Positions 1-64,000 of a DNA stretch of 64,000 nucleotides are shown in pieces (position 1 is the first letter of the stretch; each line of letters begins with the position of its first letter). Both the position numbers and the translations under genes were made by a program. The notes under the pieces were generated by a model. It saw only the letters and a list, made by a program, of their open reading frames with translations. It was not told the origin of the DNA and did no database searches. Origin of the DNA: Christensenella sp. UBA7571 (GTDB lineage Bacteria; Bacillota; Clostridia; Christensenellales; CAG-917); NCBI GenBank assembly GCA_002476605.1, contig DLLD01000016.1:99225-163224 (forward strand). The letters are read 5' to 3'.

Positions 1-2
1 TT

Positions 3-515
3 ATGGCAAAAAGCAGCAGTGAAAGTATGAAGAAATTGTGTAACGAGATTATAGAAAACGCGCTCGATCCGGACGTCGAATACGATTATCTTAAAAGTGC
101 GTTCGACGAGGAATTGCCGATTATTTACGAGAGAGGGCTTGCAGACGATTTTTTACTCGCGTACGAAATCTCGGAAGCGATAAAAGAGGTGGTTGTCTTT
201 CCCGAATTTATAGGCTACGCGTCAAGCAGTATAGTCGCAAATTTGCTTAGGATAACCGAAGTAAACCCAAAGGAGTACGGCTTGAAGTTCAAAGACGTGA
301 TGGGGGATACCTCCAAAGATTATATGTGGGGGTATCATTTGAGCAAGTATTATTTGTACGACGTTTACAAAGAGCTGAAAACGCATTTTCAAAGCGTCGA
401 ATTGAGTGCAAACGACGATTATTTTATTGTGGACGGACTCAAAATTAATATCGAAACGTCTTATGATAGAATACAGTCGATTGGTTTGTGTATGGAACGG
501 TGTAAGCCGTTTTAA
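3..515 (+). CDS. hypothetical protein with a degenerate DNA polymerase III alpha-like segment
   Basis: 170-aa ORF. Its ATG lies 2 nt from the window edge, so the true N-terminus is uncertain. The segment GLADDFLLAYEISEAIKE...GYASSSIVANLLRITEVNPKEYGLKF resembles the DnaE/PolC region MGFxxYFLIVxD...GPGRGSAAGSLVAYxLGITxxDPxxYxLLFERF. The protein ends about 90 aa later, so it is not a real polymerase. Confidence 0.35.
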   Translation: MAKSSSESMKKLCNEIIENALDPDVEYDYLKSAFDEELPIIYERGLADDFLLAYEISEAIKEVVVFPEFIGYASSSIVANLLRITEVNPKEYGLKFKDVMGDTSKDYMWGYHLSKYYLYDVYKELKTHFQSVELSANDDYFIVDGLKINIETSYDRIQSIGLCMERCKPF

Positions 516-593
516 TAACCCAAAAACGAGATAAAGCAGGCGTTTTGCCTGCTTTATCTATTGATTGCGTAATTTTATTTAATAGTCGTGCAA

Positions 594-3038
594 TTATTTT
601 TTCTTTGCTTTCTTTTCTTTGCCGAGACCTTTGATAAATCTGCGGAAACCGCCTTTTCTGCCGTTGAGCATATCTACGAGGCCGTCGAGAGCGCGTTGGT
701 TGATGATGCCCATTGACCACGCCGCTATCGTGCGATAAGGCATATCCTTGACGGAATTGGTGAGCATTTCGGGGTTTTCGGAAGAAAGTGCGACGAGGTT
801 GACTGCGCCGACTGCGAGGTTGTACATAAACTTGCCGAATCTTGAAATTCTGCATTGACCGATGGTGTTGTTTGCGGTCAACTCACCTTTGACGAACGGC
901 TTGTTTTCAACCATCTTTTCACCGTAAAGTGCCTCGAATTGCTCGACGGGGATATCTTTTGCGTTTGCAATATCGTAGTAGCAAGGAGCGGTCGCTTTGT
1001 AGTCGGGGATAGGTGCGTCGGGATTTTTGGACGTTACGTTCACGGTGCCTTCGAGCTTGATATCGCGAGAGCTTGCGCCCACGAGGATACGGAAATCACC
1101 GCTTTCGACGTGCCAATCGTTGACGGCTACGTTGTAGTATGCAAACGCACGGGAGTCGAGCGATACGCTGACTTCTTTTTCTTCACCCGCTTGCAAGAAC
1201 AATTTCTTGAAGCCTTTGAGTTCCTTTTCGGGACGGTAGAGAGTGCTTTCGACGTCCGCAACGTACACTTGCGCAATTTCCGCGCCCGCGACTTTGCCCG
1301 TGTTCTTGACCTTAAACGTGACGGTGAAGTCGTCTCCTTCGTTGATGTTGTCCGCGCTCAATTTGAGGTCGGAATACTCAAACGTGGTGTAACTCAAACC
1401 GTAACCGAACGGATACTTGACCGCTTTCTTTGCCGTGTCGTAATAGCGGTATCCGACGTAAACGCCTTCGCGATATTCCACCGTGCGGGGGCCCATACGG
1501 AAGTATTTCGCGCCGATATAATCGTTTTCGTTGACGGGGAAGGTTTCTGCAAGTTTGCCCGAGGGATTGACCTTGCCGTAGATGAGGTTGTACGCCGCCT
1601 CTCCGCCAGCTTGTCCGCCGAGATAGAGGTTGAGTATGCCTTTTACGTCCTTGTCCCAATCACCGATTTCGACGGGTGAACCGCAAGAAAGCACGACGAT
1701 GACGTTTTTGTTGACCTTCAAAATCTCGTTGATGAGCGTAACGTGCGAAGAAGGCATTTTGATGTGACTGCGGTCGTAGCCTTCCGACTCGAACGCGTCC
1801 GTAAGACCGATAAACAACAGCACCGCGTCTTTGCCTTTTGCCGTCTTGACCGCTTGTTTTATGAGGCTCTTTTTGTAGCCTTCGCCTTTGAGGGTGTATC
1901 CGTCGGCATAAGCGTATTTTTGACCCGCCTTGTCCAAAGCGTCCGTAAACGACGTGATTTTGGTGGGGAGAATGTGGCTCGAACCACCGCCTTGATAGCG
2001 GAGTTTCTTTGCGAGCTTGCCGATGACCGCGATATTTTGTTTTGCGTTCAAAGGGAGTGCGCCGTCGTTTTTGAGAAGCACAGCCCCGCCTTCCGCCGCG
2101 CGTCTTGCGATTGCGTTGTGTTCTTCGATATCGAACTTTACGCCCTTGACTTCGCGTACGGTGTTTTCGTATGCAAATCTTATGAGGCGAAGCACCACTT
2201 TGTCGACGTCTTCAACGGTGAGAGTGCCGTCTTCGAGTGCTTTGTATACGCTGGGATCGTTCATACCTTTGTTGCCGGGCATTTCGAGATCCATACCCGC
2301 TTTGACGCCTTCGGCACGATCGTTGACTGCGCCCCAGTCGCTCACCACGATGCCCTTAAATCCCCACTCGTCGCGCAAGACGTCTGTGAGAAAACGCTTG
2401 TAATCACTGAGATACGTGCCGTTGAGACGGTTGTAGGAGCACATAACCGTCGTGGGTTGTTCCGTCTTGACGATATGCTCGAACGCGGGCATATAAATCT
2501 CGCGAAGCGTACGCTCGTCAACTACGGAGTTGATGGTCATTCTTATGTATTCTTGGTTGTTTGCAAGGAAGTGTTTGAGGGAAGTGCCGACGTTTTTGCT
2601 TTGCACGCCGTGTACCCACGCAGCACCCATACGTCCCGCAAGGAAGGGGTCTTCCGAGAAGTACTCGAAGTTTCTTCCGCAAAGCGGACTGCGCTTGATG
2701 TTGACGCCCGGACCGAGAACGGTGGAAACGCCCAAAGACTGCGCTTCGACTGCGATTGCCGCGCCGACCTCTTGTTCAAGCTCAACGTCCCAACTCGATG
2801 CTGACGTAACCGCACCGGGGAAGCAAGTTGCGGGTTCGGGCGTTTGCATAATGTTCACGCCACCGGACATTTTTTCACGACGCATACCGTTAGGACCGTC
2901 GCTCGTGCGCACGGCGGGAATGTCTACGCCGTCTCTCTTGATAGGTTGCGTAAGCCACGTGGTAGAACCGGAAAGCATTTGCACTTTCTCTTCCAGCGTA
3001 AGCTTGGCAAGGATATCTTTATAATCGTTCTCGTTCAT
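594..3038 (-). CDS. glycoside hydrolase family 3 beta-glucosidase
   Basis: Long ORF with GH3 hallmarks: SDGPNG, KHFLANNQE, VVSDWGA nucleophile region and a C-terminal fibronectin-like domain. Start moved to the ATG at 3038, preceded by GGAGGA. The track ORF extends to 3080. Confidence 0.9.
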   Translation of the reverse strand: MNENDYKDILAKLTLEEKVQMLSGSTTWLTQPIKRDGVDIPAVRTSDGPNGMRREKMSGGVNIMQTPEPATCFPGAVTSASSWDVELEQEVGAAIAVEAQSLGVSTVLGPGVNIKRSPLCGRNFEYFSEDPFLAGRMGAAWVHGVQSKNVGTSLKHFLANNQEYIRMTINSVVDERTLREIYMPAFEHIVKTEQPTTVMCSYNRLNGTYLSDYKRFLTDVLRDEWGFKGIVVSDWGAVNDRAEGVKAGMDLEMPGNKGMNDPSVYKALEDGTLTVEDVDKVVLRLIRFAYENTVREVKGVKFDIEEHNAIARRAAEGGAVLLKNDGALPLNAKQNIAVIGKLAKKLRYQGGGSSHILPTKITSFTDALDKAGQKYAYADGYTLKGEGYKKSLIKQAVKTAKGKDAVLLFIGLTDAFESEGYDRSHIKMPSSHVTLINEILKVNKNVIVVLSCGSPVEIGDWDKDVKGILNLYLGGQAGGEAAYNLIYGKVNPSGKLAETFPVNENDYIGAKYFRMGPRTVEYREGVYVGYRYYDTAKKAVKYPFGYGLSYTTFEYSDLKLSADNINEGDDFTVTFKVKNTGKVAGAEIAQVYVADVESTLYRPEKELKGFKKLFLQAGEEKEVSVSLDSRAFAYYNVAVNDWHVESGDFRILVGASSRDIKLEGTVNVTSKNPDAPIPDYKATAPCYYDIANAKDIPVEQFEALYGEKMVENKPFVKGELTANNTIGQCRISRFGKFMYNLAVGAVNLVALSSENPEMLTNSVKDMPYRTIAAWSMGIINQRALDGLVDMLNGRKGGFRRFIKGLGKEKKAKKK

Positions 3039-3333
3039 AATTTCCTCCGAGTATTTATATTTGAGTTTATATATAGGCAAAGCCTTTATTTCGATAATAT
3101 AAATTAACAGTTACTCTTATGTATCAATAATACAAAGTAATAATAACTCTTATATATCATTATATCACGCGCACGGCGTGCTTTCAAGCATAGATTTTTA
3201 TCGTTTGCAATACGATCGCGACGTGCATATCGTTTGTCGTTTTAGTCTTTGTTGAGCGTATATGCGTTTTCAATCGTTTTGACAAAATAACCGTTTTATT
3301 CGTGCGAAAACGATTGATAAAAGCGCGTTTTCG

Positions 3334-4011
3334 TCATTTGTTAAGTTTTGCTTTGTCGCGAGCGGAAAGGGGCGTTTTGTCGTCGATATACGTTTGCCAC
3401 ACGTTTATACGGTCGTCCTCGTCAATTTGACGGAGCACTCTGCAAGGATTGCCCACCGCAATGCAACGTGGCGGAATATCGCGAGTTACGACGCTTCCCG
3501 CACCTATAACCGAGCCTTCTCCTATCGTAACGCCACCGCAAATAACCACGTTGGAAGCTATCCAAGCGTTCTTTTTGATAGTCACGGGTTTTGAATATTC
3601 GAGGTCGTGATAACCGTCTGGATAGGTGGTGTTTATGCGCTCTTCCGCAACGAGTGGGTGGCAAGGCGTTGCAATCGTGACGTTTGCGCCGAGCCATACG
3701 CCGTCTTCGAGAGTGATGGGAGATATGTCCAAAAGAGTGCAACCGTAGTTGAAAAATACGTCGTTGCCAAGGTGTATATTTACGCCGTATTCACAATAAA
3801 AAGGTGTGAAAATCCAAGCGGATTTGCCCTTGGAAGAGGGGATAAGCTTGTTTATAAGTCGTTTTTGCCTCGGTGTGTTCCACACGGGGCATTTGTTGAG
3901 CTTTTGCGTGAGGAGCATACCTCTTGCGTGTTGCCAAAATATGTCCTTGCTCGACGAGTTGTACAACTTGCCGTTTATCATACGTTGCCATTCGACTTTT
4001 TCTTTGCTCAT
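3334..4011 (-). CDS. maa: maltose/galactoside O-acetyltransferase (left-handed beta-helix, hexapeptide repeat)
   Basis: The N-terminus (MSKEKVEWQRMINGKLY) and the hexapeptide-repeat C-terminus (GANVTI...GGVTIGEGSVIGAGSVV) are typical of Maa/LacA. RBS GAGGTGA upstream. Confidence 0.8.
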   Translation of the reverse strand: MSKEKVEWQRMINGKLYNSSSKDIFWQHARGMLLTQKLNKCPVWNTPRQKRLINKLIPSSKGKSAWIFTPFYCEYGVNIHLGNDVFFNYGCTLLDISPITLEDGVWLGANVTIATPCHPLVAEERINTTYPDGYHDLEYSKPVTIKKNAWIASNVVICGGVTIGEGSVIGAGSVVTRDIPPRCIAVGNPCRVLRQIDEDDRINVWQTYIDDKTPLSARDKAKLNK

Positions 4012-4140
4012 ATTTCACCTCATTTTGATATAATTTTATGTCAAAATAATAATGAATTATATCATAAAAGCGAACAAAATATCATAAAAGCGTTGTAAAA
4101 TACAAAAAGCGTGTTATCATTGAGGGGTAGAGAACGCGAA

Positions 4141-4190
4141 AATTAATAATTAATAATTAATAATTGCGGAAGGCAGAGTCTTATCCAAAA
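4141..4190 (-). repeat. inverted copy of the AT-rich heptamer module (TTAATAA-like x3.5 plus GCGGAAGGCAG..CTTATCC)
   Basis: The reverse complement reads TTTGGATAAGACTCTGCCTTCCGCAATTATTAATTATTAATTATTAATT. This matches TTTGGATAAGGCTACGCCTTCCGCAATTATTAATTAATAATTAATAATT at 29596-29650. Confidence 0.7.
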
Positions 4191-4215
4191 TAAATATATA
4201 AACGATATAGGGGAA

Positions 4216-5043
4216 ATGAATCCTAATATGGAAGACGGAAAAAACAAAAAATTGAATATCGAAGTTCTGCCGAAAGGGGTGTCTGCGCCTAAGTTCCAGC
4301 AGAGAGAAAGCGGTGTGGCGCACACGCCGTACAGTCGGGAAGTTGCGTTTTACAGTTGCATAAAAAACGGTGATTTGCAAGGGCTTCAAGATTGTATGGA
4401 AAAGTTTATGTTCGAGTCTCTTGTCGTTGGCAGAATGAGCAACGACAACTTGCGCCAGTCCAAGTATATGGCGGTGAGTTGCATTACGCTTGCCACGCGA
4501 TACGCCGTCGAGGGCGGGCTTATGGAAAGCGAGGCGTATAATTTGTCGGACAAGTATATTCAAAGCATCGACAATATGGACGATACGGACGATATATTGT
4601 ATTTCCTTATCGAAAAAGCCGGAGAACTTACGACGCTTGTTAAAGAGCATAAAGACAGACTGGAATATCCGCCGTATATCCGAAAGGCAATAAAAATCAT
4701 TGATTCGCATTTGCACGACAAGCTCGTGTGTGAGAATATCGCAAAAGAGTGCGGTGTAAGCGCGGATTACCTAATGAGGCAGTTCAAACAATGCGTGGGC
4801 GTGACTATGAAACGATATATAACGTTGCAAAAACTCGAAGCGTCAAAAGAATTGTTGCTTGGAGACGTTGCGTATAAGGACGTCGGATACTATTTCGGAT
4901 TTTGCTCGCAAACGCACTATATAAGCGCGTTTGAAAAAGAATACGGAATGACGCCGAAACAATTTATTGCGTCAAATGCCGTAAAGAAAAGAACAGCGAA
5001 GAAAAAGCAAAACAAGCGCGGTGTCGGCACCTGTCAACGTTGA
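4216..5043 (+). CDS. AraC family transcriptional regulator
   Basis: C-terminal double HTH (IAKECGVSADYLMRQFK ... YYFGFCSQTHYISAFEKEYGMTPKQF). AGGGGA RBS. Confidence 0.8.
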   Translation: MNPNMEDGKNKKLNIEVLPKGVSAPKFQQRESGVAHTPYSREVAFYSCIKNGDLQGLQDCMEKFMFESLVVGRMSNDNLRQSKYMAVSCITLATRYAVEGGLMESEAYNLSDKYIQSIDNMDDTDDILYFLIEKAGELTTLVKEHKDRLEYPPYIRKAIKIIDSHLHDKLVCENIAKECGVSADYLMRQFKQCVGVTMKRYITLQKLEASKELLLGDVAYKDVGYYFGFCSQTHYISAFEKEYGMTPKQFIASNAVKKRTAKKKQNKRGVGTCQR

Positions 5044-5197
5044 GCATTGATGCCGTAAACGAAAGTTGTGCGGTAAAATCCGATAGATAAAACCTTGTTT
5101 GCGATATAAATCGACAATTTTTGCACGAAAAATAAAATTGCACCAATACCGTAACCAAACGATAACTCGTACGTGTATTTAGTGAAAGGAGGATTGA

Positions 5198-5677
5198 ATG
5201 AAGAACGAGACTTTGGAAAGGCTCATCAAGAAGCACTACAATGAGGCTTTGCTTTACGTGTACTCGTTTTGCCACAATCGCTCGCTTTCGGAAGATATAG
5301 TTCAAGAGTCGTTTATGCGCGCGTTCCGCTCCATCGACGAGGAAAAGGACGGATTCAAATACTGGCTTTTCAAGGTGTGCAGAAACTGCTACTTCGATTA
5401 CTTGCGCAAGAACAAGTGCGTGGGTGCGATAGAGTCCGACGTCGCGGACGAGAACGACTTGATAGACTCCGTTATCCAAAAGGAAGAATATCGCGCGCTT
5501 TATAAAGCGATATCGCTCCTCAAAGACAACTATCAAGAAATCGTGCGACTTTTCTACTTTGACGGTATGTCGATAAAGGAAATCGCGTCCATACTCGATA
5601 CGAGCATTGAGAACGTAAAAATCCAACTCTATCGTGCAAGACTCAAACTCAAAGACATTTTGGAGGGTAATATATGA
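5198..5677 (+). CDS. ECF-type RNA polymerase sigma-70 family factor
   Basis: 159 aa with region 2 (DIVQESFMRAF, WLFKVCRNCYFDYLRK) and region 4 (EIVRLFYFDGMSIKEIASIL). AAGGAGG RBS. Confidence 0.85.
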   Translation: MKNETLERLIKKHYNEALLYVYSFCHNRSLSEDIVQESFMRAFRSIDEEKDGFKYWLFKVCRNCYFDYLRKNKCVGAIESDVADENDLIDSVIQKEEYRALYKAISLLKDNYQEIVRLFYFDGMSIKEIASILDTSIENVKIQLYRARLKLKDILEGNI

Positions 5678-6246
5678 ATTTTGAAGAGGCGTTTGCCCGC
5701 TATAAAGACGGCGTTGCCACGGAAGAAGAAAGAGCGTACGTAAAAAGTCAATTGGAAATTGCGAACGCTTTCGTTGCAGACGACGAAAAACGCCAATCCG
5801 TACCCGTCGCGGAAGCAAGCGACGACGACGTGAAAAAGGCAAAGAAAAAATTTAAGTGGCGTTACGTCGTGATACCCGCGATATCGCTTATATGCACTCT
5901 TTTGGTGATTGCGTCAATACTCGGCGGTGTGTTCGGCTCGGCGGCAACGTACGCGCATAACGCAAGAGCGTACGACAAAAATTCGTGCGAGACTATCGCT
6001 TGGGAAAAACTCGTTGAAGTTGCGACGGAAAACGATTTTTCCTCGTATCTTCCGACGTTTGAGGTGGACGACGTTGACAAAGAGTTCAACTACGTCGCAC
6101 ACGATATAAAACAAAGCTATTATTCCTATTTCTTCACGTTTGAACGCAACGACGATTTGTACCTCGATAAGACCGATATAAAGGTTGTCGTTGAAGTCAA
6201 CACCGTAACGGGAGTTGCAACGCTCGTGAAAATCAAGAATAAATAA
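5674..6246 (+). CDS. putative anti-sigma factor (single-pass membrane protein)
   Basis: ATGA overlap with the sigma gene. Short cytoplasmic N-terminus, then one hydrophobic helix (YVVIPAISLICTLLVIASILGGVF). The call rests on position and topology only. Confidence 0.5.
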   Translation: MNFEEAFARYKDGVATEEERAYVKSQLEIANAFVADDEKRQSVPVAEASDDDVKKAKKKFKWRYVVIPAISLICTLLVIASILGGVFGSAATYAHNARAYDKNSCETIAWEKLVEVATENDFSSYLPTFEVDDVDKEFNYVAHDIKQSYYSYFFTFERNDDLYLDKTDIKVVVEVNTVTGVATLVKIKNK

Positions 6247-6439
6247 AATCAAGCAATCGATATTAAAAAGCGTGCCCAGTCGGCGCGCTTTTTTCTTTGC
6301 ATTGTTAAGTGGGTTTGTCGATGTGTTTTTCTTTTTAGTGTTAAAGCATAGAGTTGTGCGCTTTTTTCGTCGAAAATTCAAATATATTTTTTCCGCTTAT
6401 TTTTATAATCTCTTTGCATACAATATTCACGAGGTGTTT

Positions 6440-7153
6440 ATGTGGTCAAACTTGATAAGTATCGACAAAGGGTACGATAAGGAGATAGGATATATACTTG
6501 ACAAACTTCAATGCACGAAAGACGTGTCGTACGCAATAGAGGAGTCAGAGGACAGAATGTGGATTTATCTTGCAAGTGCGTGCGAGTGTGTGGACGAGGT
6601 GGAAAGCAAGATTTACGATATACTCGACGTGGTGTTTTTGTCTTTTCTCAAATTGCGTTTTTTTCTCGAACGGTTGCCGATAAGGGTGCTCAACCACGCC
6701 AAGTGCGCGCTTTTGAGTTCAATCGTAAACTTCGACAGAGATTTTGAAAGCGGAATAATCGCAAAGACGTTGTCAAACTCGCTTGACTACAACGTCGACG
6801 GTCTTTTTAATTTTCGCTTGCGCTCGCTCAAAGAGGCGTGGAGCGAAGTTGCCGACGTCGCTTCGAGATTGCTCGAAGGCAGCAGCGGTGACACGGATAT
6901 ATTTGATATTGCCTCGTTTATCGCTGGGACGGACGGCGGAAAGAATCAAATATGCGTTGAGCGCAATCGCCTCAAAAATTTGACGGAAAGGCACTTTGTA
7001 GAAGTGGTCAATTTGTTCGATACGGAAGAGTATAACATATTGAGCGCAATCATCAAAGAAAAGCCGTGCGAAATAGTGATTGAAAACAACTCTTTTTCAA
7101 CGCCGATGAACTCGACGTTGCGCCGTATTGCAAGAGTTATAGAAAAATCGTAA
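6440..7153 (+). CDS. hypothetical protein, possibly YtxC-like sporulation protein
   Basis: Start moved to the ATG at 6440 after GAGGTG. Size and weak resemblance to YtxC-like proteins only. Confidence 0.3.
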   Translation: MWSNLISIDKGYDKEIGYILDKLQCTKDVSYAIEESEDRMWIYLASACECVDEVESKIYDILDVVFLSFLKLRFFLERLPIRVLNHAKCALLSSIVNFDRDFESGIIAKTLSNSLDYNVDGLFNFRLRSLKEAWSEVADVASRLLEGSSGDTDIFDIASFIAGTDGGKNQICVERNRLKNLTERHFVEVVNLFDTEEYNILSAIIKEKPCEIVIENNSFSTPMNSTLRRIARVIEKS

Positions 7154-7320
7154 AAACACGATATGTGTTGCAAAAACGAGCAAAATTGCGCAAAACCGCC
7201 AAAAACGGCTATATTTCGACTAAATTAAAGGGTGTAAAAGCACGAAAAGTGTTATATAATGTCGAAATAAAACACGATATGTGTATAGAGTTAAAAGACG
7301 TTTGAAAATAAAGGCAACGA

Positions 7321-7346
7321 AAAAACGGGCAGTTACGCCCGTTTTT
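7321..7346. terminator. bidirectional rho-independent terminator
   Basis: AAAAACGGGC-AGTTAC-GCCCGTTTTT: perfect stem flanked by A and T runs, between convergent genes. Confidence 0.65.
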
Positions 7347-7379
7347 CAGTCATATTCGGTTGTGGCCGTGCGGTTGATA

Positions 7380-8474
7380 TCAATAGACTTTGCGTGCCTT
7401 GATAACGCTGTTCGTGGTGAGCGATGCAAGGTCAAGTTCTGTATCGGTGTCGATTACGGTATAGCGTATACCGTTTCTTACCGCGCTTACTCCGTCAAAT
7501 TCGGAAGCACCCGTATCGTTTGAGATGATTGTGTAACGGTGCGTTGCCGATTTGGGAACGGACAAATTGGGCATATTGACGGAATTGACGATATTGCCGT
7601 TTTCGATATAGTCTTTGAGTTCCTTGGCAGCCATAACCGCGCAGTTGTCTTCCGCCTCTTCCGTAGATGCGCCGAGGTGAGGCACTGCGACGATGCCTTC
7701 GCATCTTACGCAATCACCGTCGGGGAAATCGACGACGTATTTGCGCACTTTTTTGCTTGCAAGCGCGTCTTTGATTGCCGATACGTCGCAAAGTTCTCCG
7801 CGTGCGGCGTTGACGATTATAACGCCGTCTTTCATCGTCGCGACGCTATCGGCGTTGATTAGTTGCTTGGTGTCGGGCGTCATCGGAAGGTGAAGTGTGA
7901 CGAAGTCCGCGTTTTGCCAAGCGTTTTTCATATCGTCGAAAATCGTTACGAAGGGAATTTCTTCCTTTGCGGATTGCGAGATGAAGGGGTCGTAACCCAC
8001 GACGTTCATACCGAGAGCGTGCGCGGAGATTGCAACTTTTCTGCCTATTGCGCCGAGACCCAAAACACATAGTGTTTTGCCCGCTATTTCGTTGCCCGCA
8101 AACGCGCTCTTGCCTTTTTCCACTTGTTTTGCCACGTCGTCACCCGTGAGGGTATTTGCCCAATTGCTTGCCTCGACGACGTTTCTTGCGCCGATAATGA
8201 GGTACGCGATTACGAGTTCCTTAACCGCGTTGGCGTTTGCGCCGGGGGTGTTGAACACGCAAATACCTTTCTTTGCGTAGTCCGCGTGCGGAATATTGTT
8301 GACGCCCGCGCCCGCTCTTGCAACCGCAAGAAGGGAAGCTGGCACTTGATATTCCTCCATTTTGAAGGAGCGCACGAGTATGCCTACGGGATCGGTGCAA
8401 TTATCCGTGACGGTGTAGCCTTCGAGCACGGGATTTGCAAGTTTTGATATGGAATTGAGTTTGAGAATATTCAT
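7380..8474 (-). CDS. serA: D-3-phosphoglycerate dehydrogenase-like 2-hydroxyacid dehydrogenase
   Basis: NAD-binding GLGAIGRKVA, catalytic-domain motifs (NAARG, HLGAST). Lies immediately downstream of serC in the same orientation. Confidence 0.75.
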   Translation of the reverse strand: MNILKLNSISKLANPVLEGYTVTDNCTDPVGILVRSFKMEEYQVPASLLAVARAGAGVNNIPHADYAKKGICVFNTPGANANAVKELVIAYLIIGARNVVEASNWANTLTGDDVAKQVEKGKSAFAGNEIAGKTLCVLGLGAIGRKVAISAHALGMNVVGYDPFISQSAKEEIPFVTIFDDMKNAWQNADFVTLHLPMTPDTKQLINADSVATMKDGVIIVNAARGELCDVSAIKDALASKKVRKYVVDFPDGDCVRCEGIVAVPHLGASTEEAEDNCAVMAAKELKDYIENGNIVNSVNMPNLSVPKSATHRYTIISNDTGASEFDGVSAVRNGIRYTVIDTDTELDLASLTTNSVIKARKVY

Positions 8475-8492
8475 ATCTTCACCTAATTAGAC

Positions 8493-9569
8493 TTACTTGT
8501 TTTCAAGTTCAAATTTCTTCATAAACTCGACGAGGGCTTTGACGCCTTCCACGGGCATTGCGTTGTAGATTGACGCGCGCATACCGCCCACGAGTTTGTG
8601 ACCTTTGAGGGATACGAGTCCGTTGGCTTCCGCTTCTTTGACGAATTTGGCGTTGAGCTCGTCCGTAGGAGCGACGAAAGGCACGTTCATAATGGAACGA
8701 CTGTCTTTTTCAACGTAGTTGTTGTAGAAGTCGGAGTTGTCGATGAAGTCGTAAAGCATACCCGCTTTTTCTCTGTTGATTTGCTCGATTGCCTCGACAC
8801 CGCCCATTTTTTTGAGGTGGCGCAAGTTGAGCATCATCATATAAATTGACCAGCACGGCGGAGTGTTGTAGAGACTGTTTGCGTCTATTTGCGTGCGGTA
8901 TTTTAGCATAGTGGGGCAAATGGGGAGTTCACCGCCGAGCATATCGTCTTTGACGATAACGAGCGTGACGCCCGCGGGAGCAAGGTTCTTTTGCGCGCCG
9001 GCGTAGATGAGAGAATATTTGCTCACGTCCGTCTTTTCGCTCATAATGCAAGAGGATAAGTCCGCAACGAGGGGTACGCCGTTCGTGTCGGGAAGAGTGT
9101 GATATTTCGAGCCGAAAATGGTGTTGTTTTCGGTGATGTGAACGTAGCTTGCGTCTTGTCTGAAATCGGACGGGGACGTCTTGGGAATGTAGGTGAATTT
9201 CTTGTCTTCGCTGGACGCGACGAGCTTGATATCACCGTATTTTTGCGCTTCTTTGTACGCTTTTTTGGCAAAGTTGCCGGTTACGATATAATCCGCTTTT
9301 CCCGTTTTGAGCAAGTTGAGCGGAATTGCTTCGAACTGCGTGGAAGCACCGCCTTGCACCATAATAACGTGGTAGTTTTCGGGGATTTGCATAAGCTCGC
9401 GCACCAAGTCAAGGCACTCGGTATTGATTGCGTCGTACCATTTGGAGCGGTGGCTCATCTCCATAACGCTCATACCCGAGCCGTTATAATCTACGATGGA
9501 TTTTCCCGCCTCTTGCAACACCTCGATAGGGAGCATAGACGGACCTGCAGAAAAGTTGTAAACTCTCAT
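8493..9569 (-). CDS. serC: phosphoserine aminotransferase
   Basis: The MRVYNFSAGPSMLP start, GGASTQF and the lysine-bearing YAGAQKNLAPAG motif are diagnostic of SerC. Confidence 0.92.
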   Translation of the reverse strand: MRVYNFSAGPSMLPIEVLQEAGKSIVDYNGSGMSVMEMSHRSKWYDAINTECLDLVRELMQIPENYHVIMVQGGASTQFEAIPLNLLKTGKADYIVTGNFAKKAYKEAQKYGDIKLVASSEDKKFTYIPKTSPSDFRQDASYVHITENNTIFGSKYHTLPDTNGVPLVADLSSCIMSEKTDVSKYSLIYAGAQKNLAPAGVTLVIVKDDMLGGELPICPTMLKYRTQIDANSLYNTPPCWSIYMMMLNLRHLKKMGGVEAIEQINREKAGMLYDFIDNSDFYNNYVEKDSRSIMNVPFVAPTDELNAKFVKEAEANGLVSLKGHKLVGGMRASIYNAMPVEGVKALVEFMKKFELENK

Positions 9570-9768
9570 AAATTCTCCTTTTTATTGCGATATGCAAATA
9601 TCGTTTATACTTATATCGTAAAGGCAAAATCGGCGTTTGTAAAGATGTTTTTTGTCTGCTTTTGCAAGTATTTGCATAATCTCTTGCTTAAAACGTAAAA
9701 ATAGTGTAATATATTAAACTAGATAAATATGTACACAATCACGCGCTTAGGCGCATACGGAGAATATA

Positions 9769-11412
9769 ATGGCAAAAAATACGAAAACGGTTAAAGTTAC
9801 CTTCCTTGGCGGTGTCGGTGAAATCGGCAAAAATATGACCGTCTTGGAATACGGCAACGATATGATAATCGTGGACTGCGGTGTGTCTTTCCCAAAAGAG
9901 GACAGCCCCGGCATAGACGCGATTATCCCCGACATCACTTACATCAAAGAAAATATATCAAGACTTCGCGGTATCGTGCTTACGCACGGTCACGAAGACC
10001 ACATCGGCGCAATTCCTTATTACGCCGACGACCTCAAAGACGTGCCTATCTACGGCACTGCGCTCACTATCGGGCTTCTTAAACGCAAGCTCGACAAGCA
10101 AGGCAAAAAGTGCAATCTCGTGACTATTTCGGCGGGGGACACTGTGTCTTTGGGAGAATTCCGCGTAGAATTTATCAAAGTGGCGCACTCTATGGCGGGT
10201 GCTTGCGCGCTCAATATCACTTGCCCCGTCGGCAACGTGTTCGTGACGGGTGACTTCAAGATCGACAACACGCCCATCGACGGCAAAAAGACGGATATAG
10301 GACGCATTGCGGAAATAGGCGCAAAGGGCGTTTTGCTTATGCTCGGAGAGTCCACCAACGTAGAGCGAGCGGGCAGTTCCACTTCGGAAAAAGTCGTAGG
10401 ACAAAATTTGGAGCAAATTTTCGTCGCAAACCCCAACAAACGCATAGTTATCGCGTGCTTTGCATCGTCCAACTACCGCGTGCAACAAGTGCTTACCCTT
10501 GCGCATAAGTACCATAGAAAAGTGGTGCTTGCGGGCAGAAGTATGAAAGGCATCGTGGACGTTGCGTCCGCTTGCGGTGAATTGCAGGTGCCAAAGGGCG
10601 TACTCGTTGACAGCGTTGGAAGATTGCTCCCCAGCGAAACCGTCGTGCTTGCAACCGGCTCGCAAGGTGAACCGCTCAGCGCGCTCAACAAGCTCTCAAA
10701 GGGTGAATTTAACAAAATCAATCTCGGCACGGACGACGTAGTGGTGCTCAGTTCTTCGCCTATCCCCGGCAACGAAAAATCCGTCTACGACGTCATCAAC
10801 GACTTGTTCAGAAAGGGCGCAAACGTCATTTACGACAGTATGAACGACATTCACGTGTCGGGACACGCTTACGCCGAGGAATTGAAACTTATGCTTACCC
10901 TCGTACACCCGCAGTTCTTTATGCCCGTGCACGGTGAGTATCGTCATCAATTCAAACACGCGGAAATTGCAAAATCGCTGGGCGTGGCAAGCAAAAATAT
11001 CGTCATTCCCAACATCGGCGAGTGCTACGGCGTAAATCAAAAGGGTATACGCCAACACTCCAACGTCGCGTCGGGCAACACCTACGTGGACGGCGTAGTG
11101 CTCGAAGACGGAAAATCCGTCGTCAACGACCGTCGTTCGCTTGCAGAATACGGTATGCTTTTGGTGCTTTGCGCGGTGGATATGGACCTCGGCAAAATCT
11201 CGGGGGACGTGGACGTGGTGGCAAGAGGCTTCAACCTCACCGACGACGTGCGCTCGTCCATAGAAAACGCAACAAAAGACGCGATAAATTCCGTCGATTT
11301 TGACAAGACCGACGTCAACGAAATCGCTCGCATAGTCAAAAAGGCTGTGAGAAAACTCTTTTACAAGGATAGACAATTCCCGATTATCATTCCCGTTATC
11401 GTCGAGGACTGA
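9769..11412 (+). CDS. rnj: ribonuclease J (metallo-beta-lactamase/beta-CASP)
   Basis: VKVTFLGGVGEIGKNM, LTHGHEDHIGA, SGHA and PVHGEYRH motifs. 547 aa. Confidence 0.9.
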   Translation: MAKNTKTVKVTFLGGVGEIGKNMTVLEYGNDMIIVDCGVSFPKEDSPGIDAIIPDITYIKENISRLRGIVLTHGHEDHIGAIPYYADDLKDVPIYGTALTIGLLKRKLDKQGKKCNLVTISAGDTVSLGEFRVEFIKVAHSMAGACALNITCPVGNVFVTGDFKIDNTPIDGKKTDIGRIAEIGAKGVLLMLGESTNVERAGSSTSEKVVGQNLEQIFVANPNKRIVIACFASSNYRVQQVLTLAHKYHRKVVLAGRSMKGIVDVASACGELQVPKGVLVDSVGRLLPSETVVLATGSQGEPLSALNKLSKGEFNKINLGTDDVVVLSSSPIPGNEKSVYDVINDLFRKGANVIYDSMNDIHVSGHAYAEELKLMLTLVHPQFFMPVHGEYRHQFKHAEIAKSLGVASKNIVIPNIGECYGVNQKGIRQHSNVASGNTYVDGVVLEDGKSVVNDRRSLAEYGMLLVLCAVDMDLGKISGDVDVVARGFNLTDDVRSSIENATKDAINSVDFDKTDVNEIARIVKKAVRKLFYKDRQFPIIIPVIVED

Positions 11413-11535
11413 CGAGAGAAGACGGACGACCGTTATACGTATAGCGGTTGACGATGATAGGATTATAGATTATATCGAAATGGACATTTTCCCGTTGCGA
11501 TTCCCGTCGTTGGAATTTGCGGGAAGGGGTGAAAT

Positions 11536-12624
11536 ATGTATAGAAAACGCATTATTCTCATACTTACGTCGCGTGACGAGCCCGACGGTGTTTCCGAGAG
11601 GCTTGCCGAAGCAATCCGCAAAATCGGCACGCACAACGTGGTGGTTATGAGCGACGACAAGTACGGCTCTGCCACCAAACTTTCGGCGTTGGATAAAATT
11701 ATGGACAGCGGTGGGGAATATCAATATTTGCTCGAACGCAAGGACAAGGGCGTGATTAAGGACAAGTTCAAGTTCAAGACGCTTTCAAAGAGAGTCAACC
11801 GCATAAACAACCTTATCAAGCGTTTCCATCCCGAGTACATTTTGTGCGTTACGCCTTACGCTCATCACTGCGCAATCGAGGCAAAACGCAGAGCGAGATT
11901 TAATACGCAAATCATTTATATGATGCAAACGTTCACCCTCTCAAAAAGAGTGCACGACGACGCAACCAACGTTTATATAGTCGAAAACGCAGACGTAAAG
12001 TCCGCTTTGGTGCGAATCGGCATAAAATCTAAGGACGTTATGGTTATGGGCTTGCCCTACGACATAGAGTGCTTGCACCCCGACCAAATCACGCTCAAAA
12101 AGAGAGAACTCGGGCTTCCCAAAGTCAAGACCGTGTACGTAAACGTGCACGATAAAAAGGAACTTACGGACGTGTTCTCGCTTCTTCTCGACCAAGGTGA
12201 AATTGCCAATCTCGTGGTCAATTGCCACGACGTAAAGACGCTTGAAACGCTATCGTCAATGGCGGTGAAAGTGCCGAGTATGAAAGTGGTATTTATACAA
12301 AACGCCGACCAAACGGACGAGTGTATGCAAGTGTGCGACGTGGCTATCACGCAGTACGACGTTGCGACGCTTTACAAGTGCTTCAAGCTGGGAATACCCT
12401 CGATAGTGCTATCCAAAAACGAGCACGAGCAAGCGGATATATCCTATCTCGTGGGGCACGGGCTTTGCCTCAAAGCAAAGGATAATCTCGATATGGTCGC
12501 GCTTCTTTACAAGCTTTTGCAAACGGATACTGGTATCAAGATATCCGACGAGGGCAAAAAGTGGGTGGAGTATAGCAGTATAGACAATATAGCCAATTTC
12601 CTTTCCGCATACATAGCGGTGTGA
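11536..12624 (+). CDS. hypothetical protein, possibly a GT-B fold glycosyltransferase (MGDG synthase/UgtP-like)
   Basis: 362-aa ORF with good coding appearance. The N-terminus (RIILILTSRDEPDGVSERLAEAI) is reminiscent of diacylglycerol glycosyltransferases. Weak assignment. Confidence 0.35.
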   Translation: MYRKRIILILTSRDEPDGVSERLAEAIRKIGTHNVVVMSDDKYGSATKLSALDKIMDSGGEYQYLLERKDKGVIKDKFKFKTLSKRVNRINNLIKRFHPEYILCVTPYAHHCAIEAKRRARFNTQIIYMMQTFTLSKRVHDDATNVYIVENADVKSALVRIGIKSKDVMVMGLPYDIECLHPDQITLKKRELGLPKVKTVYVNVHDKKELTDVFSLLLDQGEIANLVVNCHDVKTLETLSSMAVKVPSMKVVFIQNADQTDECMQVCDVAITQYDVATLYKCFKLGIPSIVLSKNEHEQADISYLVGHGLCLKAKDNLDMVALLYKLLQTDTGIKISDEGKKWVEYSSIDNIANFLSAYIAV

Positions 12625-12634
12625 GAGGGACGAT

Positions 12635-13912
12635 ATGCCAAAGATAAAGATAAAAACGGTTTCGGATTTTGCAAAAAGACAGGGATTTCGAGTCGGCGAC
12701 GAAGTGTTGCGCATAGGCGGATACGATATGATCGACGAGCTCGATTACTTGTACTACGACAACGAGAGAAAATTCTCGGTGGATATTTTACGTGACGGAA
12801 AACCGCATACTATCAAAGTGCACAAAAAGGACGGACAATCGCTCGGACTTGAATTCGATATCGAGATGAAGCCCGTCGTGTGCAAAAACAAGTGCATTTT
12901 TTGCTTCGTGGACCAACTTCCCAAGGGTATGCGCTCCACGCTTTACGTCAAAGACGACGATTACAGATACAGTTTTATGTGCGGTTCGTACGTCACGATG
13001 ACCAACGTAAGCGAAGCGGACATCGAGAGGGTTATAAGGCTCAAACTCAGCCCTCTTTATATTTCCGTGCACGCGTGGGACGACGATATCCGTACGTTTA
13101 TACTCAAAAACCCGAACACGCGCAAATTGCGCGACCAAATGCGCCGTCTCGGTGCGGCGGGCATTAAGATGCACACGCAACTGGTGGTAGTGCCCGACGT
13201 CAACGACGGAAAGGTGCTCGAAGACAGTATAAGAGGTTTGCACGAGGTCGAAGGTGTGGAAACTGTGGCGGTCGTGCCCGTGGGAATGACGGGACATAGG
13301 GACAATTTGCCCAACCTCAAAAGCGTTGACGAACAAAACGCCAAAGACACGATTGCGCTCGTTGAGGAACTTCACAAGGAATACGGCGGATTTTGCTGGT
13401 GCAGTGACGAATACTACGTCAAGGCAAAACTTCCCACGCCGTCAAGCACGTACTACGGCTCGTTTGACCAAATCGAAAACGGCGTAGGTTTGCTTGCGGA
13501 CTTCGACGACAATTTCGAGTACAATATGAGCGAAACCGAGGATTGCAACCTCGGCAAAAAGGTTGAGTTTATAACGGGCGTATCCTTTGCGCCTTACCTT
13601 GAAAAATACGCAAAAAGACTTGAAGAAAAACTCGGTATCGAGTGCAAAGTGCACGCGATTATCAACAACTTTTTCGGCACTTCCGTAACGGTTGCGGGAC
13701 TCGTTACGGCGGGAGACATTACGGAGCAACTCAAAGACAATCCCGCCCCCGACGCGTACGTGATACCCGACAATATGCTCCGCGAATTTACGGATACCTT
13801 CCTCGACAACGTGAGAGTTGAGGAACTTTCCGAAAGACTCAAAGCACCTGTTATCGTCACGGCACACAGCGGAAGCGACATTGTGAGCAAGATAAAAGAA
13901 TTCTTTGAATAA
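12635..13912 (+). CDS. PDZ-domain/radical-SAM-like DUF512 protein
   Basis: N-terminal PDZ-like GFRVGDEVLRIGG, cysteine motif CKNKCIFCF, C-terminal DUF512-like region. Conserved position directly upstream of der in Clostridia. Confidence 0.7.
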   Translation: MPKIKIKTVSDFAKRQGFRVGDEVLRIGGYDMIDELDYLYYDNERKFSVDILRDGKPHTIKVHKKDGQSLGLEFDIEMKPVVCKNKCIFCFVDQLPKGMRSTLYVKDDDYRYSFMCGSYVTMTNVSEADIERVIRLKLSPLYISVHAWDDDIRTFILKNPNTRKLRDQMRRLGAAGIKMHTQLVVVPDVNDGKVLEDSIRGLHEVEGVETVAVVPVGMTGHRDNLPNLKSVDEQNAKDTIALVEELHKEYGGFCWCSDEYYVKAKLPTPSSTYYGSFDQIENGVGLLADFDDNFEYNMSETEDCNLGKKVEFITGVSFAPYLEKYAKRLEEKLGIECKVHAIINNFFGTSVTVAGLVTAGDITEQLKDNPAPDAYVIPDNMLREFTDTFLDNVRVEELSERLKAPVIVTAHSGSDIVSKIKEFFE

Positions 13913-14000
13913 ACGAAAAAACGAAAACGCGCATAAAATGCAATAATCTGCGTTTTATGCAACCGAAAACGACAAATAAACATAAGATTTGGTGAAAACG

Positions 14001-15317
14001 ATGAAACCATTGGTAGCAGTAGTAGGAAGACCTAACGTAGGAAAATCAACGCTTTTCAACCGCATTGCGGGCAGTAGAATTTCTATCGTCGAAAACACTC
14101 CCGGCGTTACGCGCGACAGAGTTTACGCCGATTGCGAGTGGTGCGGAAGAGCGTTTACGCTCATAGACACGGGCGGTTTGGAAATGAAGAGTACGGACGA
14201 GATGTGGAGTCATATCCGCACGCAAGTGGAAATTGCGGTGGACACGGCGGACGCCATTTTGTACGTGGTGGACGGCAAGACGGGACTTACGACGGACGAC
14301 AACCTCGTGTGTTCGTATTTGAGAAAATCAAAACTCCCCGTCATCCTTGCGGTCAACAAAATAGACAACAACGATATGGGCAACGTATACGATTTTTACG
14401 CGCTCGGATTCGGCGAACCTTACGCCGTCAGTGCGGAGCAAGGCAAGGGGCTCGGCGATTTGCTTGACGCGATTATGGAGGTTATCCCCGTAAGCGTGCC
14501 CGAGGAAGATCCCGACCGCATAAAGATTGCAATCGTCGGAAAACCCAACGCGGGCAAGAGCTCCATTGCCAACAAACTTTTGGGATACGACCGCTCCATC
14601 GTAAGCGATATAGCGGGTACGACGCGCGACGCAATCGATACCGAACTCAACGTGGGCGAGGACAAATATCTCATCATCGATACGGCGGGTATGCGCAAGA
14701 AAAAGGTGGTCAACGAGGACGTCGAAAGATACTCGGTTATGCGTTCTATCCTCGCTGTGCGTAGGGCGGACGTCGTGCTTATCGTATGCGACGCAAACGA
14801 GGGACTTACCGAGCAAGACGTTAAAATCGCGGGCTTCGTGCACGAAGAGGGCAAGCCGTCCATAATCGTTATGAACAAGTGGGATTTGGTGGACAAGAAC
14901 ACCCACACCATTTACGAATACGAGAAAAAACTCAAAGAAGATTTGAAGTATATGGATTATTTCAAGTCCGTGTATATCTCCGCACTCAGCGGAAAGCGTC
15001 TTGACAATTTGCTCCCGCTTTGCAAAGAGGTGGTGGCAAATTCCAGAAAGCGTATCGCGACGGGACTTCTCAACGAGGTTATCGGCGACGCAATCAGAAT
15101 AAGCGAACCGCCGTCATATCTCGGAAAGAAACTCAAAATCTTCTACGTTACGCAAGTGTCCGTTGCGCCTCCGACTTTCGTGGTCAAGGTCAACGATCCC
15201 GCGATTATGCATTTCAGCTACAAGAGATACCTCGAAAACTCCTTGCGCAAGAGCTTTGATTTTTCGGGTACGCCTATACGCTTGCTCATACGCTCCAACA
15301 GCGGTGACGAGCAATAA
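14001..15317 (+). CDS. der: ribosome-associated GTPase Der (EngA), two GTPase domains plus KH-like domain
   Basis: Two G domains (GRPNVGKSTLFN / DTGG / NKID, and GKPNAGKSSIAN / DTAGMR / NKWD). ATG at 14001 preferred over the TTG at 13989. Confidence 0.93.
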   Translation: MKPLVAVVGRPNVGKSTLFNRIAGSRISIVENTPGVTRDRVYADCEWCGRAFTLIDTGGLEMKSTDEMWSHIRTQVEIAVDTADAILYVVDGKTGLTTDDNLVCSYLRKSKLPVILAVNKIDNNDMGNVYDFYALGFGEPYAVSAEQGKGLGDLLDAIMEVIPVSVPEEDPDRIKIAIVGKPNAGKSSIANKLLGYDRSIVSDIAGTTRDAIDTELNVGEDKYLIIDTAGMRKKKVVNEDVERYSVMRSILAVRRADVVLIVCDANEGLTEQDVKIAGFVHEEGKPSIIVMNKWDLVDKNTHTIYEYEKKLKEDLKYMDYFKSVYISALSGKRLDNLLPLCKEVVANSRKRIATGLLNEVIGDAIRISEPPSYLGKKLKIFYVTQVSVAPPTFVVKVNDPAIMHFSYKRYLENSLRKSFDFSGTPIRLLIRSNSGDEQ

Positions 15318-15489
15318 AAAATCACCGAAAATCACTCAAAAATGCGTTGCGTAAACGCATAATCGGTGATATAGTGTGGGTATCGAAAAATCGGACGATT
15401 GTATAATATATTATACAAACCGCACGAAAGACTACGCCGATTGGCAAAAGTGTCCGAATCGGAATAGGATACATTAAGACGGAGGGCTT

Positions 15490-16758
15490 ATGAACTACAA
15501 GGATATTGCCAAAGAACAACTTTGCGAGCAACTCAAAACCGAACAAAAGGCATATAAAAAACTTGTAAAACGCGGTGTGAGCGTGGATATGACGCGCGGA
15601 AAGCCGTCCTCCGAACAACTTGAAATCGCAATGCCTATGCTTGCGCACGCGGGTGAGTACGACTATAAAATGAGCGGTATCGACGCGCGCAATTACGGTG
15701 AACCCGCGGGACTTAAACAAGCAAGAGAGCTGTTTGCCGATATTCTCGGCGTAAAGGCGGACGAGGTTATCGTATGCGACGGCTCGTCGCTCGATATTAT
15801 GTACAACGTGGTGCAGTTTGCACTCCAATTCGGCATAATGGGGTCGACGCCGTGGAACAAGCTTGACAAGGTCAAATTCATTTGCCCCGCGCCCGGTTAC
15901 GATAGACATTTTTCCATTTGCGAAAACTTCGGCATAGATATGATCACAGTGCCTATGCTTGCGGACGGTCCGGATATGGATATGGTGGAAGCACTCGTCA
16001 AAGACGACGCAAGCGTCAAAGGTATATGGTGCGTTCCCAAATATTCCAATCCTACTGGCGTTACGTTTTCGGATAAAGTGGTGGAGAGAATGGCAAATCT
16101 CAAACCCGCGGCAAAAGACTTCCGCGTATTTTGGGACAACGCCTATTGCATACACGGGCTTTACGAGACGGAAGATAAACTCAAAAACATATTCGACGTT
16201 GCCAAAAAAGCGGGCAATTCCGATATGATTTACGAGTTTTCGTCAACGGCAAAAATCACTTTTGCGGGAAGCGGAGTGGCGGTAATCGCAACGTCGCAAA
16301 ACAACGTGCAAGACTTGCTCAAACGCTTGTTTTTCAAGAAAATCAATCCCAACCGCGTAAACCAAGTTATGCACGTGGAGTTTTTGAAAGACGTCGACAA
16401 CGTAAAGAGAATTATGCAAAAGCACGCTGAGATATTACGTCCCAAATTCGATTTGTTCCAAGCCAAGATGGGGACGGCGTTTGGCGGAAGCGAAGAAGTG
16501 AAGTGGTCGAGACCTCGCGGAGGTTATTTCATTTCGCTTGACGTACCGCATTGCGCAAAACGCATCGTGGAACTTGCTTCCGAGGCGGGAGTCAAGTTTA
16601 CCGCGGCGGGTTCAACCTTCCCGTATCGTATGGACGACAACGATAGCAATATCCGCATTGCGCCCAGCGTGCCGTCGCTCGAAGAAATGGACTTTGCAAT
16701 AGACGTGCTTGTCCAAAGCATCAAAATCGCACTTATCGAATATAATTTGAACAAATAA
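15490..16758 (+). CDS. PLP-dependent aminotransferase, class I/II fold (AspC-like)
   Basis: 422 aa. Has SNPTG, then FWDNAYC, and the lysine-containing SSTAKITFAGSG motif. Confidence 0.75.
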   Translation: MNYKDIAKEQLCEQLKTEQKAYKKLVKRGVSVDMTRGKPSSEQLEIAMPMLAHAGEYDYKMSGIDARNYGEPAGLKQARELFADILGVKADEVIVCDGSSLDIMYNVVQFALQFGIMGSTPWNKLDKVKFICPAPGYDRHFSICENFGIDMITVPMLADGPDMDMVEALVKDDASVKGIWCVPKYSNPTGVTFSDKVVERMANLKPAAKDFRVFWDNAYCIHGLYETEDKLKNIFDVAKKAGNSDMIYEFSSTAKITFAGSGVAVIATSQNNVQDLLKRLFFKKINPNRVNQVMHVEFLKDVDNVKRIMQKHAEILRPKFDLFQAKMGTAFGGSEEVKWSRPRGGYFISLDVPHCAKRIVELASEAGVKFTAAGSTFPYRMDDNDSNIRIAPSVPSLEEMDFAIDVLVQSIKIALIEYNLNK

Positions 16759-16797
16759 AACGCCGATTGTGCGAAAAACCATATAAAAAACGGCATT

Positions 16798-16826
16798 AAA
16801 AAAGGCACTCGTCGGAGTGCCTTTTT
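16798..16826. terminator. bidirectional rho-independent terminator
   Basis: AAAAAAGGCACTC-GTCG-GAGTGCCTTTTT between convergent genes. Confidence 0.65.
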
Positions 16827-16842
16827 CGTGCTTTATAAGCGA

Positions 16843-18672
16843 TTACATTTTTGCGATGTACGCAGCAAGTTCGTTGAAGATGACGTCAAGTCCGTGTGCG
16901 CCAGCGTCGGGATAACCGATTGAACGCTCACCGACAGTGCCCGCTCTTCCGAGTGTCGCAACGTGCGTCTTGGTGGCTTCTGCGCCGTCGTGTGCCGCTT
17001 TTGCGCCGAGGTCGAGACCTTCTTGCAAAGTCTTGCCTTCTTCCGCTGCTTTGGTCAACGCCATTGCGCAAGGCTTCAATGCGTCGACGAGAGTCTTGTC
17101 GCCGATTTCCGCGCCTTTGCCGAAGGACTTCTTGCCGGTTTCGTAAACGCCACGGTTTGCTTCGGTGAAGAGAAGCGCTACGTCAGCAAGATTGACTTCT
17201 TTCTTGCCGAGCATTGCTTTGCCCGCGTACTTGAATGCAGAACCCCAAATAGGACCGCTTGCGCCACCGCAGTACTCTTTGATTATCTCACTGCAACTGA
17301 CGAGGAATTGACCGATATCGCCTTTCTTTCTCGTTGCCCAGTCTGCTTTGAGTTGTTTGAAGCCTTTTGCGATTGACATACCGAAGTCACCGTCGCCCAT
17401 TTTGTCCGCTTCGCAGAAGGGAACTTCGTTTTCGATAATGACGTCTGCCATTTTGTCTACGATTTGAACGAACGCCGCCGTGTTGATGGTCTCGCCGACT
17501 TGGGGAGTGCCTTCCACTTCGTATACTGCGTTGTCTTCGTTTTCATCGGTAGCGACTGCCTTTTTTGCCGTTGCTTTGTGTGCGGTCTCGACGGGAGCAT
17601 ATCCGAGTGCTCTGCCGATTGCTTGCACTGCTTCGAGTGCCGCTTCCGCTTGTTCGCTCATAGCCGCGCCCCAAGTGAGTGCGGGAGTGGATACGGGGTA
17701 GTCGATGAGGGCTTTGAGTTCGTTATCCACGCGGAGGACGGAGATAGACGCGCCCGCCATATCGATGGACGTCATAAAGTTGCCGACGATGGTGCGGTGG
17801 ATATTGATACCGTCCGCTTTCAACGCCTTGGTTACGGAATTGTTGAGGATATAGAGCTCTTGGAGCGGAGTTCCGCCAAAGCCGTTGATGAGGAGAACGA
17901 CGTCTTCGCCTTTTTTGAGAGCGAGGTCTTCTTCGAGGTCGGTGAGGATACGTCTTGACAAATCGTCGCAGAACGTGCCCGTCGAATAGTCGATTTTCTC
18001 ACGGAAACGACCGGGTTCACCGTGGATACCTACGCCGAATTCCATTTCGTCGTCACCGATTTCAAAAGTGGGGTGTCCCGCCGCCGGTACGGTACAACTC
18101 GTGAACGCAAAACCGAAGGAACGAACGTTTTCGATAACTTTGTTTGCAACAGCTTTGACTTCTTCGAGTTCTTTGCCTTGTTCCGCCGCCGCGCCCGCGC
18201 ATTTATGTACGAGGACAGTGCCCGCAACGCCTCTGCGACCTACGGTGTAGAGGGAGTCTTTGACTGCGATATCGTCGTTGACGTACACTGCGTCGACTTT
18301 GATGCCGTCGTCTTGTGCGTCTGCCATTGCGTTGTTGAAGTTCATACAGTCACCGGAGTAGTTCTTGATGATGAGAAGAACGCCTTTATCCGTTGCGCAT
18401 TTCTTGATTGCGTTGTAGACTTGAACTTGTGAGGGGGACGCAAAGACGTCACCGCAAACGGCTGCGTCAAGCATACCTTTGCCGACGAAGCCTGCGTGTG
18501 CGGGTTCGTGTCCGCTGCCGCCACCGGAAATCAAACTGACTTTTGCGTCGTTGATATCTTTCTTTTTGACAACCTTATACTTTTCGACGAATTCGAGTTC
18601 GGGATGAGCAGCAGCCAAGCCGTGACACATATCGTAAACGAAAGTTTCGGGCGTATTCATTATTTTCTTCAT
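16843..18672 (-). CDS. ATP-dependent dihydroxyacetone kinase (fused DhaK-DhaL domains)
   Basis: Dak1 hallmark SGGGSGHEPAHAGFVG. C-terminal Dak2 domain (DGDFGMS, GGASGPIWG). 609 aa. Confidence 0.9.
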   Translation of the reverse strand: MKKIMNTPETFVYDMCHGLAAAHPELEFVEKYKVVKKKDINDAKVSLISGGGSGHEPAHAGFVGKGMLDAAVCGDVFASPSQVQVYNAIKKCATDKGVLLIIKNYSGDCMNFNNAMADAQDDGIKVDAVYVNDDIAVKDSLYTVGRRGVAGTVLVHKCAGAAAEQGKELEEVKAVANKVIENVRSFGFAFTSCTVPAAGHPTFEIGDDEMEFGVGIHGEPGRFREKIDYSTGTFCDDLSRRILTDLEEDLALKKGEDVVLLINGFGGTPLQELYILNNSVTKALKADGINIHRTIVGNFMTSIDMAGASISVLRVDNELKALIDYPVSTPALTWGAAMSEQAEAALEAVQAIGRALGYAPVETAHKATAKKAVATDENEDNAVYEVEGTPQVGETINTAAFVQIVDKMADVIIENEVPFCEADKMGDGDFGMSIAKGFKQLKADWATRKKGDIGQFLVSCSEIIKEYCGGASGPIWGSAFKYAGKAMLGKKEVNLADVALLFTEANRGVYETGKKSFGKGAEIGDKTLVDALKPCAMALTKAAEEGKTLQEGLDLGAKAAHDGAEATKTHVATLGRAGTVGERSIGYPDAGAHGLDVIFNELAAYIAKM

Positions 18673-18777
18673 AATAATTCTCCTTAAAACCGCTTATATA
18701 ATCCTATTATAACCTTATATTACGCGGATTTTTTATAAGACACTCCCTTGCGCGGGCAAGGGAGTGTGCGTTTTATA

Positions 18778-19962
18778 TTAGTGGCAGCATTCGCAGTCGC
18801 AGCCGTATCTGAAATCGTGACCGAGTTTGTCCGCCGCTTTGATTGCCGCGATAACCATATCTTCGGTTACGGGGAAGGGCATATTGTGGATGCTCTCGTC
18901 GGGGATGCAAGTCTTTGCAGCGACGACCTTGTATTCTTCTTCGGTGAGCTCTTCTCTGATGACTTCACCCGTGCGCGGATTGGTCATAAGGTCGTGCAAG
19001 CAGACGGGGAGACCTACTTCGTCGCAGAAGTTGAGAACTTCGTAAAGTTCTTCTTCGGGGCTGTTTTCGAGAACGAGTTGGCAAATCGTACCGAATGCGA
19101 CTACTTCACCGTGCATACAGCAAGCGTGAATGTCGTGGATTGCGGTGAGACCGTCGTGAATTGCGTGTGCAGCTGCAAGACCGCCGGATTCAAAGCCGAG
19201 ACCGGAGAGAAGAATGTTGGTTTCAACGATCTTTTCAAATGCGGGAGTTACGACGTTGCAGTCGCAAGCGACTTTTGCTTTTGCGCCGTCGCTGATAAGG
19301 TTGCGATAGCAAAGCTCTGCAAGTGCGGCAGCAGTGTAAGTGCCGTAGCCGAGCAACGTGCCTTTCTTGCGGTCTGCTCCGCAAGGGAGACCTGCGTTGA
19401 CGTTGGATACGCTGTTGACGTTGGCTCTTGCCTCGAAGTATGTGGAGAGTGCGTCGCCCATACCGCTTACGAGGAAGCGAGAAGGTGCGTTTGCGATGAC
19501 GTTGAGGTCGATAAGAACTACGGACGGGCTTTGACGGAAGTATGCGTAATCGTCAAACTCGTGATCGTCCGTGTAAAGAACTGCGGAGTGAGAGGTCGGT
19601 GCGTCCGTTGCCGCGATAGTGGGGCAGATGATGAGCGGATTGCCAGCTGCGACGCATTTGGAAGTGTCGATTGCTTTACCGCCGCCGAGACCGATCGTGC
19701 AATTGCATTTGTTTGCTTTTGCGAACTCTTGAAGTGCTTTTACGACTGTGCGTGAGCATTCACCCTTGAAGATGTCGCAAGTGACGAATTCAACACCGTA
19801 TTTTGCTTGCGTTGCTTCGAGTTTCTCTTTGACGAGATTGAGTGCAAACGGGTCTGCGATAAGGAGTGCTTTCTTACCGAAGGTTTTGACAAAATAACCG
19901 AGGTTCAACAATTCGTTTTCGCCTTGTACATACTTTGTGGGACAAATAAATGCTTTTCTCAT
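18778..19962 (-). CDS. gldA: glycerol dehydrogenase (iron-containing ADH family) with a Cys-rich C-terminal tail
   Basis: MRKAFICPTKYVQGENEL start, GLGGGKAIDT, metal-binding His residues (AAAHAIHDGL, HGEVVAFG). Extra tail HDFRYGCDCECCH. Confidence 0.88.
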   Translation of the reverse strand: MRKAFICPTKYVQGENELLNLGYFVKTFGKKALLIADPFALNLVKEKLEATQAKYGVEFVTCDIFKGECSRTVVKALQEFAKANKCNCTIGLGGGKAIDTSKCVAAGNPLIICPTIAATDAPTSHSAVLYTDDHEFDDYAYFRQSPSVVLIDLNVIANAPSRFLVSGMGDALSTYFEARANVNSVSNVNAGLPCGADRKKGTLLGYGTYTAAALAELCYRNLISDGAKAKVACDCNVVTPAFEKIVETNILLSGLGFESGGLAAAHAIHDGLTAIHDIHACCMHGEVVAFGTICQLVLENSPEEELYEVLNFCDEVGLPVCLHDLMTNPRTGEVIREELTEEEYKVVAAKTCIPDESIHNMPFPVTEDMVIAAIKAADKLGHDFRYGCDCECCH

Positions 19963-20221
19963 AAATTTTCTCCTTTAATGAGTTATTTTTTTAAGATGTA
20001 AACATTATATATCCTTGCCGAAAATAATTCAATACCCAATTTGTTAAAAAACGTGTATTTTTGAAAAATTTTTGCAAAAAATCGCGATTTTGATGGTTTG
20101 CGGGCTCGATTTTCATAAAAATTTAATGTTTTTTGAGCAATTTATTCAAAAAAGTTGAATATTGAAAAAATCCGTATATAATAAAAATCAATAAAAAATC
20201 TTCATTTTCGAGGTGAATAAT

Positions 20222-20968
20222 ATGGACGTTGTATCATCAATCGAAAAACGCGTGCAATGGATACGCGATTTGCTTACAAAAACGGGCGCAAAGGGCATTA
20301 TCTACGGCAACAGCGGCGGAAAAGACTGCACCCTCGTCGGCGCACTTTGCAAACTTGCAACTCCCAACGTTTTGGGCGTCATTATGCCTTGCCAATCCTC
20401 GCAAAATTACGGCAGTGACCGCGACGACGCTTTGAGAGCGGGTGAGCATTTCGGTATCGAACAAATCGAGATAGATTTGAGCGCAACCAAACAAGCGCTT
20501 CTCGACGCTTTCGGTGAGCAACTCACCAACAACAACGCGGGTGAGAGCAATCTCAAAATGGCAAGCGTCAACATCAATCCGCGTCTTCGTATGACCACGC
20601 TTTACGCACTCGGTCAAGCAAGAGGCTATCTCGTGGCGGGCACGGGCAACCTTGACGAGGCAACGCTCGGCTACTTCACCAAGTGGGGTGACGGCGCACA
20701 CGATTTCAACCCGATTGCGGACTTGACAGTCGGTGAAATTTACGAGCATTTGAGATACCTCGGCGCACCCGAAACCATCATTACCAAAGCTCCGTCCGCT
20801 GGTCTTTATCAAGGTCAAACCGACGAGCAAGAGATGGGCATCAAATACTCCGACGTCGACAAATATCTCCGCGGTGAAGATATCCCCGCAGACGTGAGAG
20901 AGAAGATTGAGAGTGCGAAACGCAGAGCTGCGCATAAGTTAAAAATGCCAATTAAATTTGGTGAATAA
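20222..20968 (+). CDS. nadE: ammonia-dependent NAD+ synthetase
   Basis: PP-loop GNSGGKDCTLV, plus GTGNLDEATLGYFTKWGDG. ATG at 20222 after GAGGTG. Confidence 0.88.
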   Translation: MDVVSSIEKRVQWIRDLLTKTGAKGIIYGNSGGKDCTLVGALCKLATPNVLGVIMPCQSSQNYGSDRDDALRAGEHFGIEQIEIDLSATKQALLDAFGEQLTNNNAGESNLKMASVNINPRLRMTTLYALGQARGYLVAGTGNLDEATLGYFTKWGDGAHDFNPIADLTVGEIYEHLRYLGAPETIITKAPSAGLYQGQTDEQEMGIKYSDVDKYLRGEDIPADVREKIESAKRRAAHKLKMPIKFGE

Positions 20969-20975
20969 GCCACCC

Positions 20976-21419
20976 AAACGGCGAATAACTTTGTCAGCAC
21001 CCGTCCGATTTTTCGGACGGGTTTTTATATGGTGTAGTCGTAAAACCTTAAATGCAATAACCCCCTCTTTCCGGACACGCCGGCATATCCACTTCGGCGG
21101 TTTGCGCACCGCAATCCGCCTCGTTCGCTTTGGCTACAACACATTCATCGAATGTGTTGCTTAACGCGTCGCGCCCAGCCACTCGGTTAGGGACATTTCT
21201 CTACAAGATTATCCGCCGCTCGCGGGGGAGACATTTGGCACGCGCATAGATAGGGACATTTCTCTTATTATGCCACTTCGTCTGCGTGGCGGCTACGCAA
21301 CAAAATGCCACGCATTCTCGTACTAATCGTCGAGCTTGGCGCAAAGACGCTCGTCGCCTTGCGACTCGAACTCCGAATAAACACATTCCGTGTATAAGTA
21401 CGCCTTGAATAAGTTTGCG
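20976..21419 (+). repeat. structured intergenic repeat, copy 1 (long form, with leader box and terminator hairpin)
   Basis: AAACGGCGAATAACT box at 20976, terminator hairpin at 20999-21026, core from GTAGTCG at 21034. Near-identical blocks (CCCCCTCTTTCCGGACACGCCGGCAT, TCGCTCGCGGGGGAGACA, CTCGTCGCCTTGCGACTCGAA, CCGTGTATAAGT) recur at 24049, 24349 and 29294. Confidence 0.85.
20999..21026 (+). terminator. rho-independent terminator of nadE (also part of repeat copy 1)
   Basis: ACCCGTCCGA-TTTT-TCGGACGGGT followed by TTTTT. Confidence 0.65.
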
Positions 21420-21502
21420 TTAATTTGTCCGCCATTTTTTCCATATTTGCATAAACTTTTTCACTTTTGCTTGACTTCGCGTTTTTTAAGTGATAAAACC
21501 AT

Positions 21503-21522
21503 ACTAACGAACATTAGTTAGT
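21503..21522. promoter_or_regulatory. candidate TetR operator palindrome
   Basis: ACTAAC-N8-GTTAGT (also ACTAA-N6-TTAGT), immediately upstream of the TetR-family gene RBS. Confidence 0.35.
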
Positions 21523-21530
21523 GAGGACGT

Positions 21531-22169
21531 ATGAAACAAGAAGATACCAAAAATCTTATTATTCAAAAAGCACTGGATCTGTTTTCGGAGAGGGGATACG
21601 ACGCGGTGAGCGTTGATCAAATCGCAAAAGAGGTGGGCATCAAAGCGCCGTCCCTTTACAATCACTATCCGAGCAAGCAAGCCATATTCGACGCAATATT
21701 CGAGGACGTCGCAAAAAGTTACGAAGAGGATACGGATAAAATCGATATTCATGTGCAAAACGTAGCGCAAGACGTGCCGTCTTTCAACGGAATTTCGGTG
21801 GAAGATTTGATGGAAAAAGTGCACGGCGTTTTCTATTATTCTTTGCGCGACGAAAAGATGTGCAAGTTTAGAAAACTGATGACGATCGAGCAGTTTAGAT
21901 CGTCGAAAATCTCGAAGTTGTATTCACAAAGATACGTCGATAGACTGGTGGCGTATCACTCGGATATTTTCAAAAATCTCATTGCGACGGGGGAGCTTTT
22001 GGACGCTAATCCGGACACGCTTGCGCTTATGTACGTTGCGCCCGTGATAACGCTTATCGGCGTATGCGACCGCGAGCCCGAGAGGGAAGAGGAGTGCGTG
22101 CAAAAACTCGACGAACACGTCCGCTTGTTCTTTGACGTATTCAACGTCAAAAGAGGCAAAATAAAATGA
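21531..22169 (+). CDS. TetR/AcrR family transcriptional regulator
   Basis: N-terminal HTH IIQKALDLFSERGYDAVSVDQIAKEVGIKAPSLYNHYPSKQAIF. Confidence 0.85.
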   Translation: MKQEDTKNLIIQKALDLFSERGYDAVSVDQIAKEVGIKAPSLYNHYPSKQAIFDAIFEDVAKSYEEDTDKIDIHVQNVAQDVPSFNGISVEDLMEKVHGVFYYSLRDEKMCKFRKLMTIEQFRSSKISKLYSQRYVDRLVAYHSDIFKNLIATGELLDANPDTLALMYVAPVITLIGVCDREPEREEECVQKLDEHVRLFFDVFNVKRGKIK

Positions 22170-23461
22170 AAAAATTCAACAAATCGTCGTTGCAAATACT
22201 CGGCTTGACGGGCGTCGTAAGCTTTTTGTCGTACACGGTTGCGGTGATTTTTGCACCGCTTGCATACCCCGGTTACGATTGGCTTTCGCAAGCAGTGAGC
22301 GATTTGAGTGCGTCCAACGCACCGTCGCTCGCGCTATGGAATAGGCTCACCGCTTTTTACAACGTTTGCGAAGTGCTTTGCGCAACCGTCGCGTGCGTTG
22401 GCATACGCAATAAAAAGAGCAAACTTTTGCGCATAGGCGTATATCTTTTTGCGGTTATGGAATGGGTTTCCGCGGTGGGATATCGTATGTTTCCGCTCTC
22501 GGACAGCGGATATGCGGGCACGGCGCAAGACGTTATGCATATCGTTGTGACGGTTGCCGTCGTGCTGTTGTCCGTCGTCTCGCTGGTGCTTATCATAATC
22601 GCGGGGGCAAAGGACAAGAGATATTTGTCCTACTGTATATGCGCGTCCGTCGCGCTTGCAATGATGCTCGTAGGTGCGCTCGGTATGAAAATAGTGCCCG
22701 CAAAATACTTCGGTGTGGTGGAGCGTTTCAGCGTGTTTGCCGCAACGGGATTTAACTGTGCGTTGGGAATACATCTGTTTCTCGACAAAGAAAAACCTAT
22801 TCCGCATAATATTAATGAAATACAAGGTGAATATATGAAAAATGACAATCTAACGGTACGAAACGAACAAAAAGAAGAATATAGAGAAGTGGAAAATCTC
22901 ACGAGAGAGGCGTTCTGGAACGTTTATCGTCCGGGGTGTATGGAGCACTACGTTTTGCACTGCTATCGCAACGACCCCGCGTTCGTGCCCAAACTCGATT
23001 ACGTTATGGAACTTGACGGAAAACTTATCGGACAAGTGATTTACGTGCGCTCGGAAATAGACTGCGACGACGGAAGCAAACTTCCGATTATGACCTTTGG
23101 ACCTATTGGCATTTTGCCCGAATATCAACGCAAAGGCTACGGCAAAATTCTTCTCGATTACACTATGCAAAAGGCAAAAGAGGCGGGCGTCGGCGCGCTT
23201 GCAATCACGGGCAATATCGATTTTTACGGCAAATCGGGTTTCGTTCCCGCCAAGACCAAAGGCGTGCGCTATTTTGACGACCCCGAAGCGGATTATTTCT
23301 TGATCAAGGAACTCAAAGACGGTTTCTTGGACGGCGTGAGCGGTACTTATAAAGATCCCGAAGGATACTTCGTGTGTGAGAAGGACGCGGAAGGTTTTGA
23401 ACGTTTTGAAGCAACTTTTCCAAAGAAGGAAAAAAAGACGCTGTCAAGACAGTTGTTTTGA
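22166..23461 (+). CDS. DUF998-like polytopic membrane domain fused in frame to a GNAT N-acetyltransferase domain
   Basis: ATGA overlap with the TetR gene. The first ~210 aa form about 6 hydrophobic helices with a DUF998-like N-terminus (PGYDWLSQAVSDLSA). The C-terminal half has GNAT motif A (QRKGYGKILLDYTMQKA). An internal AAGGTGA-N5-ATG lies at ~22835. Confidence 0.6.
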   Translation: MKKFNKSSLQILGLTGVVSFLSYTVAVIFAPLAYPGYDWLSQAVSDLSASNAPSLALWNRLTAFYNVCEVLCATVACVGIRNKKSKLLRIGVYLFAVMEWVSAVGYRMFPLSDSGYAGTAQDVMHIVVTVAVVLLSVVSLVLIIIAGAKDKRYLSYCICASVALAMMLVGALGMKIVPAKYFGVVERFSVFAATGFNCALGIHLFLDKEKPIPHNINEIQGEYMKNDNLTVRNEQKEEYREVENLTREAFWNVYRPGCMEHYVLHCYRNDPAFVPKLDYVMELDGKLIGQVIYVRSEIDCDDGSKLPIMTFGPIGILPEYQRKGYGKILLDYTMQKAKEAGVGALAITGNIDFYGKSGFVPAKTKGVRYFDDPEADYFLIKELKDGFLDGVSGTYKDPEGYFVCEKDAEGFERFEATFPKKEKKTLSRQLF

Positions 23462-23474
23462 GCGGGGTACGGCT

Positions 23475-23732
23475 ATGATTGAATCAAGATGCGGGCTTCG
23501 ATGCAGTGAATGTGGTTTTAGAGAAGCAACGGGTTGCAAAGGATGCGTGAATATGGACAAACCTTTTTGGGCGGACAGTTGCCCCGTTAAGTCTTGTTGC
23601 GAAAAGAAAGGATTGCAAAATTGCGGAGAATGTGCGAATTTCGTTTGTTCTTTATTGCATACTTTTGCTTACGATATGGAGCAAAGCGATAACGGCGCAC
23701 GAATTGAGCAATGCAAAAAATGGTGTAAATAA
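23475..23732 (+). CDS. Cys-rich DUF3795-like protein
   Basis: 85 aa starting MIESRCGLRCSECGFREATGCKGC...CPVKSCCEKKGLQNCGECANF. Start taken at the internal ATG just after the upstream stop. Confidence 0.55.
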   Translation: MIESRCGLRCSECGFREATGCKGCVNMDKPFWADSCPVKSCCEKKGLQNCGECANFVCSLLHTFAYDMEQSDNGARIEQCKKWCK

Positions 23733-23733
23733 A

Positions 23734-24018
23734 ATGGCTTCGAGTAAAGAATTTTTACAGTTTATTTTGGAACAGTTGTCCGATTTGGACGATATTTCGT
23801 ATAGACCTATGATGGGTGAATATATCCTCTACTATCGCGGTAAAATCGTCGGTGGAATATACGACGACAGATTGCTCGTAAAGAAGACGAAATCCGCCTT
23901 GGAACTGATGCCTATCCCCGTTTACGCTCTTCCGTACGAGGGGGCAAAAGAAATGTTGCTCGTAGAAGAGGTTGACAGCAAAGAATTTCTTGCGAGACTG
24001 TTTGAGGGTATGGGCTAA
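23734..24018 (+). CDS. TfoX N-terminal domain-like protein
   Basis: 94 aa: MASSKEFLQFILEQLSDL...MMGEYILYYRGKIVGGIYDDRLLVK, typical of the TfoX_N family. Confidence 0.55.
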   Translation: MASSKEFLQFILEQLSDLDDISYRPMMGEYILYYRGKIVGGIYDDRLLVKKTKSALELMPIPVYALPYEGAKEMLLVEEVDSKEFLARLFEGMG

Positions 24019-24048
24019 TGCCGTTAATAAGTAGGCAAGGAATAGGGG

Positions 24049-24348
24049 ATAGTCGTAACTCTATTAATGCAATACCCCCTCTTTCCGGACACGCCGGCAT
24101 TTCTCACCCCACTCGGTTAGGGACATTTCCCTACAAAAGTGAGCATCGCTCGCGGGGGAGACAACGGCACTCGCATAGATAGGTATCGTCCCCTCGTTAT
24201 GCCACTCGTTCGCCAACGAAAAGAACAACACTCGTTGGTTCACTTGTGCTTTTCGTTAAGCTCGGCACTTATTCGCTCGTCGCCTTGCGACTCGAAGTTA
24301 CGTCTCCGAATAAGCACATACCGTGTATAAGTAGGCAACGAATAGGGA
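24049..24348 (+). repeat. structured intergenic repeat, copy 2 (short form)
   Basis: Same conserved blocks as copy 1 but lacks the ~88-nt insertion module. Preceded at 24022-24048 by a fragment matching the 3' end of the unit (GCCGTTAATAAGTAGGCAAGGAATAGG versus CCGTGTATAAGTAGGCAACGAATAGGG). Confidence 0.85.
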
Positions 24349-24745
24349 GTAGTCATAACTCCTCTTAAAAGAATTGCCCCCCCCCTCTTTCCGGACACGC
24401 CGGTATTTCCACTTCGGCGTTTGCGCACCGCAATCCGCCTCGTTCGCTTTGGCTACAACACATTCACCGAATGTGTTGCTTAACGCGTCGCGCCCGACCA
24501 CTCGTATATGGACATTTCTCTACAAAAGTAAACATCGCTCGCGGGGGAGACATTTGGCACGCGCATAGATAGGGGCATTTCTCTTATTATGCCACTGCAC
24601 TTTGTGCGCCAGCTTCGCAACAACACGGCGCAGTCGCTTGTACAACCGTCAAGCTCGGCACTTATCCGCTCGTCGCCTTGCGACTCGAAGTTACGTCTCC
24701 GAATAAGCACATACCGTGTATAAGTACGCCTTGAATAAGCGAATG
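24349..24745 (+). repeat. structured intergenic repeat, copy 3 (long form), head-to-tail with copy 2
   Basis: Contains the ~88-nt module with the CAACACATTC-loop-GAATGTGTTG hairpin, as in copy 1. Ends CCGTGTATAAGTACGCCTTGAATAAG, as in copy 1. Confidence 0.85.
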
Positions 24746-24898
24746 ATTTAATTCTTGCTTTTTTTATCAAAAGTCGATATTTTCCGTATTTTTAATCGAT
24801 AAAAATTTCTAAACAAAAATTAATGCTTGCGGCATCGCTTAATATATGTTAATATAGTTTTGGTTATCATTATATTCAACAAAAGGAGGGGCTGAATT

Positions 24899-25381
24899 AT
24901 GGCTCATTTAAGTGAGGCGGCTGTTGCTCAAATCAACGCGATTTGCGACAGATACACCGACGAAAAAACCCCACTTATGATGATTTTGAGCGATATTCAA
25001 AAGGAATACGGCTATATTCCTCTCGAAGTGCAAGAAATCGTCTCTGAAAGAACGGGGATCTCAGTTGCGGAAATTTACGGCGTCGTGACTTTCTACTCAT
25101 TCTTCTCGTTAGCACCCAAGGGAAAATACGTTATCGGCGTATGTCTCGGCACGGCTTGCTACGTCAAGGGCGCGCAACAAGTTATAGACAAGTTCTGCGA
25201 AGTGCTTGGCATTAAACCGGGTGAGACCACCAAAGACGGTTTGTTTACTATCGACGCGTTGCGTTGTATAGGTGCTTGCGGTATTGCTCCCGCCGTTTCC
25301 ATCAACGGACAAGTTTACCCCAAAGTCGCAGTCAACGCCATCCCCGGCATAGTTGACAATTATAGGTCGAGGGAGGAATGA
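24899..25381 (+). CDS. hydC: NuoE-like [2Fe-2S] subunit of electron-bifurcating [FeFe] hydrogenase
   Basis: Thioredoxin-like 2Fe-2S pattern (VCLGTACYVKG ... LRCIGACGIAP). AGGAGGGG RBS. First gene of the hydCBA operon. Confidence 0.85.
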   Translation: MAHLSEAAVAQINAICDRYTDEKTPLMMILSDIQKEYGYIPLEVQEIVSERTGISVAEIYGVVTFYSFFSLAPKGKYVIGVCLGTACYVKGAQQVIDKFCEVLGIKPGETTKDGLFTIDALRCIGACGIAPAVSINGQVYPKVAVNAIPGIVDNYRSREE

Positions 25382-27270
25382 TTGAGATGATTAGAACTTT
25401 TGAAGAACTTGAAAGAACTTGCAACGATTGCTCCAAATGTATGGACGCAAAATTTACGGGACACGACGGCAAGCGTCACATCGTGCTTTGCGGTGGTACG
25501 GGCTGTCTTTCTTCCCATTCGGACGAAATTAGAGAAGAGTTTGTAAAACTCGTCAACGAGAGAGGTTTGCAAGACAAAGTCACCGTCAACCAAGTGGGTT
25601 GCTTCGGCTTCTGCTCGCAAGGTCCTTTCGTCAAAATTTATCCCGAAGACACTCTTTATAGAATGGTCAAAATCGACGACGTAAGAGAAATCGTCGAAAA
25701 AGACCTCGAAAACGGTGAAGTGGTGGAAAGACTTCTTTACGTTGACCCAATCACCAAAGAAAAAGTCTCCAAACAAGACGATATCACTTTCTACAAAAAG
25801 CAAGTGCGTATCGCTTTGCACGGTTGCGGAAGCATCAACCCCGAAAAGATAGAAGAAGCGCTCGGTGCGGGCGCGTTCAAAGGTCTTGCACGCGCGCTTC
25901 AAATGGACAGACAAGAAGTCATCAACGAGATTTTGGCTTCGGGACTCAGAGGTCGCGGCGGCGGTGGTTTCCCCACGGGCAGAAAATGGCAATTTGCATA
26001 CGCTCAACCCGACGGTGACAAATACGTCGTCTGCAACGGTGACGAAGGCGATCCGGGCGCGTTTATGGACCGTTCCATACTCGAAGGCAATCCTCTTGCG
26101 GTTATCGAAGGTATGATGATTGCAGGTTACGCAATCGGGGCACAAAACGGTTATTTCTACGTTCGTGCGGAATATCCTATCGCTGTCAATCGTTTGCGCA
26201 TAGCAATCCGTCAAGCGGAAGAAATGGGCTTGCTCGGCGACAACATTCTCGGAACGAACTTCTCGTTTAGAGTACATATCCGCCTCGGCGCGGGCGCGTT
26301 CGTTTGCGGTGAAGAGACGGCTCTTCTCAACTCCATCGAAGGACAAAGAGGTATGCCTCGTCCTCGTCCGCCGTTCCCGGCAGTCAAGGGCTTGTGGCAA
26401 TCACCGACCATCGTCAACAATGTCGAAACGCTTGCTTGCGTGCCTTACATTATGAGAGAAGGCTTTGATCAATTCACCAAATTCGGCACTGAAAAATCCA
26501 AGGGCACGAAGGTCTTTGCACTCGGCGGAAAGGTCAACAACGTAGGTCTCGTGGAAGTGCCTATGGGTACTACTTTGCGTGAGCTCATTTACGACATCGG
26601 CGGCGGTATCCCCAACGGCAAGAAATTCAAAGCAATTCAAACGGGCGGACCTTCCGGCGGATGTCTCACGGCTGACGACCTCGACGCACTCATCGACTTT
26701 GACAACCTCGTTGCAAAAGGCTCGATGATGGGCTCGGGCGGTGCAATCGTTATGGACGAAGACAACTGTATGGTTGACGTTGCAAAGTTCTATATGGAAT
26801 TTATTTGCGACGAATCTTGCGGGAAATGCTCTCCTTGCCGTATCGGCACCAAGAGAATGCTCGAACTTCTCACAAAGATAACCAAAGGTCAAGCCACTAT
26901 GGAAGACCTTGACAAGCTTATCGACCTTGCAAACAACATAAAAACCAACTCTCTTTGCGCTTTGGGACAAACCGCTCCCAACCCCATACTTTCCACGCTT
27001 GCGCACTTCAAAGACGAATATATCGCGCACATCGTGGACAAAAAGTGTCCGGCGGCAGTGTGCAAGAGCCTTATGAACTACACGATTATTGCGGACAAGT
27101 GCGTAGGTTGCGGACTTTGCGAAAGAAATTGCCCCACCAACGCAATCCACAGCACCAACTATATCGCGCCCAATCACAAACTCCCGTCCAGAGAAATCGA
27201 TACGGAAAAGTGCATTAAGTGCGGTATGTGTATCTCTTCGTGCAGACTCAAAGCAATCGAGAAAAAGTAA
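25378..27270 (+). CDS. hydB: NuoF-like flavoprotein subunit (FMN/NAD(P)H binding, Fe-S clusters) of [FeFe] hydrogenase
   Basis: ATGA overlap with hydC. Has GLRGRGGGGFPTGRKW, NGDEGDPGAF, ESCGKCSPCR and two C-terminal ferredoxin CxxCxxCxxxCP motifs. Confidence 0.9.
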   Translation: MIEMIRTFEELERTCNDCSKCMDAKFTGHDGKRHIVLCGGTGCLSSHSDEIREEFVKLVNERGLQDKVTVNQVGCFGFCSQGPFVKIYPEDTLYRMVKIDDVREIVEKDLENGEVVERLLYVDPITKEKVSKQDDITFYKKQVRIALHGCGSINPEKIEEALGAGAFKGLARALQMDRQEVINEILASGLRGRGGGGFPTGRKWQFAYAQPDGDKYVVCNGDEGDPGAFMDRSILEGNPLAVIEGMMIAGYAIGAQNGYFYVRAEYPIAVNRLRIAIRQAEEMGLLGDNILGTNFSFRVHIRLGAGAFVCGEETALLNSIEGQRGMPRPRPPFPAVKGLWQSPTIVNNVETLACVPYIMREGFDQFTKFGTEKSKGTKVFALGGKVNNVGLVEVPMGTTLRELIYDIGGGIPNGKKFKAIQTGGPSGGCLTADDLDALIDFDNLVAKGSMMGSGGAIVMDEDNCMVDVAKFYMEFICDESCGKCSPCRIGTKRMLELLTKITKGQATMEDLDKLIDLANNIKTNSLCALGQTAPNPILSTLAHFKDEYIAHIVDKKCPAAVCKSLMNYTIIADKCVGCGLCERNCPTNAIHSTNYIAPNHKLPSREIDTEKCIKCGMCISSCRLKAIEKK

Positions 27271-27285
27271 AGAGAGGGAATTATT

Positions 27286-29052
27286 ATGGCTAAAATAAAT
27301 ATCAAAATAGAAGGTGTCCCTTATCAAGTCGAACAAGGCTTGACTATCCTTGAAGCGGCAAAGGCTTGCGGTTACGAAATTCCGTCCCTTTGCACGTACA
27401 ATCACGGTGAATGTTCAAGAGGTTCTTGCAGAGTGTGTCTCGTCGAGGCAACGGGTGCAAGAGGGCTCGTGGCGTCTTGCGTATATCCCGTCGCGGAGGG
27501 TATGGAAATCACCATTTCTTCCCCCAAAGCGGTGCAAGCAAGAAGATCTTCCGTGGAACTTTTGCTTTCCAACCACAATCGCAACTGCCAAGAGTGCGAC
27601 AAGAACGGCAAGTGTGAACTTTTGCACGTTGCGGTTCTCACCGGCGCAAGAGAAGGCGTTTATAGCGGTGAACAAACACCCGTAACCGTTGACAATCTCA
27701 CTCCGTCAATCAAGCGCGACACGAGCAAGTGCGTGCTTTGCGGAAGATGTATCGAAAGATGCAAAAACGCGCACGGTTTGTCCGTCCTCGGCTTTGAAAA
27801 GAGAGGTTTCAAGACTATCGTCGCACCGGCAGAGAACAGAAGTTTTGCCAATTCTCCGTGCATTTTGTGCGGTCAATGCGTAAGCGTTTGCCCCACGGGC
27901 GCACTTATGGAAGTGAGCGAAATCGACAAGGTCGACGCAGCGTTCAAGGCGGGCAAATACGTCGTGGTGCAAGCAGCACCTGCCGTAAGAGCGGCACTCG
28001 GTGAAGAGTTCGGTATGCCAATCGGCTCGCTCGTAACGGGCAAAATGGTTGCCGCGCTCCGTCGTCTCGGGTTCAAGAAAGTCTTCGACACCAATTTCAG
28101 CGCAGACCTCACCATTATGGAAGAGGCAACCGAGCTTCTCGGCAGAGTTAAAGACGGCGGTGTGTTGCCGATGATTACGTCTTGCTCCCCGGGCTGGATC
28201 AACTATGCGGAGTATTACTACGGAGATTTGCTAAATCACCTTTCTTCTTGCAAATCGCCTCACGAAATGTTCGGCGCAATCCTCAAAACGTATTATGCGG
28301 AACAAAACGGCATCAACCCCGAGGATATGTACGTCGTATCCGTTATGCCTTGCACCGCAAAGAAATTCGAGAAAGAGAGAAAGGAACTTTCCGTAAACGG
28401 TCTCAAAGACGTCGACGCGGTTCTCACTACGAGAGAGCTTGCAAAGATGATCAAGCGCGCGGGCATTATGTTCAACAGACTTCCCGATGAGAAATTTGAC
28501 GACGATATCGTCGGTGAATACACGGGCGCGGGCGTCATCTTCGGCGCAACGGGCGGTGTTATGGAAGCGGCCCTTCGTACGGCGGCGGCAGTGCTCGACG
28601 GCAAAGAACTCGAACACGTCGAACTCACCGAAGTCAGAGGCCTCGAAGGCATCAAAGAAGCGTCCTACAACCTCGGCGGTATGGAGGTCAAAGTTGCAGT
28701 TGCTCACGGTATGAAGAACGCCAAAGTGCTCCTCGACCAAATCAGAGAAGGCAAGAGCCCCTATCACTTTATCGAGATTATGGGGTGCCCCGGCGGTTGC
28801 GTCGCGGGTGGCGGACAACCTTACGTCCAACCTTGCTTCCTTCCCAACGAAGACGACGATATTCTCGACACCTTCCGTGCAAAGCGTGCAGCCGCACTTT
28901 ATCGTGAAGACGAGGGCAAACCCGTCCGTGTCTCCCACAAGAACTCCCAAGTCCAAAAACTCTACGACGAGTTCCTCGGAGAACCGAATAGCCATCTTGC
29001 GCACGAGTTGTTGCATACTCATTATACTGCTCGCACTCGCTTCCCGAAGTAA
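27286..29052 (+). CDS. hydA: [FeFe] hydrogenase catalytic subunit (H-cluster) with N-terminal 2Fe-2S/4Fe-4S domains
   Basis: H-cluster signatures TSCSPGW, MPCTAKKFE and EIMGCPGGCVAGGGQP. N-terminal Fer2 and 2x[4Fe-4S] motifs. Confidence 0.92.
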   Translation: MAKINIKIEGVPYQVEQGLTILEAAKACGYEIPSLCTYNHGECSRGSCRVCLVEATGARGLVASCVYPVAEGMEITISSPKAVQARRSSVELLLSNHNRNCQECDKNGKCELLHVAVLTGAREGVYSGEQTPVTVDNLTPSIKRDTSKCVLCGRCIERCKNAHGLSVLGFEKRGFKTIVAPAENRSFANSPCILCGQCVSVCPTGALMEVSEIDKVDAAFKAGKYVVVQAAPAVRAALGEEFGMPIGSLVTGKMVAALRRLGFKKVFDTNFSADLTIMEEATELLGRVKDGGVLPMITSCSPGWINYAEYYYGDLLNHLSSCKSPHEMFGAILKTYYAEQNGINPEDMYVVSVMPCTAKKFEKERKELSVNGLKDVDAVLTTRELAKMIKRAGIMFNRLPDEKFDDDIVGEYTGAGVIFGATGGVMEAALRTAAAVLDGKELEHVELTEVRGLEGIKEASYNLGGMEVKVAVAHGMKNAKVLLDQIREGKSPYHFIEIMGCPGGCVAGGGQPYVQPCFLPNEDDDILDTFRAKRAAALYREDEGKPVRVSHKNSQVQKLYDEFLGEPNSHLAHELLHTHYTARTRFPK

Positions 29053-29061
29053 GAAGGCACT

Positions 29062-29143
29062 AAACGGCGAATAACTGTGTCAACACCCATCCGCTACAAA
29101 ATCACGTACGCCTTGTACGTTGGGTTTTGTATCGGGTGGGTGT
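29062..29143 (+). terminator. AAACGGCGAATAACT box followed by a long terminator-like hairpin downstream of hydA
   Basis: Box at 29062-29076, matching those at 20976 and 29237. Imperfect 19-bp stem ACACCCATCCGCTACAAAA...TTTTGTATCGGGTGGGTGT (29083-29143) followed by TTT. Confidence 0.5.
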
Positions 29144-29236
29144 TTCCTTGTTCTTCATCCGTTTATTGCCTTCTTACGAGGGTATATAACTGTTTCCTTG
29201 CTCTTCATCTAAATATCGCAGTTTTACAAACGCGCT

Positions 29237-29595
29237 AAACGGCGAATAACTGCGTCAGAGCCGTCCGATAATCGGACGGCTCTTTTATATGTTTTGTCGT
29301 AACTCCTTAAATGCAATGCCCCCCTCTTTCCGGACACGCCGGCATTTCTCACCCCACTCGTATAGAGGCATTTCTCTACAAGATTGTTCGTCGCTCGCGG
29401 GGGAGACAACGGCACTCGCATAGATAGGGACATTTCCCTCATTATGCCACTGCGCTTTGTGCGCCAGCTACGCAACAACACGGCGCAGTCGCTTGTACTA
29501 ATCGTCAAGCTCGGCACTTATTCGCTCGTCGCCTTGCGACTCGAAACTCCGAATAGGCACATACCGTGTATAAGTGCGCTCCGAATAAGTATGCG
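29237..29595 (+). repeat. structured intergenic repeat, copy 4 (short form, with leader box and hairpin)
   Basis: Box AAACGGCGAATAACT at 29237. Hairpin GAGCCGTCCGA-TAA-TCGGACGGCTC shows compensatory changes relative to copy 1. Core runs from ~29294 to CCGTGTATAAGTGCGCTCCGAATAAG. Confidence 0.85.
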
Positions 29596-29650
29596 TTTGG
29601 ATAAGGCTACGCCTTCCGCAATTATTAATTAATAATTAATAATTATTAAT
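29596..29650 (+). repeat. AT-rich heptamer microsatellite module (TAATTAA/TAATTAT)
   Basis: TTTGGATAAGGCTACGCCTTCCGCAATTATTAATTAATAATTAATAATTATTAATT. An inverted homolog lies at 4141-4190. Confidence 0.7.
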
Positions 29651-29663
29651 TCTGTCGAACACT

Positions 29664-29696
29664 AAAAAAACACCGCACCGATTCGGTGCGGTGTTT
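29664..29696 (-). terminator. rho-independent terminator of the GH16 gene
   Basis: The minus strand reads AAACACCGCACCG-AAT-CGGTGCGGTGTTTTTTT. Confidence 0.7.
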
Positions 29697-29713
29697 GAGT
29701 GCCAAATTACTTA

Positions 29714-30700
29714 TTAAAACGGCTTTTGGGAGTAGACTGCCACCCAATCGACCAAGAAGTCGGTGGGGAAGTTGCTCTCGGGATTTTCCGTAATAGATTG
29801 CGTAAAGAGCGGGAATTGCTTGGTGAATGCGTCGGGGACGCGCTCGGTGACGTTTCCGCTTGCGTCTTCGATTTGTTTTTCCGCACCGTCAACTTCTACT
29901 GACAAGAACAAGAAGTCCTCAATCGGTGATACGAATCTCATATCCGTAATCGTTGCCACGAGAATTCTGTCGATATAGAACTTGTAGTACGTTTCCGTCC
30001 ATTCAAGCGCGTAGGTGTGCCAATCGTCGTACAAGGAAATTTCCTCTTCGCTTTCGAGCACGGTGGAATAGTTGACCATATTCACAGGGCCGTAACCCGT
30101 TTTGAAGTCGCTGTACATAAGGTAGTTGTCGCCGTAGTCGCCCACGTGGACGTTGTATTGATACATCCCGTTGACTTCTCCGTTGATGTAGAAGGGGGAT
30201 TCCATTATGTCGATTTCCGCACCGGACACTGTTACGTCGGAAGAATACATATTGGGTGCCATAAGCCAAAACGCCGACCAAAGTCCCGACGCTTTGGGGA
30301 GTTTGCAACGCGCTTCGTAATAGCCGTAACTGCTCATAAACTTGCCGTTGCTGTCGATTGCGCCCGTGTAGTAATACCCGTCTTCGCGCTTTTGCGTGCG
30401 GATAACGAGAGCGTTGTCTTGTGTGAATACTTGACGAGTGTCCCAATACGCGCCTCTACGTATATGCGGATTGCCTTGTGCGTCTGCGCCGTACACGTTC
30501 CAAAGCGTCGTGTCAATGGTGCTTGCGTCAAAATCGTCGTATTTTACGAGATATTGATTGTCCTTATCCGTAAACCCGCGCACTTCCGTAGGTTCACCGC
30601 CCGAGGGATTGTCGTCGCAAGCGACGAAGCAAAGTGCAATCGAGCAAACGAGCATAAGAATAGCAACTATATAAATGCCTTTTTTCATACTTTTCCTCAT
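29714..30700 (-). CDS. glycoside hydrolase family 16 beta-glucanase lipoprotein
   Basis: Lipobox LCFVAC. GH16 catalytic motif EIDIMES (ExDxxE). Confidence 0.85.
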   Translation of the reverse strand: MRKSMKKGIYIVAILMLVCSIALCFVACDDNPSGGEPTEVRGFTDKDNQYLVKYDDFDASTIDTTLWNVYGADAQGNPHIRRGAYWDTRQVFTQDNALVIRTQKREDGYYYTGAIDSNGKFMSSYGYYEARCKLPKASGLWSAFWLMAPNMYSSDVTVSGAEIDIMESPFYINGEVNGMYQYNVHVGDYGDNYLMYSDFKTGYGPVNMVNYSTVLESEEEISLYDDWHTYALEWTETYYKFYIDRILVATITDMRFVSPIEDFLFLSVEVDGAEKQIEDASGNVTERVPDAFTKQFPLFTQSITENPESNFPTDFLVDWVAVYSQKPF

Positions 30701-30823
30701 ATTTTTGATAGGTATATAATAAATGAAACAAGCGCAAAAGTCAATACGCCTTATCTGCTTGATAAATATTAAAAGCGCACGAAACTTTTCGTTCGTGCGC
30801 TTCTTATTTTCATTTTAGTGGAG

Positions 30824-31786
30824 TTACGACTCACTCTCCGTTTGAAATATCCTTTGAGCAAAGTCGTACAAAGCGGACTTCCATACGTAGTAGTCGTGTC
30901 CTCCGTCGTAAGTCTTCTTTTCAAAGGTTACGCCGTTCTTGGTGAGCTTGTTTTCAAGCGCACGCGCGATATGTCCCGTCGAGTTGTCTTTTGAACCGAT
31001 TGCAAGCATTAGATACTCGAATTCGTAGCCTTCCGTAGTTTTGAAATCGGGGACGTCCGAGCTGAAACTTATAACGCTGCTTGCAAATCCCGCCGAGGAA
31101 AACGCGCCTACGTAACCGAAGCGGTTGTAGTACTTGAACGCGGTGAGCATAGTTTCGCGCCCGCCCATTGAAAAGCCTGCGATGGCGGTGTTTTCTCTGC
31201 CCGTGAGGGTGGAATAATGCTCGTTGATATACGGCATAAGCGAATATACCAAGTCTTCACCCGTCTTGTCGAATACGGTGGCGTATTCCGTATCGAAAAT
31301 AGAGGGAGCAACCTCATCTACGGTGACTATACTGTTGACGGATACGACTATCATCTCTTTTATGCCCTTGTCGCGGACGAGGTTTTGCACGATGTACTTG
31401 GCGTTGCACTTTTCAAGCCAAGATTTGTGGTCGCAAAGCATACCGTGAAGCAAATAAAGCACGGGATATTGCTTGCTTTCGTCGTAACCGTAGGGAAGAG
31501 TGACCATTGCGTGTTTGTCGGCGTCGGTGACGTTTGAGTGATAGGTTATCTCGATATCCTCACCGTATTCAACGCCTTCGTACGCCAAGAATTGAGGTTC
31601 GTTTTTGGAGGAAAAACCGCCGAACATAGCCTCCCAGTCGATATCGGGGATATCGTCGTCGTCCGAGTCGTCGACGTCGGGCGGGGTAACGTTTCCGTCG
31701 TCCTTTGGAGAGCACGCAAAGAAAGTGCAAAGCGCAAGCGTAAGCACCAAAAGCAAAATCAAAATTTTTTTCATCTTTACTTTCAT
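30824..31786 (-). CDS. alpha/beta-hydrolase esterase lipoprotein (esterase D / CE1-like)
   Basis: Signal peptide with lipobox FFACS, nucleophile elbow GFSMGG, C-terminal GGHDYYVW. Start at the ATG at 31786 after GAGGAG. Confidence 0.75.
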   Translation of the reverse strand: MKVKMKKILILLLVLTLALCTFFACSPKDDGNVTPPDVDDSDDDDIPDIDWEAMFGGFSSKNEPQFLAYEGVEYGEDIEITYHSNVTDADKHAMVTLPYGYDESKQYPVLYLLHGMLCDHKSWLEKCNAKYIVQNLVRDKGIKEMIVVSVNSIVTVDEVAPSIFDTEYATVFDKTGEDLVYSLMPYINEHYSTLTGRENTAIAGFSMGGRETMLTAFKYYNRFGYVGAFSSAGFASSVISFSSDVPDFKTTEGYEFEYLMLAIGSKDNSTGHIARALENKLTKNGVTFEKKTYDGGHDYYVWKSALYDFAQRIFQTESES

Positions 31787-32045
31787 AACGTCTCCTCTAT
31801 AACGATATTCAACTTTATTGTACACAAAAATCTCTCAAAATCAACCTTTGATATCACAAATCTTTCATTTTAAGCAGTATTTAATTTTGTTGAAAAGATA
31901 GTTTAATTTTGGAAATGAAAGTAGCCGTATGCGGACGATTTTTTGTTATCGGCGGTTATTTTCTTTATAGGCGTTGACTTTTGCATTTTCGTGGTATAAT
32001 TATTATGCGAAAAAACGAAATAACCTTATTTACAAGAGGTGCATT

Positions 32046-32702
32046 ATGGATCTTATACAAGCAATGAACGAAAGACACTCGGTAAGAGCGTATCTCGATA
32101 AAAAGATAGAGGGTGAAACCCTAAAAGCGTTGCAAGAGGAAATCGCAAAACTCAATAAAGAGGGCGGTCTCAATATGCAACTCATTATCGACGAAGACAA
32201 GGCTTTTGGCGGTCGTATGGCTCATTACGGAAGTTTTAGAAACGTAAAGAATTATATTGCCGTCGTCGGTGAAAAGAGCGCGGATTTAAGCGAAAAAGCG
32301 GGATATTACGGTGAAAAAATCGTGTTGTTTGCTCAAACGCTCGGGCTCAATACTTGCTGGGTGGCTATGTCGTATAGCAAAAGCAAAGTTGCCTACGATT
32401 TGGCAAAAGGTGAAAAACTTGCGCTCGTCATCGCAATAGGCTACGGACAAACGCAAGGCGTCGCGCACCGCAGTCGCAGTATGGAAGAAGTGTGCAAATC
32501 CGACGTTACGCCTATGCCCGATTGGTTTGTAAACGGCGTAAAATCGGCGTTGCTTGCCCCGACCGCTATCAATCAACAAAAATTTACCTTTGAATTGAAA
32601 GACGGCAAAGTCGTGGCAAAAGCGGGCATCGGTTTTTATACCGATATCGATTTGGGCATTGCAAAATGCCACTTCGAGATAGGCTCGGGAAGAAAAATAT
32701 AA
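32046..32702 (+). CDS. nitroreductase family protein
   Basis: MDLIQAMNERHSVRAYLDK start, typical of NAD(P)H nitroreductases. Start moved to the ATG at 32046. Confidence 0.8.
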   Translation: MDLIQAMNERHSVRAYLDKKIEGETLKALQEEIAKLNKEGGLNMQLIIDEDKAFGGRMAHYGSFRNVKNYIAVVGEKSADLSEKAGYYGEKIVLFAQTLGLNTCWVAMSYSKSKVAYDLAKGEKLALVIAIGYGQTQGVAHRSRSMEEVCKSDVTPMPDWFVNGVKSALLAPTAINQQKFTFELKDGKVVAKAGIGFYTDIDLGIAKCHFEIGSGRKI

Positions 32703-32727
32703 TCAATTTTTCAAAAGGACGTAAAAG

Positions 32728-32755
32728 AAAAACCGCCGGATATACGGCGGTTTTT
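32728..32755. terminator. bidirectional rho-independent terminator
   Basis: AAAAACCGCCG-GATATA-CGGCGGTTTTT between convergent genes. Confidence 0.65.
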
Positions 32756-32786
32756 CGTTGTTCTAACTATGTTTTTTTGCAAGCCG

Positions 32787-33659
32787 TTATGCGTTTGCCT
32801 CTGCAAGCATACGGGAGAGGAACGCTTTTGTGCGCTCTTCCTTGGGGTTAGTGAAGATGTCCTTGGGATCGCCTTCTTCCACGATTACGCCTTGATCCAT
32901 AAACACCACTTTGTTTGCAACGTCGCGCGCAAAAGTCATTTCGTGCGTCACTACGAGCATAGTAAGTCCCGCTTCGGCAAGTTCTTTCATAACGTTTAGC
33001 ACTTCTCCCACCATTTCGGGGTCGAGGGCGGAAGTAGGCTCGTCAAAGAGTATGACTTCGGGAGACATTGCAAGCGCGCGTGCGATTGCCACGCGTTGCT
33101 TTTGACCGCCCGAGAGTTGACGAGGCTTTGCGTTGACGTACGCGCTCATACCTACGAGTTCGAGATATTTCATTGCGATGGCGTTTGCTTCCTCTTTCTT
33201 CATTTTGAGAACTTTGCGAGGACCTATCGTGCAGTTGGAAAGTACTGATAGATTGTTGAAAAGGTTGAAAGATTGGAACACCATTCCCACCTTTTCGCGA
33301 TATTTGGGCGCACTCTTGGTCTTTGTGATATCTTCACCGTGGAAGTATATTTCACCCGACGTAGGCGTCTCAAACAAGTTGATACAACGCAAGAGGGTGG
33401 ATTTACCGCTTCCCGACGAGCCGATAATGCAAGTCACGTCACCCGCGTTTACGGTGAAGTCGATATCTTTTAGCACTTCGTGATCACCGAAAGTCTTGCC
33501 GAGGTGGCGTATCTCGATAAGGGGATCGCTACCGTTGTTTTTCTCCGTTGCGGTGATTGCCGTTTCTTCCGTATTATTGATATTTGCGGTATCTAAACCG
33601 CCGTTTTGCTCTTCCACGAATATTTCTTCTATATTTATATCACGAGTATCTTGGCTCAT
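32787..33659 (-). CDS. amino acid ABC transporter ATP-binding protein
   Basis: Walker [10 protein letters not shown], signature LSGGQKQR, Walker [12 protein letters not shown]. About 45-aa low-complexity N-terminal extension. Confidence 0.9.
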
Positions 33660-35293
33660 TGGTTGCCTCCCATAGCGTTGTTTTCACGGATAATAGATTC
33701 CGCGTCGAGGTTTTGCGACCCCATAATCCGATAGTCTTTCTTGCCGTCCATTTTCTTTTCGATGAGGCGCAGTATGCGCGTAATGGTGAAGGTAAGGATA
33801 AAGTATATCACCGCTACGACGAGGTACGTCTCGAATATCGCGTACGTGTTGAACGCAATTGATTTGGCGTAGAAGAAAAGCTCGGTAAAGCCGATGACGT
33901 TGAGCACGGACGTATCTTTGATGTTGATGACGAACTCGTTTGCCACGCTCGGCATAATGTTGCGCAATACTTGGGGTAGGACTATATTCCACATCGTTTG
34001 CGAGTGCGTCATACCTATTGCTTGCGCGCCCTCGAACTGTCCTTTGTCGATGGATATTATACCGCCACGCACGATTTCTGCCATATACGCGCCCGTATTG
34101 ATGGATACGATGATGAGACCCGCAATCGTAACGTCCATAGTCGCGCCGTCGTTGATAAGCGCAAAGCCCCAAAATATGACCATTGCTTGCACCATCATCG
34201 GCGTCCCGCGGAATATTTCGATGTACGCGGAGAGGATAAAGTCGCCTATCTTTTTGAGCACTGCCACGAATTTGTTTTTGGGAGTGCCGAGAGTGCGATA
34301 AATGCCGATTAGAACACCGATAAACAAGCCTACTACCGTGCCGACGATAGCCACCAAAATGGTGTAGCCCACGCCTTTTAGTATGGATAGATAATAGGTT
34401 TTGATAATGTTGCCCACTCTCGTGAAAAAGGTGGAGTGATACGCCGAGTTGTCGGTGGAAAAGCGCACCGCGTCTTCCATCATCGAGAGGCGTTCCTCTT
34501 GCGATATGCTTGCCAAAAGCGAATTGATTTGGTCGGCGTATTCGTAGCCTTTTCTCATACCGATTGCGATTTGCGTGTCCTCGTCGCTTGCGGTGAAGCC
34601 CGTCGTGTTGTTGACGAGATGCACGTAGGTGAGATTACTGTTTGCCGCGCAGTCCGCAATCGCGCCCGGCTCTTCCGCCACGTAGCCGTCAATGGACTTC
34701 GAGTTGAGCGCAACCGTCATTTCGGGGAATGTGGACATCGGAGTGCCCGCGATTATGCCGTGCGCCGCCGCTTGCTCTTGAAGGGCGTCGTTGTGGAAAG
34801 TGCCTATTTGTGCCACGAGGTTTGCGCCCGAAAAATCGTCGAGATTTTGCGCGTCTACGTATTTGCCGTCCTTTCTTACGACTATTACGAGATTGCTTTG
34901 ATAGTAGGGTTGTGAAAAATCGATGGACTCGCGACGTTCCGCCGTCGGACTCATACCCGCGATTACGAGGTCGAGCGTGCCCGCTTGTACGCCGGGGACA
35001 AGAGAGTCCCAATCCGTCTTGACGATTATGAGTTCTTTGCCCAACGCGTCCGCTATGCGTTTTGCAAATAGGATATCGTAGCCGTTGGCGTAACCGTCGG
35101 CGTTGCTGATTTTTACGGCGTCGTTGGCGTCGGTCTGTTGCGTGAAGTTGAAGGGAATATACGCACATTCCAAGCCTACGACGAGTTGATTGTCTTCGTC
35201 TTTTGAATCGTTGCAAGCGGTAAGTGCCACTATGCAACCCGCCAAAACGGACAAAACAAGCACGATCGTAATGATTTTCGTTGCTTTTTTCAT
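33656..35293 (-). CDS. fused amino acid ABC transporter substrate-binding lipoprotein and permease
   Basis: N-terminal lipobox (LTAC) plus a type-3 SBP domain, then a polar-amino-acid permease domain ([14 protein letters not shown]-like loop). Start at ATG 35293, 9 nt after GAGGTG. Confidence 0.85.
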
Positions 35294-35349
35294 TGTTTGA
35301 TGCACCTCGAAAAGAATATTTTCAAATCGACGGCTAATGCATTGAAGAT

Positions 35350-35565
35350 AAAAAAATCCGCAATGCCAACAACATTGCGGATAAAAAATAACCTGTCAAT
35401 GTCGATAGCGCTCCACCTTGCGGTGACAGTACAACGCATATTCTGCGTTGTCCCAAGATAAACCGTTCCGGACCGAACGAAGTACCTTTCGGCGAGTTTT
35501 CCTTTGCCACCGCGACGTAGTCCGCGTCGTCGGCTTGTCATAAGACTCGCGCCTCTACCAATTTG
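35350..35565 (-). ncRNA. lysine riboswitch (L-box) with terminator, leader of the ABC transporter operon
   Basis: The minus strand reads GGTAGAGGCGCGAG...CTCGCCGAAAGG...TTGGGAC...ACTGTCACCGCAAGGTGGAGCGCTATC, matching conserved L-box blocks (AGAGGCGC, GCCGAAG, CUGUCA, GGAGCGCUA). It is followed by hairpin ATCCGCAATG-N8-CATTGCGGAT plus a T7 run. Confidence 0.75.
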
Positions 35566-35807
35566 ATGCACAAAGCATACCACGCATTTTTGCATAAGTC
35601 CAGCGTTTTGACCCCGTTTTTTCAAATTTCGCATATCAAATCCGCCTTTTTCGCATATTTATGCAATTTCGACGGAAAAACCGTAAAAGCGTAGTGCGAA
35701 TGAATAATTAAAACGATAACCTTTAATTGATAGGGTGGTGGAATCAAACTTTTACGATGCGCCGTCGAGCATTTTTCAAAAAGCAACGCTCGTTGTTTCA
35801 TTTTCGT

Positions 35808-35835
35808 TTGACATCGACGATTTTTTGTGTATAAT
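35808..35835 (+). promoter_or_regulatory. sigma-A type promoter of rpsU
   Basis: TTGACA (35808-35813), 16-nt spacer, TATAAT (35830-35835). Confidence 0.5.
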
Positions 35836-35871
35836 AGTAAGGTAAAATCCATTTTCGAGGAGGTGAATAAG

Positions 35872-36051
35872 ATGTCTACAGTTAAAGTTGGCGAAAACGA
35901 AAGCTTGGAAAACGCTATCCGTCGTTTTAAGAGAAAATGCGCTCGTGACGGCATCATCGGTGACCTCCGCAAGAAAGAGGCTTACGAGAAACCTAGCGTA
36001 AAACGCAAAAAGAAAGCAGAAGCTGCTCGTAAGAGAATGTACAAATCATAA
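35872..36051 (+). CDS. rpsU: 30S ribosomal protein S21
   Basis: [27 protein letters not shown]... 59 aa. GAGGAGGTG RBS. Confidence 0.93.
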
Positions 36052-36092
36052 TCGAATTCAAAATTCAATGCGTGTAACCTCACGCATTGTAC

Positions 36093-36169
36093 GGAGGCAT
36101 GGCTCAGTTGGTTAGAGCACACGGTTCACATCCGTGAGGTCACAGGTTCGAGTCCTGTTGCCTCCACCA
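36093..36169 (+). tRNA. tRNA-Val (anticodon CAC), CCA-encoded
   Basis: Hand-folded cloverleaf. Acceptor GGAGGCA/TGCCTCC, D arm GCTC..GAGC. Anticodon stem CACGG/CCGTG with loop TTCACAT. T arm ACAGG-TTCGAGT-CCTGT, then ACCA. Confidence 0.88.
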
Positions 36170-36175
36170 CACTTT

Positions 36176-36208
36176 ACCAATCCGCACCAGTGGCGGATTG
36201 GTTTTTTT
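36176..36208 (+). terminator. rho-independent terminator after tRNA-Val
   Basis: ACCAATCCGC-ACCAGTG-GCGGATTGGT followed by a T7 run. Confidence 0.7.
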
Positions 36209-36520
36209 ATTTTCTTGTAGTTTTTTGCATAAATATTATTTTTTAATAATAAATATTTTCAAATAAATATGACGTTGTTTTTTATCAAACGTACACATAT
36301 ATTTTTATTATGAAGAAAAAGAAACTCGTGGTTACAAATCAGAATAAAACTCTAACCCAACATTACAAGTATATCAATTATATTTTTTCGGATTTAAACA
36401 CTATAATTGACGAACGAGATAATGATAGATCGTTTAAAAAAACACTAAAAAAAGGAAAAAACATTGAAAAATAATAATTTTTGATTTATAATAAAAAAAA
36501 TACGCAAGAAGGGGAGATTT

Positions 36521-38491
36521 ATGGAAAAAAAAGATTTTCTTCGCTTATCACTAATTCTAAATGATAATCAGTCAACAACATTTAAAAGCAAGCTCAAAAG
36601 ATTGATAACGGAAGTTTTACGCGAGCATTATGGCGACGGCATGACCATTCAGGAGATTGTGATTGAATTAAGGGACAATTTTGCGCTCGAGTTTTCGGCT
36701 AATGAAATTTTAAGTATAATAAAAGGTGACGAAAAAACTTTTGTTATAAAACACAAGAATTCTGATCAAATATTGAATAAATATGATTTATCAATTTCTG
36801 CCTACACTAAGGCTTGCGAACGTAGCAGCGGTGTCTCTTTAACACAAATAATTAATGATTTTCTATCGACTAAAACGCAAGACATATCCGTAGAACAAGC
36901 TGAAGACTTGATTTTAAGGTTTTTATTTATAGAATTTAATGAGGATACTGAAAATCTCTTGAATTATATGAATAAAAGTATAAGTTTTCCAATACCAGAT
37001 GAAAATTTTTCTGATGAAGAAAAAACATTTATTGATTCTTTTCTTTCATGGGATAACAAAAACAAAAATAGGCTTATATTTAATGCGTTGTCATCAAGTA
37101 TTGATTATTGTATGATTACAGCACAACGAGATACTAGACTTATAAAAGATATGTTCTTCAATAAAACATTCTATCTTGACACAAATATTATATTCCGTCT
37201 TGCGGGTATTAATAAACAAGAACGACAAATAAATGCTGAGGCATTTATAAAAAAGTGCAAAGAGGTTAATATCACAATAAAATATACCAACTTAGTAGAA
37301 GAAGAAATCGATAATACCGTTGAGTATTACGTGGACTCTTTGGCTAAAACGCTGGGTTCGCACCAACATATTTCACCTGAAGCATATGCTCTTTTGTCAA
37401 ATAATTCTGTCAATGATGATTTCTATAAAGAATATGTACTATGGGTAAAAGACACCGCCAATACAGCAGGTAACTATTCAGCATTCAAATCATATTTAAA
37501 AAAGAAAATTCATAAAACACTTGCCAAATTCGAATATGAGGCCATTCATACTTACAATTATCGGTATAAGAATTTTGACGAGCTTACATGCGATTTTTAT
37601 GAGTATAAAAGAAAAAACCATAGAAATCCATCTCGTCAAAGCATTCAAACCGATATCAATCATTATTTATTTTTAAAAGAAAAAAATGGGAATAAGGGTC
37701 ATGCGAGTTTTATTGATTTGAATTCATATATGATTACAGAAGATAGATTTTTTGTAAATTGGTCAAAAGAGTACTACCCAAATACTGTACCAATGGTAAT
37801 GCTATCTTCTTTATGGTATTCAATTTTATTGAAATTTTCCAGTAGAACCGAAAATGACTATGTTTCGTTTTCTCAGTTTATAAAATTTAATTTACAAATT
37901 GAATGTAAACCATTTGACAAGAGAAGAAGCGATATACTTTATAAAATATTGTCACTTGATGAAAGCACTGAAATAAAAGACGAAGTAATTTATGATATAA
38001 ATAGTAAACTCAAGACGGACTATCAAGACAAAGATATTGACTATATTATTTCAACATCGCATGCAACTATAACCGATCGAAAGATTTTTGAAGTAAATCG
38101 CCAAAGGGATGAACAAGAAAATAAAAAAGAACAACAACGACATGCAGAAAATGTGGAAAACTATAATCGAGGTGCGCAAGAAACAATTGATTTTATTGTA
38201 GAAAAAGAAAGTTACAAGAAAAAAAGACGAAACATAGCACTTGTAAGCATAACACTATGTTTGCTTGTGGGGTCTTTAATTGCGCTTATTGTTTTGCTTA
38301 CGCTAGAGAAGCCTGGATTGGTTAGGTTTTCAGAATGGGCAAATAAAAACGGAATTATTGTGAGTGCTCTCTTTACTATCTTGTTTACAATATTGCAAGT
38401 TGTGTTTAAAAAAATAGGTGTATATATGTTTAACATAGATAAAATCAAAGAAAGAGTGCAGAAAAAATATCAAAATACGTTACGCAAATAG
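36521..38491 (+). CDS. membrane-anchored PIN-like domain protein (candidate defence/abortive-infection effector)
   Basis: 656 aa, very AT-rich gene, GGGGAG RBS. Has the PIN-type acidic motifs FYLDTNIIFRL and YMITEDRFF, a Glu/Lys-rich coiled-coil region, and two C-terminal TM helices (IALVSITLCLLVGSLIALIVLLTL, IIVSALFTILFTILQVVF). Confidence 0.5.
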   Translation: MEKKDFLRLSLILNDNQSTTFKSKLKRLITEVLREHYGDGMTIQEIVIELRDNFALEFSANEILSIIKGDEKTFVIKHKNSDQILNKYDLSISAYTKACERSSGVSLTQIINDFLSTKTQDISVEQAEDLILRFLFIEFNEDTENLLNYMNKSISFPIPDENFSDEEKTFIDSFLSWDNKNKNRLIFNALSSSIDYCMITAQRDTRLIKDMFFNKTFYLDTNIIFRLAGINKQERQINAEAFIKKCKEVNITIKYTNLVEEEIDNTVEYYVDSLAKTLGSHQHISPEAYALLSNNSVNDDFYKEYVLWVKDTANTAGNYSAFKSYLKKKIHKTLAKFEYEAIHTYNYRYKNFDELTCDFYEYKRKNHRNPSRQSIQTDINHYLFLKEKNGNKGHASFIDLNSYMITEDRFFVNWSKEYYPNTVPMVMLSSLWYSILLKFSSRTENDYVSFSQFIKFNLQIECKPFDKRRSDILYKILSLDESTEIKDEVIYDINSKLKTDYQDKDIDYIISTSHATITDRKIFEVNRQRDEQENKKEQQRHAENVENYNRGAQETIDFIVEKESYKKKRRNIALVSITLCLLVGSLIALIVLLTLEKPGLVRFSEWANKNGIIVSALFTILFTILQVVFKKIGVYMFNIDKIKERVQKKYQNTLRK

Positions 38492-38800
38492 TTTAGCAAC
38501 TGTTTAATTTCTACATGTGCGTCATGTTATATAAAAGGGAAATAATAATTTAAAGAATTTAAAAGAAGCGCAATTATTTCGAGTTACGCTTCTTTTATTT
38601 TGTTACAAGCAAAAGATATATTAAATCGCTTTTACTTTTTTATAAGTAAAAAAACGTTCTCCGCTGTTCATTGCCTTTCGGTGTGGCGGTTTAGCACCGA
38701 CAAAAGCCTTTGTCAACGGCATAAAAATCTTGTTATATTACTATCAAAAATTATCTCGCATTTAATGCACGTTTTATGTGCTTTTTAGTCGTTTGCCTGT

Positions 38801-38870
38801 TAGACGAGCCGTAGTCTTGATACAAGTGTGACGATTAGACGTGCCGTAGTCTTTGATACAAGTGCGCACG
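38801..38870 (+). repeat. tandem ~30-nt repeat; the second copy starts a 39-bp perfect direct repeat shared with 45449-45487
   Basis: TAGACGAGCCGTAGTCTTGATACAAGTGTG, then TAGACGTGCCGTAGTCTTTGATACAAGTGCG. CGATTAGACGTGCCGTAGTCTTTGATACAAGTGCGCACG is identical at 38832-38870 and 45449-45487. Confidence 0.85.
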
Positions 38871-39034
38871 TGCGCGCGCGAGAGATTAGATTATTTTGAT
38901 GAACTTTTTACACAACATTTTTATGCTGTTCGTTGACATAGGCATCATACGATTTGAAGTGATACGTTTTTGAGTTTTCTCGGTGCTGCACCGTCTTGTT
39001 GCCGAAAGGCAAATAAAACTCGGAGCGTATCAAT

Positions 39035-39721
39035 ATGAAATCTCAAATCATTCTTCAAAATCAAAATGCAATTAGTATTTATAATGACAATCAAGCACAA
39101 GTCAAAATCGTTGCAAAAAAGAAATGCATATTAGACGATGACGTTGTTATAACCGCAGACAACATCAAGAAAATAGGCGAATTGATAGCGTTGCTTACTA
39201 TAAGAACCGTTATGTGCCGTTCAGGCAAGGATTTATATCGCCTATATGACGGACTCATCAAGGATTGCAACAAATCAAACGATTCTCTCGATGAATACTC
39301 GGACGGATACGATATGGCGCAAACCGCAATGCTTTTCCTATGCGAACACATCGGCAAAAGACTTGGCGACAATTATACAACCACTCGTGGAAACGTTATC
39401 TCGATTAAGCAAGCGTGCTTCCGTTTTACTGATAGATACTTGGACAAACAATTCACTCGCCACTTGGCGCACACAACCGCCATAAACGACAGCGTTGTAT
39501 CGTCGCACATAACTTTTATCGACGACGAATCCAACAGCGATTATACCGCCGTTGACGCACTTATCGACAAGATGCAATTAACGCAAGGCGAGTATGACGT
39601 TCTCTGCGCCTATATGTCGGGATTGACTTATCTCGAAGTAACACAACTTCTAAATGTCAACCGCACAACCATATGGCGCAGAAGAATGAGTCTGCAAAGG
39701 AAATATATGATTTTAAGATAA
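39035..39721 (+). CDS. sigma-70 region-4-like HTH protein (mobile-element regulator)
   Basis: The C-terminus (LTQGEYDVLCAYMSGLTYLEVTQLLNVNRTTIWRRRMSLQRKY) is a region-4/LuxR-type HTH. The rest has no recognisable motif. Confidence 0.5.
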   Translation: MKSQIILQNQNAISIYNDNQAQVKIVAKKKCILDDDVVITADNIKKIGELIALLTIRTVMCRSGKDLYRLYDGLIKDCNKSNDSLDEYSDGYDMAQTAMLFLCEHIGKRLGDNYTTTRGNVISIKQACFRFTDRYLDKQFTRHLAHTTAINDSVVSSHITFIDDESNSDYTAVDALIDKMQLTQGEYDVLCAYMSGLTYLEVTQLLNVNRTTIWRRRMSLQRKYMILR

Positions 39722-39754
39722 AACAACCCGACATTGTGTCGGGCTGTTCTTATA

Positions 39755-42649
39755 TTATTTTAGTGCTAAAAAACCGGATATGAATGCGTCAGGGAATATA
39801 AATTGTTTTTCTCCGATAGCGAATTTGACGCGAATATGTATTTTAACGTTGTCTATCCAAGTTATAGTACCATCGCCAAATTTCTTATGTGTTACGGCGG
39901 TTCCGACTTGCACTTTTGACAACATTTCTTCGAGTGCACTGCTGGAAGATTCTTCTTCATTCGGCGAAACAACATCTGCCGCTACAATTTCGGCATTTGC
40001 AACGTCATCCTCTTTTGACTTTTTGACGTTTTGGTATTTTTCAGGAATGAGAACGCTTTCAAAGTCAGTCATCGTAGCTTGTTGCTTGCTATATAGTGCC
40101 TCATATTCTTCGCGCCTCAAAACTGTATCCCAACCGCCGATTGCTTCGCCTTCGTGTTTGTCGATACCCGTATATGACAAACTCGAATTCTCATATTTTC
40201 TAAATCCGAAAATGCCTTGGTTCATCTTTTCGGAATCAAACAAGCCGATTGAACACAACACGTCGAAATCTTTTACCGTAAGCCCCGTAACCTTTTGGAA
40301 AAGTTCAGGCTCGATTTGCGTAATAACATCCTTGATCGTTTGTTCTCTATAATCGGTGAGATACATAAAGGCAGGAATACGCGCTGCAAGTTTCAAAAGG
40401 TTTTCCTGTACTTGCTTACGCAAAGATTTTGCCTTCTTTTCGTCTTCGGTAAGTTCCTTCTTCTCGGTGGGCGTCAAATCGTCGCCTTTTTCTTTTTTGA
40501 GTTTTTTAACTTTTTCGGAACGGTTGATAATCGTCTGAATCTCTGCATTCAAAGAACGGAAGCCTTCTATGCGCATAAGCGCATCCAAAGCGTCTTGGTT
40601 GTTTTGCAATTTTTTGAGCGTGTCGTTGTCAACGTGCACCAAAAGCGCGGTTTGCCAACGCTTTGCAAGCAAGGTCGCAGACGTTCCTGCATAAGTTATA
40701 TCCAAAATATCTTGCGCATCGATACGATTCATCGACGAACCGTCAAATGCAAGAACCGGCAAGAATGAAATAAAGTCTTTCACCTTTTGTTCCGGGCTTG
40801 TTTCGTCAACTTTCAATCTGCACGAATAGTCCGAAATCTGATGCAATGCACGCTCTAACGCAAAGTCGAAGATATAACATTCTTGCTTGATAATTTCCTT
40901 ATCGCCGTGATCGTTGACGATTTCCCAAGGAGATTGCACTCTGAATGCCGTTTGAAAATACGTTTCGGGGGAATTCAAGTTGCGCAACATAAACACACCC
41001 GTCCACGGTCTTACGGTAACACCGGTGTTGAGTTTTCCGCAAGATAACGTGATAGTTTTCGTTTCAAGCGGATCGCCCATTGCTGCCAAAACAGGTTTTA
41101 GTGCATCCAAGCCTATGCCGACTTTTGATCCGGCGCACACAATGATTTTGTAGTCATTGAAAAAGTTGTTTTGTTTTTGACGCAATAAATTGTACATTGC
41201 ATAGCAACTTGCGACGTTAGGCAGATACCAAAACGTATGAGTTAGCACGTTTTGCAACGTAATATCGGAAAACGGCATAGGCGGACGTTCCGCACCAAGT
41301 TTCAAACCATCCACTGGCATATAGTTGCCCTGAATCATTTTTACCCATTTTTGCACGTCTTCTTCATATACAAATCTTGACGTCTCGACCTTTCCTTTTT
41401 CGATCGGTTGTGCCTTGAAAAATTCGTTAATATCAAATTCGTCATAGCCTTCGTTTATGGCAACGTTCGCAGTAATGGAATCGGGCACTTTATACGTAAG
41501 CATAACCATTTTAGGTAGTGCCGCATAAGGATTCTCGCCTCTTGATTTATCCCAGTTTTCTTTTGCCGCTTGTTCGTCAGAATAAGTCCAATTGAACACC
41601 TGGTCTTCCAAAAATTCGCCCGAATTAAGCGCACGGAAAGGCGTACCCGACAAATATAGATAATGCAAAGAAGTTATAGGCAAAAACGACTCGTTTATAG
41701 CGTTGCCGGCCTCTTCTTTCTGATACTTTTCAAGGTCAAAATCGTCGTCTTCCTCGTCGTACTTTTCAAACAAATTCTTTGCGTTTTCACGCCAAGCGCC
41801 AAAGTGATATTCGTCAAAAACGATAATATCCCAATTCGTTGTGTGTATAAATTCGTTTTTTGCTTTTATGCCACCGGCTTCGTTCGTGCCAAGCAAATCT
41901 TGAAACGAACCGAAAACGACGATAGGTTTTGTCTTGTCGCAAGCGTTATACTGTTCGTCAAGTTGTTTTGCATCGAATTTTGCTTCTTTGTTGCTGACGA
42001 ATTGCCACCCCTTGAAATCTACGTGGTGGGTAAGGTCTTCTTGCCAAGCGGATTCAACGGCTGGCTTAAAAGTAAGCACAAGGATTTTTTTGAACCCCAT
42101 TGCCTTGCACAATTCGTACGTTGCAAAAGTCTTGCCGAAACGCATTTTTGCATTCCACAAAAACTTTGGCGGGCGAGTGGGATCGTCTTTCTTTGATTGC
42201 TCAAAATACGATTTCGTCATATCGACGGCTTGTTGCTGTTCGTCACGCATAGCAAAATTCCACGTGCGATTGCCTTCAAAACGAATTTCAGTGCGGACTT
42301 CTTCAATCGCCGTCAAAGCGTCCGAAAGTGTGCATTTGAACCATTCGTTTTTGTCCGTGCCCGCGTTAAGTTGCAAAAAACCTTTGTGTTTCAACAAACG
42401 GTGAACGTCTTTGTCTGTAAAGCAAGTGCCGTCGGCACGCATTGCCGACTCCTTGAATAAGATTTTGAAATTAATTGCCGCCGTATGCAATTGTTCGCGG
42501 ATACGCGCTTCGGTGTCTTTTCTGTCTGTGTAGCCAATTTTTATATACCCCTCGTGATCTTTCACATCGGGCAGTATATATCCGTAAATTGTCGGCACAA
42601 CGGCAGGACGGTTATGTAATATTTCAGAAAGACTTATATTATTCGCCAT
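39755..42649 (-). CDS. T5orf172/GIY-YIG nuclease - SF2 (ResIII-like) helicase fusion with C-terminal UvrD-C/Tudor-like domain
   Basis: N-terminus: IYGYILPD...GYIKIGYTDRKDTEARIREQ...NEWF. Helicase motif I MRFGKTF, motif II IIVFDEYH, motif III LYLSGTPF, motif VI QTAFRVQSP. C-terminus: HKKFGDGTITWIDNVKIHIRVKFAIGEKQF. GGAG RBS 7 nt upstream, 4 nt after the methyltransferase stop. Confidence 0.7.
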   Translation of the reverse strand: MANNISLSEILHNRPAVVPTIYGYILPDVKDHEGYIKIGYTDRKDTEARIREQLHTAAINFKILFKESAMRADGTCFTDKDVHRLLKHKGFLQLNAGTDKNEWFKCTLSDALTAIEEVRTEIRFEGNRTWNFAMRDEQQQAVDMTKSYFEQSKKDDPTRPPKFLWNAKMRFGKTFATYELCKAMGFKKILVLTFKPAVESAWQEDLTHHVDFKGWQFVSNKEAKFDAKQLDEQYNACDKTKPIVVFGSFQDLLGTNEAGGIKAKNEFIHTTNWDIIVFDEYHFGAWRENAKNLFEKYDEEDDDFDLEKYQKEEAGNAINESFLPITSLHYLYLSGTPFRALNSGEFLEDQVFNWTYSDEQAAKENWDKSRGENPYAALPKMVMLTYKVPDSITANVAINEGYDEFDINEFFKAQPIEKGKVETSRFVYEEDVQKWVKMIQGNYMPVDGLKLGAERPPMPFSDITLQNVLTHTFWYLPNVASCYAMYNLLRQKQNNFFNDYKIIVCAGSKVGIGLDALKPVLAAMGDPLETKTITLSCGKLNTGVTVRPWTGVFMLRNLNSPETYFQTAFRVQSPWEIVNDHGDKEIIKQECYIFDFALERALHQISDYSCRLKVDETSPEQKVKDFISFLPVLAFDGSSMNRIDAQDILDITYAGTSATLLAKRWQTALLVHVDNDTLKKLQNNQDALDALMRIEGFRSLNAEIQTIINRSEKVKKLKKEKGDDLTPTEKKELTEDEKKAKSLRKQVQENLLKLAARIPAFMYLTDYREQTIKDVITQIEPELFQKVTGLTVKDFDVLCSIGLFDSEKMNQGIFGFRKYENSSLSYTGIDKHEGEAIGGWDTVLRREEYEALYSKQQATMTDFESVLIPEKYQNVKKSKEDDVANAEIVAADVVSPNEEESSSSALEEMLSKVQVGTAVTHKKFGDGTITWIDNVKIHIRVKFAIGEKQFIFPDAFISGFLALK

Positions 42650-42653
42650 ATCG

Positions 42654-44252
42654 TTACTCCATAGGTTTAATCATTGATTCGATAAAATCAATTTCTTCTT
42701 GTGACAAATTGTATTTCTTATATAATTCTTCGTCCGTCCATGGCTTTGAAAAATCTTGCATAGGGACGAATTGATAAACACCACGCGGGCCGTTTTGTGT
42801 TTTCTTTTTGATGCTAACAAGATAACGGAAAAATCTTGTTTTAATGTATGTAATTATATTCTCGCATTCTTGCTTGGAAAAATTGTGTTTCTCTGGATCA
42901 TATCCTATCACTAAATAAGTTTGAGAACATACACTGTTTGGCTCTCCATAGAATGGATAGCCTAATACTTGAGCATCAGTACCACTGCCGCCTGCCGCGG
43001 GAATGTAGATTTTATGTAACTTTATGGAAGCTACATTTTTGGGAATATCCGTTATTTTAACCCAACCAAAATCAAATTTGTGTATGTTCTTATTGAGATA
43101 ATATTTAATAGAGTAACTATCATTTTTTTCTTTAGAATAACCTTCCCAACTTGATGTCAACAGTTGTTTATTTGTAAAAAAGTCTTTTGGGCTAACCAAT
43201 GAGGCGAAATTTTCACATTCTTGTTCTATATACTTACCTTCAACCTTTTTAATATGATCAATTATAGATAGTGCGTTTATGTCTCTAATCACTATACCTG
43301 TATTGCTTGCATTAAGATAATTATAGTTTTCAATTATATCATTGCTTGATGTGTGCAAATAGTAATGGCACTTGCCAACATTGTTTTTGCTCCACAAAAA
43401 ATAGTTTACACCACCTTTAATTTCCACGCCGGGAAAACATAACCCCGAATCCAAAAAGTCATGCATGACCATAATATGATTATCGTTTAGCATAGAATCT
43501 ACCCATTCATCAGAGATTCCTTCGGTGCTACGTGTCATCCACCTACTTGGTGTAATCATTATCAAATAGTTAGGACTTAATTTCATGGCTTGTGAAATAA
43601 AGTGGTGATAAATTGCTTTTGATTTCGAGGCATTACCGCTTGTATTACCTACACTAAAATGATAAGGCGGATTGGATATAATTACATCGAATTTCATATT
43701 GAATATTTTCTCCGGATTGGTTGTGTGTATAAATTCGTATGCGTGGGTTTCTTTTTCATCGCCACGGTCGTAAGATTTGTTTGCTCCACAAAACTTACAT
43801 TTGTCGCCTATCCAAGTATGTTTTATGCGGCGAAATCTGATATTGCCTTCGGCTGTGTCGAAATGTGAGATCGAATATTCGCCGTTTGGGTATTTCGAGC
43901 AATACAGACTGCGACGAGATAACAGACTTGTGAGTTCCGTGATGGCAATGCCGTAAAGTTGTTTGTGGAAGATATGGTCTATACGTTCTTGCAAATCGGG
44001 GATTTTATCTTGCAATCCGACAAGCAAGCGTTTTGCAATCTCACGCAAGAAAACTCCCGTTTTGCAAGCCGGATCTAAAAACGTGGTGTTTGGATCGTAA
44101 AACAATTCCTGTGGCAACAAATCAAGCATTTGATTTACCACGTCGGGTGGGGTGAAAACTTCGTCGTTGCTTAAATTTGCAAGGCACGACAAAACGTCAG
44201 GCGTGTGCAAAGTTTTGTTTTTGTAGATTTTGTCAAAAAAGGTTTCAGCCAT
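42654..44252 (-). CDS. gamma-class N6-adenine DNA methyltransferase (Eco57I-like) with C-terminal recognition region
   Basis: Motif X VFTPPDVVNQM, motif I FLDPACKTGVFL, motif IV ISNPPYHF. 532 aa. Confidence 0.85.
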   Translation of the reverse strand: MAETFFDKIYKNKTLHTPDVLSCLANLSNDEVFTPPDVVNQMLDLLPQELFYDPNTTFLDPACKTGVFLREIAKRLLVGLQDKIPDLQERIDHIFHKQLYGIAITELTSLLSRRSLYCSKYPNGEYSISHFDTAEGNIRFRRIKHTWIGDKCKFCGANKSYDRGDEKETHAYEFIHTTNPEKIFNMKFDVIISNPPYHFSVGNTSGNASKSKAIYHHFISQAMKLSPNYLIMITPSRWMTRSTEGISDEWVDSMLNDNHIMVMHDFLDSGLCFPGVEIKGGVNYFLWSKNNVGKCHYYLHTSSNDIIENYNYLNASNTGIVIRDINALSIIDHIKKVEGKYIEQECENFASLVSPKDFFTNKQLLTSSWEGYSKEKNDSYSIKYYLNKNIHKFDFGWVKITDIPKNVASIKLHKIYIPAAGGSGTDAQVLGYPFYGEPNSVCSQTYLVIGYDPEKHNFSKQECENIITYIKTRFFRYLVSIKKKTQNGPRGVYQFVPMQDFSKPWTDEELYKKYNLSQEEIDFIESMIKPME

Positions 44253-44964
44253 TTTCTTGCACCTTCCTATAATGCACGGGCGGATATTCGCATATCGGCT
44301 CTGCCATATATTCTTTTGTTGTTGGGTTTATAGACAAATATTTCCGTATGTCTTCGGGAACGTCGAGAAGGGATAGTTGTTCGCTTTTGGGCTTGTCGTT
44401 TGCTTTGAGCATCACGTCAAGGCGGAAATCACGACGTTTGAGTTTTGTGCCGAGCATAAGGCTCCATTCAGGGAAAACTATTGGTGTATCCGTATCGTTT
44501 TGGTTTTCATCCACGCACATAAGCGTTAAAGCATTGCCGCATAGAATGTTTTTGGAAAGGATATACTTCACGGCATCGCGTGTTTCGTCGTTCGTTGATT
44601 TTTTACAAACTGAATTGTATTCCTTATTCCACAACTCAAATAGTCGTGCACGACATTCGTTTACGTTATCAGCAAGAATATCTACGCCGTAAATGCTTGT
44701 TATTGCAAGCACGGAATATCTTTCAAAATCGTAAGGATTTGACTTATATAGTTTTTTTACAGTGGAAAGTTTGCGTGTCAATATTTCAGCCAAAAAATTG
44801 CCATCCCCACACGCGGGCTCTAAAAAACGACTGTCTATTCGGTCACATTCTTGCGCGACCAAATCACACATAGCCTTGACTTCGCGCTCGGCTGTAAACA
44901 CTTCGCCATGGTCAGCGACTCTTTTTTTAGATTTTATTTGTGAATTGTGCAACGACGCACTCAT
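44245..44964 (-). CDS. methyltransferase-like SAM-binding protein lacking a canonical NPPY motif
   Basis: GEVFTAEREV (motif X), FLEPACGDGNFL (motif I), IYGVDILADNV, NILCGNAL. The expected motif IV position reads VFPEW. Start at ATG 44964 after GGGTGGA. 8-nt overlap with the downstream methyltransferase start. Confidence 0.55.
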   Translation of the reverse strand: MSASLHNSQIKSKKRVADHGEVFTAEREVKAMCDLVAQECDRIDSRFLEPACGDGNFLAEILTRKLSTVKKLYKSNPYDFERYSVLAITSIYGVDILADNVNECRARLFELWNKEYNSVCKKSTNDETRDAVKYILSKNILCGNALTLMCVDENQNDTDTPIVFPEWSLMLGTKLKRRDFRLDVMLKANDKPKSEQLSLLDVPEDIRKYLSINPTTKEYMAEPICEYPPVHYRKVQENG

Positions 44965-44997
44965 TTTTGAATTCCACCCATTATATATTGCAATTAG

Positions 44998-45017
44998 TAT
45001 ATCGCATTTACGATATA
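44998..45017. promoter_or_regulatory. candidate controller-protein operator (C-box-like inverted repeat) in the divergent promoter region
   Basis: TATATCG-N6-CGATATA, between the divergent methyltransferase-like gene (start 44964) and the XRE gene (start 45082). ATTGCAAT palindrome nearby. Confidence 0.3.
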
Positions 45018-45081
45018 TAGTCAATGTATTTGCGAAGTATATATGTCGTAAAAGCGTAGTAAACTATTACAAGAGGTGCAA

Positions 45082-45381
45082 ATGAACGTTATAGATAAAA
45101 TAAGAGAATTGCAATGGGAACGTGGTTGGACAGACTACAAATTAGCACAAGCGGCAGATATTTCACAATCTTCGCTTGCCACTTTATATTCTCGTCAAAC
45201 ACCGCCAAAACTCGAAATGTTACAACGCATTTGCGAAGCATTTGGAATAACGCTATCTCAATTCTTTTTGGACGATGAACAAATTGATATATTGTCGGAA
45301 AGAGAAAAGAAAATGATTTCGTCATTTAGAAAACTTACCCCCGAAAAACAACAAGCATTGATTGCCTTGATTGCAGATTGA
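45082..45381 (+). CDS. XRE-family HTH protein (putative controller of the adjacent R-M-like operon)
   Basis: 99 aa: IRELQWERGWTDYKLAQAADISQSSLATLYSRQTPPKLEMLQRICEAFGITLSQFF. AAGAGG RBS. Confidence 0.8.
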   Translation: MNVIDKIRELQWERGWTDYKLAQAADISQSSLATLYSRQTPPKLEMLQRICEAFGITLSQFFLDDEQIDILSEREKKMISSFRKLTPEKQQALIALIAD

Positions 45382-45448
45382 TAAGATGGTTCCGTATAAA
45401 AGCGGAGCCATTTTTAGTTTTAATTTTTATGTCTCCATCTCATTTTGG

Positions 45449-45517
45449 CGATTAGACGTGCCGTAGTCTTTGATACAAGTGCGCACGCGTACGCGCGCGC
45501 AAGACTACGGCACGTCT
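45449..45517 (+). repeat. 39-bp direct repeat partner plus a 17-bp perfect inverted repeat hairpin
   Basis: 45449-45487 is identical to 38832-38870. AGACGTGCCGTAGTCTT (45454-45470) pairs with AAGACTACGGCACGTCT (45501-45517) around a GC-rich alternating loop (GCGCACGCGTACGCGCGCGC). Confidence 0.85.
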
Positions 45518-46129
45518 TTGCATAAAAATAAACCCAAATCCGCAAAAGGCGGCACGGAGCGGAGCGAGGTTTCGCGCTAACCCGCTTGGCGAAATCCTCG
45601 CTTATCCGTCTTGCCGTTGCCGTCGCTTTTTATTGCGGAAATCTTTGGCGTTTTGTATATTGCAAAAATTCGTTTGCCGTTTCGTCTTTTTGTGTCGCGT
45701 AGGCGTTACGACATTGTTCCGCAATCATATTTTCATCATCAAAATCGTGTTCAAATCACGTTCTGTTATTGTTTCAAATTTGTCCAAACTGCGCACGACA
45801 CCGTCCTTGCTTTCTCACTCTCTTGCATTTACGCTGTTTATAGTGCAAAGTGCGGAAAAAGTACGGCTGAGTCTAGGTGAATATCCAAAAATACTTGGTT
45901 TTGTACCCTGTGAGTATGTTACGCACATAACAAATATTTGATATAACAAAACTGTCTTTCTTGTTGGAAGCGTGAACGCAAACTCGGCATTGTCAAGGGT
46001 AAATGCATTGCCCCTGCAACCCTTGACAATCCCCATAAAAACTCGGATATGAAACAATTTATATCGTTTCCGTTCTTTTCGTTTCCTGTCGAAAGACACA
46101 ATAACCATAACTTAGGAGGAAATACAACA

Positions 46130-47737
46130 ATGAAAGGTGCTGTGATTTATGCGAGATACTCTTGCGAACGGCAAACGGAGCAGTCCATTGAAGGACAGTT
46201 ACGAGAGTGTTACAAATACGCAGAACAAAACGGCTTAACCATTATCCATGAATATATAGACCGTGCTATGACAGGCACAAACGACAATCGTCCGTCTTTT
46301 CAAAAGATGCTTGCGGACGCGGAACGCACAAGTGCTTGGGACATAGTTCTTGTATATGCGCTGGATAGGTTCGGCAGAAACTCAATCGAGATTGCATTGA
46401 ACAAACAAAAACTCATAAAAAGCGGAAAGACGCTTATATCCGCAACTCAGCGAACGTCCACGAATATAGACGGCTCGCGCAATTTGGACGGAATACTGCT
46501 AGAAAATATGTATATTGGACTTGCCGAATATTATTCGGCTGAATTATCCCAAAAGATAAAGCGCGGACTTAGAGAAAGCAGGCTCAAAGGACAATTCGGC
46601 GGTGGCGGCGTTGCTTACGGATATAAAGTAGTAAACAAAAAACTTGAAATAAATGAAGAACAAGCGCAAATCGTAAAATACATTTTTGAACGCTATCACG
46701 GTGGCAAAATCGTGCGCGAAATCATTGAAGAACTGACCGCGCGAGGCGTTTTATACAAAAACAAACCGTTCGTTCCGCAAACCGTATATAAAATGCTTGC
46801 AAACGAGAAATATATTGGCATTACCAAATATAACGGCGAGGTATATGACAACATCTATCCGCCTATTATTGACAAATCGTTGTTCGATTCTATACAGCAA
46901 AAACTATCGGTTAATAAGACGGGAAAACGTAGCGTGAATATAACATTCTTGTTGCGCAATAAAGTTGTGTGCGGGTATTGCGGACGACATCTGCAAGGAG
47001 ATAGTTCAACGGCAAGAAACGGCAAATTACGTTTTTATTACAAGTGCGCAGGGCGTAAAAAACATAAAGATTGCAATTTGCGCGTTATCCGCCAACAAGA
47101 ATTGGACGATTTCGTTTCGCAAGTCACATATGAAGTGTTTTGCACTGACGAAAATATATCGCTTATTGCGGACAAAGTTCTCGAAGTTCAAGCACAACGT
47201 AACAAGAGCGACAGCGTATTGCAAACGTTGCACAAACGATTGTACGATACGGACAAAGCATTGACCAACGTTATGAGCGCAATTGAGCAAGGAATAATAA
47301 CAAAAACCACAAAGGAACGACTTGCCGCTCTTGAAAACGAAAAAGAAGATATAGAAACAAAAATAGCAGTTGAAGAAACACGTCGGCAAAAGACGTTCAA
47401 CAAGGAAGAAATAGAACGATTCTTGCGCACGGAGTTCAAAGACGATCCGCAACTATATTTACAGCACATACTCGACAGAGTTGTCGTCTATGACGACAAA
47501 ATAGAAATATTCTACAAATACACAAACGCCATCCCCGATGATTCAGACAATGAACGTCGGGGATATTTTTCATCTCAATGCAAAATCAAAATTAACAAGG
47601 CAAAACGCTCGATGCAAGTGCTTGATATTACCATAGACCAAACAATTCATTTTGAGGTGTTGTACGTCATAAACCGCCGACACAAATTGCGTTTCAACCT
47701 TGAAAAAACACCAACCAATTCTCACGGTGCGGATTAG
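46130..47737 (+). CDS. large serine recombinase (resolvase/invertase N-domain, recombinase domain, zinc ribbon, coiled coil)
   Basis: AVIYARYSCERQTEQSIEGQ (catalytic Ser), ALDRFGRN, Zn-ribbon CGYCGRHL...YYKCAGRKKHKDC. AGGAGGA RBS. Start moved to the ATG at 46130. Confidence 0.9.
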   Translation: MKGAVIYARYSCERQTEQSIEGQLRECYKYAEQNGLTIIHEYIDRAMTGTNDNRPSFQKMLADAERTSAWDIVLVYALDRFGRNSIEIALNKQKLIKSGKTLISATQRTSTNIDGSRNLDGILLENMYIGLAEYYSAELSQKIKRGLRESRLKGQFGGGGVAYGYKVVNKKLEINEEQAQIVKYIFERYHGGKIVREIIEELTARGVLYKNKPFVPQTVYKMLANEKYIGITKYNGEVYDNIYPPIIDKSLFDSIQQKLSVNKTGKRSVNITFLLRNKVVCGYCGRHLQGDSSTARNGKLRFYYKCAGRKKHKDCNLRVIRQQELDDFVSQVTYEVFCTDENISLIADKVLEVQAQRNKSDSVLQTLHKRLYDTDKALTNVMSAIEQGIITKTTKERLAALENEKEDIETKIAVEETRRQKTFNKEEIERFLRTEFKDDPQLYLQHILDRVVVYDDKIEIFYKYTNAIPDDSDNERRGYFSSQCKIKINKAKRSMQVLDITIDQTIHFEVLYVINRRHKLRFNLEKTPTNSHGAD

Positions 47738-47918
47738 TTCAAATCCTTTCCACCAACATTCAAAAACCCTACTATTAAGTAGGGTTTTTCTTATGTCTGT
47801 GTCATCAACTTGCCTCGAACTTGACGGCATTTGCCGTCACCATACTGCGTATGGCTGTGCCCTCGGTCACACTGCACGTTCCGCTCCCGATTGCAAGCAA
47901 TCCCGCTCCGCTGATGGA

Positions 47919-47939
47919 CGAGTCCTGTTGCCTCCACCA
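47919..47939 (+). repeat. direct repeat of the tRNA-Val 3' end (distal att site of the island)
   Basis: Exact 21-nt match to 36149-36169. Degenerate terminator-like homology continues to ~48010. Confidence 0.75.
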
Positions 47940-48153
47940 ATCGATAACCATCCGCACCTATAGCACTTACAGGAGCGGATATTTTATTTTTATCGGGCAT
48001 TTTGTAGTTTATTGGTAAACACAAATCTTTGTTCCTTTTTATTCCATACCTAATATTAAAAGTTACATAATGATTTCCGTATATAAATAAAATATTGCCA
48101 TAAAAGTTTCGGAGTGGTATAATACAGAAAAATAAATAGTTTTTAGGCGAAAT

Positions 48154-49911
48154 ATGAAAAGAGATATTGAAAAATTGCAAGAGTTCGTCAGAGACGGCGG
48201 AATCGACGCGTATATCGTGTTTACCAGCGACGATCACGGCAGTGAATACGTCGTGGATCACTTCAAAACGCGCGCGTTTCTTTGCGGATTTACGGGAAGC
48301 GCGGGCACGCTCGTGGTGACGAGAGACGGCGCGTATCTGTGGACGGACGGAAGATATTTTATTCAAGCGGCAGAGCAACTTAAAGCAACCGATACCGTGC
48401 TTATGAAAGCGGGTGAAGAGGGTGTGCAGTCCATTTTCGAGTTTGTGAAAAAACTCTCCGATACGCCCAAAATTGCGTTTGATTTTACCACGGCTACGGT
48501 TGAATTCGTCGAAGCGTTGAAGAAGAGCGTCAAGGGCGCAGAACTCGTCGATTGCGGTGAAATTATCGACCGTATTTGGCAAGATCGTCCCGAAGTCGCG
48601 CCTACGAAGGCGTGGATTTTGCCCGATAACGCAACGGGTGAGAGCGTCAAGAGCAAGATTGAAAACTTGCAAAAAGACCTTGAAAAACAAGATTGCGAAT
48701 ACGCGCTCGTCTCCTCGCTTGACGATATTGCGTGGCTTTTCAATATGCGCGGAAGCGATATCGAGTACAATCCCGTCAATTATGCGTACGCAATCGTGTC
48801 CAAGGACGGCGCGACGTTGTTTATAGACGATAGAAAACTCGATGCGAAATGCAAGAAAATTCTTGCGGAAAACGATATAAATACGTTGCCGTATAGCGAC
48901 GTTTACGGCGTGGTTTCGCAAATAGAGGGAAGAGTGCTTATCGACAAGGAAAAGACCAATTACGCGCTGTTCTCTCGCATAAAGAACGTCAAAGAGACGG
49001 AGTCTTTCCCCACGACGGTGAGAAAGGCAATAAAGAACGTGGTCGAGATAAAGAATATGAAAAAAGCGCACGTCGAGGACGGCGTTGCAGTGCTCAAATT
49101 TATGCGTTATCTCAAAGAGAACGCGGGCAAAGAGGCTATGAGCGAGATTTCGCTTGCGGACAAGCTCGAAGCGTTTAGAAGAGAAAGCAAAAACTTCCTC
49201 GACCTCAGTTTCGACACCATTTGCGGATACGCTTCAAACGGCGCAATCGTGCATTATTCCGCAACTCCCGAGACGGACAAAGTAGTCGAAAATAAGGGCT
49301 TACTCCTCGTTGACAGCGGTGCGCAATATCGTTACGGCACGACGGATATAACTCGTACGTTTGCGATGGGCAAGGTTACGAACGAGGAGAAGCGCGCGTT
49401 TACTATCGTGCTTAAATCGCATATCGCGCTTGCAAGAGCGACGTTCCCCAAAGGAACGACGGGGGCACGTCTCGATATGATTTCCAGAGCGCCGATGTAT
49501 GCCAGCGGTATGGACTTCAAGCACGGCACGGGGCACGGCGTTGGATATTTGCTCAACGTCCACGAAGGTCCGCAAAATATCTCACCGAGAGCGTTTACGC
49601 CCAAGTACGCCGTTTTGCCGTGTATGATTACGTCCAACGAACCCGGTTTTTACGAGGAAGGCAAGTTTGGAATAAGACACGAAAACCTCGTGCTTTGCGT
49701 GGAAAAAGAAAAGACGGAATACGGCACGTTCTGCGCGTTCGAGACGATAACGCTCGTGCCTTTCGACCTTGACGCAATAGACGTAAAACTGCTTGACGAG
49801 GACGAAAAAGCGTGGCTCAACGCATATCATAAGACGGTGCGCAAGACTATCGGCAAGTACCTCGACGGCAAAGATTTGAAGTTCCTCGAAAGAGCGACGA
49901 GAGAAATCTAA
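48154..49911 (+). CDS. Xaa-Pro aminopeptidase (M24B, creatinase-like N-domains)
   Basis: M24 metal ligands (DSGAQY..GTTDITRT, HGTGHGVG, SNEPGFY, E in RHEN). 585 aa. Confidence 0.85.
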   Translation: MKRDIEKLQEFVRDGGIDAYIVFTSDDHGSEYVVDHFKTRAFLCGFTGSAGTLVVTRDGAYLWTDGRYFIQAAEQLKATDTVLMKAGEEGVQSIFEFVKKLSDTPKIAFDFTTATVEFVEALKKSVKGAELVDCGEIIDRIWQDRPEVAPTKAWILPDNATGESVKSKIENLQKDLEKQDCEYALVSSLDDIAWLFNMRGSDIEYNPVNYAYAIVSKDGATLFIDDRKLDAKCKKILAENDINTLPYSDVYGVVSQIEGRVLIDKEKTNYALFSRIKNVKETESFPTTVRKAIKNVVEIKNMKKAHVEDGVAVLKFMRYLKENAGKEAMSEISLADKLEAFRRESKNFLDLSFDTICGYASNGAIVHYSATPETDKVVENKGLLLVDSGAQYRYGTTDITRTFAMGKVTNEEKRAFTIVLKSHIALARATFPKGTTGARLDMISRAPMYASGMDFKHGTGHGVGYLLNVHEGPQNISPRAFTPKYAVLPCMITSNEPGFYEEGKFGIRHENLVLCVEKEKTEYGTFCAFETITLVPFDLDAIDVKLLDEDEKAWLNAYHKTVRKTIGKYLDGKDLKFLERATREI

Positions 49912-50142
49912 AAGCACGCGGAATACGCAAAAACGATATTTTAACTATACGAAAAGCAGGTTTGAAGCCTGCTTTTTGCGTCGTTTGTGCGAAATAATCG
50001 GTGGGACACCAACACCAGAATGAATACGCTACGATAGATTGCCACGTCGCTACGCTCCTCGCAATGGCGATTCGAGCGCCACAAGTAAGCAAGTTTGATT
50101 ACGCTTTTGTAACGAATTTGACCGTGCTACCTTACCGTGCCG

Positions 50143-51057
50143 TTACGCTTGTTGCAATGATTGCCTATACTCTTCGATGAGGCTATTGAAGTAGGAAGTG
50201 TAATCGTCGTATTCCGTTTGGTCGAGATAGAACCAAGAGAGCTCTTCGTATTCGTCAAATTCTTGACCGTCGATATTGACTTTGACTTCTCTATGCGGAG
50301 TGCCTATTTCGAAGGTGAAAGTGTCTTCGCCTATCGTCATAGATACGGGCTTGTTGGTCTCGGCGTCTTTGCCGAACGATACGGTGAGATTGGGGACGAT
50401 TACCGCGGTCTCGTCCGATTTGAGCGCGTAGTAGAGGGTGGCGGTGCAATAAGCGGCGTCTACGTCGTAATACTTGTAGATGTATTCGCTGAAATTCTTT
50501 TGCAAGCCGTTGGTCAATTCCGCTTTGTACATCGAGTTATATTGATATACGTCGTAGTCGAATACGGGGATTTCACCCAAAGCGTTTTTGACGGTTGCCA
50601 AATCCGTGGCGTTGCTGATTTTGTCGTATTGGATATCGCGCGCGTCAGTGAGTTTGGTCGCCGCCGTCCAACGATATACGAGGGATATTTTCTTTTGTGC
50701 GTTGACGTTGAGAACGTTTGGTTTTTGTCCCTCACCGAGAACGTAGGTGATTGACGTGACCTTGTTTTCGTCGTTTACGGTGTATTCGAGTTTTACCTTG
50801 CGCGCAAAAGTGGACGTCACGCTATCTCTGTAAACGTAGTAGCCGTAGTCGCTTCCCGTGAGGACGATATACGCCTCTTTGCCGTATTTTTCGATATTGT
50901 CGACGGTGTCTTGCTGATATTCCGTGGTTTTGTCCGTGACGAGTTTGTACGTGCCGACGATTTTCTCCATTTCGGCGGGATTGCAAGCCACCAAAACGCT
51001 TGCGATTATTGCCGTAACGAGTACGAGCAATGCGAGGAGCAAAGCTTTTCTTTTCAT
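50143..51057 (-). CDS. hypothetical lipoprotein
   Basis: Signal peptide with lipobox LVACN. No recognisable catalytic motif. Confidence 0.5.
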   Translation of the reverse strand: MKRKALLLALLVLVTAIIASVLVACNPAEMEKIVGTYKLVTDKTTEYQQDTVDNIEKYGKEAYIVLTGSDYGYYVYRDSVTSTFARKVKLEYTVNDENKVTSITYVLGEGQKPNVLNVNAQKKISLVYRWTAATKLTDARDIQYDKISNATDLATVKNALGEIPVFDYDVYQYNSMYKAELTNGLQKNFSEYIYKYYDVDAAYCTATLYYALKSDETAVIVPNLTVSFGKDAETNKPVSMTIGEDTFTFEIGTPHREVKVNIDGQEFDEYEELSWFYLDQTEYDDYTSYFNSLIEEYRQSLQQA

Positions 51058-51245
51058 AATTATTCCTCCGAATTGCTTTCAGTTTAGCATTTTTGCGGGA
51101 AATGTCAATACGTGGGCATATTAAGGCGTATTTGGCAAAGTCAAGAAGAGATTGAAATCCGCTTGGGGAAAATGCCTTTTCGATATTGCAAATCTTATTA
51201 AAAGATATTATAATATCAACATAAACGCAATAAGGAAGAAAAATT

Positions 51246-52655
51246 ATGTTGCTTACAACTATGCTTATCCGCACGCTTTTGTGCAAGCCAAAAGAGATCG
51301 ACGCCGGTGAATACAAGGCAAGAGAATTTGACAAAGACGTCATTGCAAAGCACTTGTCCGAGGCAGTGCAAATCCCCACAGTGTCAATGGTCGGAGAGTT
51401 CGAGGGCGTTGACAAGCCTTTCCACGACTATCACGCGTGGCTTGAAAAGACCTATCCGCTCATTCACGCAACGGCGCAGAAGACGGTTATCAACAATTAT
51501 AGTCTCGTGTATCGCTTCAAGGGCAAAAATCCCGAGTTGTTGCCTGGCGCGTTCCTTGCGCACCAAGACGTAGTTCCCGCACCCAAAGAGGGTTGGGATT
51601 ACGAGCCGTTCGGCGGCACGATTGACGACGGATTTATTTGGGGACGCGGAACGCAAGATATGAAAGGCACGATGATTTCCTTGCTCGAAGCAATGGAAAA
51701 ACTGCTCTCGGAAGGTTGGCAACCCGAAAGAGACGTGTATTTCTGCTTCGGTCACGATGAAGAAGCGTGGACGGAAGAAGGCGCGGCGCATATTTGCAAA
51801 TGGTTTCAAGAGCAAAATATCAAACTTGAATACATCGTCGACGAGGGCGGTACGATTATCGACGGCAAGATGATAGGTGAGGACAAGTTGTTCGGTCTTA
51901 TCGCAACGTGCGAAAAGGGCAATATGAATATGACTTTGACCGTCGAGAAGGCGGGCGGACACGCTTCCAACCCCAAGAAACCGTCGGCGGCGGCAATTAT
52001 GGGTAAGGCACTCGTCAAACTCGACAAGCACCCGATGCCCAGCAAATGGACGCCCGCTACCAAGCAAACGTTCAAACTTATTGCGCCTCACGTGAAATTC
52101 CCGTTCAGATTTATCCTCGTAAACAGAGACATTTTGAGCCCGTTGCTCAAATTCGTGTTTAAGAAGATATCTCTCACCAACGCGCTCATATCCACGACTT
52201 TTGCGCAAACGATGCTCCACGGAAGCGACGCAGAGAACGTCATTCCGCCCAAGGTTACGGCAAATATCAACACTCGTATAATCACGGGCGTTACCAGCGA
52301 CGAAGTGCTTGCATATACGCAAAAATTGCTCGGCAAAGACGTAAAAGTGGAAAGACACGGCAAAGGCACGGAAGCAACCGCAGTATCTCCCATCGACGTA
52401 AAACCGTGGCACGACCTCAACGTCGCTATCAAGCAAATTTTCCCGACGATGGTCACCGCTCCGTATATGTTTATCGCCAACAGCGACAGCCGCTATTACG
52501 GTGAAGTGTGCGACAATATCTACCGCTTCACGCCCTTCCTTATGACGCTTGACGACCAAAAGCGTATACACGCAATCAACGAGCGCGTAAGCATCGACGC
52601 AATGGAAAAGGCAACGCAATTCTTTGCACAATGCCTCGAAGTTATGAACAAATAA
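51246..52655 (+). CDS. M20 family metallopeptidase (carboxypeptidase/deacylase-like)
   Basis: LAHQDVVPA, GRGTQDMKG and GHDEE metal-binding motifs. Confidence 0.75.
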   Translation: MLLTTMLIRTLLCKPKEIDAGEYKAREFDKDVIAKHLSEAVQIPTVSMVGEFEGVDKPFHDYHAWLEKTYPLIHATAQKTVINNYSLVYRFKGKNPELLPGAFLAHQDVVPAPKEGWDYEPFGGTIDDGFIWGRGTQDMKGTMISLLEAMEKLLSEGWQPERDVYFCFGHDEEAWTEEGAAHICKWFQEQNIKLEYIVDEGGTIIDGKMIGEDKLFGLIATCEKGNMNMTLTVEKAGGHASNPKKPSAAAIMGKALVKLDKHPMPSKWTPATKQTFKLIAPHVKFPFRFILVNRDILSPLLKFVFKKISLTNALISTTFAQTMLHGSDAENVIPPKVTANINTRIITGVTSDEVLAYTQKLLGKDVKVERHGKGTEATAVSPIDVKPWHDLNVAIKQIFPTMVTAPYMFIANSDSRYYGEVCDNIYRFTPFLMTLDDQKRIHAINERVSIDAMEKATQFFAQCLEVMNK

Positions 52656-52834
52656 CGCAAAATCAAAAATTTTTTCACCGCAAGGCAATCAAACGCTTTG
52701 CGGTGTTTTTTTGCCGTTATCGGCAAAAATCGGCGTTTTATTTTCAAACTAACCTATGAATTTTGCCGATATCGGCAAAATTTGCAAAATACTTTGAAAC
52801 AAATCTTTACTTTTTGCCGATAAACGTATATAAT

Positions 52835-53728
52835 ATGAGTATGAAATATTTATCCGTAAGCGAAATAGCAAAAAAGTGGAATATATCCGAGAGAAGCGTG
52901 CGCAACTATTGCAGTGCGGGCAAAATCGACGGTGTGTTTTTGACGGGCAAGACGTGGAACATACCTTGCGACGCGCAAAAACCGAGTAGGGCAAACGGCA
53001 AGAGCGAAGCAAGTCGCTCGTTGACGGATATTTTGCGTGCGGAAAAGGCAAACGGCGTTTCGGGCGGTATTTATCACAAAATTCAAATAGAATTGACGTA
53101 CAATTCCAACCACATTGAAGGAAGCAAGTTGTCTCACGAGCAAACGCGTTATATTTTTGAAACCAACACCATCGGTATGGACAAAAATCTCAACGTCGAC
53201 GATATAATCGAGACCGCCAACCATTTTAAGTGCATAGATATGGTTATCGACAGCGCAAATTATAGGTTGTCCGAAAACTTCATAAAAGCGTTGCATAAGA
53301 CGCTCAAAAGCGGTACGAGCGACGGTAGATTGTCGTGGTTCAACGTGGGTGAGTATAAAAAATTGCCGAACGAGGTAGGCGGAAAAGAGACGGTTGCACC
53401 CGATAAAGTGGCGGAAAGAATCGCAAATCTTCTTGACGAATACAACGCGCTCGAAAAGCCTACGTTTGACGATATTTTGGATTTCCATCAAAGATTTGAA
53501 AGTATACACCCTTTCCAAGACGGCAACGGAAGAGTGGGAAGACTGTTGCTTTTCAAGGAGTGTTTGAGACTTGATATCGTGCCGTTTATCATTGACGAGG
53601 ACTTGAAAATGTTCTATTATTGCGGACTTAAAGAGTGGGGTAACGATAGGGCGTATTTGAGAGATACGTGCCTTTGCGCGCAAGACAAATTCAAGAAATA
53701 TCTCGATTATTTTCAAATCCGATATTGA
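52835..53728 (+). CDS. Fic family protein with an N-terminal HTH DNA-binding domain
   Basis: N-terminus LSVSEIAKKWNISERSVRNYCSAGKIDG. SNHIEG ((S/T)xxxE(G/N)-type motif). Fic core HPFQDGNGRVGRLL. Confidence 0.8.
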   Translation: MSMKYLSVSEIAKKWNISERSVRNYCSAGKIDGVFLTGKTWNIPCDAQKPSRANGKSEASRSLTDILRAEKANGVSGGIYHKIQIELTYNSNHIEGSKLSHEQTRYIFETNTIGMDKNLNVDDIIETANHFKCIDMVIDSANYRLSENFIKALHKTLKSGTSDGRLSWFNVGEYKKLPNEVGGKETVAPDKVAERIANLLDEYNALEKPTFDDILDFHQRFESIHPFQDGNGRVGRLLLFKECLRLDIVPFIIDEDLKMFYYCGLKEWGNDRAYLRDTCLCAQDKFKKYLDYFQIRY

Positions 53729-53817
53729 GCCGTTATAAACAAAATATGAAAAATATTTCATATTCGTTGACGGCAAAATCGGGAAGTGGTATAGTTTTGG
53801 TGAAGGAGGCAGACGAT

Positions 53818-54078
53818 ATGATTGAAATCAGTATGAAAGTGGACGGTATGCAGTGCGGTATGTGCGAGTCGCACGTCAACGATGCGGTGAGAAAATCCGC
53901 AAACGTCAAAAAAGTTACGTCTTCGCACGTTGCAAATTCAACGGTGGTCGTGGCAGAGGACGACGTGGACGTAAACGCCATTAAACAAGGCATCGAAAAA
54001 GAAGGTTACGTCGTGTCCGACGTCGTGGTCAAACCGTATCGAAAGAAAGGATTTTTTGCGTCTTTGTTCAAAAAATAA
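53818..54078 (+). CDS. heavy-metal-associated (HMA) domain protein, CopZ-like
   Basis: VDGMQCGMCESHV (GMxCxxC). GAAGGAGG RBS. 86 aa. Confidence 0.75.
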   Translation: MIEISMKVDGMQCGMCESHVNDAVRKSANVKKVTSSHVANSTVVVAEDDVDVNAIKQGIEKEGYVVSDVVVKPYRKKGFFASLFKK

Positions 54079-54203
54079 TCGATAAAGAAGCAAAAAAGCA
54101 GAACCGCTTGCAAGTCGAGCGGTTTTTTATTGCGATTTTTCAAATTTTTGCATAAGCGCACCCGACCGCTCATAGAGTATAGCAAACCAAGTTGGAGGAG
54201 TTT

Positions 54204-55682
54204 ATGGATAAATTTGACCTTTATCGAGACATAGCGTCACGAACGGGCGGAGACGTTTACGTCGGAGTGGTTGGGCCTGTACGCACGGGTAAATCGACGC
54301 TCATCAAACAAGTGATGCAACAATTTGTGGTTGACGGAATTGTCAATGCCGACGAACGTAGTCGCGCGATAGACGAAATTCCTCAATCCGCGGACGGAAA
54401 GACGATTATGACCACGCAACCGCGCTTCGTGCCTAACGAGGCGGTCAGAGTGTCGGTGGGTGATAATATTGCCGTCAATATGAGGCTTATAGATTGCGTG
54501 GGGTATCTCGTGGACGGAGCGCTCGGCGCAGAGGAAGACGGCAAGGAACGTATGGTTTCCACGCCGTGGTCGGACGAGGATATGCCGTTTTCAAAGGCGG
54601 CGGAAATCGGCACGCAAAAGGTCATAAAAGAGCATAGCACCATTGCGCTTGCGGTGACGACGGACGGAAGTTTCGGCAATATCCCGCGTGAAGACTACGT
54701 CAAGGCGGAAGAGCGAGTGGTGAACGAACTTAAAGAGTGCAAAAAGCCTTTTGCGATCGTTCTCAACGTTGCGGACGAAAACTCTGAAAGCGCGCAAAAA
54801 CTCAAAGACGAACTTGCAAAAAAGTACGACGCACCCGTCGTCGTCAAGAACGCGCTCACTATGAAAGAGAGCGATATCAGCGAAATTTTGGAGACGATTT
54901 TGCTTGAATTCAGCGTCAAAATCATCGACTTCGATTTGCCTCGCTGGGTGCAAGCGTTGCCTCTCGACAACGACGTCGTAAAGGAACTTATCGAAAGCGT
55001 CAGAAGAATGGCGGACGACGTCGACAAGATGAAAGACTACGACAAAATCGACGGATATTTTGAAAATGCGGACTATTGGCAACAACCTTTGTCAATCGGT
55101 ATAGACGCCGGCAAGGGCAGAGTGCAAGTGGATATGAAGCCCAAAGATGGAGTGTTCTTCAAGGTTGCAAGCACGGAGTGCGGTATAGATATCGAGGACG
55201 ATTTCGATTTGCTCACCGAGCTCAAAGCACTTTGCAAGGGTAGGGACAAAATCCAAAAACTTCAATCCGCAATGGAGCAAGTGGAAACGCTCGGCTACGG
55301 CATCGTTATGCCCACTATGGACGAGATCGAATTACAAGAACCTCAAATCTTGCACCAAGGTCAACAATACGGCGTAAAACTTAAAGCAAGCGCACCGTCC
55401 TTGCATATTATGAAAGTCAACGTCGAGACGGAAGTAAGCCCCATCGTCGGCAGTGAACAACAGAGCAAAGACTTGGTTGACAGTATGCTACTCGATTTTG
55501 AAAACGACAAGCAGGCGATTTGGGACACTAACATCTTCGGACGCTCGCTTTCGACGCTCGTTGCGGACGGCATCAACAACAAGTTGCAAACCGTGCCCAC
55601 CGATGCGGAACAGAAGTTGCGCAAGACTCTCGGACGTATCGTCAACGAGGGCAAGGGCGGTGTAATATGCATCTTGCTGTGA
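54204..55682 (+). CDS. spoIVA: stage IV sporulation protein A (spore coat morphogenetic ATPase)
   Basis: IYRDIA-type N-terminus (DLYRDIASRTGGDVYVGVVGPVRTGKSTLIK), length ~492 aa, C-terminus GKGGVICILL. Confidence 0.92.
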   Translation: MDKFDLYRDIASRTGGDVYVGVVGPVRTGKSTLIKQVMQQFVVDGIVNADERSRAIDEIPQSADGKTIMTTQPRFVPNEAVRVSVGDNIAVNMRLIDCVGYLVDGALGAEEDGKERMVSTPWSDEDMPFSKAAEIGTQKVIKEHSTIALAVTTDGSFGNIPREDYVKAEERVVNELKECKKPFAIVLNVADENSESAQKLKDELAKKYDAPVVVKNALTMKESDISEILETILLEFSVKIIDFDLPRWVQALPLDNDVVKELIESVRRMADDVDKMKDYDKIDGYFENADYWQQPLSIGIDAGKGRVQVDMKPKDGVFFKVASTECGIDIEDDFDLLTELKALCKGRDKIQKLQSAMEQVETLGYGIVMPTMDEIELQEPQILHQGQQYGVKLKASAPSLHIMKVNVETEVSPIVGSEQQSKDLVDSMLLDFENDKQAIWDTNIFGRSLSTLVADGINNKLQTVPTDAEQKLRKTLGRIVNEGKGGVICILL

Positions 55683-55730
55683 TGCGAGATAATACGAAAA
55701 CACGGCTTTAAGTCATCGTTTGAAAAGAAT

Positions 55731-55775
55731 AAAGTGCGGAAATCGATTTAATTCGGCTTCCGCACTTTATTTTTG
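55731..55775 (+). terminator. rho-independent terminator of spoIVA
   Basis: AAAGTGCGGAA-N16-TTCCGCACTTT followed by ATTTTT. Confidence 0.6.
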
Positions 55776-55790
55776 AAATTTAACGTTGTA

Positions 55791-56627
55791 TTATTCAATC
55801 TTATTACTTTTGCCCATATTACATCTATCGCATAGCGTTCGCAAATTTGACAATTCCGTTTTCCCGCCTTTGGATACGGGAACTATATGATCAACGTGTA
55901 GCTTTGCGCCTTCTTGTGCCGTAGCACCACATATTTGGCATCTAAATCCGTCGCGTTTCATAACGTCATAGCGTAATGAGTCTGACATTTTGGCTCTTTC
56001 GACTTGTACTTGGTATTTGTGTGTCTTTTTCTCTTCAATAAGTTCTTTTACTCTTTCGTAGCATTTGACTGTTTGGTCAAAGCCGTAGTTGTCGTGTTTG
56101 CGATAATAATTACGACCTTTCGGACTAGTATACGTCGCGCTTATTATCGTAGTGAAATATAGTTGCGGATGAAGTTTTTCTTTATTGACGAGTTTGTTTT
56201 CTATCTTTATGAAAGCTTTTAGCGGAACGCCAAACTGTTTTGCTTCTACATTCGTCACGGTTGATTTTAGATTGTCAAAATCCGCGCAATAAAGTCTGTA
56301 CTTTCTTCTATTTTCGTCTATTCTATTTATAAGTTTTTCATAGGATTCTAAATGTTTTTCAATATAACTCATAAATACTTTGAGCAAATTAACGCGGTCG
56401 AAAGAATATTTTGAATTACAAGACAAGTTATATGAAACAGTATTAGACTTAAAAGAGAAGAACTCGTATTTTTTGTTCAACTCTTGTAAATTTTTATAGC
56501 GAGTGCTATATACTTTTACTTTTTTACGGTAAGCGACGTAAACTTGTGTGCAAATAATTGCTATTATAGCGCCCGCTACTAAAACTGATGCTATTGCGAT
56601 AATGGATATTTCTTTTGCAGTCATCAT
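55791..56627 (-). CDS. membrane-anchored HNH endonuclease domain protein
   Basis: N-terminal TM helix (ISIIAIASVLVAGAIIAIICTQVYV), a central domain I cannot assign, and C-terminal HNH (CQICGA...HVDHIVPVSKGG...NLRTLCDRCNMGKSN). AT-rich relative to its neighbours. Confidence 0.65.
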   Translation of the reverse strand: MMTAKEISIIAIASVLVAGAIIAIICTQVYVAYRKKVKVYSTRYKNLQELNKKYEFFSFKSNTVSYNLSCNSKYSFDRVNLLKVFMSYIEKHLESYEKLINRIDENRRKYRLYCADFDNLKSTVTNVEAKQFGVPLKAFIKIENKLVNKEKLHPQLYFTTIISATYTSPKGRNYYRKHDNYGFDQTVKCYERVKELIEEKKTHKYQVQVERAKMSDSLRYDVMKRDGFRCQICGATAQEGAKLHVDHIVPVSKGGKTELSNLRTLCDRCNMGKSNKIE

Positions 56628-56711
56628 ACTCCCCAAAGCAGTTTTTTATATATAATATCACAAAAAATAAAAGCACACAATACCAATAATGATTTTGCTG
56701 CTTTTAGTTCT

Positions 56712-58145
56712 TTATTCTTCCGCCTCGACTGCGTCTTCGAGCACTTCTTCTATTGGCGTTTCAAGAACTTCTTCTATTTGCGTTTCTTCTTCGGTTAGAC
56801 GTTCGTAAACGTCTTCGGGAAGAGGCTTTTTCCACTTGGTCGTGAAATAGAAGACAACGGATACTATCATACCCACGCCCCAGCCGATAGGCCAAGACCA
56901 CCAAATTCCGTTAGTGCCGAGAGGCTTGCTGAGGAGAAGCGCAAGCACCACGCGGAGTATCAAATCGGTGAACGTCGTTATCATAAACTTGATCATCTTT
57001 CCGCCACCGCGTAATACGCCGTCGCACACGATCTTTATCGCAACGATAAAGTAGAACGGGGAGATAATGCGCAAGAATTGCATACCCACGTCAAGCGCGC
57101 CCGACGTTGAATCCTTCATAAACAACATAAGCAGATATTGTCCGCCGAATACGTACAAAAGCACGATAGGCAAGCACAGTGCCCATACGAATACGAGACC
57201 TGCGATAAATCCCGGCTTGATACGCTCGGTTTTACCCGCGCCGAGGTTTTGGCTGGTGTAGTTGGATATTCCGTTTGCGAACGTCAAGAAGGACGTCGTA
57301 ACCAAGTTGTTGAGTTTTACGCTTGCGGAGTAGCCCGCCATAACCACTTGTCCGAATGAGTTGACGACGCTTTGAATGACGATGTTGCCAACGGAGATGA
57401 AGCTTTGTTGGAGTATGCTCGGGATTGCGATTACGGAGATGTCTCCGAGCACTTTCCACGAGAAAACTTTGGGCTTGGCGTCCGCTTTGATTTTGCGGAG
57501 TTGCAAGAGTACGAAGATTACGGACAATACGCAACTTACGCCTTGGCAAAGGAAGGTTGCCCAAGCAACGCCCGCCACGCCCATTTTGAAGGATACGACG
57601 AACCAAATATCCACGCCGATGTTGGCAAGTGAGGATATCGCAAGGAATATGAAGGGCGTTCTGCTATCGCCGAGCGCGGCAAATATACCTGTCGAGATGT
57701 TGTAGAAGAACACGAACGGCAAACCCCACACGTATATGTCGAGGTACAATTGTGAGTCCGCCATAAGATGATCGGGGGTGTTGATGAGTTTGAGAAGTTG
57801 CGTGGAGCAAGTGAGACCTATCACCATCAATATTGCGCAAAGCACCGCACCCGAAATCCACGTGGTATATACCGCGGTTTTGAGGTCGGCGTACTTTTTT
57901 GCACCGAAATATCTCGATACTATGACGGAACAACCTATGTTGCATCCGAATGCGAAAGCAATGAAAATCAGCGTGATCTCGTAGCTGTTTCCCACGGACG
58001 CAAGAGCAGCGTCTCCTATGAATTTGCCGGCTACGAAACTGTCGGCAAGGTTGTAGAGTTGTTGGAAAATAATACTTCCGAATAGAGGAAGGCAAAATTT
58101 GAATATAACGCTTGCAGGCTTTCCTACTGTTAAATCTTTTTGCAT
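56712..58145 (-). CDS. MATE family efflux transporter
   Basis: About 12 TM helices, N-terminus KFCLPLFGSIIFQQLYNLADSFVAGKFIG typical of MATE/NorM. Acidic C-terminal tail. Confidence 0.88.
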   Translation of the reverse strand: MQKDLTVGKPASVIFKFCLPLFGSIIFQQLYNLADSFVAGKFIGDAALASVGNSYEITLIFIAFAFGCNIGCSVIVSRYFGAKKYADLKTAVYTTWISGAVLCAILMVIGLTCSTQLLKLINTPDHLMADSQLYLDIYVWGLPFVFFYNISTGIFAALGDSRTPFIFLAISSLANIGVDIWFVVSFKMGVAGVAWATFLCQGVSCVLSVIFVLLQLRKIKADAKPKVFSWKVLGDISVIAIPSILQQSFISVGNIVIQSVVNSFGQVVMAGYSASVKLNNLVTTSFLTFANGISNYTSQNLGAGKTERIKPGFIAGLVFVWALCLPIVLLYVFGGQYLLMLFMKDSTSGALDVGMQFLRIISPFYFIVAIKIVCDGVLRGGGKMIKFMITTFTDLILRVVLALLLSKPLGTNGIWWSWPIGWGVGMIVSVVFYFTTKWKKPLPEDVYERLTEEETQIEEVLETPIEEVLEDAVEAEE

Positions 58146-58300
58146 AATATGCCTCTAATATTTTTTACGCCCGTATTGTAGTCTTGTGCGCGTGCAATGT
58201 CAAATATTATATGAAAATTGCAATCAACGCGTGCGCGAATTTGTGAGATATTTGCATATTTTCGGCATATTGTGCGGGAATGTGTATCGAGACCACGCCG

Positions 58301-59011
58301 TTATTTGCCTTGAAATATTCTTTGAATATTTTCTTTTTCGTCGTCGGTCATAGTTATGGCGTTAATCTCATCGATAAATGCGTCGGTCAACGCAGTCAAT
58401 TCTTTGCTAAAAGTGCTTTCTGTTTTGAGGTCGGTTATGGTTTTATCTATGTAGATACGCTTGTAACCGTCAATTCCGCATTTTCTTATCAAAAAGGACG
58501 TAAACGCACCCGCTATCGGATAAGTTACGGCACAATCGCAATTGTAAAACTCTTGACTATTCAACAAATCAAGCGGGTTGACGAAAATATTTTCGTCAAT
58601 AAAATATTTGCACCATAATTCGTTTTTGACTTGCCACCAGCATTTGTCAAAATGCATAGCCAGACCTTCACTCAAAAAGTCGGAATCGGATATTCCAAAC
58701 TTTTCGGATATCAAGTGAGCGTCTTCGTGCGCTCCGACACATTTTATCTCTTCGCTGTAGACCGCGTAAACGCTGTTACTTGCAAAGCACGCCAAACCGT
58801 TGACGGGGTAGTCGTATCCCGTCATTTGCGCAACTTCTTCGGGAGTGTTGACCAAATAATAGTTTATAATCTCGTCGAACGTTACACCCAACGTCGTCGT
58901 AATATCGGAATATGCCTTTTCTTGCGTTTTTGCAATAGTATCGATATCTCGCTCGGCAATGCCGTTGTTTACGCAATGAAAAACGTAGTGTTTGGTTTTA
59001 TAATCCGTCAT
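58301..59011 (-). CDS. hypothetical protein with an HExxH...EGLA motif (peptidase MA-like)
   Basis: GAHEDAHLISEKFG...LSEGLAMHF resembles zincin HExxH plus a downstream Glu. Confidence 0.4.
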   Translation of the reverse strand: MTDYKTKHYVFHCVNNGIAERDIDTIAKTQEKAYSDITTTLGVTFDEIINYYLVNTPEEVAQMTGYDYPVNGLACFASNSVYAVYSEEIKCVGAHEDAHLISEKFGISDSDFLSEGLAMHFDKCWWQVKNELWCKYFIDENIFVNPLDLLNSQEFYNCDCAVTYPIAGAFTSFLIRKCGIDGYKRIYIDKTITDLKTESTFSKELTALTDAFIDEINAITMTDDEKENIQRIFQGK

Positions 59012-59300
59012 AAATATCTCTCTTCGCCTGTTTACGGTGATTAAATCGGTATTTTTACTGCAAATAGTGTAACATCGTTTTCGTTACTTGTAAACGCTTG
59101 AAAAACTAAACGTAACTAATGAAAAACGAATGGCAAACGCGAATATATTGTTTTTTTGAGTCAAAACACGGTATTTTTATGCCCATAAAACGACAATTTT
59201 CGCATAAAAGGGTCAAAAGTGTTGAAAATTGCGCGGACGGTGGTATAATTATCGAGAAATATATCAGTAATAAAACTAACGAAAGAAGAGTATTGTGCCA

Positions 59301-60695
59301 ATGATAAGCCATAACGGATATGCATTTGGAAAAACTGTAAAACGTATATTTTTAATTCTCGCTATAACTTGCTTGTCGATTACGACTGTTTGCTTGCTCT
59401 GCGCGTGCGATTCAGACGACGTAAATAACTTATTTCAGCCGTCCGCTTTTATAACTTTTGTCCTAAATAACGGTGAAGACGATATAATTTGGCAATACGG
59501 TGACGCCGTGCCGACGCCCGTGAAGGACGGATTTGAATTTTTATATTGGTGCACCGATATCGAGTGCGAAAACAAAGCCGAAATAAATTTTGACGAAACC
59601 CCTAAAACGGATATAACTTTGTATGCCAAGTGGAAAGAATTGCTTGACATCGAAGACGTCGTATTTGAAAATACGAGCGTCGTTTACGACGGAAATAAGC
59701 ATTCTATCGCAGTCAATTTGCCGAGCGGTGCGTCCGTTGAGTACGTGGGTGATCACGAATTTATAAATGCGGGCACTTATACGGTGAACGCAATCATTTC
59801 AAAAGACGGTTATAAAGATTTGAAAAAGAGCGCAACGCTCACCATTGAAAAAGCAAAGATTGAAAACGTTGAATTTGAAGGCGCGACTATCGTTTGGGAC
59901 GGCGACAAACACAGTATTTTCGTAAGTTCGGAACTTCCCGAAGAAATAAAAGTTACGTATACGGGCAACGGCGTCAGCGAAGTGGGTGAACATTTGATCG
60001 TTGCACACTTTGACGTCGGCGCAAACTATGAGAATATTGCCGAAGTCAGCGCGATTTTGAAGATTGAACCACTTATGCACACCGTTATTTTTGATTACGG
60101 TGACCGCACAGAAACAATTAGAGTCGAACACGGTAAAAGCGTGGAAAATCCGCCGACTCCCACCGCAAGAACGGGTTATATCGCGACGTGGGATAAGAGC
60201 CTTGAAAACGTTATTTCGGATATGACTGTTTCTATAAAATACACGCTTGAAACGTACGATATCGTTTATAATTGCGATTGCGACAAGATCGGTTGGACGT
60301 TGACGTACGATATCGAGACGGAAGTGATTTTGCCTACCGTTACGAGAGATTATTACGTCTTTGACGGTTGGTATACCGCCGACGGAAAGAAAGTGGAAAA
60401 GATTGAAAGAGGCAGCGTCGGTGACGTCGTGCTGTATGCGTCGTGGACGCCTATCGAATACGAAATCGTTTTCCACGGTGCGGGTGAGGAGTATATTAAC
60501 GATATGCACAATACGGATAATAACACTTTTACCGTAGAAAGCGAGACGTTCATTTTGTACGGCGCAACGAGACACGGTTACGTTTTTGCGGGTTGGTACG
60601 ATAATCCCGAATGTGTCGGTGCCCCGATAACCGCACGCGAAAAGGGCACGCACGGAGACTTGCACCTTTACGCAAAATGGGTGGAAGAGACTTGA
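59301..60695 (+). CDS. lipoprotein with Listeria-Bacteroides (InlB B-type) repeats
   Basis: Lipobox LLCAC. Repeated GxxFxGWY motifs (FEFLYWCTD, YVFDGWYTADGKKV, YVFAGWYDNPEC). Confidence 0.7.
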   Translation: MISHNGYAFGKTVKRIFLILAITCLSITTVCLLCACDSDDVNNLFQPSAFITFVLNNGEDDIIWQYGDAVPTPVKDGFEFLYWCTDIECENKAEINFDETPKTDITLYAKWKELLDIEDVVFENTSVVYDGNKHSIAVNLPSGASVEYVGDHEFINAGTYTVNAIISKDGYKDLKKSATLTIEKAKIENVEFEGATIVWDGDKHSIFVSSELPEEIKVTYTGNGVSEVGEHLIVAHFDVGANYENIAEVSAILKIEPLMHTVIFDYGDRTETIRVEHGKSVENPPTPTARTGYIATWDKSLENVISDMTVSIKYTLETYDIVYNCDCDKIGWTLTYDIETEVILPTVTRDYYVFDGWYTADGKKVEKIERGSVGDVVLYASWTPIEYEIVFHGAGEEYINDMHNTDNNTFTVESETFILYGATRHGYVFAGWYDNPECVGAPITAREKGTHGDLHLYAKWVEET

Positions 60696-60834
60696 TTTGT
60701 GGTTTATAAAATTAGTAAATAATTAGTCGATAATTTAATCAATGATATTATTAAGAATGAGAAAATGTCGTTGCATCGCGTTGGCGGTGCAACTTTTTTG
60801 TATTACAAAACCACCGGATAGTCCGGTGGTTCAG

Positions 60835-60985
60835 TAGAGCTTTAGCGGTGAACAAAAAATTCCTCCTGTGCTAGAATGTGTATGTAGTCCGCAAAACTAA
60901 CACACATAAAGCAAGGAGGAATGTCAAATGAATGACACAAATAGTTTATCACACACGACTTGGAATTGCAAATATCACACTATAC
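60835..60985 (+). pseudogene. IS200/IS605-family left end with tnpA truncated after ~17 codons
   Basis: The ATG at 60928 encodes MNDTNSLSHTTWNCKYH (compare IS200 TnpA ..SLAHTRWNCKYHIVF), then homology is lost. Upstream, TTCCTCCTG can pair with CAAGGAGGAA, an RBS-sequestering hairpin as described for IS200. Confidence 0.6.
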
Positions 60986-61157
60986 GTTTTTACAAAGTAA
61001 AAAGGTTGCGTTTGGGCCTGAAAATCGCGACGAAAAATCGACTAAATTCGACGATATCGCAAGGGTGCATATTGACAAACGTATAAAATATACTCTATAA
61101 TGATTTATAAGGAAGACGTTCTACGAAAAGTAAGAACGCATTAGAAGGAGGAACAAA

Positions 61158-62636
61158 ATGATAGCATTGACTTTGGCGTCAGACGCTGCGTGGATTGCAC
61201 CGGTTGCGGTAATCGGCGCGTTGATAGTCGTGACGGCTTTGGTTTTCTTTATCGGCGGATATATGAAAGCTCCGCCGGACACTGCCTTTATTATTTCGGG
61301 CAGAGGCAAACGTCGTATTCTTATAGGAAAAGCGGGTTGGCGTATTCTATTCTTCGAGCGTGTGGATAAGCTCTCCTTGCAAGTTATGCAAGTGGACGTA
61401 AAAACGAGCGAAGCAGTGCCCACCAACGAATTTATCAACGTCAACGTAGACGGCGTCGCAAACATCAAGATCTCGTCCGATCCCGTGCTTCTCGACCGTG
61501 CGGCAGAGGCTCTTCTCGGTATGGATCAAGAGGAACTCGTAAGCCTCGTAACGCAAGTTCTCGAAGGCAATATGCGTGAAATCGTGGGTTCTGTCGGGCT
61601 CAAAGAGATGGTGCAAGACCGTCAAGGCGTCGCGAAGAAAATCACCGAAAACGTCGTCCCCGATATGGAAAAACTCGGTATCGAAGTGGTCAACTTTAAT
61701 ATCCAAAACTTCAAGGACAACGCGGGCACGATTGAAAATATGGGTATCGACAACGTCGAACAGATCCGTAAGAACGCGCAAATCGCAAAAGCGAACGCAC
61801 AACGCGACATCGCAATCGCAACCTCTCACGCAGAGGAAGAGGCAAACGCCGTAAAGGTTGAGACTCAAAAGAAGATTGCGGAGCAAAATGCGGAACTCGC
61901 GGTGCAAAAAGCGGAGATGCAAATCAAAGCGGACAACAAGCGTGCGGAAGCGGACGCCGCGTACTCAATACAACAAGAGACGCAACGCAAGACCATAGAA
62001 ATCACCGCCGCAAACGCAAACATTGCAAGAAAAGAGAAAGAAGCGGAGATTGCGGAGCGCGAGATTTCCATCAAGGAAAAACAACTCGACGCTGAAATCA
62101 GAAAGCAAGCGGACGCAATGCTTTACAAGACGGAAAAAGAAGCCGAAGCGGAACTTATCCGTCGTCAAAAGATTGCGGAAGCGCAAAAGTTCGAGCAAAT
62201 CAAAGCCGCGGAAGCCAAGAAGTACGAAGCTTTGCAAGAGGCGGAAGCAAGAAAGGCGGCTGCCGACGCAGAGCGTTACGCAATGGAACAAGAGGCTGCG
62301 GGTATCAAAGCCAAGGGTGAAGCGGAAGCAAACGCAATCGACAAGAAAGCTCTTGCGCAAAAGAAGATGGGCGACGCGTCCGTCATCGAGATGTACTTGC
62401 AAGCGTTGCCCGAAGTGGTCAAAAACGCCGCAATGCCCCTCACGCAAACGGACAAGATCGTTATGTACGGAGACGGCAATTCCACCAAACTCATCAAAGA
62501 CGTTATGCAAGGTGCAAACCAAGTTATCGACGGTATGAAAGAGTCCACGGGTATTGACCTCGGCGCACTTTTGGCGGGCGCAATCGCGGGAAAAGCGGCG
62601 GCAGCTCCCAAAGCAACCGACGATAAAGCGGAATAA
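61158..62636 (+). CDS. flotillin-like SPFH/band-7 domain protein
   Basis: N-terminal TM helix, SPFH domain, and a long Ala/Glu/Lys-rich coiled-coil (AEAE repeats) typical of FloT/YuaG-like flotillins. AGGAGGA RBS. Confidence 0.85.
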   Translation: MIALTLASDAAWIAPVAVIGALIVVTALVFFIGGYMKAPPDTAFIISGRGKRRILIGKAGWRILFFERVDKLSLQVMQVDVKTSEAVPTNEFINVNVDGVANIKISSDPVLLDRAAEALLGMDQEELVSLVTQVLEGNMREIVGSVGLKEMVQDRQGVAKKITENVVPDMEKLGIEVVNFNIQNFKDNAGTIENMGIDNVEQIRKNAQIAKANAQRDIAIATSHAEEEANAVKVETQKKIAEQNAELAVQKAEMQIKADNKRAEADAAYSIQQETQRKTIEITAANANIARKEKEAEIAEREISIKEKQLDAEIRKQADAMLYKTEKEAEAELIRRQKIAEAQKFEQIKAAEAKKYEALQEAEARKAAADAERYAMEQEAAGIKAKGEAEANAIDKKALAQKKMGDASVIEMYLQALPEVVKNAAMPLTQTDKIVMYGDGNSTKLIKDVMQGANQVIDGMKESTGIDLGALLAGAIAGKAAAAPKATDDKAE

Positions 62637-62656
62637 CCTAAAAGCGTAAATCGCAA

Positions 62657-62687
62657 TAAAAGCCTTGACTTCGGTCGGGGCTTTTTA
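62657..62687 (+). terminator. rho-independent terminator of the flotillin gene
   Basis: AAAGCCTTGAC-TTCG-GTCGGGGCTTT followed by TT. Confidence 0.5.
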
Positions 62688-62901
62688 TTGTATAAAAAAC
62701 GTGAAAAATATTTCAGTTAGTTATTGCTAACTGTTTGACTTTTCGCGCCATAGTTTTATAATATGGGTGGAAAAAGGAGCGGCTTGACGTCAAAGGGCGC
62801 AAAAGCAATCGACGATATAAAACGAAAAATAACGATTGCGTTATGAAGCGCAAAGACGCAACGGTTTCGGACGAAAAACGCAACGCCATAACGAGGTGAG
62901 T

Positions 62902-63603
62902 ATGAAAAACGAAGATTTGGTTTTTGACAGAAACTGCCACGTACTGTATTCAAAGCAGTGCGAGAAGGCAATCAAGAAGAGAATCTCGCTTCATTACCCC
63001 GAGGAAGAGCGAGAAAACGTCTGGACAAAGGTGCAACTCAAATACGTCGAGTATCTCAAAGATTGGCGTACGGACTTGGGCGGAAAGCGCAACTTCCACA
63101 ACGGTGCGGGCGGAACGTACGATTGCATTGCGATTATGACCTACTACGCGGTGTGCAAGGACGTTGCAACCTTTGAAGAGATTGAGCAAATGGAAGAAGA
63201 ATTGGTTTTGCCGTCTTTCAAAAAACTCAAATTCGTCAACTGCAATAAGCCGTTTTGGAAAAAACTTATGTACAAGGCGTTTACTTCCGCAAAGTCGCAA
63301 TGCGACAAGTGGCACGACTACGAGATGAACGTAGCTCCTTACGAAGAGGGCAAGCCCATATATTACGAGTTTACGGCGTGTCCCGCGGCGCAGTTTGCAA
63401 AGCAATTCGGATTTGAAGAGGTTATGCCCGCGCTTTGCAACGTCGATTACAAGTCAATGGAACTTATCCGTGCAAAACTTATAAGAAAAGGCACGGTTGT
63501 AGACGGGGACAGATGCGACTACACGATATGTGGAGACAAGGACGAGTACGTGAGCGAACATCCCGAAATAAGGGACGAAAATGGATTTAGAAGAAATAAA
63601 TAA
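62902..63603 (+). CDS. L-2-amino-thiazoline-4-carboxylic acid hydrolase-like protein
   Basis: 233 aa. YEFTACPAAQFAKQFGFEEVMPALCNVDYKSMELIRAKLIR...CDY resembles the ATC-hydrolase family C-terminus. GAGGTGAG RBS. Confidence 0.5.
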   Translation: MKNEDLVFDRNCHVLYSKQCEKAIKKRISLHYPEEERENVWTKVQLKYVEYLKDWRTDLGGKRNFHNGAGGTYDCIAIMTYYAVCKDVATFEEIEQMEEELVLPSFKKLKFVNCNKPFWKKLMYKAFTSAKSQCDKWHDYEMNVAPYEEGKPIYYEFTACPAAQFAKQFGFEEVMPALCNVDYKSMELIRAKLIRKGTVVDGDRCDYTICGDKDEYVSEHPEIRDENGFRRNK

Positions 63604-63618
63604 CGAGGAAATATAAAA

Positions 63619-64000
63619 ATGAAATACCATATTGAAAAGAATACGGTACAAGAGACGCTGGTCATTCCGCTTTACGGAAGAAAGGTGTGCACGGAGATTT
63701 TTCCCACCTTGTATCGTGACGACACGGCAAAAAAAATTATCGACCAAATAGACTACGATTTTTCGGGTTTGGAAAAGCAAGCCAAGAGTGCGATGTATCG
63801 CTTTGGATTTTTGGAAGTCGCGATGAGACAAAACGACCTTGCGCAAGAGATACGCGAGTATCTCGAAATTCACCCCAAGGCGGCGGTGGTCAATCTCGGC
63901 TGCGGTCTTGACGCCACGGGCAGAGTGTGTGACAACGGTCAATGCAAGATATACAATCTCGACTTTGCAAACGTCATTGAAGTGCGCAACAGCCTTTTGC
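63619..64000 (+). CDS. class I SAM-dependent methyltransferase (TcmP/LCM-like), 3'-truncated by the window end
   Basis: The ORF runs off the window end and is absent from the track. TLVIPLYGRK...VVNLGCGLDA is typical of the O-methyltransferase/Leu carboxyl methyltransferase family. Confidence 0.5.
   Translation, partial: MKYHIEKNTVQETLVIPLYGRKVCTEIFPTLYRDDTAKKIIDQIDYDFSGLEKQAKSAMYRFGFLEVAMRQNDLAQEIREYLEIHPKAAVVNLGCGLDATGRVCDNGQCKIYNLDFANVIEVRNSLL

Follow-up and report, generated by a model that had tools for sequence, protein, structure and literature searches.

A multi-copy, probably composite interspersed repeat with covarying hairpins turns over rapidly between strains of uncultured gut Clostridia

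BIMEs are built of 35-bp REP units that are moved by RAYT transposases. The repeat described here resembles BIMEs and NIMEs (bacterial and neisserial interspersed mosaic elements) in being a mosaic of short palindromes and conserved linker motifs whose arrangement varies, in preferring gene 3′ ends and convergent spacers, and in being associated with recombination (PMC3049150, PMC3184786); unlike in BIMEs, its units follow a fixed order and are hairpins of different kinds, and no RAYT was seen. The BOX element of S. pneumoniae (Croucher et al. 2011, PMC3049150) is likewise an intergenic, multi-copy and modular Firmicute repeat with optional or repeated internal modules: we list as likenesses its hairpin-rich boxA-boxB(n)-boxC layout of 67-637 bp, its restriction to one lineage, the judgement that it is parasitic and its ability to alter neighbouring genes. 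BOX differs in having terminal inverted repeats and target-site duplications, ISSpn2 as its proposed mover and slow turnover (PMC3049150), whereas the present element, set apart by description and with no known sequence similarity to BOX, exceeds its genome in GC content, has no candidate transposase and turns over fast between strains that are 99% identical. Two repeats of the B. cereus group are also similar. The first, bcr5 (Group B, 310 bp; Kristoffersen et al. 2011, via PMC3184786), is, as far as the account in PMC3184786 goes, comparable in its length of about 300 bp, its lack of inverted repeats, its stable predicted secondary structure, its position at both ends of a gene cluster and its status as unclassified and “not MITE-like”; in that account it is tied to a resolvase and transposase gene cluster, whereas the blocks beside our element, compared by description, hold ordinary accessory or housekeeping genes. 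The second, bcr1 (about 155 bp), is a mobile-looking Firmicute repeat in which compensatory changes keep independent stem-loops, as here; terminal 5-bp direct repeats and transcription are shown for bcr1 alone of the two (PMC3184786). With the named families compared by description, the element is a previously undescribed repeat, one that adds to a known kind of bacterial repeat and is not a proven new RNA. It is probably a lineage-specific composite (mosaic) interspersed DNA repeat of the BOX/BIME/bcr5-like kind, non-coding, non-autonomous, and likely selfish and recombinogenic.

The element has four copies in the window (the whole stretch of 64,000 nucleotides that was analysed). The intervals given for them below are their cores, from a profile built on all four.

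21035-21419, plus strand: copy 1, long form with the optional ~88-nt module (nhmmer E=1.5e-131, alignment)
21089-21179, plus strand: optional ~88-nt module of copy 1 (alignment), with a 10-bp hairpin at 21137-21159 (inverted repeats)
21531-24018, plus strand: accessory block of TetR, DUF998-GNAT, DUF3795 and TfoX_N genes, flanked by copies 1 and 2 (Pfam, synteny)
24018-24048, plus strand: tail-to-head junction fragment of a further copy, abutting the TfoX_N gene stop codon (direct repeats, sequence)
24050-24348, plus strand: copy 2, short form, followed head-to-tail by copy 3 (nhmmer E=2.1e-90)
24350-24743, plus strand: copy 3, long form (nhmmer E=1.2e-134)
about 24409-24498, plus strand: optional ~88-nt module of copy 3, with its hairpin at 24456-24478
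24899-29052, plus strand: HydABC-type [FeFe] hydrogenase operon, flanked by copies 2/3 and copy 4 (Pfam)
29294-29595, plus strand: copy 4, short form, flanked by the hydA and GH16 gene terminators, which are convergent (nhmmer E=1.3e-98)
29596-29651, plus strand: 3′ accessory modules, a GGATAAGGCTACGCCTTCC hairpin and an AT-rich palindrome AATTATTAATTAATAATT..., which recur beside copies at other loci

The initial annotation had reported four co-oriented copies, a tail fragment and several conserved blocks, all of which were found where it had placed them; inverted-repeat analysis likewise confirmed the extra hairpin module that it had described in copies 1 and 3. Two 19-mers, CTCTTTCCGGACACGCCGG and CGTCGCCTTGCGACTCGAA, occur once per copy, or four times in all, against a chance expectation of 0.02-0.04, and CGTCGCCTTGCGACTCGAA has one further match elsewhere with 2 mismatches. 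The core of ~290 nt consists of two domains: a 5′ domain, in which CCCCCUC...GGGGGAG encloses two hairpins, CCGG and a weak TAGGGA one, and a 3′ domain with a GCAUAG..UUAUGC region, the hairpins P2 (conserved loop GCAACAACAC) and P4 (GTCGC-CUU-GCGAC) and a GAAUAAG-rich tail. Optional parts that can be inserted or exchanged are the ~88-nt hairpin module, a further module of ~165 nt whose ends are inverted, and alternative 5′ halves.

The variable hairpin of the initial annotation, here P2, and the second hairpin of the 3′ domain lie at the following positions, those of P2 exactly as first described:

21284-21313, plus strand: P2 of copy 1, GCGTGGC/GCCACGC, loop ..GCAACAAAAU (covariation)
24213-24238, 24605-24632 and 29460-29487, plus strand: P2 of copies 2, 3 and 4
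21353-21365, plus strand: P4 of copy 1, GTCGC-CTT-GCGAC (covariation in 57 distinct copies)
24279-24291, 24672-24684 and 29528-29540, plus strand: P4 of copies 2, 3 and 4

In the alignments, three hairpins covary convincingly: P2, P4 and that of the optional module. P2, also predicted independently by RNAalifold, is 100% paired in 32 MAFFT-aligned sequences, with both sides changed at 4 of its 6 pairs, and 97.5% paired in 84 distinct sequences, with both sides changed at all six (6/6); its cells comprise 464 Watson-Crick pairs, 3 G.U and 2 A.C. In P4, the outer pair is G-C in 54 of the 57 distinct copies and A-T in 3 (zero mismatches), and the second pair is C-G in 31, T-A in 15 and G-C in 8. 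The module hairpin has compensatory variants in other genomes (CGACAC../..GTGTCG, CAACACGTTC/GAACGTGTTG and CAACTCGTCT/AGACGGGTTG). These three bear out the original description of a modular intergenic repeat of unknown class with truly covarying hairpins; the TAGGGA-CATT-TCYCTA hairpins that were part of that description persist as a weak feature and are poorly kept across the family.

A clade of uncultured gut Clostridia carries the element in multiple copies. One 19-mer is common to at least 99 stretches, many at contig ends, in at least 11 species-representative genomes, and running the profile over about 100 retrieved stretches yielded 140 matches (48 near-full length), among them solitary 5′ modules, solitary 3′ halves, tandem copies, alternative modules and a nested 165-nt module. 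It is small, non-coding, polymorphic for insertion and dispersed in many copies; its sub-sequences occur in varying combinations, and it is intergenic and restricted to a lineage of at least 11 related genomes. It was not found in phage, plasmid and IMG/VR collections. Its orientation relative to genes is not fixed and shows no bias (neighbouring genes were analysed from crude ORF calls), and orthologous spacers of different species can carry it in opposite orientations (L013 vs L043; L031 vs L061).

Turnover between strains is fast: at one site the element can be present, absent, reversed or truncated. The strains compared are 99.0-99.9% identical across the 4.15-kb hydrogenase operon. In the nadE-hyd spacer, the element is forward in contigs L102-L104, reversed in L101 and L107, absent from L106 and L108 and reduced to its tail in L105 and L109; in the hydA-GH16 spacer, it is forward in the window, reversed in L102, L104, L106 and L107 and absent from L105 and L108. 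Whole gene blocks are affected too. By synteny, the TetR block is absent from nine related contigs. The hydrogenase operon and copy 3 are missing from contig L110, where a single hybrid of copies 2 and 4 is left: identity to the window is 99.8% up to copy 2 and 98.5% from copy 4 onward, and the crossover falls in a 39-nt identical stretch. The copies act as portable homology through which homologous recombination deletes whole gene blocks, and recombination between them presumably inserts such blocks as well. The comparison genomes are all metagenome assemblies, in which misassembly could mimic some rearrangements; the identical stretches between copies are about 40 nt, far below assembler k-mers, and most configurations recur in independent samples, whereas only L110 itself shows the operon deletion. 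Together, the turnover at the same spacers and the hybrid copy uphold that part of the initial reading which saw mobile or recombining DNA.

A mosaic DNA repeat could account for this behaviour as follows. The element may persist as selfish DNA in spacers just 3′ of intrinsic terminators, and it would spread mainly via recombination or gene conversion among dispersed copies and neighbouring repeat modules; an enzyme acting in trans on folded single strands that it recognises may also take part. The hairpins could be kept as such a recognised folded single strand, or by a palindrome-correcting DNA process (template switching) that restores complementarity. Three of the four copies do lie just downstream of predicted intrinsic terminators, copies 1 and 4 immediately so; the GH16 gene terminator is about 70 nt past copy 4, and the promoter-like sites of the tetR and hyd genes are downstream of copies 1 and 3.

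An alternative, unlikely in our judgement, is that the element is a multi-copy structured non-coding RNA gene of about 300-400 nt on the plus strand, whose conserved loops and junctions are trans-acting or protein-binding and whose paralogues happen to recombine. The three covarying hairpins with the conserved GCAACAACAC and CUU loops fit such a gene, as does a diverged alternative 5′ half that retains the CCCCC...hairpin...GGGGG layout. Folding energies are partly favourable: against shuffles, z for the long form is -2.9 on the plus and -0.3 on the other strand, but the short form reaches only -1.3 and -1.2 on the two strands, the consensus fold over the whole length is weak (-15 kcal/mol), and H1 and P1 are frequently unpaired across the family, short of the covariation expected of conserved structure. 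The strand itself had been assigned by the initial annotation from G.U pairs, an argument that holds for the four copies of the window and fails family-wide. A functional RNA should show G.U far in excess of A.C, which is not seen: P1 does have 139 G.U to 62 A.C, but one constant column supplies 61 of the 139, P2 has 3 to 2, and the informative pair 8-49 has 22 G.U vs 17 non-pairs, the latter read from the alignment as A.C. The stems are almost wholly Watson-Crick, and single-step intermediates are equally common on both strands. Because wobble pairs show no strand asymmetry, the case for a plus-strand RNA fails, and two further results oppose it: no promoter-like site was found on the plus strand inside any of the four copies, and three of them follow terminators. 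No conserved promoter or terminator belonging to the element itself was found. The Rfam search proposed with the initial annotation was run on 20900-29700; it gave no match at gathering thresholds and chance-level matches only up to E 10 (the best sub-threshold ones scoring 18.8-24.9 bits vs gathering scores of 40-75), so that the element matches no Rfam family. An RNA gene is also hard to reconcile with both orientations at one locus, with copies lost in near-identical strains and with the many truncated or mosaic ones.

The terminators beside the copies belong to a second repeat, which the initial annotation had taken in part for the element's own “leader” hairpin; the hairpins concerned are the intrinsic terminators of nadE and hydA.

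20976-21034, plus strand: “leader” of copy 1, left half of a palindromic terminator module distinct from the element (terminator scan, module analysis)
20999-21022, plus strand: intrinsic terminator of nadE, within that “leader” (terminator scan)
29050-29179, plus strand: complete palindromic terminator module directly after hydA, one long hairpin of -70.4 kcal/mol
29237-29293, plus strand: “leader” of copy 4, the left half of a terminator module, with a hairpin followed by a T tract
29257-29283, plus strand: that hairpin, the hydA-side terminator
29696-29668, minus strand: convergent terminator of the GH16 gene

In these modules, the outer stem is locus-specific, measures 17-23 bp and usually includes the upstream gene's stop codon, and its right arm lies past the terminator T tract; in the hydA module, the stop codon of hydA lies within the outer arms (29050-29068 and 29161-29179). 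SPRITE of S. pneumoniae (PMC3049150) is similarly an interspersed repeat resembling an over-long intrinsic terminator, unlike which the module has this outer stem; we found no published description of a stem containing a stop codon in this way. It is conceivable, if quite unlikely, that the element and the stop-codon-anchored modules come from one DNA-level process, or that the element is a mobile structured RNA or ssDNA of a new class. If one process did produce both, mobilisation or “palindrome-writing” would take place without terminal inverted repeats, target duplications or a neighbouring transposase, and the writing process would copy gene ends in inverted orientation and maintain perfect complementarity of arbitrary stems.

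In none of the four copies is head joined to tail by a terminal inverted repeat, and the head (..ATAGAGTG.TCGTAACTCC) and tail (..CCGTGTATAAGT..GAATAAGT) are not complementary; both carry a short conserved direct motif, GAATA(A/G)(A/G)GT. Filled and “empty” sites of 99%-identical strains show no clean target-site duplication: neighbouring modules are replaced and the junctions are imprecise. Neither Y1, TnpB, IscB or any other transposase nor a cognate IS with matching ends was found across the 64-kb window or within about 100 stretches of 8 kb that flank copies, and the sole recombinase in the window is a large serine recombinase of an unrelated island (46049-47737). With neither terminal inverted repeats nor a clean target-site duplication nor a transposase found there, the element gives no positive evidence of transposition. 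The MITE label of the initial annotation is not sustained in the strict sense, also because the copies are GC-richer than the genome (50.5-53% vs 45.4% for the window) instead of AT-rich. It seems very doubtful that the element is moved as single-stranded DNA by an enzyme that recognises hairpins and has its gene elsewhere in the genome, for example a Y1/HUH enzyme (IS200/IS605- or REP/RAYT-like). Such movement would agree with the ends, since IS200/IS605 also lacks terminal inverted repeats and target duplications, and with conserved hairpins, purely Watson-Crick covariation and rapid gain and loss in both orientations, but it is opposed by the absence of such enzymes from the window and the flanking stretches, by module replacement at imprecise junctions, by the absence of matches to the HEARO or omega-RNA families of Rfam and by the lack of orientation bias.

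Integron attC sites measure 57-141 nt. That the copies are site-specific recombination sites bounding gene cassettes (attC-like or shufflon-like) is highly improbable: co-oriented copies do flank two gene blocks of the window, each missing in some strains, and conserved structure with variable stem sequence is reminiscent of attC, but at 300-400 nt the element is longer, either orientation is seen among its copies, some of which are tandem or fragmentary, no integrase of the integron type was found, and the L110 crossover falls in plain homology, with other junctions lying elsewhere. Decay from a family of protein-coding genes is hardly credible as the origin of the copies, despite long plus-strand open frames in many of them: as the initial annotation held, no reading frame is conserved, copy lengths covering every value modulo 3 instead of being multiples of 3 and the open frame differing between copies over the same block, the translations are of low complexity, and the scarcity of stop codons on the plus strand simply follows from its richness in C (30% C).

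The four co-oriented copies were seen again on reading 20500-30200, by repeat search and by alignment, as were the tail fragment and the conserved blocks listed for them in the initial annotation. Each of two 19-mers taken from the blocks is found once in every copy, where chance would give 0.02-0.04 matches, and alignment and inverted-repeat search bear out the extra ~88-nt module with a perfect 10-bp hairpin in copies 1 and 3 (the long form; copies 2 and 4 are the short form). A profile made from the four copies delimits the core elements, and Pfam identifies the genes around them.

Core elements, terminator modules and neighbouring genes in the window
20213-20968, nadE, upstream neighbour of copy 1
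20960-21034, left-half terminator module
21035-21419, plus strand, core element, copy 1
21531-24018, TetR, DUF998-GNAT, DUF3795 and TfoX_N genes, between copy 1 and the tail fragment
24018-24048, tail fragment, after the TfoX_N gene and followed by copies 2 and 3
24050-24348, plus strand, core element, copy 2
24350-24743, plus strand, core element, copy 3
24899-29052, HydABC-type [FeFe] hydrogenase (hyd) operon, after copy 3
29050-29179, complete terminator module, after hydA, followed by copy 4
29237-29293, left-half terminator module
29294-29595, plus strand, core element, copy 4
29714-30700, GH16 gene, convergent, beyond copy 4

The hairpins at 20999-21022 and 29257-29283 ("leader hairpins") score as intrinsic terminators of nadE and hydA, respectively, so that copies 1 and 4 lie directly downstream of an intrinsic terminator; a third terminator (29696-29668), which ends the GH16 gene, lies about 70 nt past copy 4. 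Promoter-like sequences of tetR and of the hyd operon are located downstream of copies 1 and 3, respectively, and no plus-strand promoter-like site was found inside any of the four window copies. Because the TfoX_N gene has no terminator after it, read-through could reach only copy 2 and copy 3 behind it. The initial annotation could not match the element to an RNA family, and this holds: over the element region Rfam gave no match at gathering thresholds and chance-level matches only at E up to 10, the only matches in the entire window being a lysine riboswitch and a tRNA, both outside that region.

The family extends well beyond this locus. One 19-mer from the 5′ block matched at least 99 stretches, and, aside from a few chance matches in unrelated phyla, its carriers are uncultured gut Clostridia, represented by genomes of at least 11 species: among them are Christensenella sp. 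UBA7588 and UBA767, UMGS1366, Firmicutes bacterium CAG:475, HGM11462, two Hadza genomes, and three bins, one labelled Butyrivibrio crossotus and two Bacteroides. UBA7588 is Christensenellaceae per NCBI. Among the matches listed, many lie less than 100 nt from a contig end, as expected since the repeat breaks assemblies. BLAST against phage and plasmid collections gave no match to the element, and a scan of IMG/VR with two motifs gave chance matches only, with an empty profile search of those loci.

A profile search of the matched stretches (at least 99) returned 140 hits, and these reveal a modular make-up. Near-full copies number 48 (33 of 274-307 nt and 15 of 331-429 nt); the remaining hits are solitary 5′ modules, solitary 3′ halves (from near GGCAC.CGCATAG), copies in tandem and copies that carry other modules. 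An alternative 5′ half was also seen, with the CCCCC...hairpin...GGGGG layout unchanged. The head of the element (GAATAGAGTG..TCGTAACTCC) and its tail end (..GAATAAGT / GAATGAGTG) have a short direct motif in common, which is shared at the junction of tandem copies. Inside some copies, between the variable hairpin P2 and the CAAGCTCGGC block, sits a ~165-nt module whose ends are complementary (CACAAGGCTT...AAGCCTTGTG), found in the L059 copy at 5106-5278 and present in L078, L019, L021, L044, L048, L072, L091 and L107 (L-numbers denote retrieved comparison contigs or stretches); it resembles a small inverted-repeat element that has entered a larger repeat.

Homologous contigs from independent metagenomes, recovered by exact-protein look-ups, bear on how such copies come and go. 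The 4.15-kb hyd operon is 99.0-99.9% identical among L101-L109 and ~94.4% identical to the window, and the two spacers on either side of it vary from strain to strain.

State of the element in two orthologous spacers
nadE-hyd spacer, element forward: L102-L104
nadE-hyd spacer, element reversed: L101; L107 (truncated)
nadE-hyd spacer, element absent: L106, L108
nadE-hyd spacer, tail only: L105, L109
hydA-GH16 spacer, element forward: window, L100
hydA-GH16 spacer, element reversed: L102, L104; L106 and L107 (partial, cut by the contig end)
hydA-GH16 spacer, element absent: L105, L108
hydA-GH16 spacer, head remnant of ~20 nt: L101

Forward and reversed nadE-hyd copies (L102 and L101) are 95% identical over 263 nt and differ in their adjoining modules, and a test for in-place inversion in this pair found no flanking inverted repeats. 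Opposite orientations are also found in orthologous spacers of different species (L013 vs L043; L031 vs L061), and in L103, L105 and L107 different genes adjoin the same spacers. In L078, from Christensenella sp. UBA7588, a run of N (1117-1265) masks most of a copy at the locus orthologous to the nadE-hyd spacer. The TetR block is confined to the window lineage (L100/L111, L110) and is missing from nine contigs, L059 and L078 among them. The identity of L110 to the window is 99.8% over 16531-24344 and 98.5% from 29296 on; this contig has neither copy 3 nor any of the hydrogenase operon, and carries one hybrid copy that joins the 5′ part and P2 stem of copy 2 to the tail of copy 4, with the crossover within 39 nt (AAGCTCGGCACTTATTCGCTCGTCGCCTTGCGACTCGAA) common to both. 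Such a configuration is the mark left by homologous recombination between direct repeats. Misassembly is an unlikely source of the apparent rearrangements, since the assemblers used k-mers (119-141) much longer than the stretches in which copies are identical and most configurations recur in independent samples; the L110 deletion is known from one contig only. In its turnover at the two spacers and its hybrid copy the element behaves like mobile or recombining DNA, and what is demonstrated is recombination or gene conversion between scattered copies and modules, in contrast to transposition.

The element is also rich in hairpins, three of which covary. Across 32 distinct sequences, aligned with plain MAFFT, every P2 cell is paired and four of the six pairs have changed on both sides, and RNAalifold predicted the helix independently. 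A covariance model of the 105-nt region found 89 matches (84 distinct), with P2 97.5% paired and all six pairs changed on both sides in an alignment that is fitted to the structure and therefore biased towards it; the covariation score is 0.40, against 0.16 ± 0.01 for shuffles and at most 0.10 for slid partners. There are a few unrelated stem types (GCGTGGC, GCCAACGA, TGCGCC, TGTGAC), with single-pair compensations inside each type or some of them (CCAACG/CGTTGG, CAAACG/CGTTTG, CCAATG/CATTGG, CCGACA/TGTCGG, CCGATA/TATCGG, CGGACG/CGTCCG, TGTGAT/ATCACA), while the loop retains GCAACAACAC or GAACAACAC. A hairpin with a changing stem and a kept loop, first noticed among the window copies, is a property of the family. 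Among 57 distinct copies, the second pair of P4 (GTCGC-CUU-GCGAC) is C-G in 31, U-A in 15 and G-C in 8, and its outer pair is G-C in 54 and A-U in 3, with no mismatch. The 10-bp hairpin of the optional module shows compensations as well (CGACAC../..GUGUCG, CAACACGUUC/GAACGUGUUG, CAACUCGUCU/AGACGGGUUG).

The two TAGGGA-CAUU-UCYCUA hairpins described for each unit fare less well family-wide. The first is marginal or unpaired in many copies; the second (P1) barely pairs in many copies or has variants in another register (ACAAGU/ACUUGU, loop AUCGUUC). P1 is 84% paired under a hand-defined helix, which RNAalifold did not reproduce, preferring GGCA/UGCC. Folding of the whole element is modest: single-sequence folding of the short form against shuffles gives z of -1.3 and -1.2 on the two strands, the long form gives -2.9 on the plus strand vs -0.3 on the other, and RNAalifold over the full MAFFT alignment is weak (-15 kcal/mol).

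Given three covarying hairpins, conserved loops and a long form that is more stable on the plus strand, the element may be a functional RNA. Covariation of this kind proves, from the alignments, that complementarity is maintained; it does not identify plus-strand RNA as the selected molecule. Such an RNA lacks a promoter of its own, and its copies are unstable between strains. The wobble signature is missing too: the initial annotation had argued for plus-strand RNA from G.U pairs, and family-wide that argument fails. P2 cells comprise 464 Watson-Crick pairs, 3 G.U and 2 A.C, and P4 has zero wobble. In P1 there are 139 G.U vs 62 A.C, one constant column supplying 61 of the G.U; at the informative pair 8-49, G.U (22) and non-pairs (17) are about equal, the latter appearing in the alignment as A.C, which would be the wobble of the opposite strand. 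Nor is orientation fixed. By crude ORF calls, the upstream gene is on the same strand in 57 cases and the opposite in 43, and the downstream gene in 27 and 45, so a fixed orientation relative to genes was rejected; by the same calls, gene 3′ ends facing the element are in mild excess (102 vs 70 flanks). The plus-strand RNA reading is not supported.

A second kind of module makes a non-RNA explanation available. The leader hairpin had been counted as part of the element; the leader of copies 1 and 4 is instead the left half of a separate module of ~125-135 nt, which is predicted to fold as a single long hairpin (-50 to -73 kcal/mol). Its outer stem of 17-23 bp has a sequence unique to each locus. 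Within lies a conserved, asymmetric internal loop (left CGAATAAC..TG.GTCA, right TTYCTTGYTCTTCAT; boxes also given as CGAATAAC / CTTGTTCTTCAT), then a GC-rich middle stem followed by a T tract, which constitutes an intrinsic terminator, with an apex of two types. The module also occurs in L101-L108, L003, L004, L010, L020, L036, L039, L040, L043, L046, L056, L068 and L073. The 14 nt that follow the core are reverse-complementary to 14 nt lying ~90 nt upstream in 38 of 64 occurrences, and the left arm includes the stop codon of an upstream ORF (at least 80 codons) in 21 of 27 distinct modules. Since the right outer arm lies past the T tract, a terminated transcript cannot form the outer stem; the outer palindrome looks as if the gene end had been copied in inverted form at the level of DNA. 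In these genomes, then, perfect palindromes with arbitrary sequences are made or kept at the DNA level, so the wobble-free covariation of P2 and P4 could have a similar, non-RNA origin. It also urges caution elsewhere: perfect covariation in repeats need not imply a functional RNA, because the same genomes hold palindromes unable to form in terminated transcripts. The stop-codon-anchored palindromic terminator module, of which no description was found in the literature, is a stranger observation than the element itself, and if gene ends really are copied in inverted form to give such modules, the process would be a new mechanism of mutation or mobility. The NadE C-terminus reads ...FGE* in most strains; next to a different terminator module it reads ...FGENV* or ...FGENA* (L101, L059 vs L102, window), and the right arm of the module abutting nadE is complementary to the lineage-specific coding end.

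Known classes of mobile DNA fit less well. The label of MITE-like element does not stand: an inverted-repeat search of the four window copies found no terminal inverted repeats, filled and empty sites differ through replacement of neighbouring modules and show no clean target-site duplication, and GC is 50.5-53% in the element vs 45.4% in the window. No transposase gene is encoded in the 64-kb window, whose sole recombinase is part of an unrelated island, and no transposase recurs beside the copies in about 100 flanking 8-kb stretches, where the sole multi-locus protein cluster is an ABC transporter and the rest are spurious ORFs. Membership of integrons or of IS200/IS605 failed in the tests made. 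A protein-coding gene family was rejected, in agreement with the earlier statement that no reading frame is conserved, as copy lengths take all values modulo 3 and the frame open over the same DNA block varies by copy. Many copies have long plus-strand open frames because that strand is C-rich (C 30%, G 22%) and poor in stop codons; one block reads PPLSGHAGIS, PSFRTRRH or PLFPDTPV, and the resulting peptides have the look of translated non-coding DNA.

The evidence best supports a new family of composite (mosaic) interspersed repeats. By their descriptions rather than their sequences (PMC3049150, PMC3184786), the composite repeats BOX, BIME and NIME work in a like manner, as does bcr5 of the B. 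cereus group, a 310-bp repeat without inverted repeats that is predicted to fold stably and that borders a gene cluster. Literature on the host taxa or on such repeats yielded no description of the element, which is real, non-coding and, as far as can be told, undescribed. As composite repeats, the copies would be selfish, non-autonomous DNA residing in intergenic spacers, kept hairpin-rich. They turn over fast and act as portable homology that brings about cassette-like gain and loss of gene blocks. The bifurcating [FeFe] hydrogenase operon and the TetR-GNAT block behave as cassettes bounded by repeats, and structural variation between strains is demonstrably driven by the element. Its main interest lies in this part in operon-scale variation, in rapid strain-level turnover and in unusually clean hairpin covariation, within a dense collection of lineage-specific intergenic repeats that abundant uncultured gut Clostridia of humans and animals carry. 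By breaking assemblies (many copies lie at contig ends), it also affects the quality of metagenome-assembled genomes.

Other repeats and features were seen along the way. At 29597-29651 of the window lie two more recurrent intergenic modules, one a GGATAAGGCTACGCCTTCC hairpin, the other an AT-rich palindrome of variable length (AATTATTAATTAATAATT...); they are present in the hydA-GH16 spacer of every strain and adjoin copies at unrelated loci in L013, L042, L043, L074, L082 and L095. The 3′ flanks of copies in L045, L046, L007 and L053 carry yet other repeat modules, namely arrays of short hairpins each followed by ATATCA (e.g., CCAAACAGCGTTTGGATATCATCGTGCAACGCACGATATCATCACGC...) and GGGTGTGGGTGTCCCACCC hairpins. 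The lysine riboswitch (35398-35565, minus strand, 82.8 bits) is upstream of an amino-acid ABC transporter operon (33656-35305, 32787-33659). A probable integrated island of ~11.8 kb (36093-47958) lies at the tRNA gene 36093-36166, the tRNA 3′ end being repeated at 36149-36188 and 47919-47958 (att-like, 85% identical). It encodes a large serine recombinase (46049-47737), an Eco57I-type methylase (42654-44252) and, between the repeats, several large ORFs (36521-38491, 39755-42649) for which Pfam gave no match. A 67-nt direct repeat within this putative island (38814-38880 and 45431-45497, 84% identical) ends in a GCGCACGTGCGCGCGCG-like sequence.

Follow-up and report, generated by a model that had tools for sequence, protein, structure and literature searches.

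The three neighbouring genes examined here, termed A, B and C, place adenine-methyltransferase and helicase-nuclease sequences side by side in a layout that a sequence-only reading had taken for a restriction-modification-like defence module. The question they raise is whether they form one system and, if so, of what kind. In the window (the whole stretch of DNA that was analysed, 64,000 nt), the misfit noted earlier to the definitions of Type I, Type III and single-chain Type IIG/ISP systems holds as the genes are encoded. The gene content and its conservation were computed directly, as were the domain assignments, the swapping of recognition domains and the purifying selection acting on A. 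The open reading frames reproduce the coordinates and tight coupling described for the three minus-strand genes, with an 8-nt overlap between A and B and a 4-nt gap between B and C, and a stem-loop lies between the stop of C (39755) and that of a convergent 228-aa gene (39721).

44964..44245, minus strand: gene A, 239 aa from its ATG (open reading frame)
44252..42654, minus strand: gene B, 532 aa (open reading frame)
42649..39755, minus strand: gene C, 964 aa (open reading frame)
39727..39743, no strand assigned: G+C-rich stem-loop of 7 pairs, 5 of them G-C; possible shared terminator, by consensus match only

Gene order and fused relatives

Among species-representative loci having at least 6 kb of downstream sequence, 44 of 46 carry the genes in the order A→B→C, so the trio is conserved across genomes, the point on which a check had been proposed. 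The order was also found in C-seeded contexts and is kept on Alphaproteobacteria and Actinobacteria plasmids. On plasmids p211b-a of E. faecium and pCV56A of L. lactis we found a fused C-B protein of 1445-1452 aa, which runs from a T5orf172-like domain through a helicase and an Eco57I methyltransferase to a C-terminal region and which, by tblastn, is 36% identical over C residues 21-670. An A-like gene of 230-248 aa sits immediately 5′ of the fused gene (with an 8-nt overlap in p211b-a), and A is present with every architecture seen, split or fused. In the fused enzymes the methyltransferase part has degenerated further, to FADLYVKSG and YACAPGD.

The REBASE-derived PADLOC profile REase_MTase_IIG (PDLC03626) matches both C (7.6e-29) and B (1.9e-37); specifically, C residues 124-650 correspond to profile positions 148-675 and B residues 24-531 to positions 863-1359. 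Because of this match and the fused Lactococcus and Enterococcus versions, we regard the cassette in the window as a split version of a catalogued, uncharacterised family. This family ('Eco57I RM methylase domain-containing', e.g. WP_014570255.1 on pCV56A) is a true homolog and has an A-like gene upstream, as in the cassette; it differs in that its modules lie on one polypeptide, while in the window they are divided between two proteins, with the gene for B ahead of that for C and so in the reverse of the fused order, and the fused enzymes lack the Cys/His insert of B described below. No member with published activity was found. The earlier suggestion that the gene set was undescribed thus stands in part: no characterised member of the cassette family was found, but PDLC03626 matches C and B end to end. 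The cassette is intact, widespread, uncharacterised and ATP-dependent restriction-modification-like.

Gene A encodes half of a methyltransferase

44245..44964, minus strand: gene A, predicted non-catalytic half-methyltransferase with motifs X, I, II and III, a beta insert and a degenerate motif IV

The sequence of A stops short of motifs V-VIII, and a recognition domain is absent. Its profile matches are a weak one to MmeI_Mtase and one to phrog_21201; its homologs of 233-247 aa number more than 8000, and at E<=1e-30 the family comprises 399 cluster representatives (50% identity). The sequences GEVFT, EPACGDGNFL, YGVD and CGNAL are invariant, in agreement with the earlier statement that the 239-aa protein retains motifs X/I/II-III, and a dN/dS of 0.05-0.11 indicates strong purifying selection. 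This full-length family and its dN/dS rule out a frameshift fragment of a longer methyltransferase, the outcome that the sequence-only reading had named as damaging to its proposal. Pairwise distances of A follow those of C (r = 0.93) and not those of the recognition region of B (r = 0.31).

The AF2 model of A (pLDDT 91.9) has CamA, BsaXI and BrxX as its closest PDB folds over ~139 columns, the similarity to BrxX being weak. The best solved-structure match is the N-terminal half of CamA (~139 aligned columns, TM 0.33), a stand-alone orphan methyltransferase from which A differs in having neither a catalytic loop nor strands beta5-7 nor a recognition domain.

VFPEW had been placed at the position of NPPY, making A a paralog with a degenerate motif IV, and here our results differ. 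VFPEW is a conserved insert: the full-length relatives P0264, P0273, P0280 and P0361 share an ...F(S/P)EW... segment and carry FDVI(I/V)GNPPY 15-40 residues past it. In BLASTP, D179-FRLDVML-186 of A pairs with the DIKFDVIV strand of P0280, which places the motif-IV position at K187-A-N-D190, a tetrapeptide that varies within the gene A family. By sequence and model, A is instead the truncated beta1-beta4 half of an Eco57I/CamA-like methylase, with SAM-binding motifs intact. Its dN/dS, the unconserved motif-IV position, the missing motifs V-VIII and the half CamA-like model together suggest that A is functional yet unable to methylate.

Gene B combines a conserved methyltransferase domain with a variable recognition region

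43503..44252, minus strand: gene B residues 1-250, gamma-class N6-adenine methyltransferase catalytic domain (Pfam Eco57I, 4.9e-34)
42654..43502, minus strand: gene B residues 251-532, hypervariable target-recognition region (low column conservation) with a conserved extreme C-terminus

The assignment of the 532-aa protein to the gamma-class adenine methyltransferases was borne out by an Eco57I (PF07669) match of 118 bits and by NPPY at residues 194-197 (43662-43673); motif I reads FLDPACKTG. Among 70 homologs, columns 18-200 are mostly at least 95% identical and a Cys/His cluster (C118, H130, H145, C152, C155 and H170) is conserved, while K64 is invariant in 19 diverse homologs. In contrast to the catalytic half, mostly at least 95% conserved, residues 251-480 are hypervariable. 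In 10 independent cassette pairs whose A and C differ by at most 9%, the recognition region differs by 62-71%; its dN is 0.47-0.68, against 0.007-0.08 for A. Clusters at 90% identity have 12 members for B, 957 for A and 1738 for C. The recognition domain of B is swapped between otherwise near-identical cassettes.

Motif I of B has an invariant Lys at the first Gly and the aligned motif II position has no acidic residue, so B as an autonomous methylase is only predicted. An alternative, which we consider unlikely, is that A gives a functional SAM-binding half in trans and that an A-B heteromer is required for methylation and/or SAM-dependent licensing of restriction; the N-half of B, with its atypical motifs I/II and Zn-finger-like insert, may then be repurposed, e.g. 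for contacting C. Motifs I (EPACGDGNFL) and II (YGVD) of A are canonical, whereas all B homologs read ACKTG and YGIAI and the fused methyltransferase part degenerates further, and the constant company of A in every architecture would be explained as well. Furthermore, P0280, a stand-alone methyltransferase, joins an A-type N-half (54% identity) to a B-type C-half, and from such full-length enzymes it follows that an A-type half can complete an enzyme with a B-type half. Nevertheless, B matches N6_Mtase and MmeI_Mtase across its own motif X-III region and so is probably a complete Rossmann domain with no space for the strands of A. M.TaqI likewise has no Gly at the first motif I position, so a non-Gly residue there would be tolerated.

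Gene C encodes a helicase with a nuclease-type N-terminus

42296..42586, minus strand: gene C residues 22-118, T5orf172 (GIY-YIG clan) putative nuclease domain (PF10544, MUG113)
40700..42280, minus strand: gene C residues 124-650, SF2 helicase/translocase core (ResIII, PDLC03626, phrog_16; GKT, DEYH, SGTP, QxxFRxQ)
40070..40699, minus strand: gene C residues 651-860, helical and as highly conserved as the helicase core; candidate coupler or contact region between subunits
39755..39910, minus strand: gene C residues 914-964 plus stop, small C-terminal domain rich in beta strands, possibly Tudor/SH3-like (profile, AF2)

A T5orf172/GIY-YIG-type N-terminus and SF2 helicase motifs had both been described in the 964-aa protein, and the Pfam profiles agree: T5orf172 scores 30.8 bits on residues 22-118 (cut-off 20) and ResIII 27.9 bits on residues 132-298 (cut-off 22.5), and phrog_16 (DNA helicase) also matches. 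In homologs down to 31% identity, Y22, K37, G39, R49 and E102 are invariant, H83 is nearly so, and all helicase motifs are invariant; the core has a dN/dS of 0.01-0.04. The T5orf172 domains of ICP1 and PLE are active nucleases (PMC8263062), and we infer from sequence that the domain is likely to act as a nuclease in the cassette family. The AF2 model of C is poor (pLDDT 50) and, at this low confidence, resembles Snf2-like, HsdR, PriA and LlaGI motors; since no sequence relative of the C helicase was detected in the PDB, LlaGI and LlaBIII included, the assignment of C as a dsDNA translocase rests on these weak fold matches. Residues 651-860, for which profile searches returned no family match, co-vary with the helicase (r = 0.96). 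The Tudor-like C-terminus proposed earlier is weakly backed: AF2 places four beta strands at residues 918-951 (pLDDT ~70), but PcrA_UvrD_tudor (E = 0.004, 17.5 bits) stays under its cut-off of 23.9. Homologs of ~850 aa (Proteobacterial, Treponema, Turicimonas) do not have this domain.

Mobile and defence context

The cassette lies inside an 11.8-kb tRNA-Val island that also carries a serine recombinase. Defence-type neighbours of its relatives include RloB/AAA_15, GmrSD, Abi_C, HigBA and TIR, and cargo between B and C in relatives (Abi_2, YafQ/RelB, DUF2971, PIN) follows the same habit as in Type I loci. The hypervariable recognition domain, the helicase-T5orf172 fusion with its invariant residues of catalytic type, the mobile location and these neighbours uphold the description of a restriction-modification-like defence module, and the sequence evidence supports the view that the three genes are one conserved unit with the hallmarks of an ATP-dependent module of this kind.

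It is less likely still that the cassette is not active in restriction and is a selfish or epigenetic module, an orphan-like methylase with a relic or repurposed helicase-nuclease, whose partners might serve element maintenance, addiction or anti-defence. The cassette is always found on plasmids or small integrative elements, and stand-alone methylases with an A-type N-half and a B-type C-half occur without any C gene; both facts would fit such a module, as would the B. subtilis dnmA-yeeB-yeeC cluster, for which neither restriction nor protection against phages was seen in the conditions used and a role of this kind was concluded (PMC9973331). However, deletion of the dnmA and yeeB homologs of Vibrio crassostreae raised sensitivity to some phage subclades (PMC9973331). 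Strong purifying selection on all three genes, including the low dN/dS of the C core, also argues against a relic, as do the invariant nuclease-type and helicase motifs, the common defence-gene cargo and neighbours, and a recognition-domain swapping typical of arms-race specificity change. Exclusion without classical cleavage, in which the C translocase blocks replication (BREX-like) or A senses a modified or foreign base in a partly modification-dependent (Type IV-like) or abortive system, is highly improbable: although a base- and cofactor-binding methylase-like half without chemistry would suit a sensor and the fold of A is weakly like BrxX, the MADS MAD2 and BREX PglX matches of A and B are far under cut-offs (21 vs 720 and 15 vs 500 bits), further BREX or MADS genes are absent, and the conserved nuclease-type residues of C point to cleavage.

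Comparison with known systems and a model

The best reading of the cassette is a split Type ISP/III-like system whose nuclease is of the GIY-YIG type and which includes a non-catalytic half-methylase as an obligatory part, and we think it probable that the locus is a three-subunit ATP-dependent restriction-modification system, a split form of a Type ISP-like family. Type ISP enzymes (LlaGI, LlaBIII) and the fused relatives share one set of modules and its N-to-C order, namely nuclease, SF2 helicase-like motor, linker, gamma-class N6-adenine methyltransferase and recognition domain, and both are plasmid-borne in lactic acid bacteria (PMC3553950); related RM enzymes in which helicase subunits or domains occur together with GIY-YIG nucleases are already mentioned there. 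The LlaGI and LlaBIII chains show no detectable sequence homology to the cassette proteins, and their nuclease is of the Mrr/PD-(D/E)xK rather than the T5orf172/GIY-YIG type. The window encodes methyltransferase and helicase-nuclease in separate genes, in contrast to the single chain of Type ISP, and the cassette always has the extra half-methylase A, of which we know no Type ISP counterpart.

As in Type III systems (EcoP15I Mod2Res), methylase/specificity and helicase-nuclease are separate subunits, and C matches ResIII. In Type III systems, Mod is a beta-class homodimer and the nuclease of Res is C-terminal and of the PD-(D/E)xK type, whereas the cassette has a gamma-class methyltransferase (X, I-III, then IV), an N-terminal T5orf172-type nuclease and, as second protomer, a distinct truncated protein. 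The two Mod protomers in the EcoP15I structure reportedly have divided roles, which A as a non-methylating second protomer would recall. By description, the horizontally acquired DnmA(YeeA)-YeeB-YeeC operon has in concept the same parts, joining an N6-adenine methyltransferase with a built-in recognition domain to an SF2 helicase and a T5orf172 protein (PMC9973331). DnmA is MmeI-like and ~880 aa, whereas B is Eco57I/CamA-like and 532 aa; helicase and C-terminal T5orf172 are separate there and fused in C, with T5orf172 N-terminal; and a half-methylase partner is not described for the DnmA cluster.

For the three-subunit system we infer methylation, translocation, cleavage, complex formation, a role for A and operator binding along the following lines. 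B would be the modification and specificity subunit, methylating adenine N6 to mark host DNA and reading a short, probably asymmetric site through its variable C-terminal domain. C would be the restriction subunit, recruited to unmodified sites, where its SF2 motor would move along dsDNA using ATP and its T5orf172/GIY-YIG-type domain would cut, by analogy to Type ISP and Type III probably away from the site and perhaps on the meeting of two converging complexes. More speculatively, A would be an obligatory constant subunit that binds SAM and serves as adaptor or regulator in the B-C complex, adding no specificity; it might gate the nuclease or motor by cofactor availability, or pseudo-dimerise with the methylase domain of B.

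An optional controller gene and putative operator

45082..45381, plus strand: XRE-family HTH regulator, 99 aa, divergent (HTH_3, HTH_26; PADLOC HTH_VI 1.7e-11)
44996..45056, no strand assigned: regulatory spacer with promoter-like site, operator palindrome and second inverted repeat
45024..44996, minus strand: promoter-like site TTGACT-17-TATACT (-35 at 45019-45024, -10 at 44996-45001)
44998-45017, no strand assigned: palindrome TATATCG-N6-CGATATA, putative operator, inside the promoter-like spacer
45003-45019 / 45040-45056, no strand assigned: second 17-nt inverted repeat

The divergent HTH gene, 117 bp from the A start, and the palindrome in the spacer between them are present as described earlier, and the 64-kb window has a single copy of the core TATCG-N6-CGATA, where 0.11 copies would be expected by chance. 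Six related HTH-bearing loci (L009, L010, L014, L015, L017 and L044) have the core at the corresponding place upstream, while the bases flanking it vary. The HTH protein would bind the palindrome in the operon promoter and control expression on entry into a new cell. The layout is like that of C-protein Type II systems, in that a small protein of the XRE HTH type goes with a palindromic operator over the promoter of the restriction-modification genes; there, however, the C-protein gene lies upstream of and is co-transcribed with the R gene, whereas here the HTH gene is divergent. Of 73 related loci, 22 have an HTH homolog at the corresponding position; unlike in C-protein systems, the gene is missing from ~70%. 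The controller with its operator is an optional accessory, not a defining part of the system. In locus L097, the HTH gene is co-oriented and directly upstream of A.

Operon layout and the divergent regulator

Open reading frame calls bore out the three minus-strand genes of the sequence-only reading, with an 8-nt overlap between A and B and a 4-nt gap between B and C, together with the 99-aa helix-turn-helix (HTH) gene that diverges from them across 117 bp and a palindrome in the intervening spacer. The features are as follows.

44964..44245, minus strand: A, half-methylase, 239 aa counted from ATG
44252..42654, minus strand: B, predicted adenine methyltransferase, 532-aa ORF
42649..39755, minus strand: C, T5orf172-helicase protein, 964-aa ORF
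45082..45381, plus strand: HTH gene, 99 aa, 117 bp of divergent spacing
44998-45017: palindrome TATATCG-N6-CGATATA, in the spacer between the HTH gene and A

A longer, TTG-initiated ORF is possible for A; homologs favor the ATG start. The core of the palindrome occurs once in the window, against 0.11 copies expected by chance, and lies inside the spacer of the operon's best promoter-like site (TTGACT-17-TATACT, minus strand). It is kept at the equivalent position in six related loci (L009, L010, L014, L015, L017 and L044), all of which carry an HTH homolog, while the remaining spacer bases vary. Profile searches (Pfam, PADLOC, NCBIfam and PHROGs) place the HTH product in the XRE family. An HTH homolog is upstream and divergent in 22 of 73 related loci and is co-oriented in a further locus, L097; we therefore consider it an optional regulator. 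Set beside C-protein-controlled restriction-modification (R-M) systems, the window operon has an HTH gene and, in its promoter-like site, a conserved palindrome that is a putative operator; the arrangement is divergent and the HTH element optional among relatives.

The trio as a conserved unit

A scan of one genome per species returned at least 571 confirmed matches to A; in the best 80 of these loci, ORFs were called and searched with the window proteins. A, B and C followed one another in the same order and on the same strand in 44 of the 46 loci having at least 6 kb downstream, and the two exceptions look disrupted. Conservation of trio and controller together, which the sequence-only reading had proposed to examine, thus held for the trio and failed for the controller. 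Contexts seeded independently with C, from Sinorhizobium and from a metagenome contig with a protein that NCBI names from a Desulfomicrobium MAG, again contained a small gene with a weak MmeI_Mtase match, an Eco57I gene and C. The trio is also present, and annotated, on Sphingopyxis and Mycolicibacterium plasmids, where A is labeled "N-6 DNA methylase" or "type III restriction endonuclease subunit M" and is followed by an "Eco57I ... protein" and then a "DEAD/DEAH box helicase" or "GIY-YIG nuclease". Plasmid matches numbered 81 for C and 74 for A, with the same taxonomic profile.

Hosts of the cassette are mostly gut Clostridia, with Treponema, Anaerolineae, Turicimonas, Parasutterella, Phascolarctobacterium and others; for some MAGs the assignment may be an artifact of a mis-binned mobile element. 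The family as a whole ranges over gut Clostridia, spirochaetes, Proteobacteria, Actinobacteria, Deinococcus, and dairy and clinical Lactobacillales plasmids.

Several copies are interrupted. A is broken into two ORFs in L071 (9959-10696); in L046 (10705-16123) an insertion of about 2.7 kb separates A from B, which is itself split in two; an N run interrupts C in L003 (12235-14987); and B is truncated and C missing in L051 and L061.

C combines a predicted GIY-YIG-clan nuclease with a helicase motor

The T5orf172 N-terminus and SF2 helicase proposed for C were both recovered by Pfam, PADLOC, NCBIfam and PHROGs. Residues 22-118 match T5orf172/MUG113 of the GIY-YIG clan (PF10544, 30.8 bits against a cut-off of 20), and in homologs down to 31% identity Y22, K37, G39, R49 and E102 are invariant and H83 nearly so. 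Because these residues are conserved and T5orf172 nucleases are active elsewhere (PMC8263062), we assign this region as a predicted GIY-YIG-clan nuclease domain that retains the putative catalytic Tyr/Arg/Glu. The motor part matches ResIII with helicase motifs I, II, III and VI intact, all of them invariant down to the same 31% identity, and residues 651-860 are conserved to the same degree as the motor. The last ~100 residues, by comparison, are variable, or missing from homologs of ~850 aa. The Tudor-like fold suggested for this C-terminus is weakly supported: PcrA_UvrD_tudor scored 17.5 bits, below its cut-off of 23.9, and the AF2 model contains a small beta domain there, of moderate confidence. 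That model, built from an alignment of 26 sequences from two clades, is poor overall (pLDDT 50), and its fold matches to Snf2-like motors, HsdR, PriA and LlaGI are weakly consistent with C acting as a double-stranded DNA translocase.

B pairs a conserved catalytic half with a hypervariable region

B is an Eco57I-type methylase by profile (118 bits) with an invariant NPPY; its MmeI_Mtase score of 19.5 bits is below the cut-off of 27. Across 70 homologs, positions 18-200 are mostly at least 95% identical, including FLDPAC-K-TG, YGIAITE, a Cys/His cluster and FDVIISNPPY. The motif order is that of the gamma class, with motifs X and I at residues 31-69 and NPPY at 194-197. Motif I carries an invariant Lys at the first Gly position, however, and no acid stands at the aligned motif II position. 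The Eco57I profile and NPPY speak for the description of B as a complete gamma-class adenine methyltransferase and motifs I and II against it, and its activity is a prediction.

Residues 251-480 of B, in contrast, are hypervariable. In ten independent pairs of cassettes, one of them the window and locus L010, A and C differ by no more than 9% while the B variable region differs by 62-71%; dN is 0.47-0.68 for this region and 0.007-0.08 for A. The 90%-identity clusters are likewise uneven, with 12 members for B against 957 for A and 1738 for C. Such a pattern is what recombinational exchange of a specificity domain leaves behind, as it does in R-M systems.

A is a half-methylase under purifying selection

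Motifs X (GEVFT), I (EPACGDGNFL), II (YGVD) and III (CGNAL) of A are invariant or nearly so, and Pfam, PADLOC, NCBIfam and PHROGs detect weak N-terminal methylase similarity only. The VFPEW segment of A had been taken for a degenerate NPPY. The first ~190 residues of A are ~50% identical to four full-length Eco57I-type methylases (relatives P0264, P0273, P0280 and P0361), in which the F(S/P)EW segment shared with A precedes a separate FDVIIGNPPY, followed by a C-terminal half that resembles B. This makes VFPEW an insert specific to the lineage, and its interpretation as a decayed motif IV was rejected. The motif-IV position in A is K187-A-N-D190 (KAND), which varies across the family, and the protein ends ~50 residues beyond it in an unrelated tail. 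As a candidate active N6-adenine methyltransferase, A is without motif IV, (D/N/S)PP(Y/F/W), and without motifs V-VIII. Its predicted model is confident (pLDDT 91.9), and the best matches among solved structures are the N-terminal half of CamA, followed by BsaXI and BrxX, over ~139 columns; sequence searches of solved structures with A, B and C returned nothing useful.

Whether A is a frameshift fragment of a longer methylase, a concern raised at the outset, was checked in relatives and found to be false. The protein database holds at least 8000 relatives; among the best 120 of these, homologs are 233-260 aa long and mostly 233-247 aa. At E<=1e-30 the family comprises 399 representatives of 50%-identity clusters. 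Selection is strongly purifying (dN/dS 0.05-0.11), and A is kept in both split and fused architectures. This steady length, diversity and constraint rule out a decaying fragment. Nor is A a simple paralog of B, since profile-profile homology between the two spans motifs X-I only (56 columns); its nearest relatives are the N-terminal halves of another Eco57I-type methylase lineage. Pairwise distances of A track those of C (r = 0.93) and of the catalytic half of B (r = 0.84), but not those of the recognition region (r = 0.31).

In a phage search, full-length A was found on just two metagenomic "phage" contigs, which makes it atypical of phage genes. Phages, among them Klebsiella phage KpV477 and Prochlorococcus phage P-SSM2, do encode short half-methylase-like proteins that stand alone and measure 130-199 aa (BFVD matches to the A model: A0A8S5TY28, A0A1B1P8M5 and Q58MW7), and phrog_21201 (156 aa) also matches A. 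Stand-alone Eco57I-type methylases of ~500-530 aa (the four relatives named here; L090, 276-1778) resemble fusions of an A-type N-terminal half with a B-type half for catalysis and recognition. One of them, P0280, has a serine recombinase nearby and lacks a C-like gene downstream; its contig starts 275 bp upstream of it.

A fused form on Lactobacillales plasmids

On the Enterococcus faecium plasmid p211b-a and the Lactococcus lactis plasmid pCV56A, one protein of 1445-1452 aa matches C residues 21-670 in its N-terminal part; an Eco57I methylase and then a C-terminal region follow, giving it the domain order of Type ISP enzymes. Directly upstream is an A-like gene of 230-248 aa, 34-40% identical to A, and in p211b-a the two genes again overlap by 8 nt. 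A thus accompanies the split and the fused architecture alike. The REBASE-derived PADLOC model REase_MTase_IIG (PDLC03626) matches C at positions 148-675 (7.6e-29) and B at positions 863-1359 (1.9e-37), so that homology covers both the helicase and the methylase-recognition parts, although the window divides them between two proteins. By these matches the window cassette is the split form of a cluster that REBASE and PADLOC catalog as "Type IIG".

Comparison with known systems

The claim that the cassette fits no canonical type was supported, as Type I, ISP, III and IIG/IIL each fail on a defining feature. With Type ISP the cassette shares an SF2 helicase-like ATPase, a gamma-class N6-adenine methylase and a recognition domain, in the Type ISP order in the fused relatives. 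Type ISP enzymes are nevertheless single polypeptides, as seen in the Lactobacillales relatives only and unlike the separate B and C of the window, and begin with an Mrr-like PD-(D/E)xK nuclease where C has a T5orf172/MUG113 domain. Membership by sequence was ruled out, as C, the fused pCV56A protein and a 15-sequence profile matched no PDB chain at E<=1 in the search for homology to LlaGI/LlaBIII; the single link to these enzymes is a weak fold match to 5ffj from the low-confidence C model. Type III Res proteins carry a C-terminal PD-(D/E)xK nuclease, whereas C has ResIII, an N-terminal T5orf172-type domain and a small beta C-terminus, and Type III Mod is beta-class, with motif IV before motif I, whereas B has the gamma-class order. 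From its domains, the cassette is predicted to work in the manner of Type ISP and Type III enzymes, yet it lacks the defining features of each in nuclease family and position, methylase class, polypeptide organization and sequence homology. Type I systems have a separate HsdS; the window locus has no HsdS-like gene, and its variable region is the C-terminal half of B. Type IIG/IIL enzymes (Eco57I, MmeI) are single-chain nuclease-methylases with no ATP-dependent motor, in contrast to the conserved helicase of C.

Among defense systems, BREX (PglX model NF033452, 15 bits against a cut-off of 500) and MADS (MAD2 model NF047738, 21 bits against 720) were rejected, as the scores are far below the cut-offs; the locus has no other BREX or MADS genes. 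The DnmA-YeeB-YeeC cluster offers a parallel parts list (PMC9973331), set apart by description: it has an MmeI-like methylase with separate helicase and T5orf172 proteins, whereas B is Eco57I-type and the helicase and T5orf172 parts are fused in C. A 2012 paper on Type ISP enzymes had already noted uncharacterized relatives with helicases and GIY-YIG nucleases, also in relation to Type IIL (PMC3553950). This analog and this remark were the only related material in our literature search, which found no description of the A-B-C gene set or of a half-methylase partner. The suggestion of an undescribed system is thus partly right: we found no experimental description, yet the family is already cataloged by homology.

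A model for the cassette

From domain identities and comparative patterns, an ATP-dependent R-M system is the best-supported reading of the cassette. B would recognize and methylate the site and C would translocate and cut, with A as a non-catalytic but obligatory subunit of the constant machinery. The HTH protein, presumably by binding the operator, would act as a controller while the system establishes itself in a new host.

For A itself the data allow two roles. It may be one half of a true split methylase: its cofactor motifs are canonical whereas those of B are atypical, and more so in the fused enzymes, and single-chain methylases made of an A-half and a B-half exist. Alternatively, A may be an adaptor or a sensor of SAM. 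A further-reaching proposal, which we think unlikely on balance, is that a catalytically dead, SAM-binding A represents a third kind of obligatory subunit and defines a distinct class of ATP-dependent R-M system, with split (A+B+C) and fused (A plus fused enzyme) forms and a GIY-YIG-type nuclease. Whether as cofactor sensor, as allosteric switch or as a SAM-binding half supplied in trans, A would then tie the decision between methylation and translocation-driven cleavage to the supply of SAM. We know of no description of such a coupled choice for Type I, ISP, IIG or III systems. If true, the SAM coupling could bear on phage SAM-depleting counter-defense.

The family is very common for one in which we found no characterized member (at least 571 A matches at one genome per species; at least 8000 protein matches). 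It would set a GIY-YIG-type, motor-driven enzyme class beside Types I, ISP and III. In gut anaerobes and starter cultures it may be what hinders gene transfer and infection by phages, and it may account for orphan-looking m6A motifs in methylomes. A, as a conserved pseudo-methylase subunit, poses a testable puzzle about reuse of the methylase fold for regulation or assembly, and the naturally swappable recognition domain of B could serve specificity engineering.

The mobile island and its cargo

The cassette lies on an island of ~11.8 kb whose ends are marked by a duplication of the tRNA-Val 3' end and whose G+C is below that of its flanks. The two flanking ORFs were judged from translation only.

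35827-36051: ribosomal protein S21-like ORF, left flank, chromosomal
36093-36169: tRNA-Val, left end of the island
36149-36188 and 47919-47958: 40-nt duplication of the tRNA-Val 3' end, 85% identical, 11.77 kb apart
36521-38491, plus strand: 656-aa ORF in very AT-rich DNA (G+C ~30%)
39035-39721, plus strand: gene for a 228-aa protein, convergent to C; sigma-70 region-4-like C-terminal HTH, weak SigK match
46049-47737: large serine recombinase gene, 562 aa, right end of the island
48154-49911: 585-aa ORF resembling Xaa-Pro aminopeptidase, right flank, chromosomal

Within the island, a direct repeat of 67 nt (84% identical, at 38791-38880 and 45431-45517) brackets a 6.6-kb segment containing the 228-aa gene, C, B, A and the HTH gene. 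The repeat includes three copies of TTAGACGNGCCGTAGTCTT, and its right-hand copy also has a long palindrome around a CG-alternating core. An exact search for the 67-nt repeat in related loci gave no match, and its shorter motif was found in L009 and L010 only: TTAGACGNGCCGTAGTCTT flanks the cassette in L010 (138-156 and 7056-7074) and occurs in L009 at 3635-3653. This arrangement may mark a nested mobile cassette, or else a site of recombination or an origin. The 228-aa protein recurs beside C in several related elements (L005-L008, L010, L011, L019 and L026) and hence probably belongs to the mobile-element backbone. Searches of Pfam, PADLOC, NCBIfam and PHROGs placed the 656-aa ORF, which has a hydrophobic C-terminal tail, in no family. 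In L033 a homolog (3e-101) is found 2.4 kb beyond the downstream end of the trio, and the ORF may be a further defense or cargo gene of these islands.

The small elements on which related cassettes reside encode serine or tyrosine recombinases, Mob_Pre relaxases or Rep proteins, and the neighbors of these cassettes include RloB/AAA_15, GmrSD/DUF262, Abi_C, HigBA and TIR genes. The B/C junction is itself an insertion hotspot for variable cargo, with an extra gene in about 20 of the 80 loci (the best 80 of at least 571): L010, L011, L012, L015, L016, L018, L019, L022, L037, L039, L042, L047, L048, L050, L060, L068, L070, L072, L081 and L088. Examples of the inserts are DUF2971 (L016, L019), Abi_2 on the opposite strand (L039, L048), a YafQ toxin with RelB antitoxin (L047, L060), a PIN-like gene (L070), an HNH_5-like gene (L088), small membrane proteins (L010, L012, L050) and several further proteins without a family. 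In Type I loci, too, accessory genes of this kind are found between the modification gene and the restriction gene.
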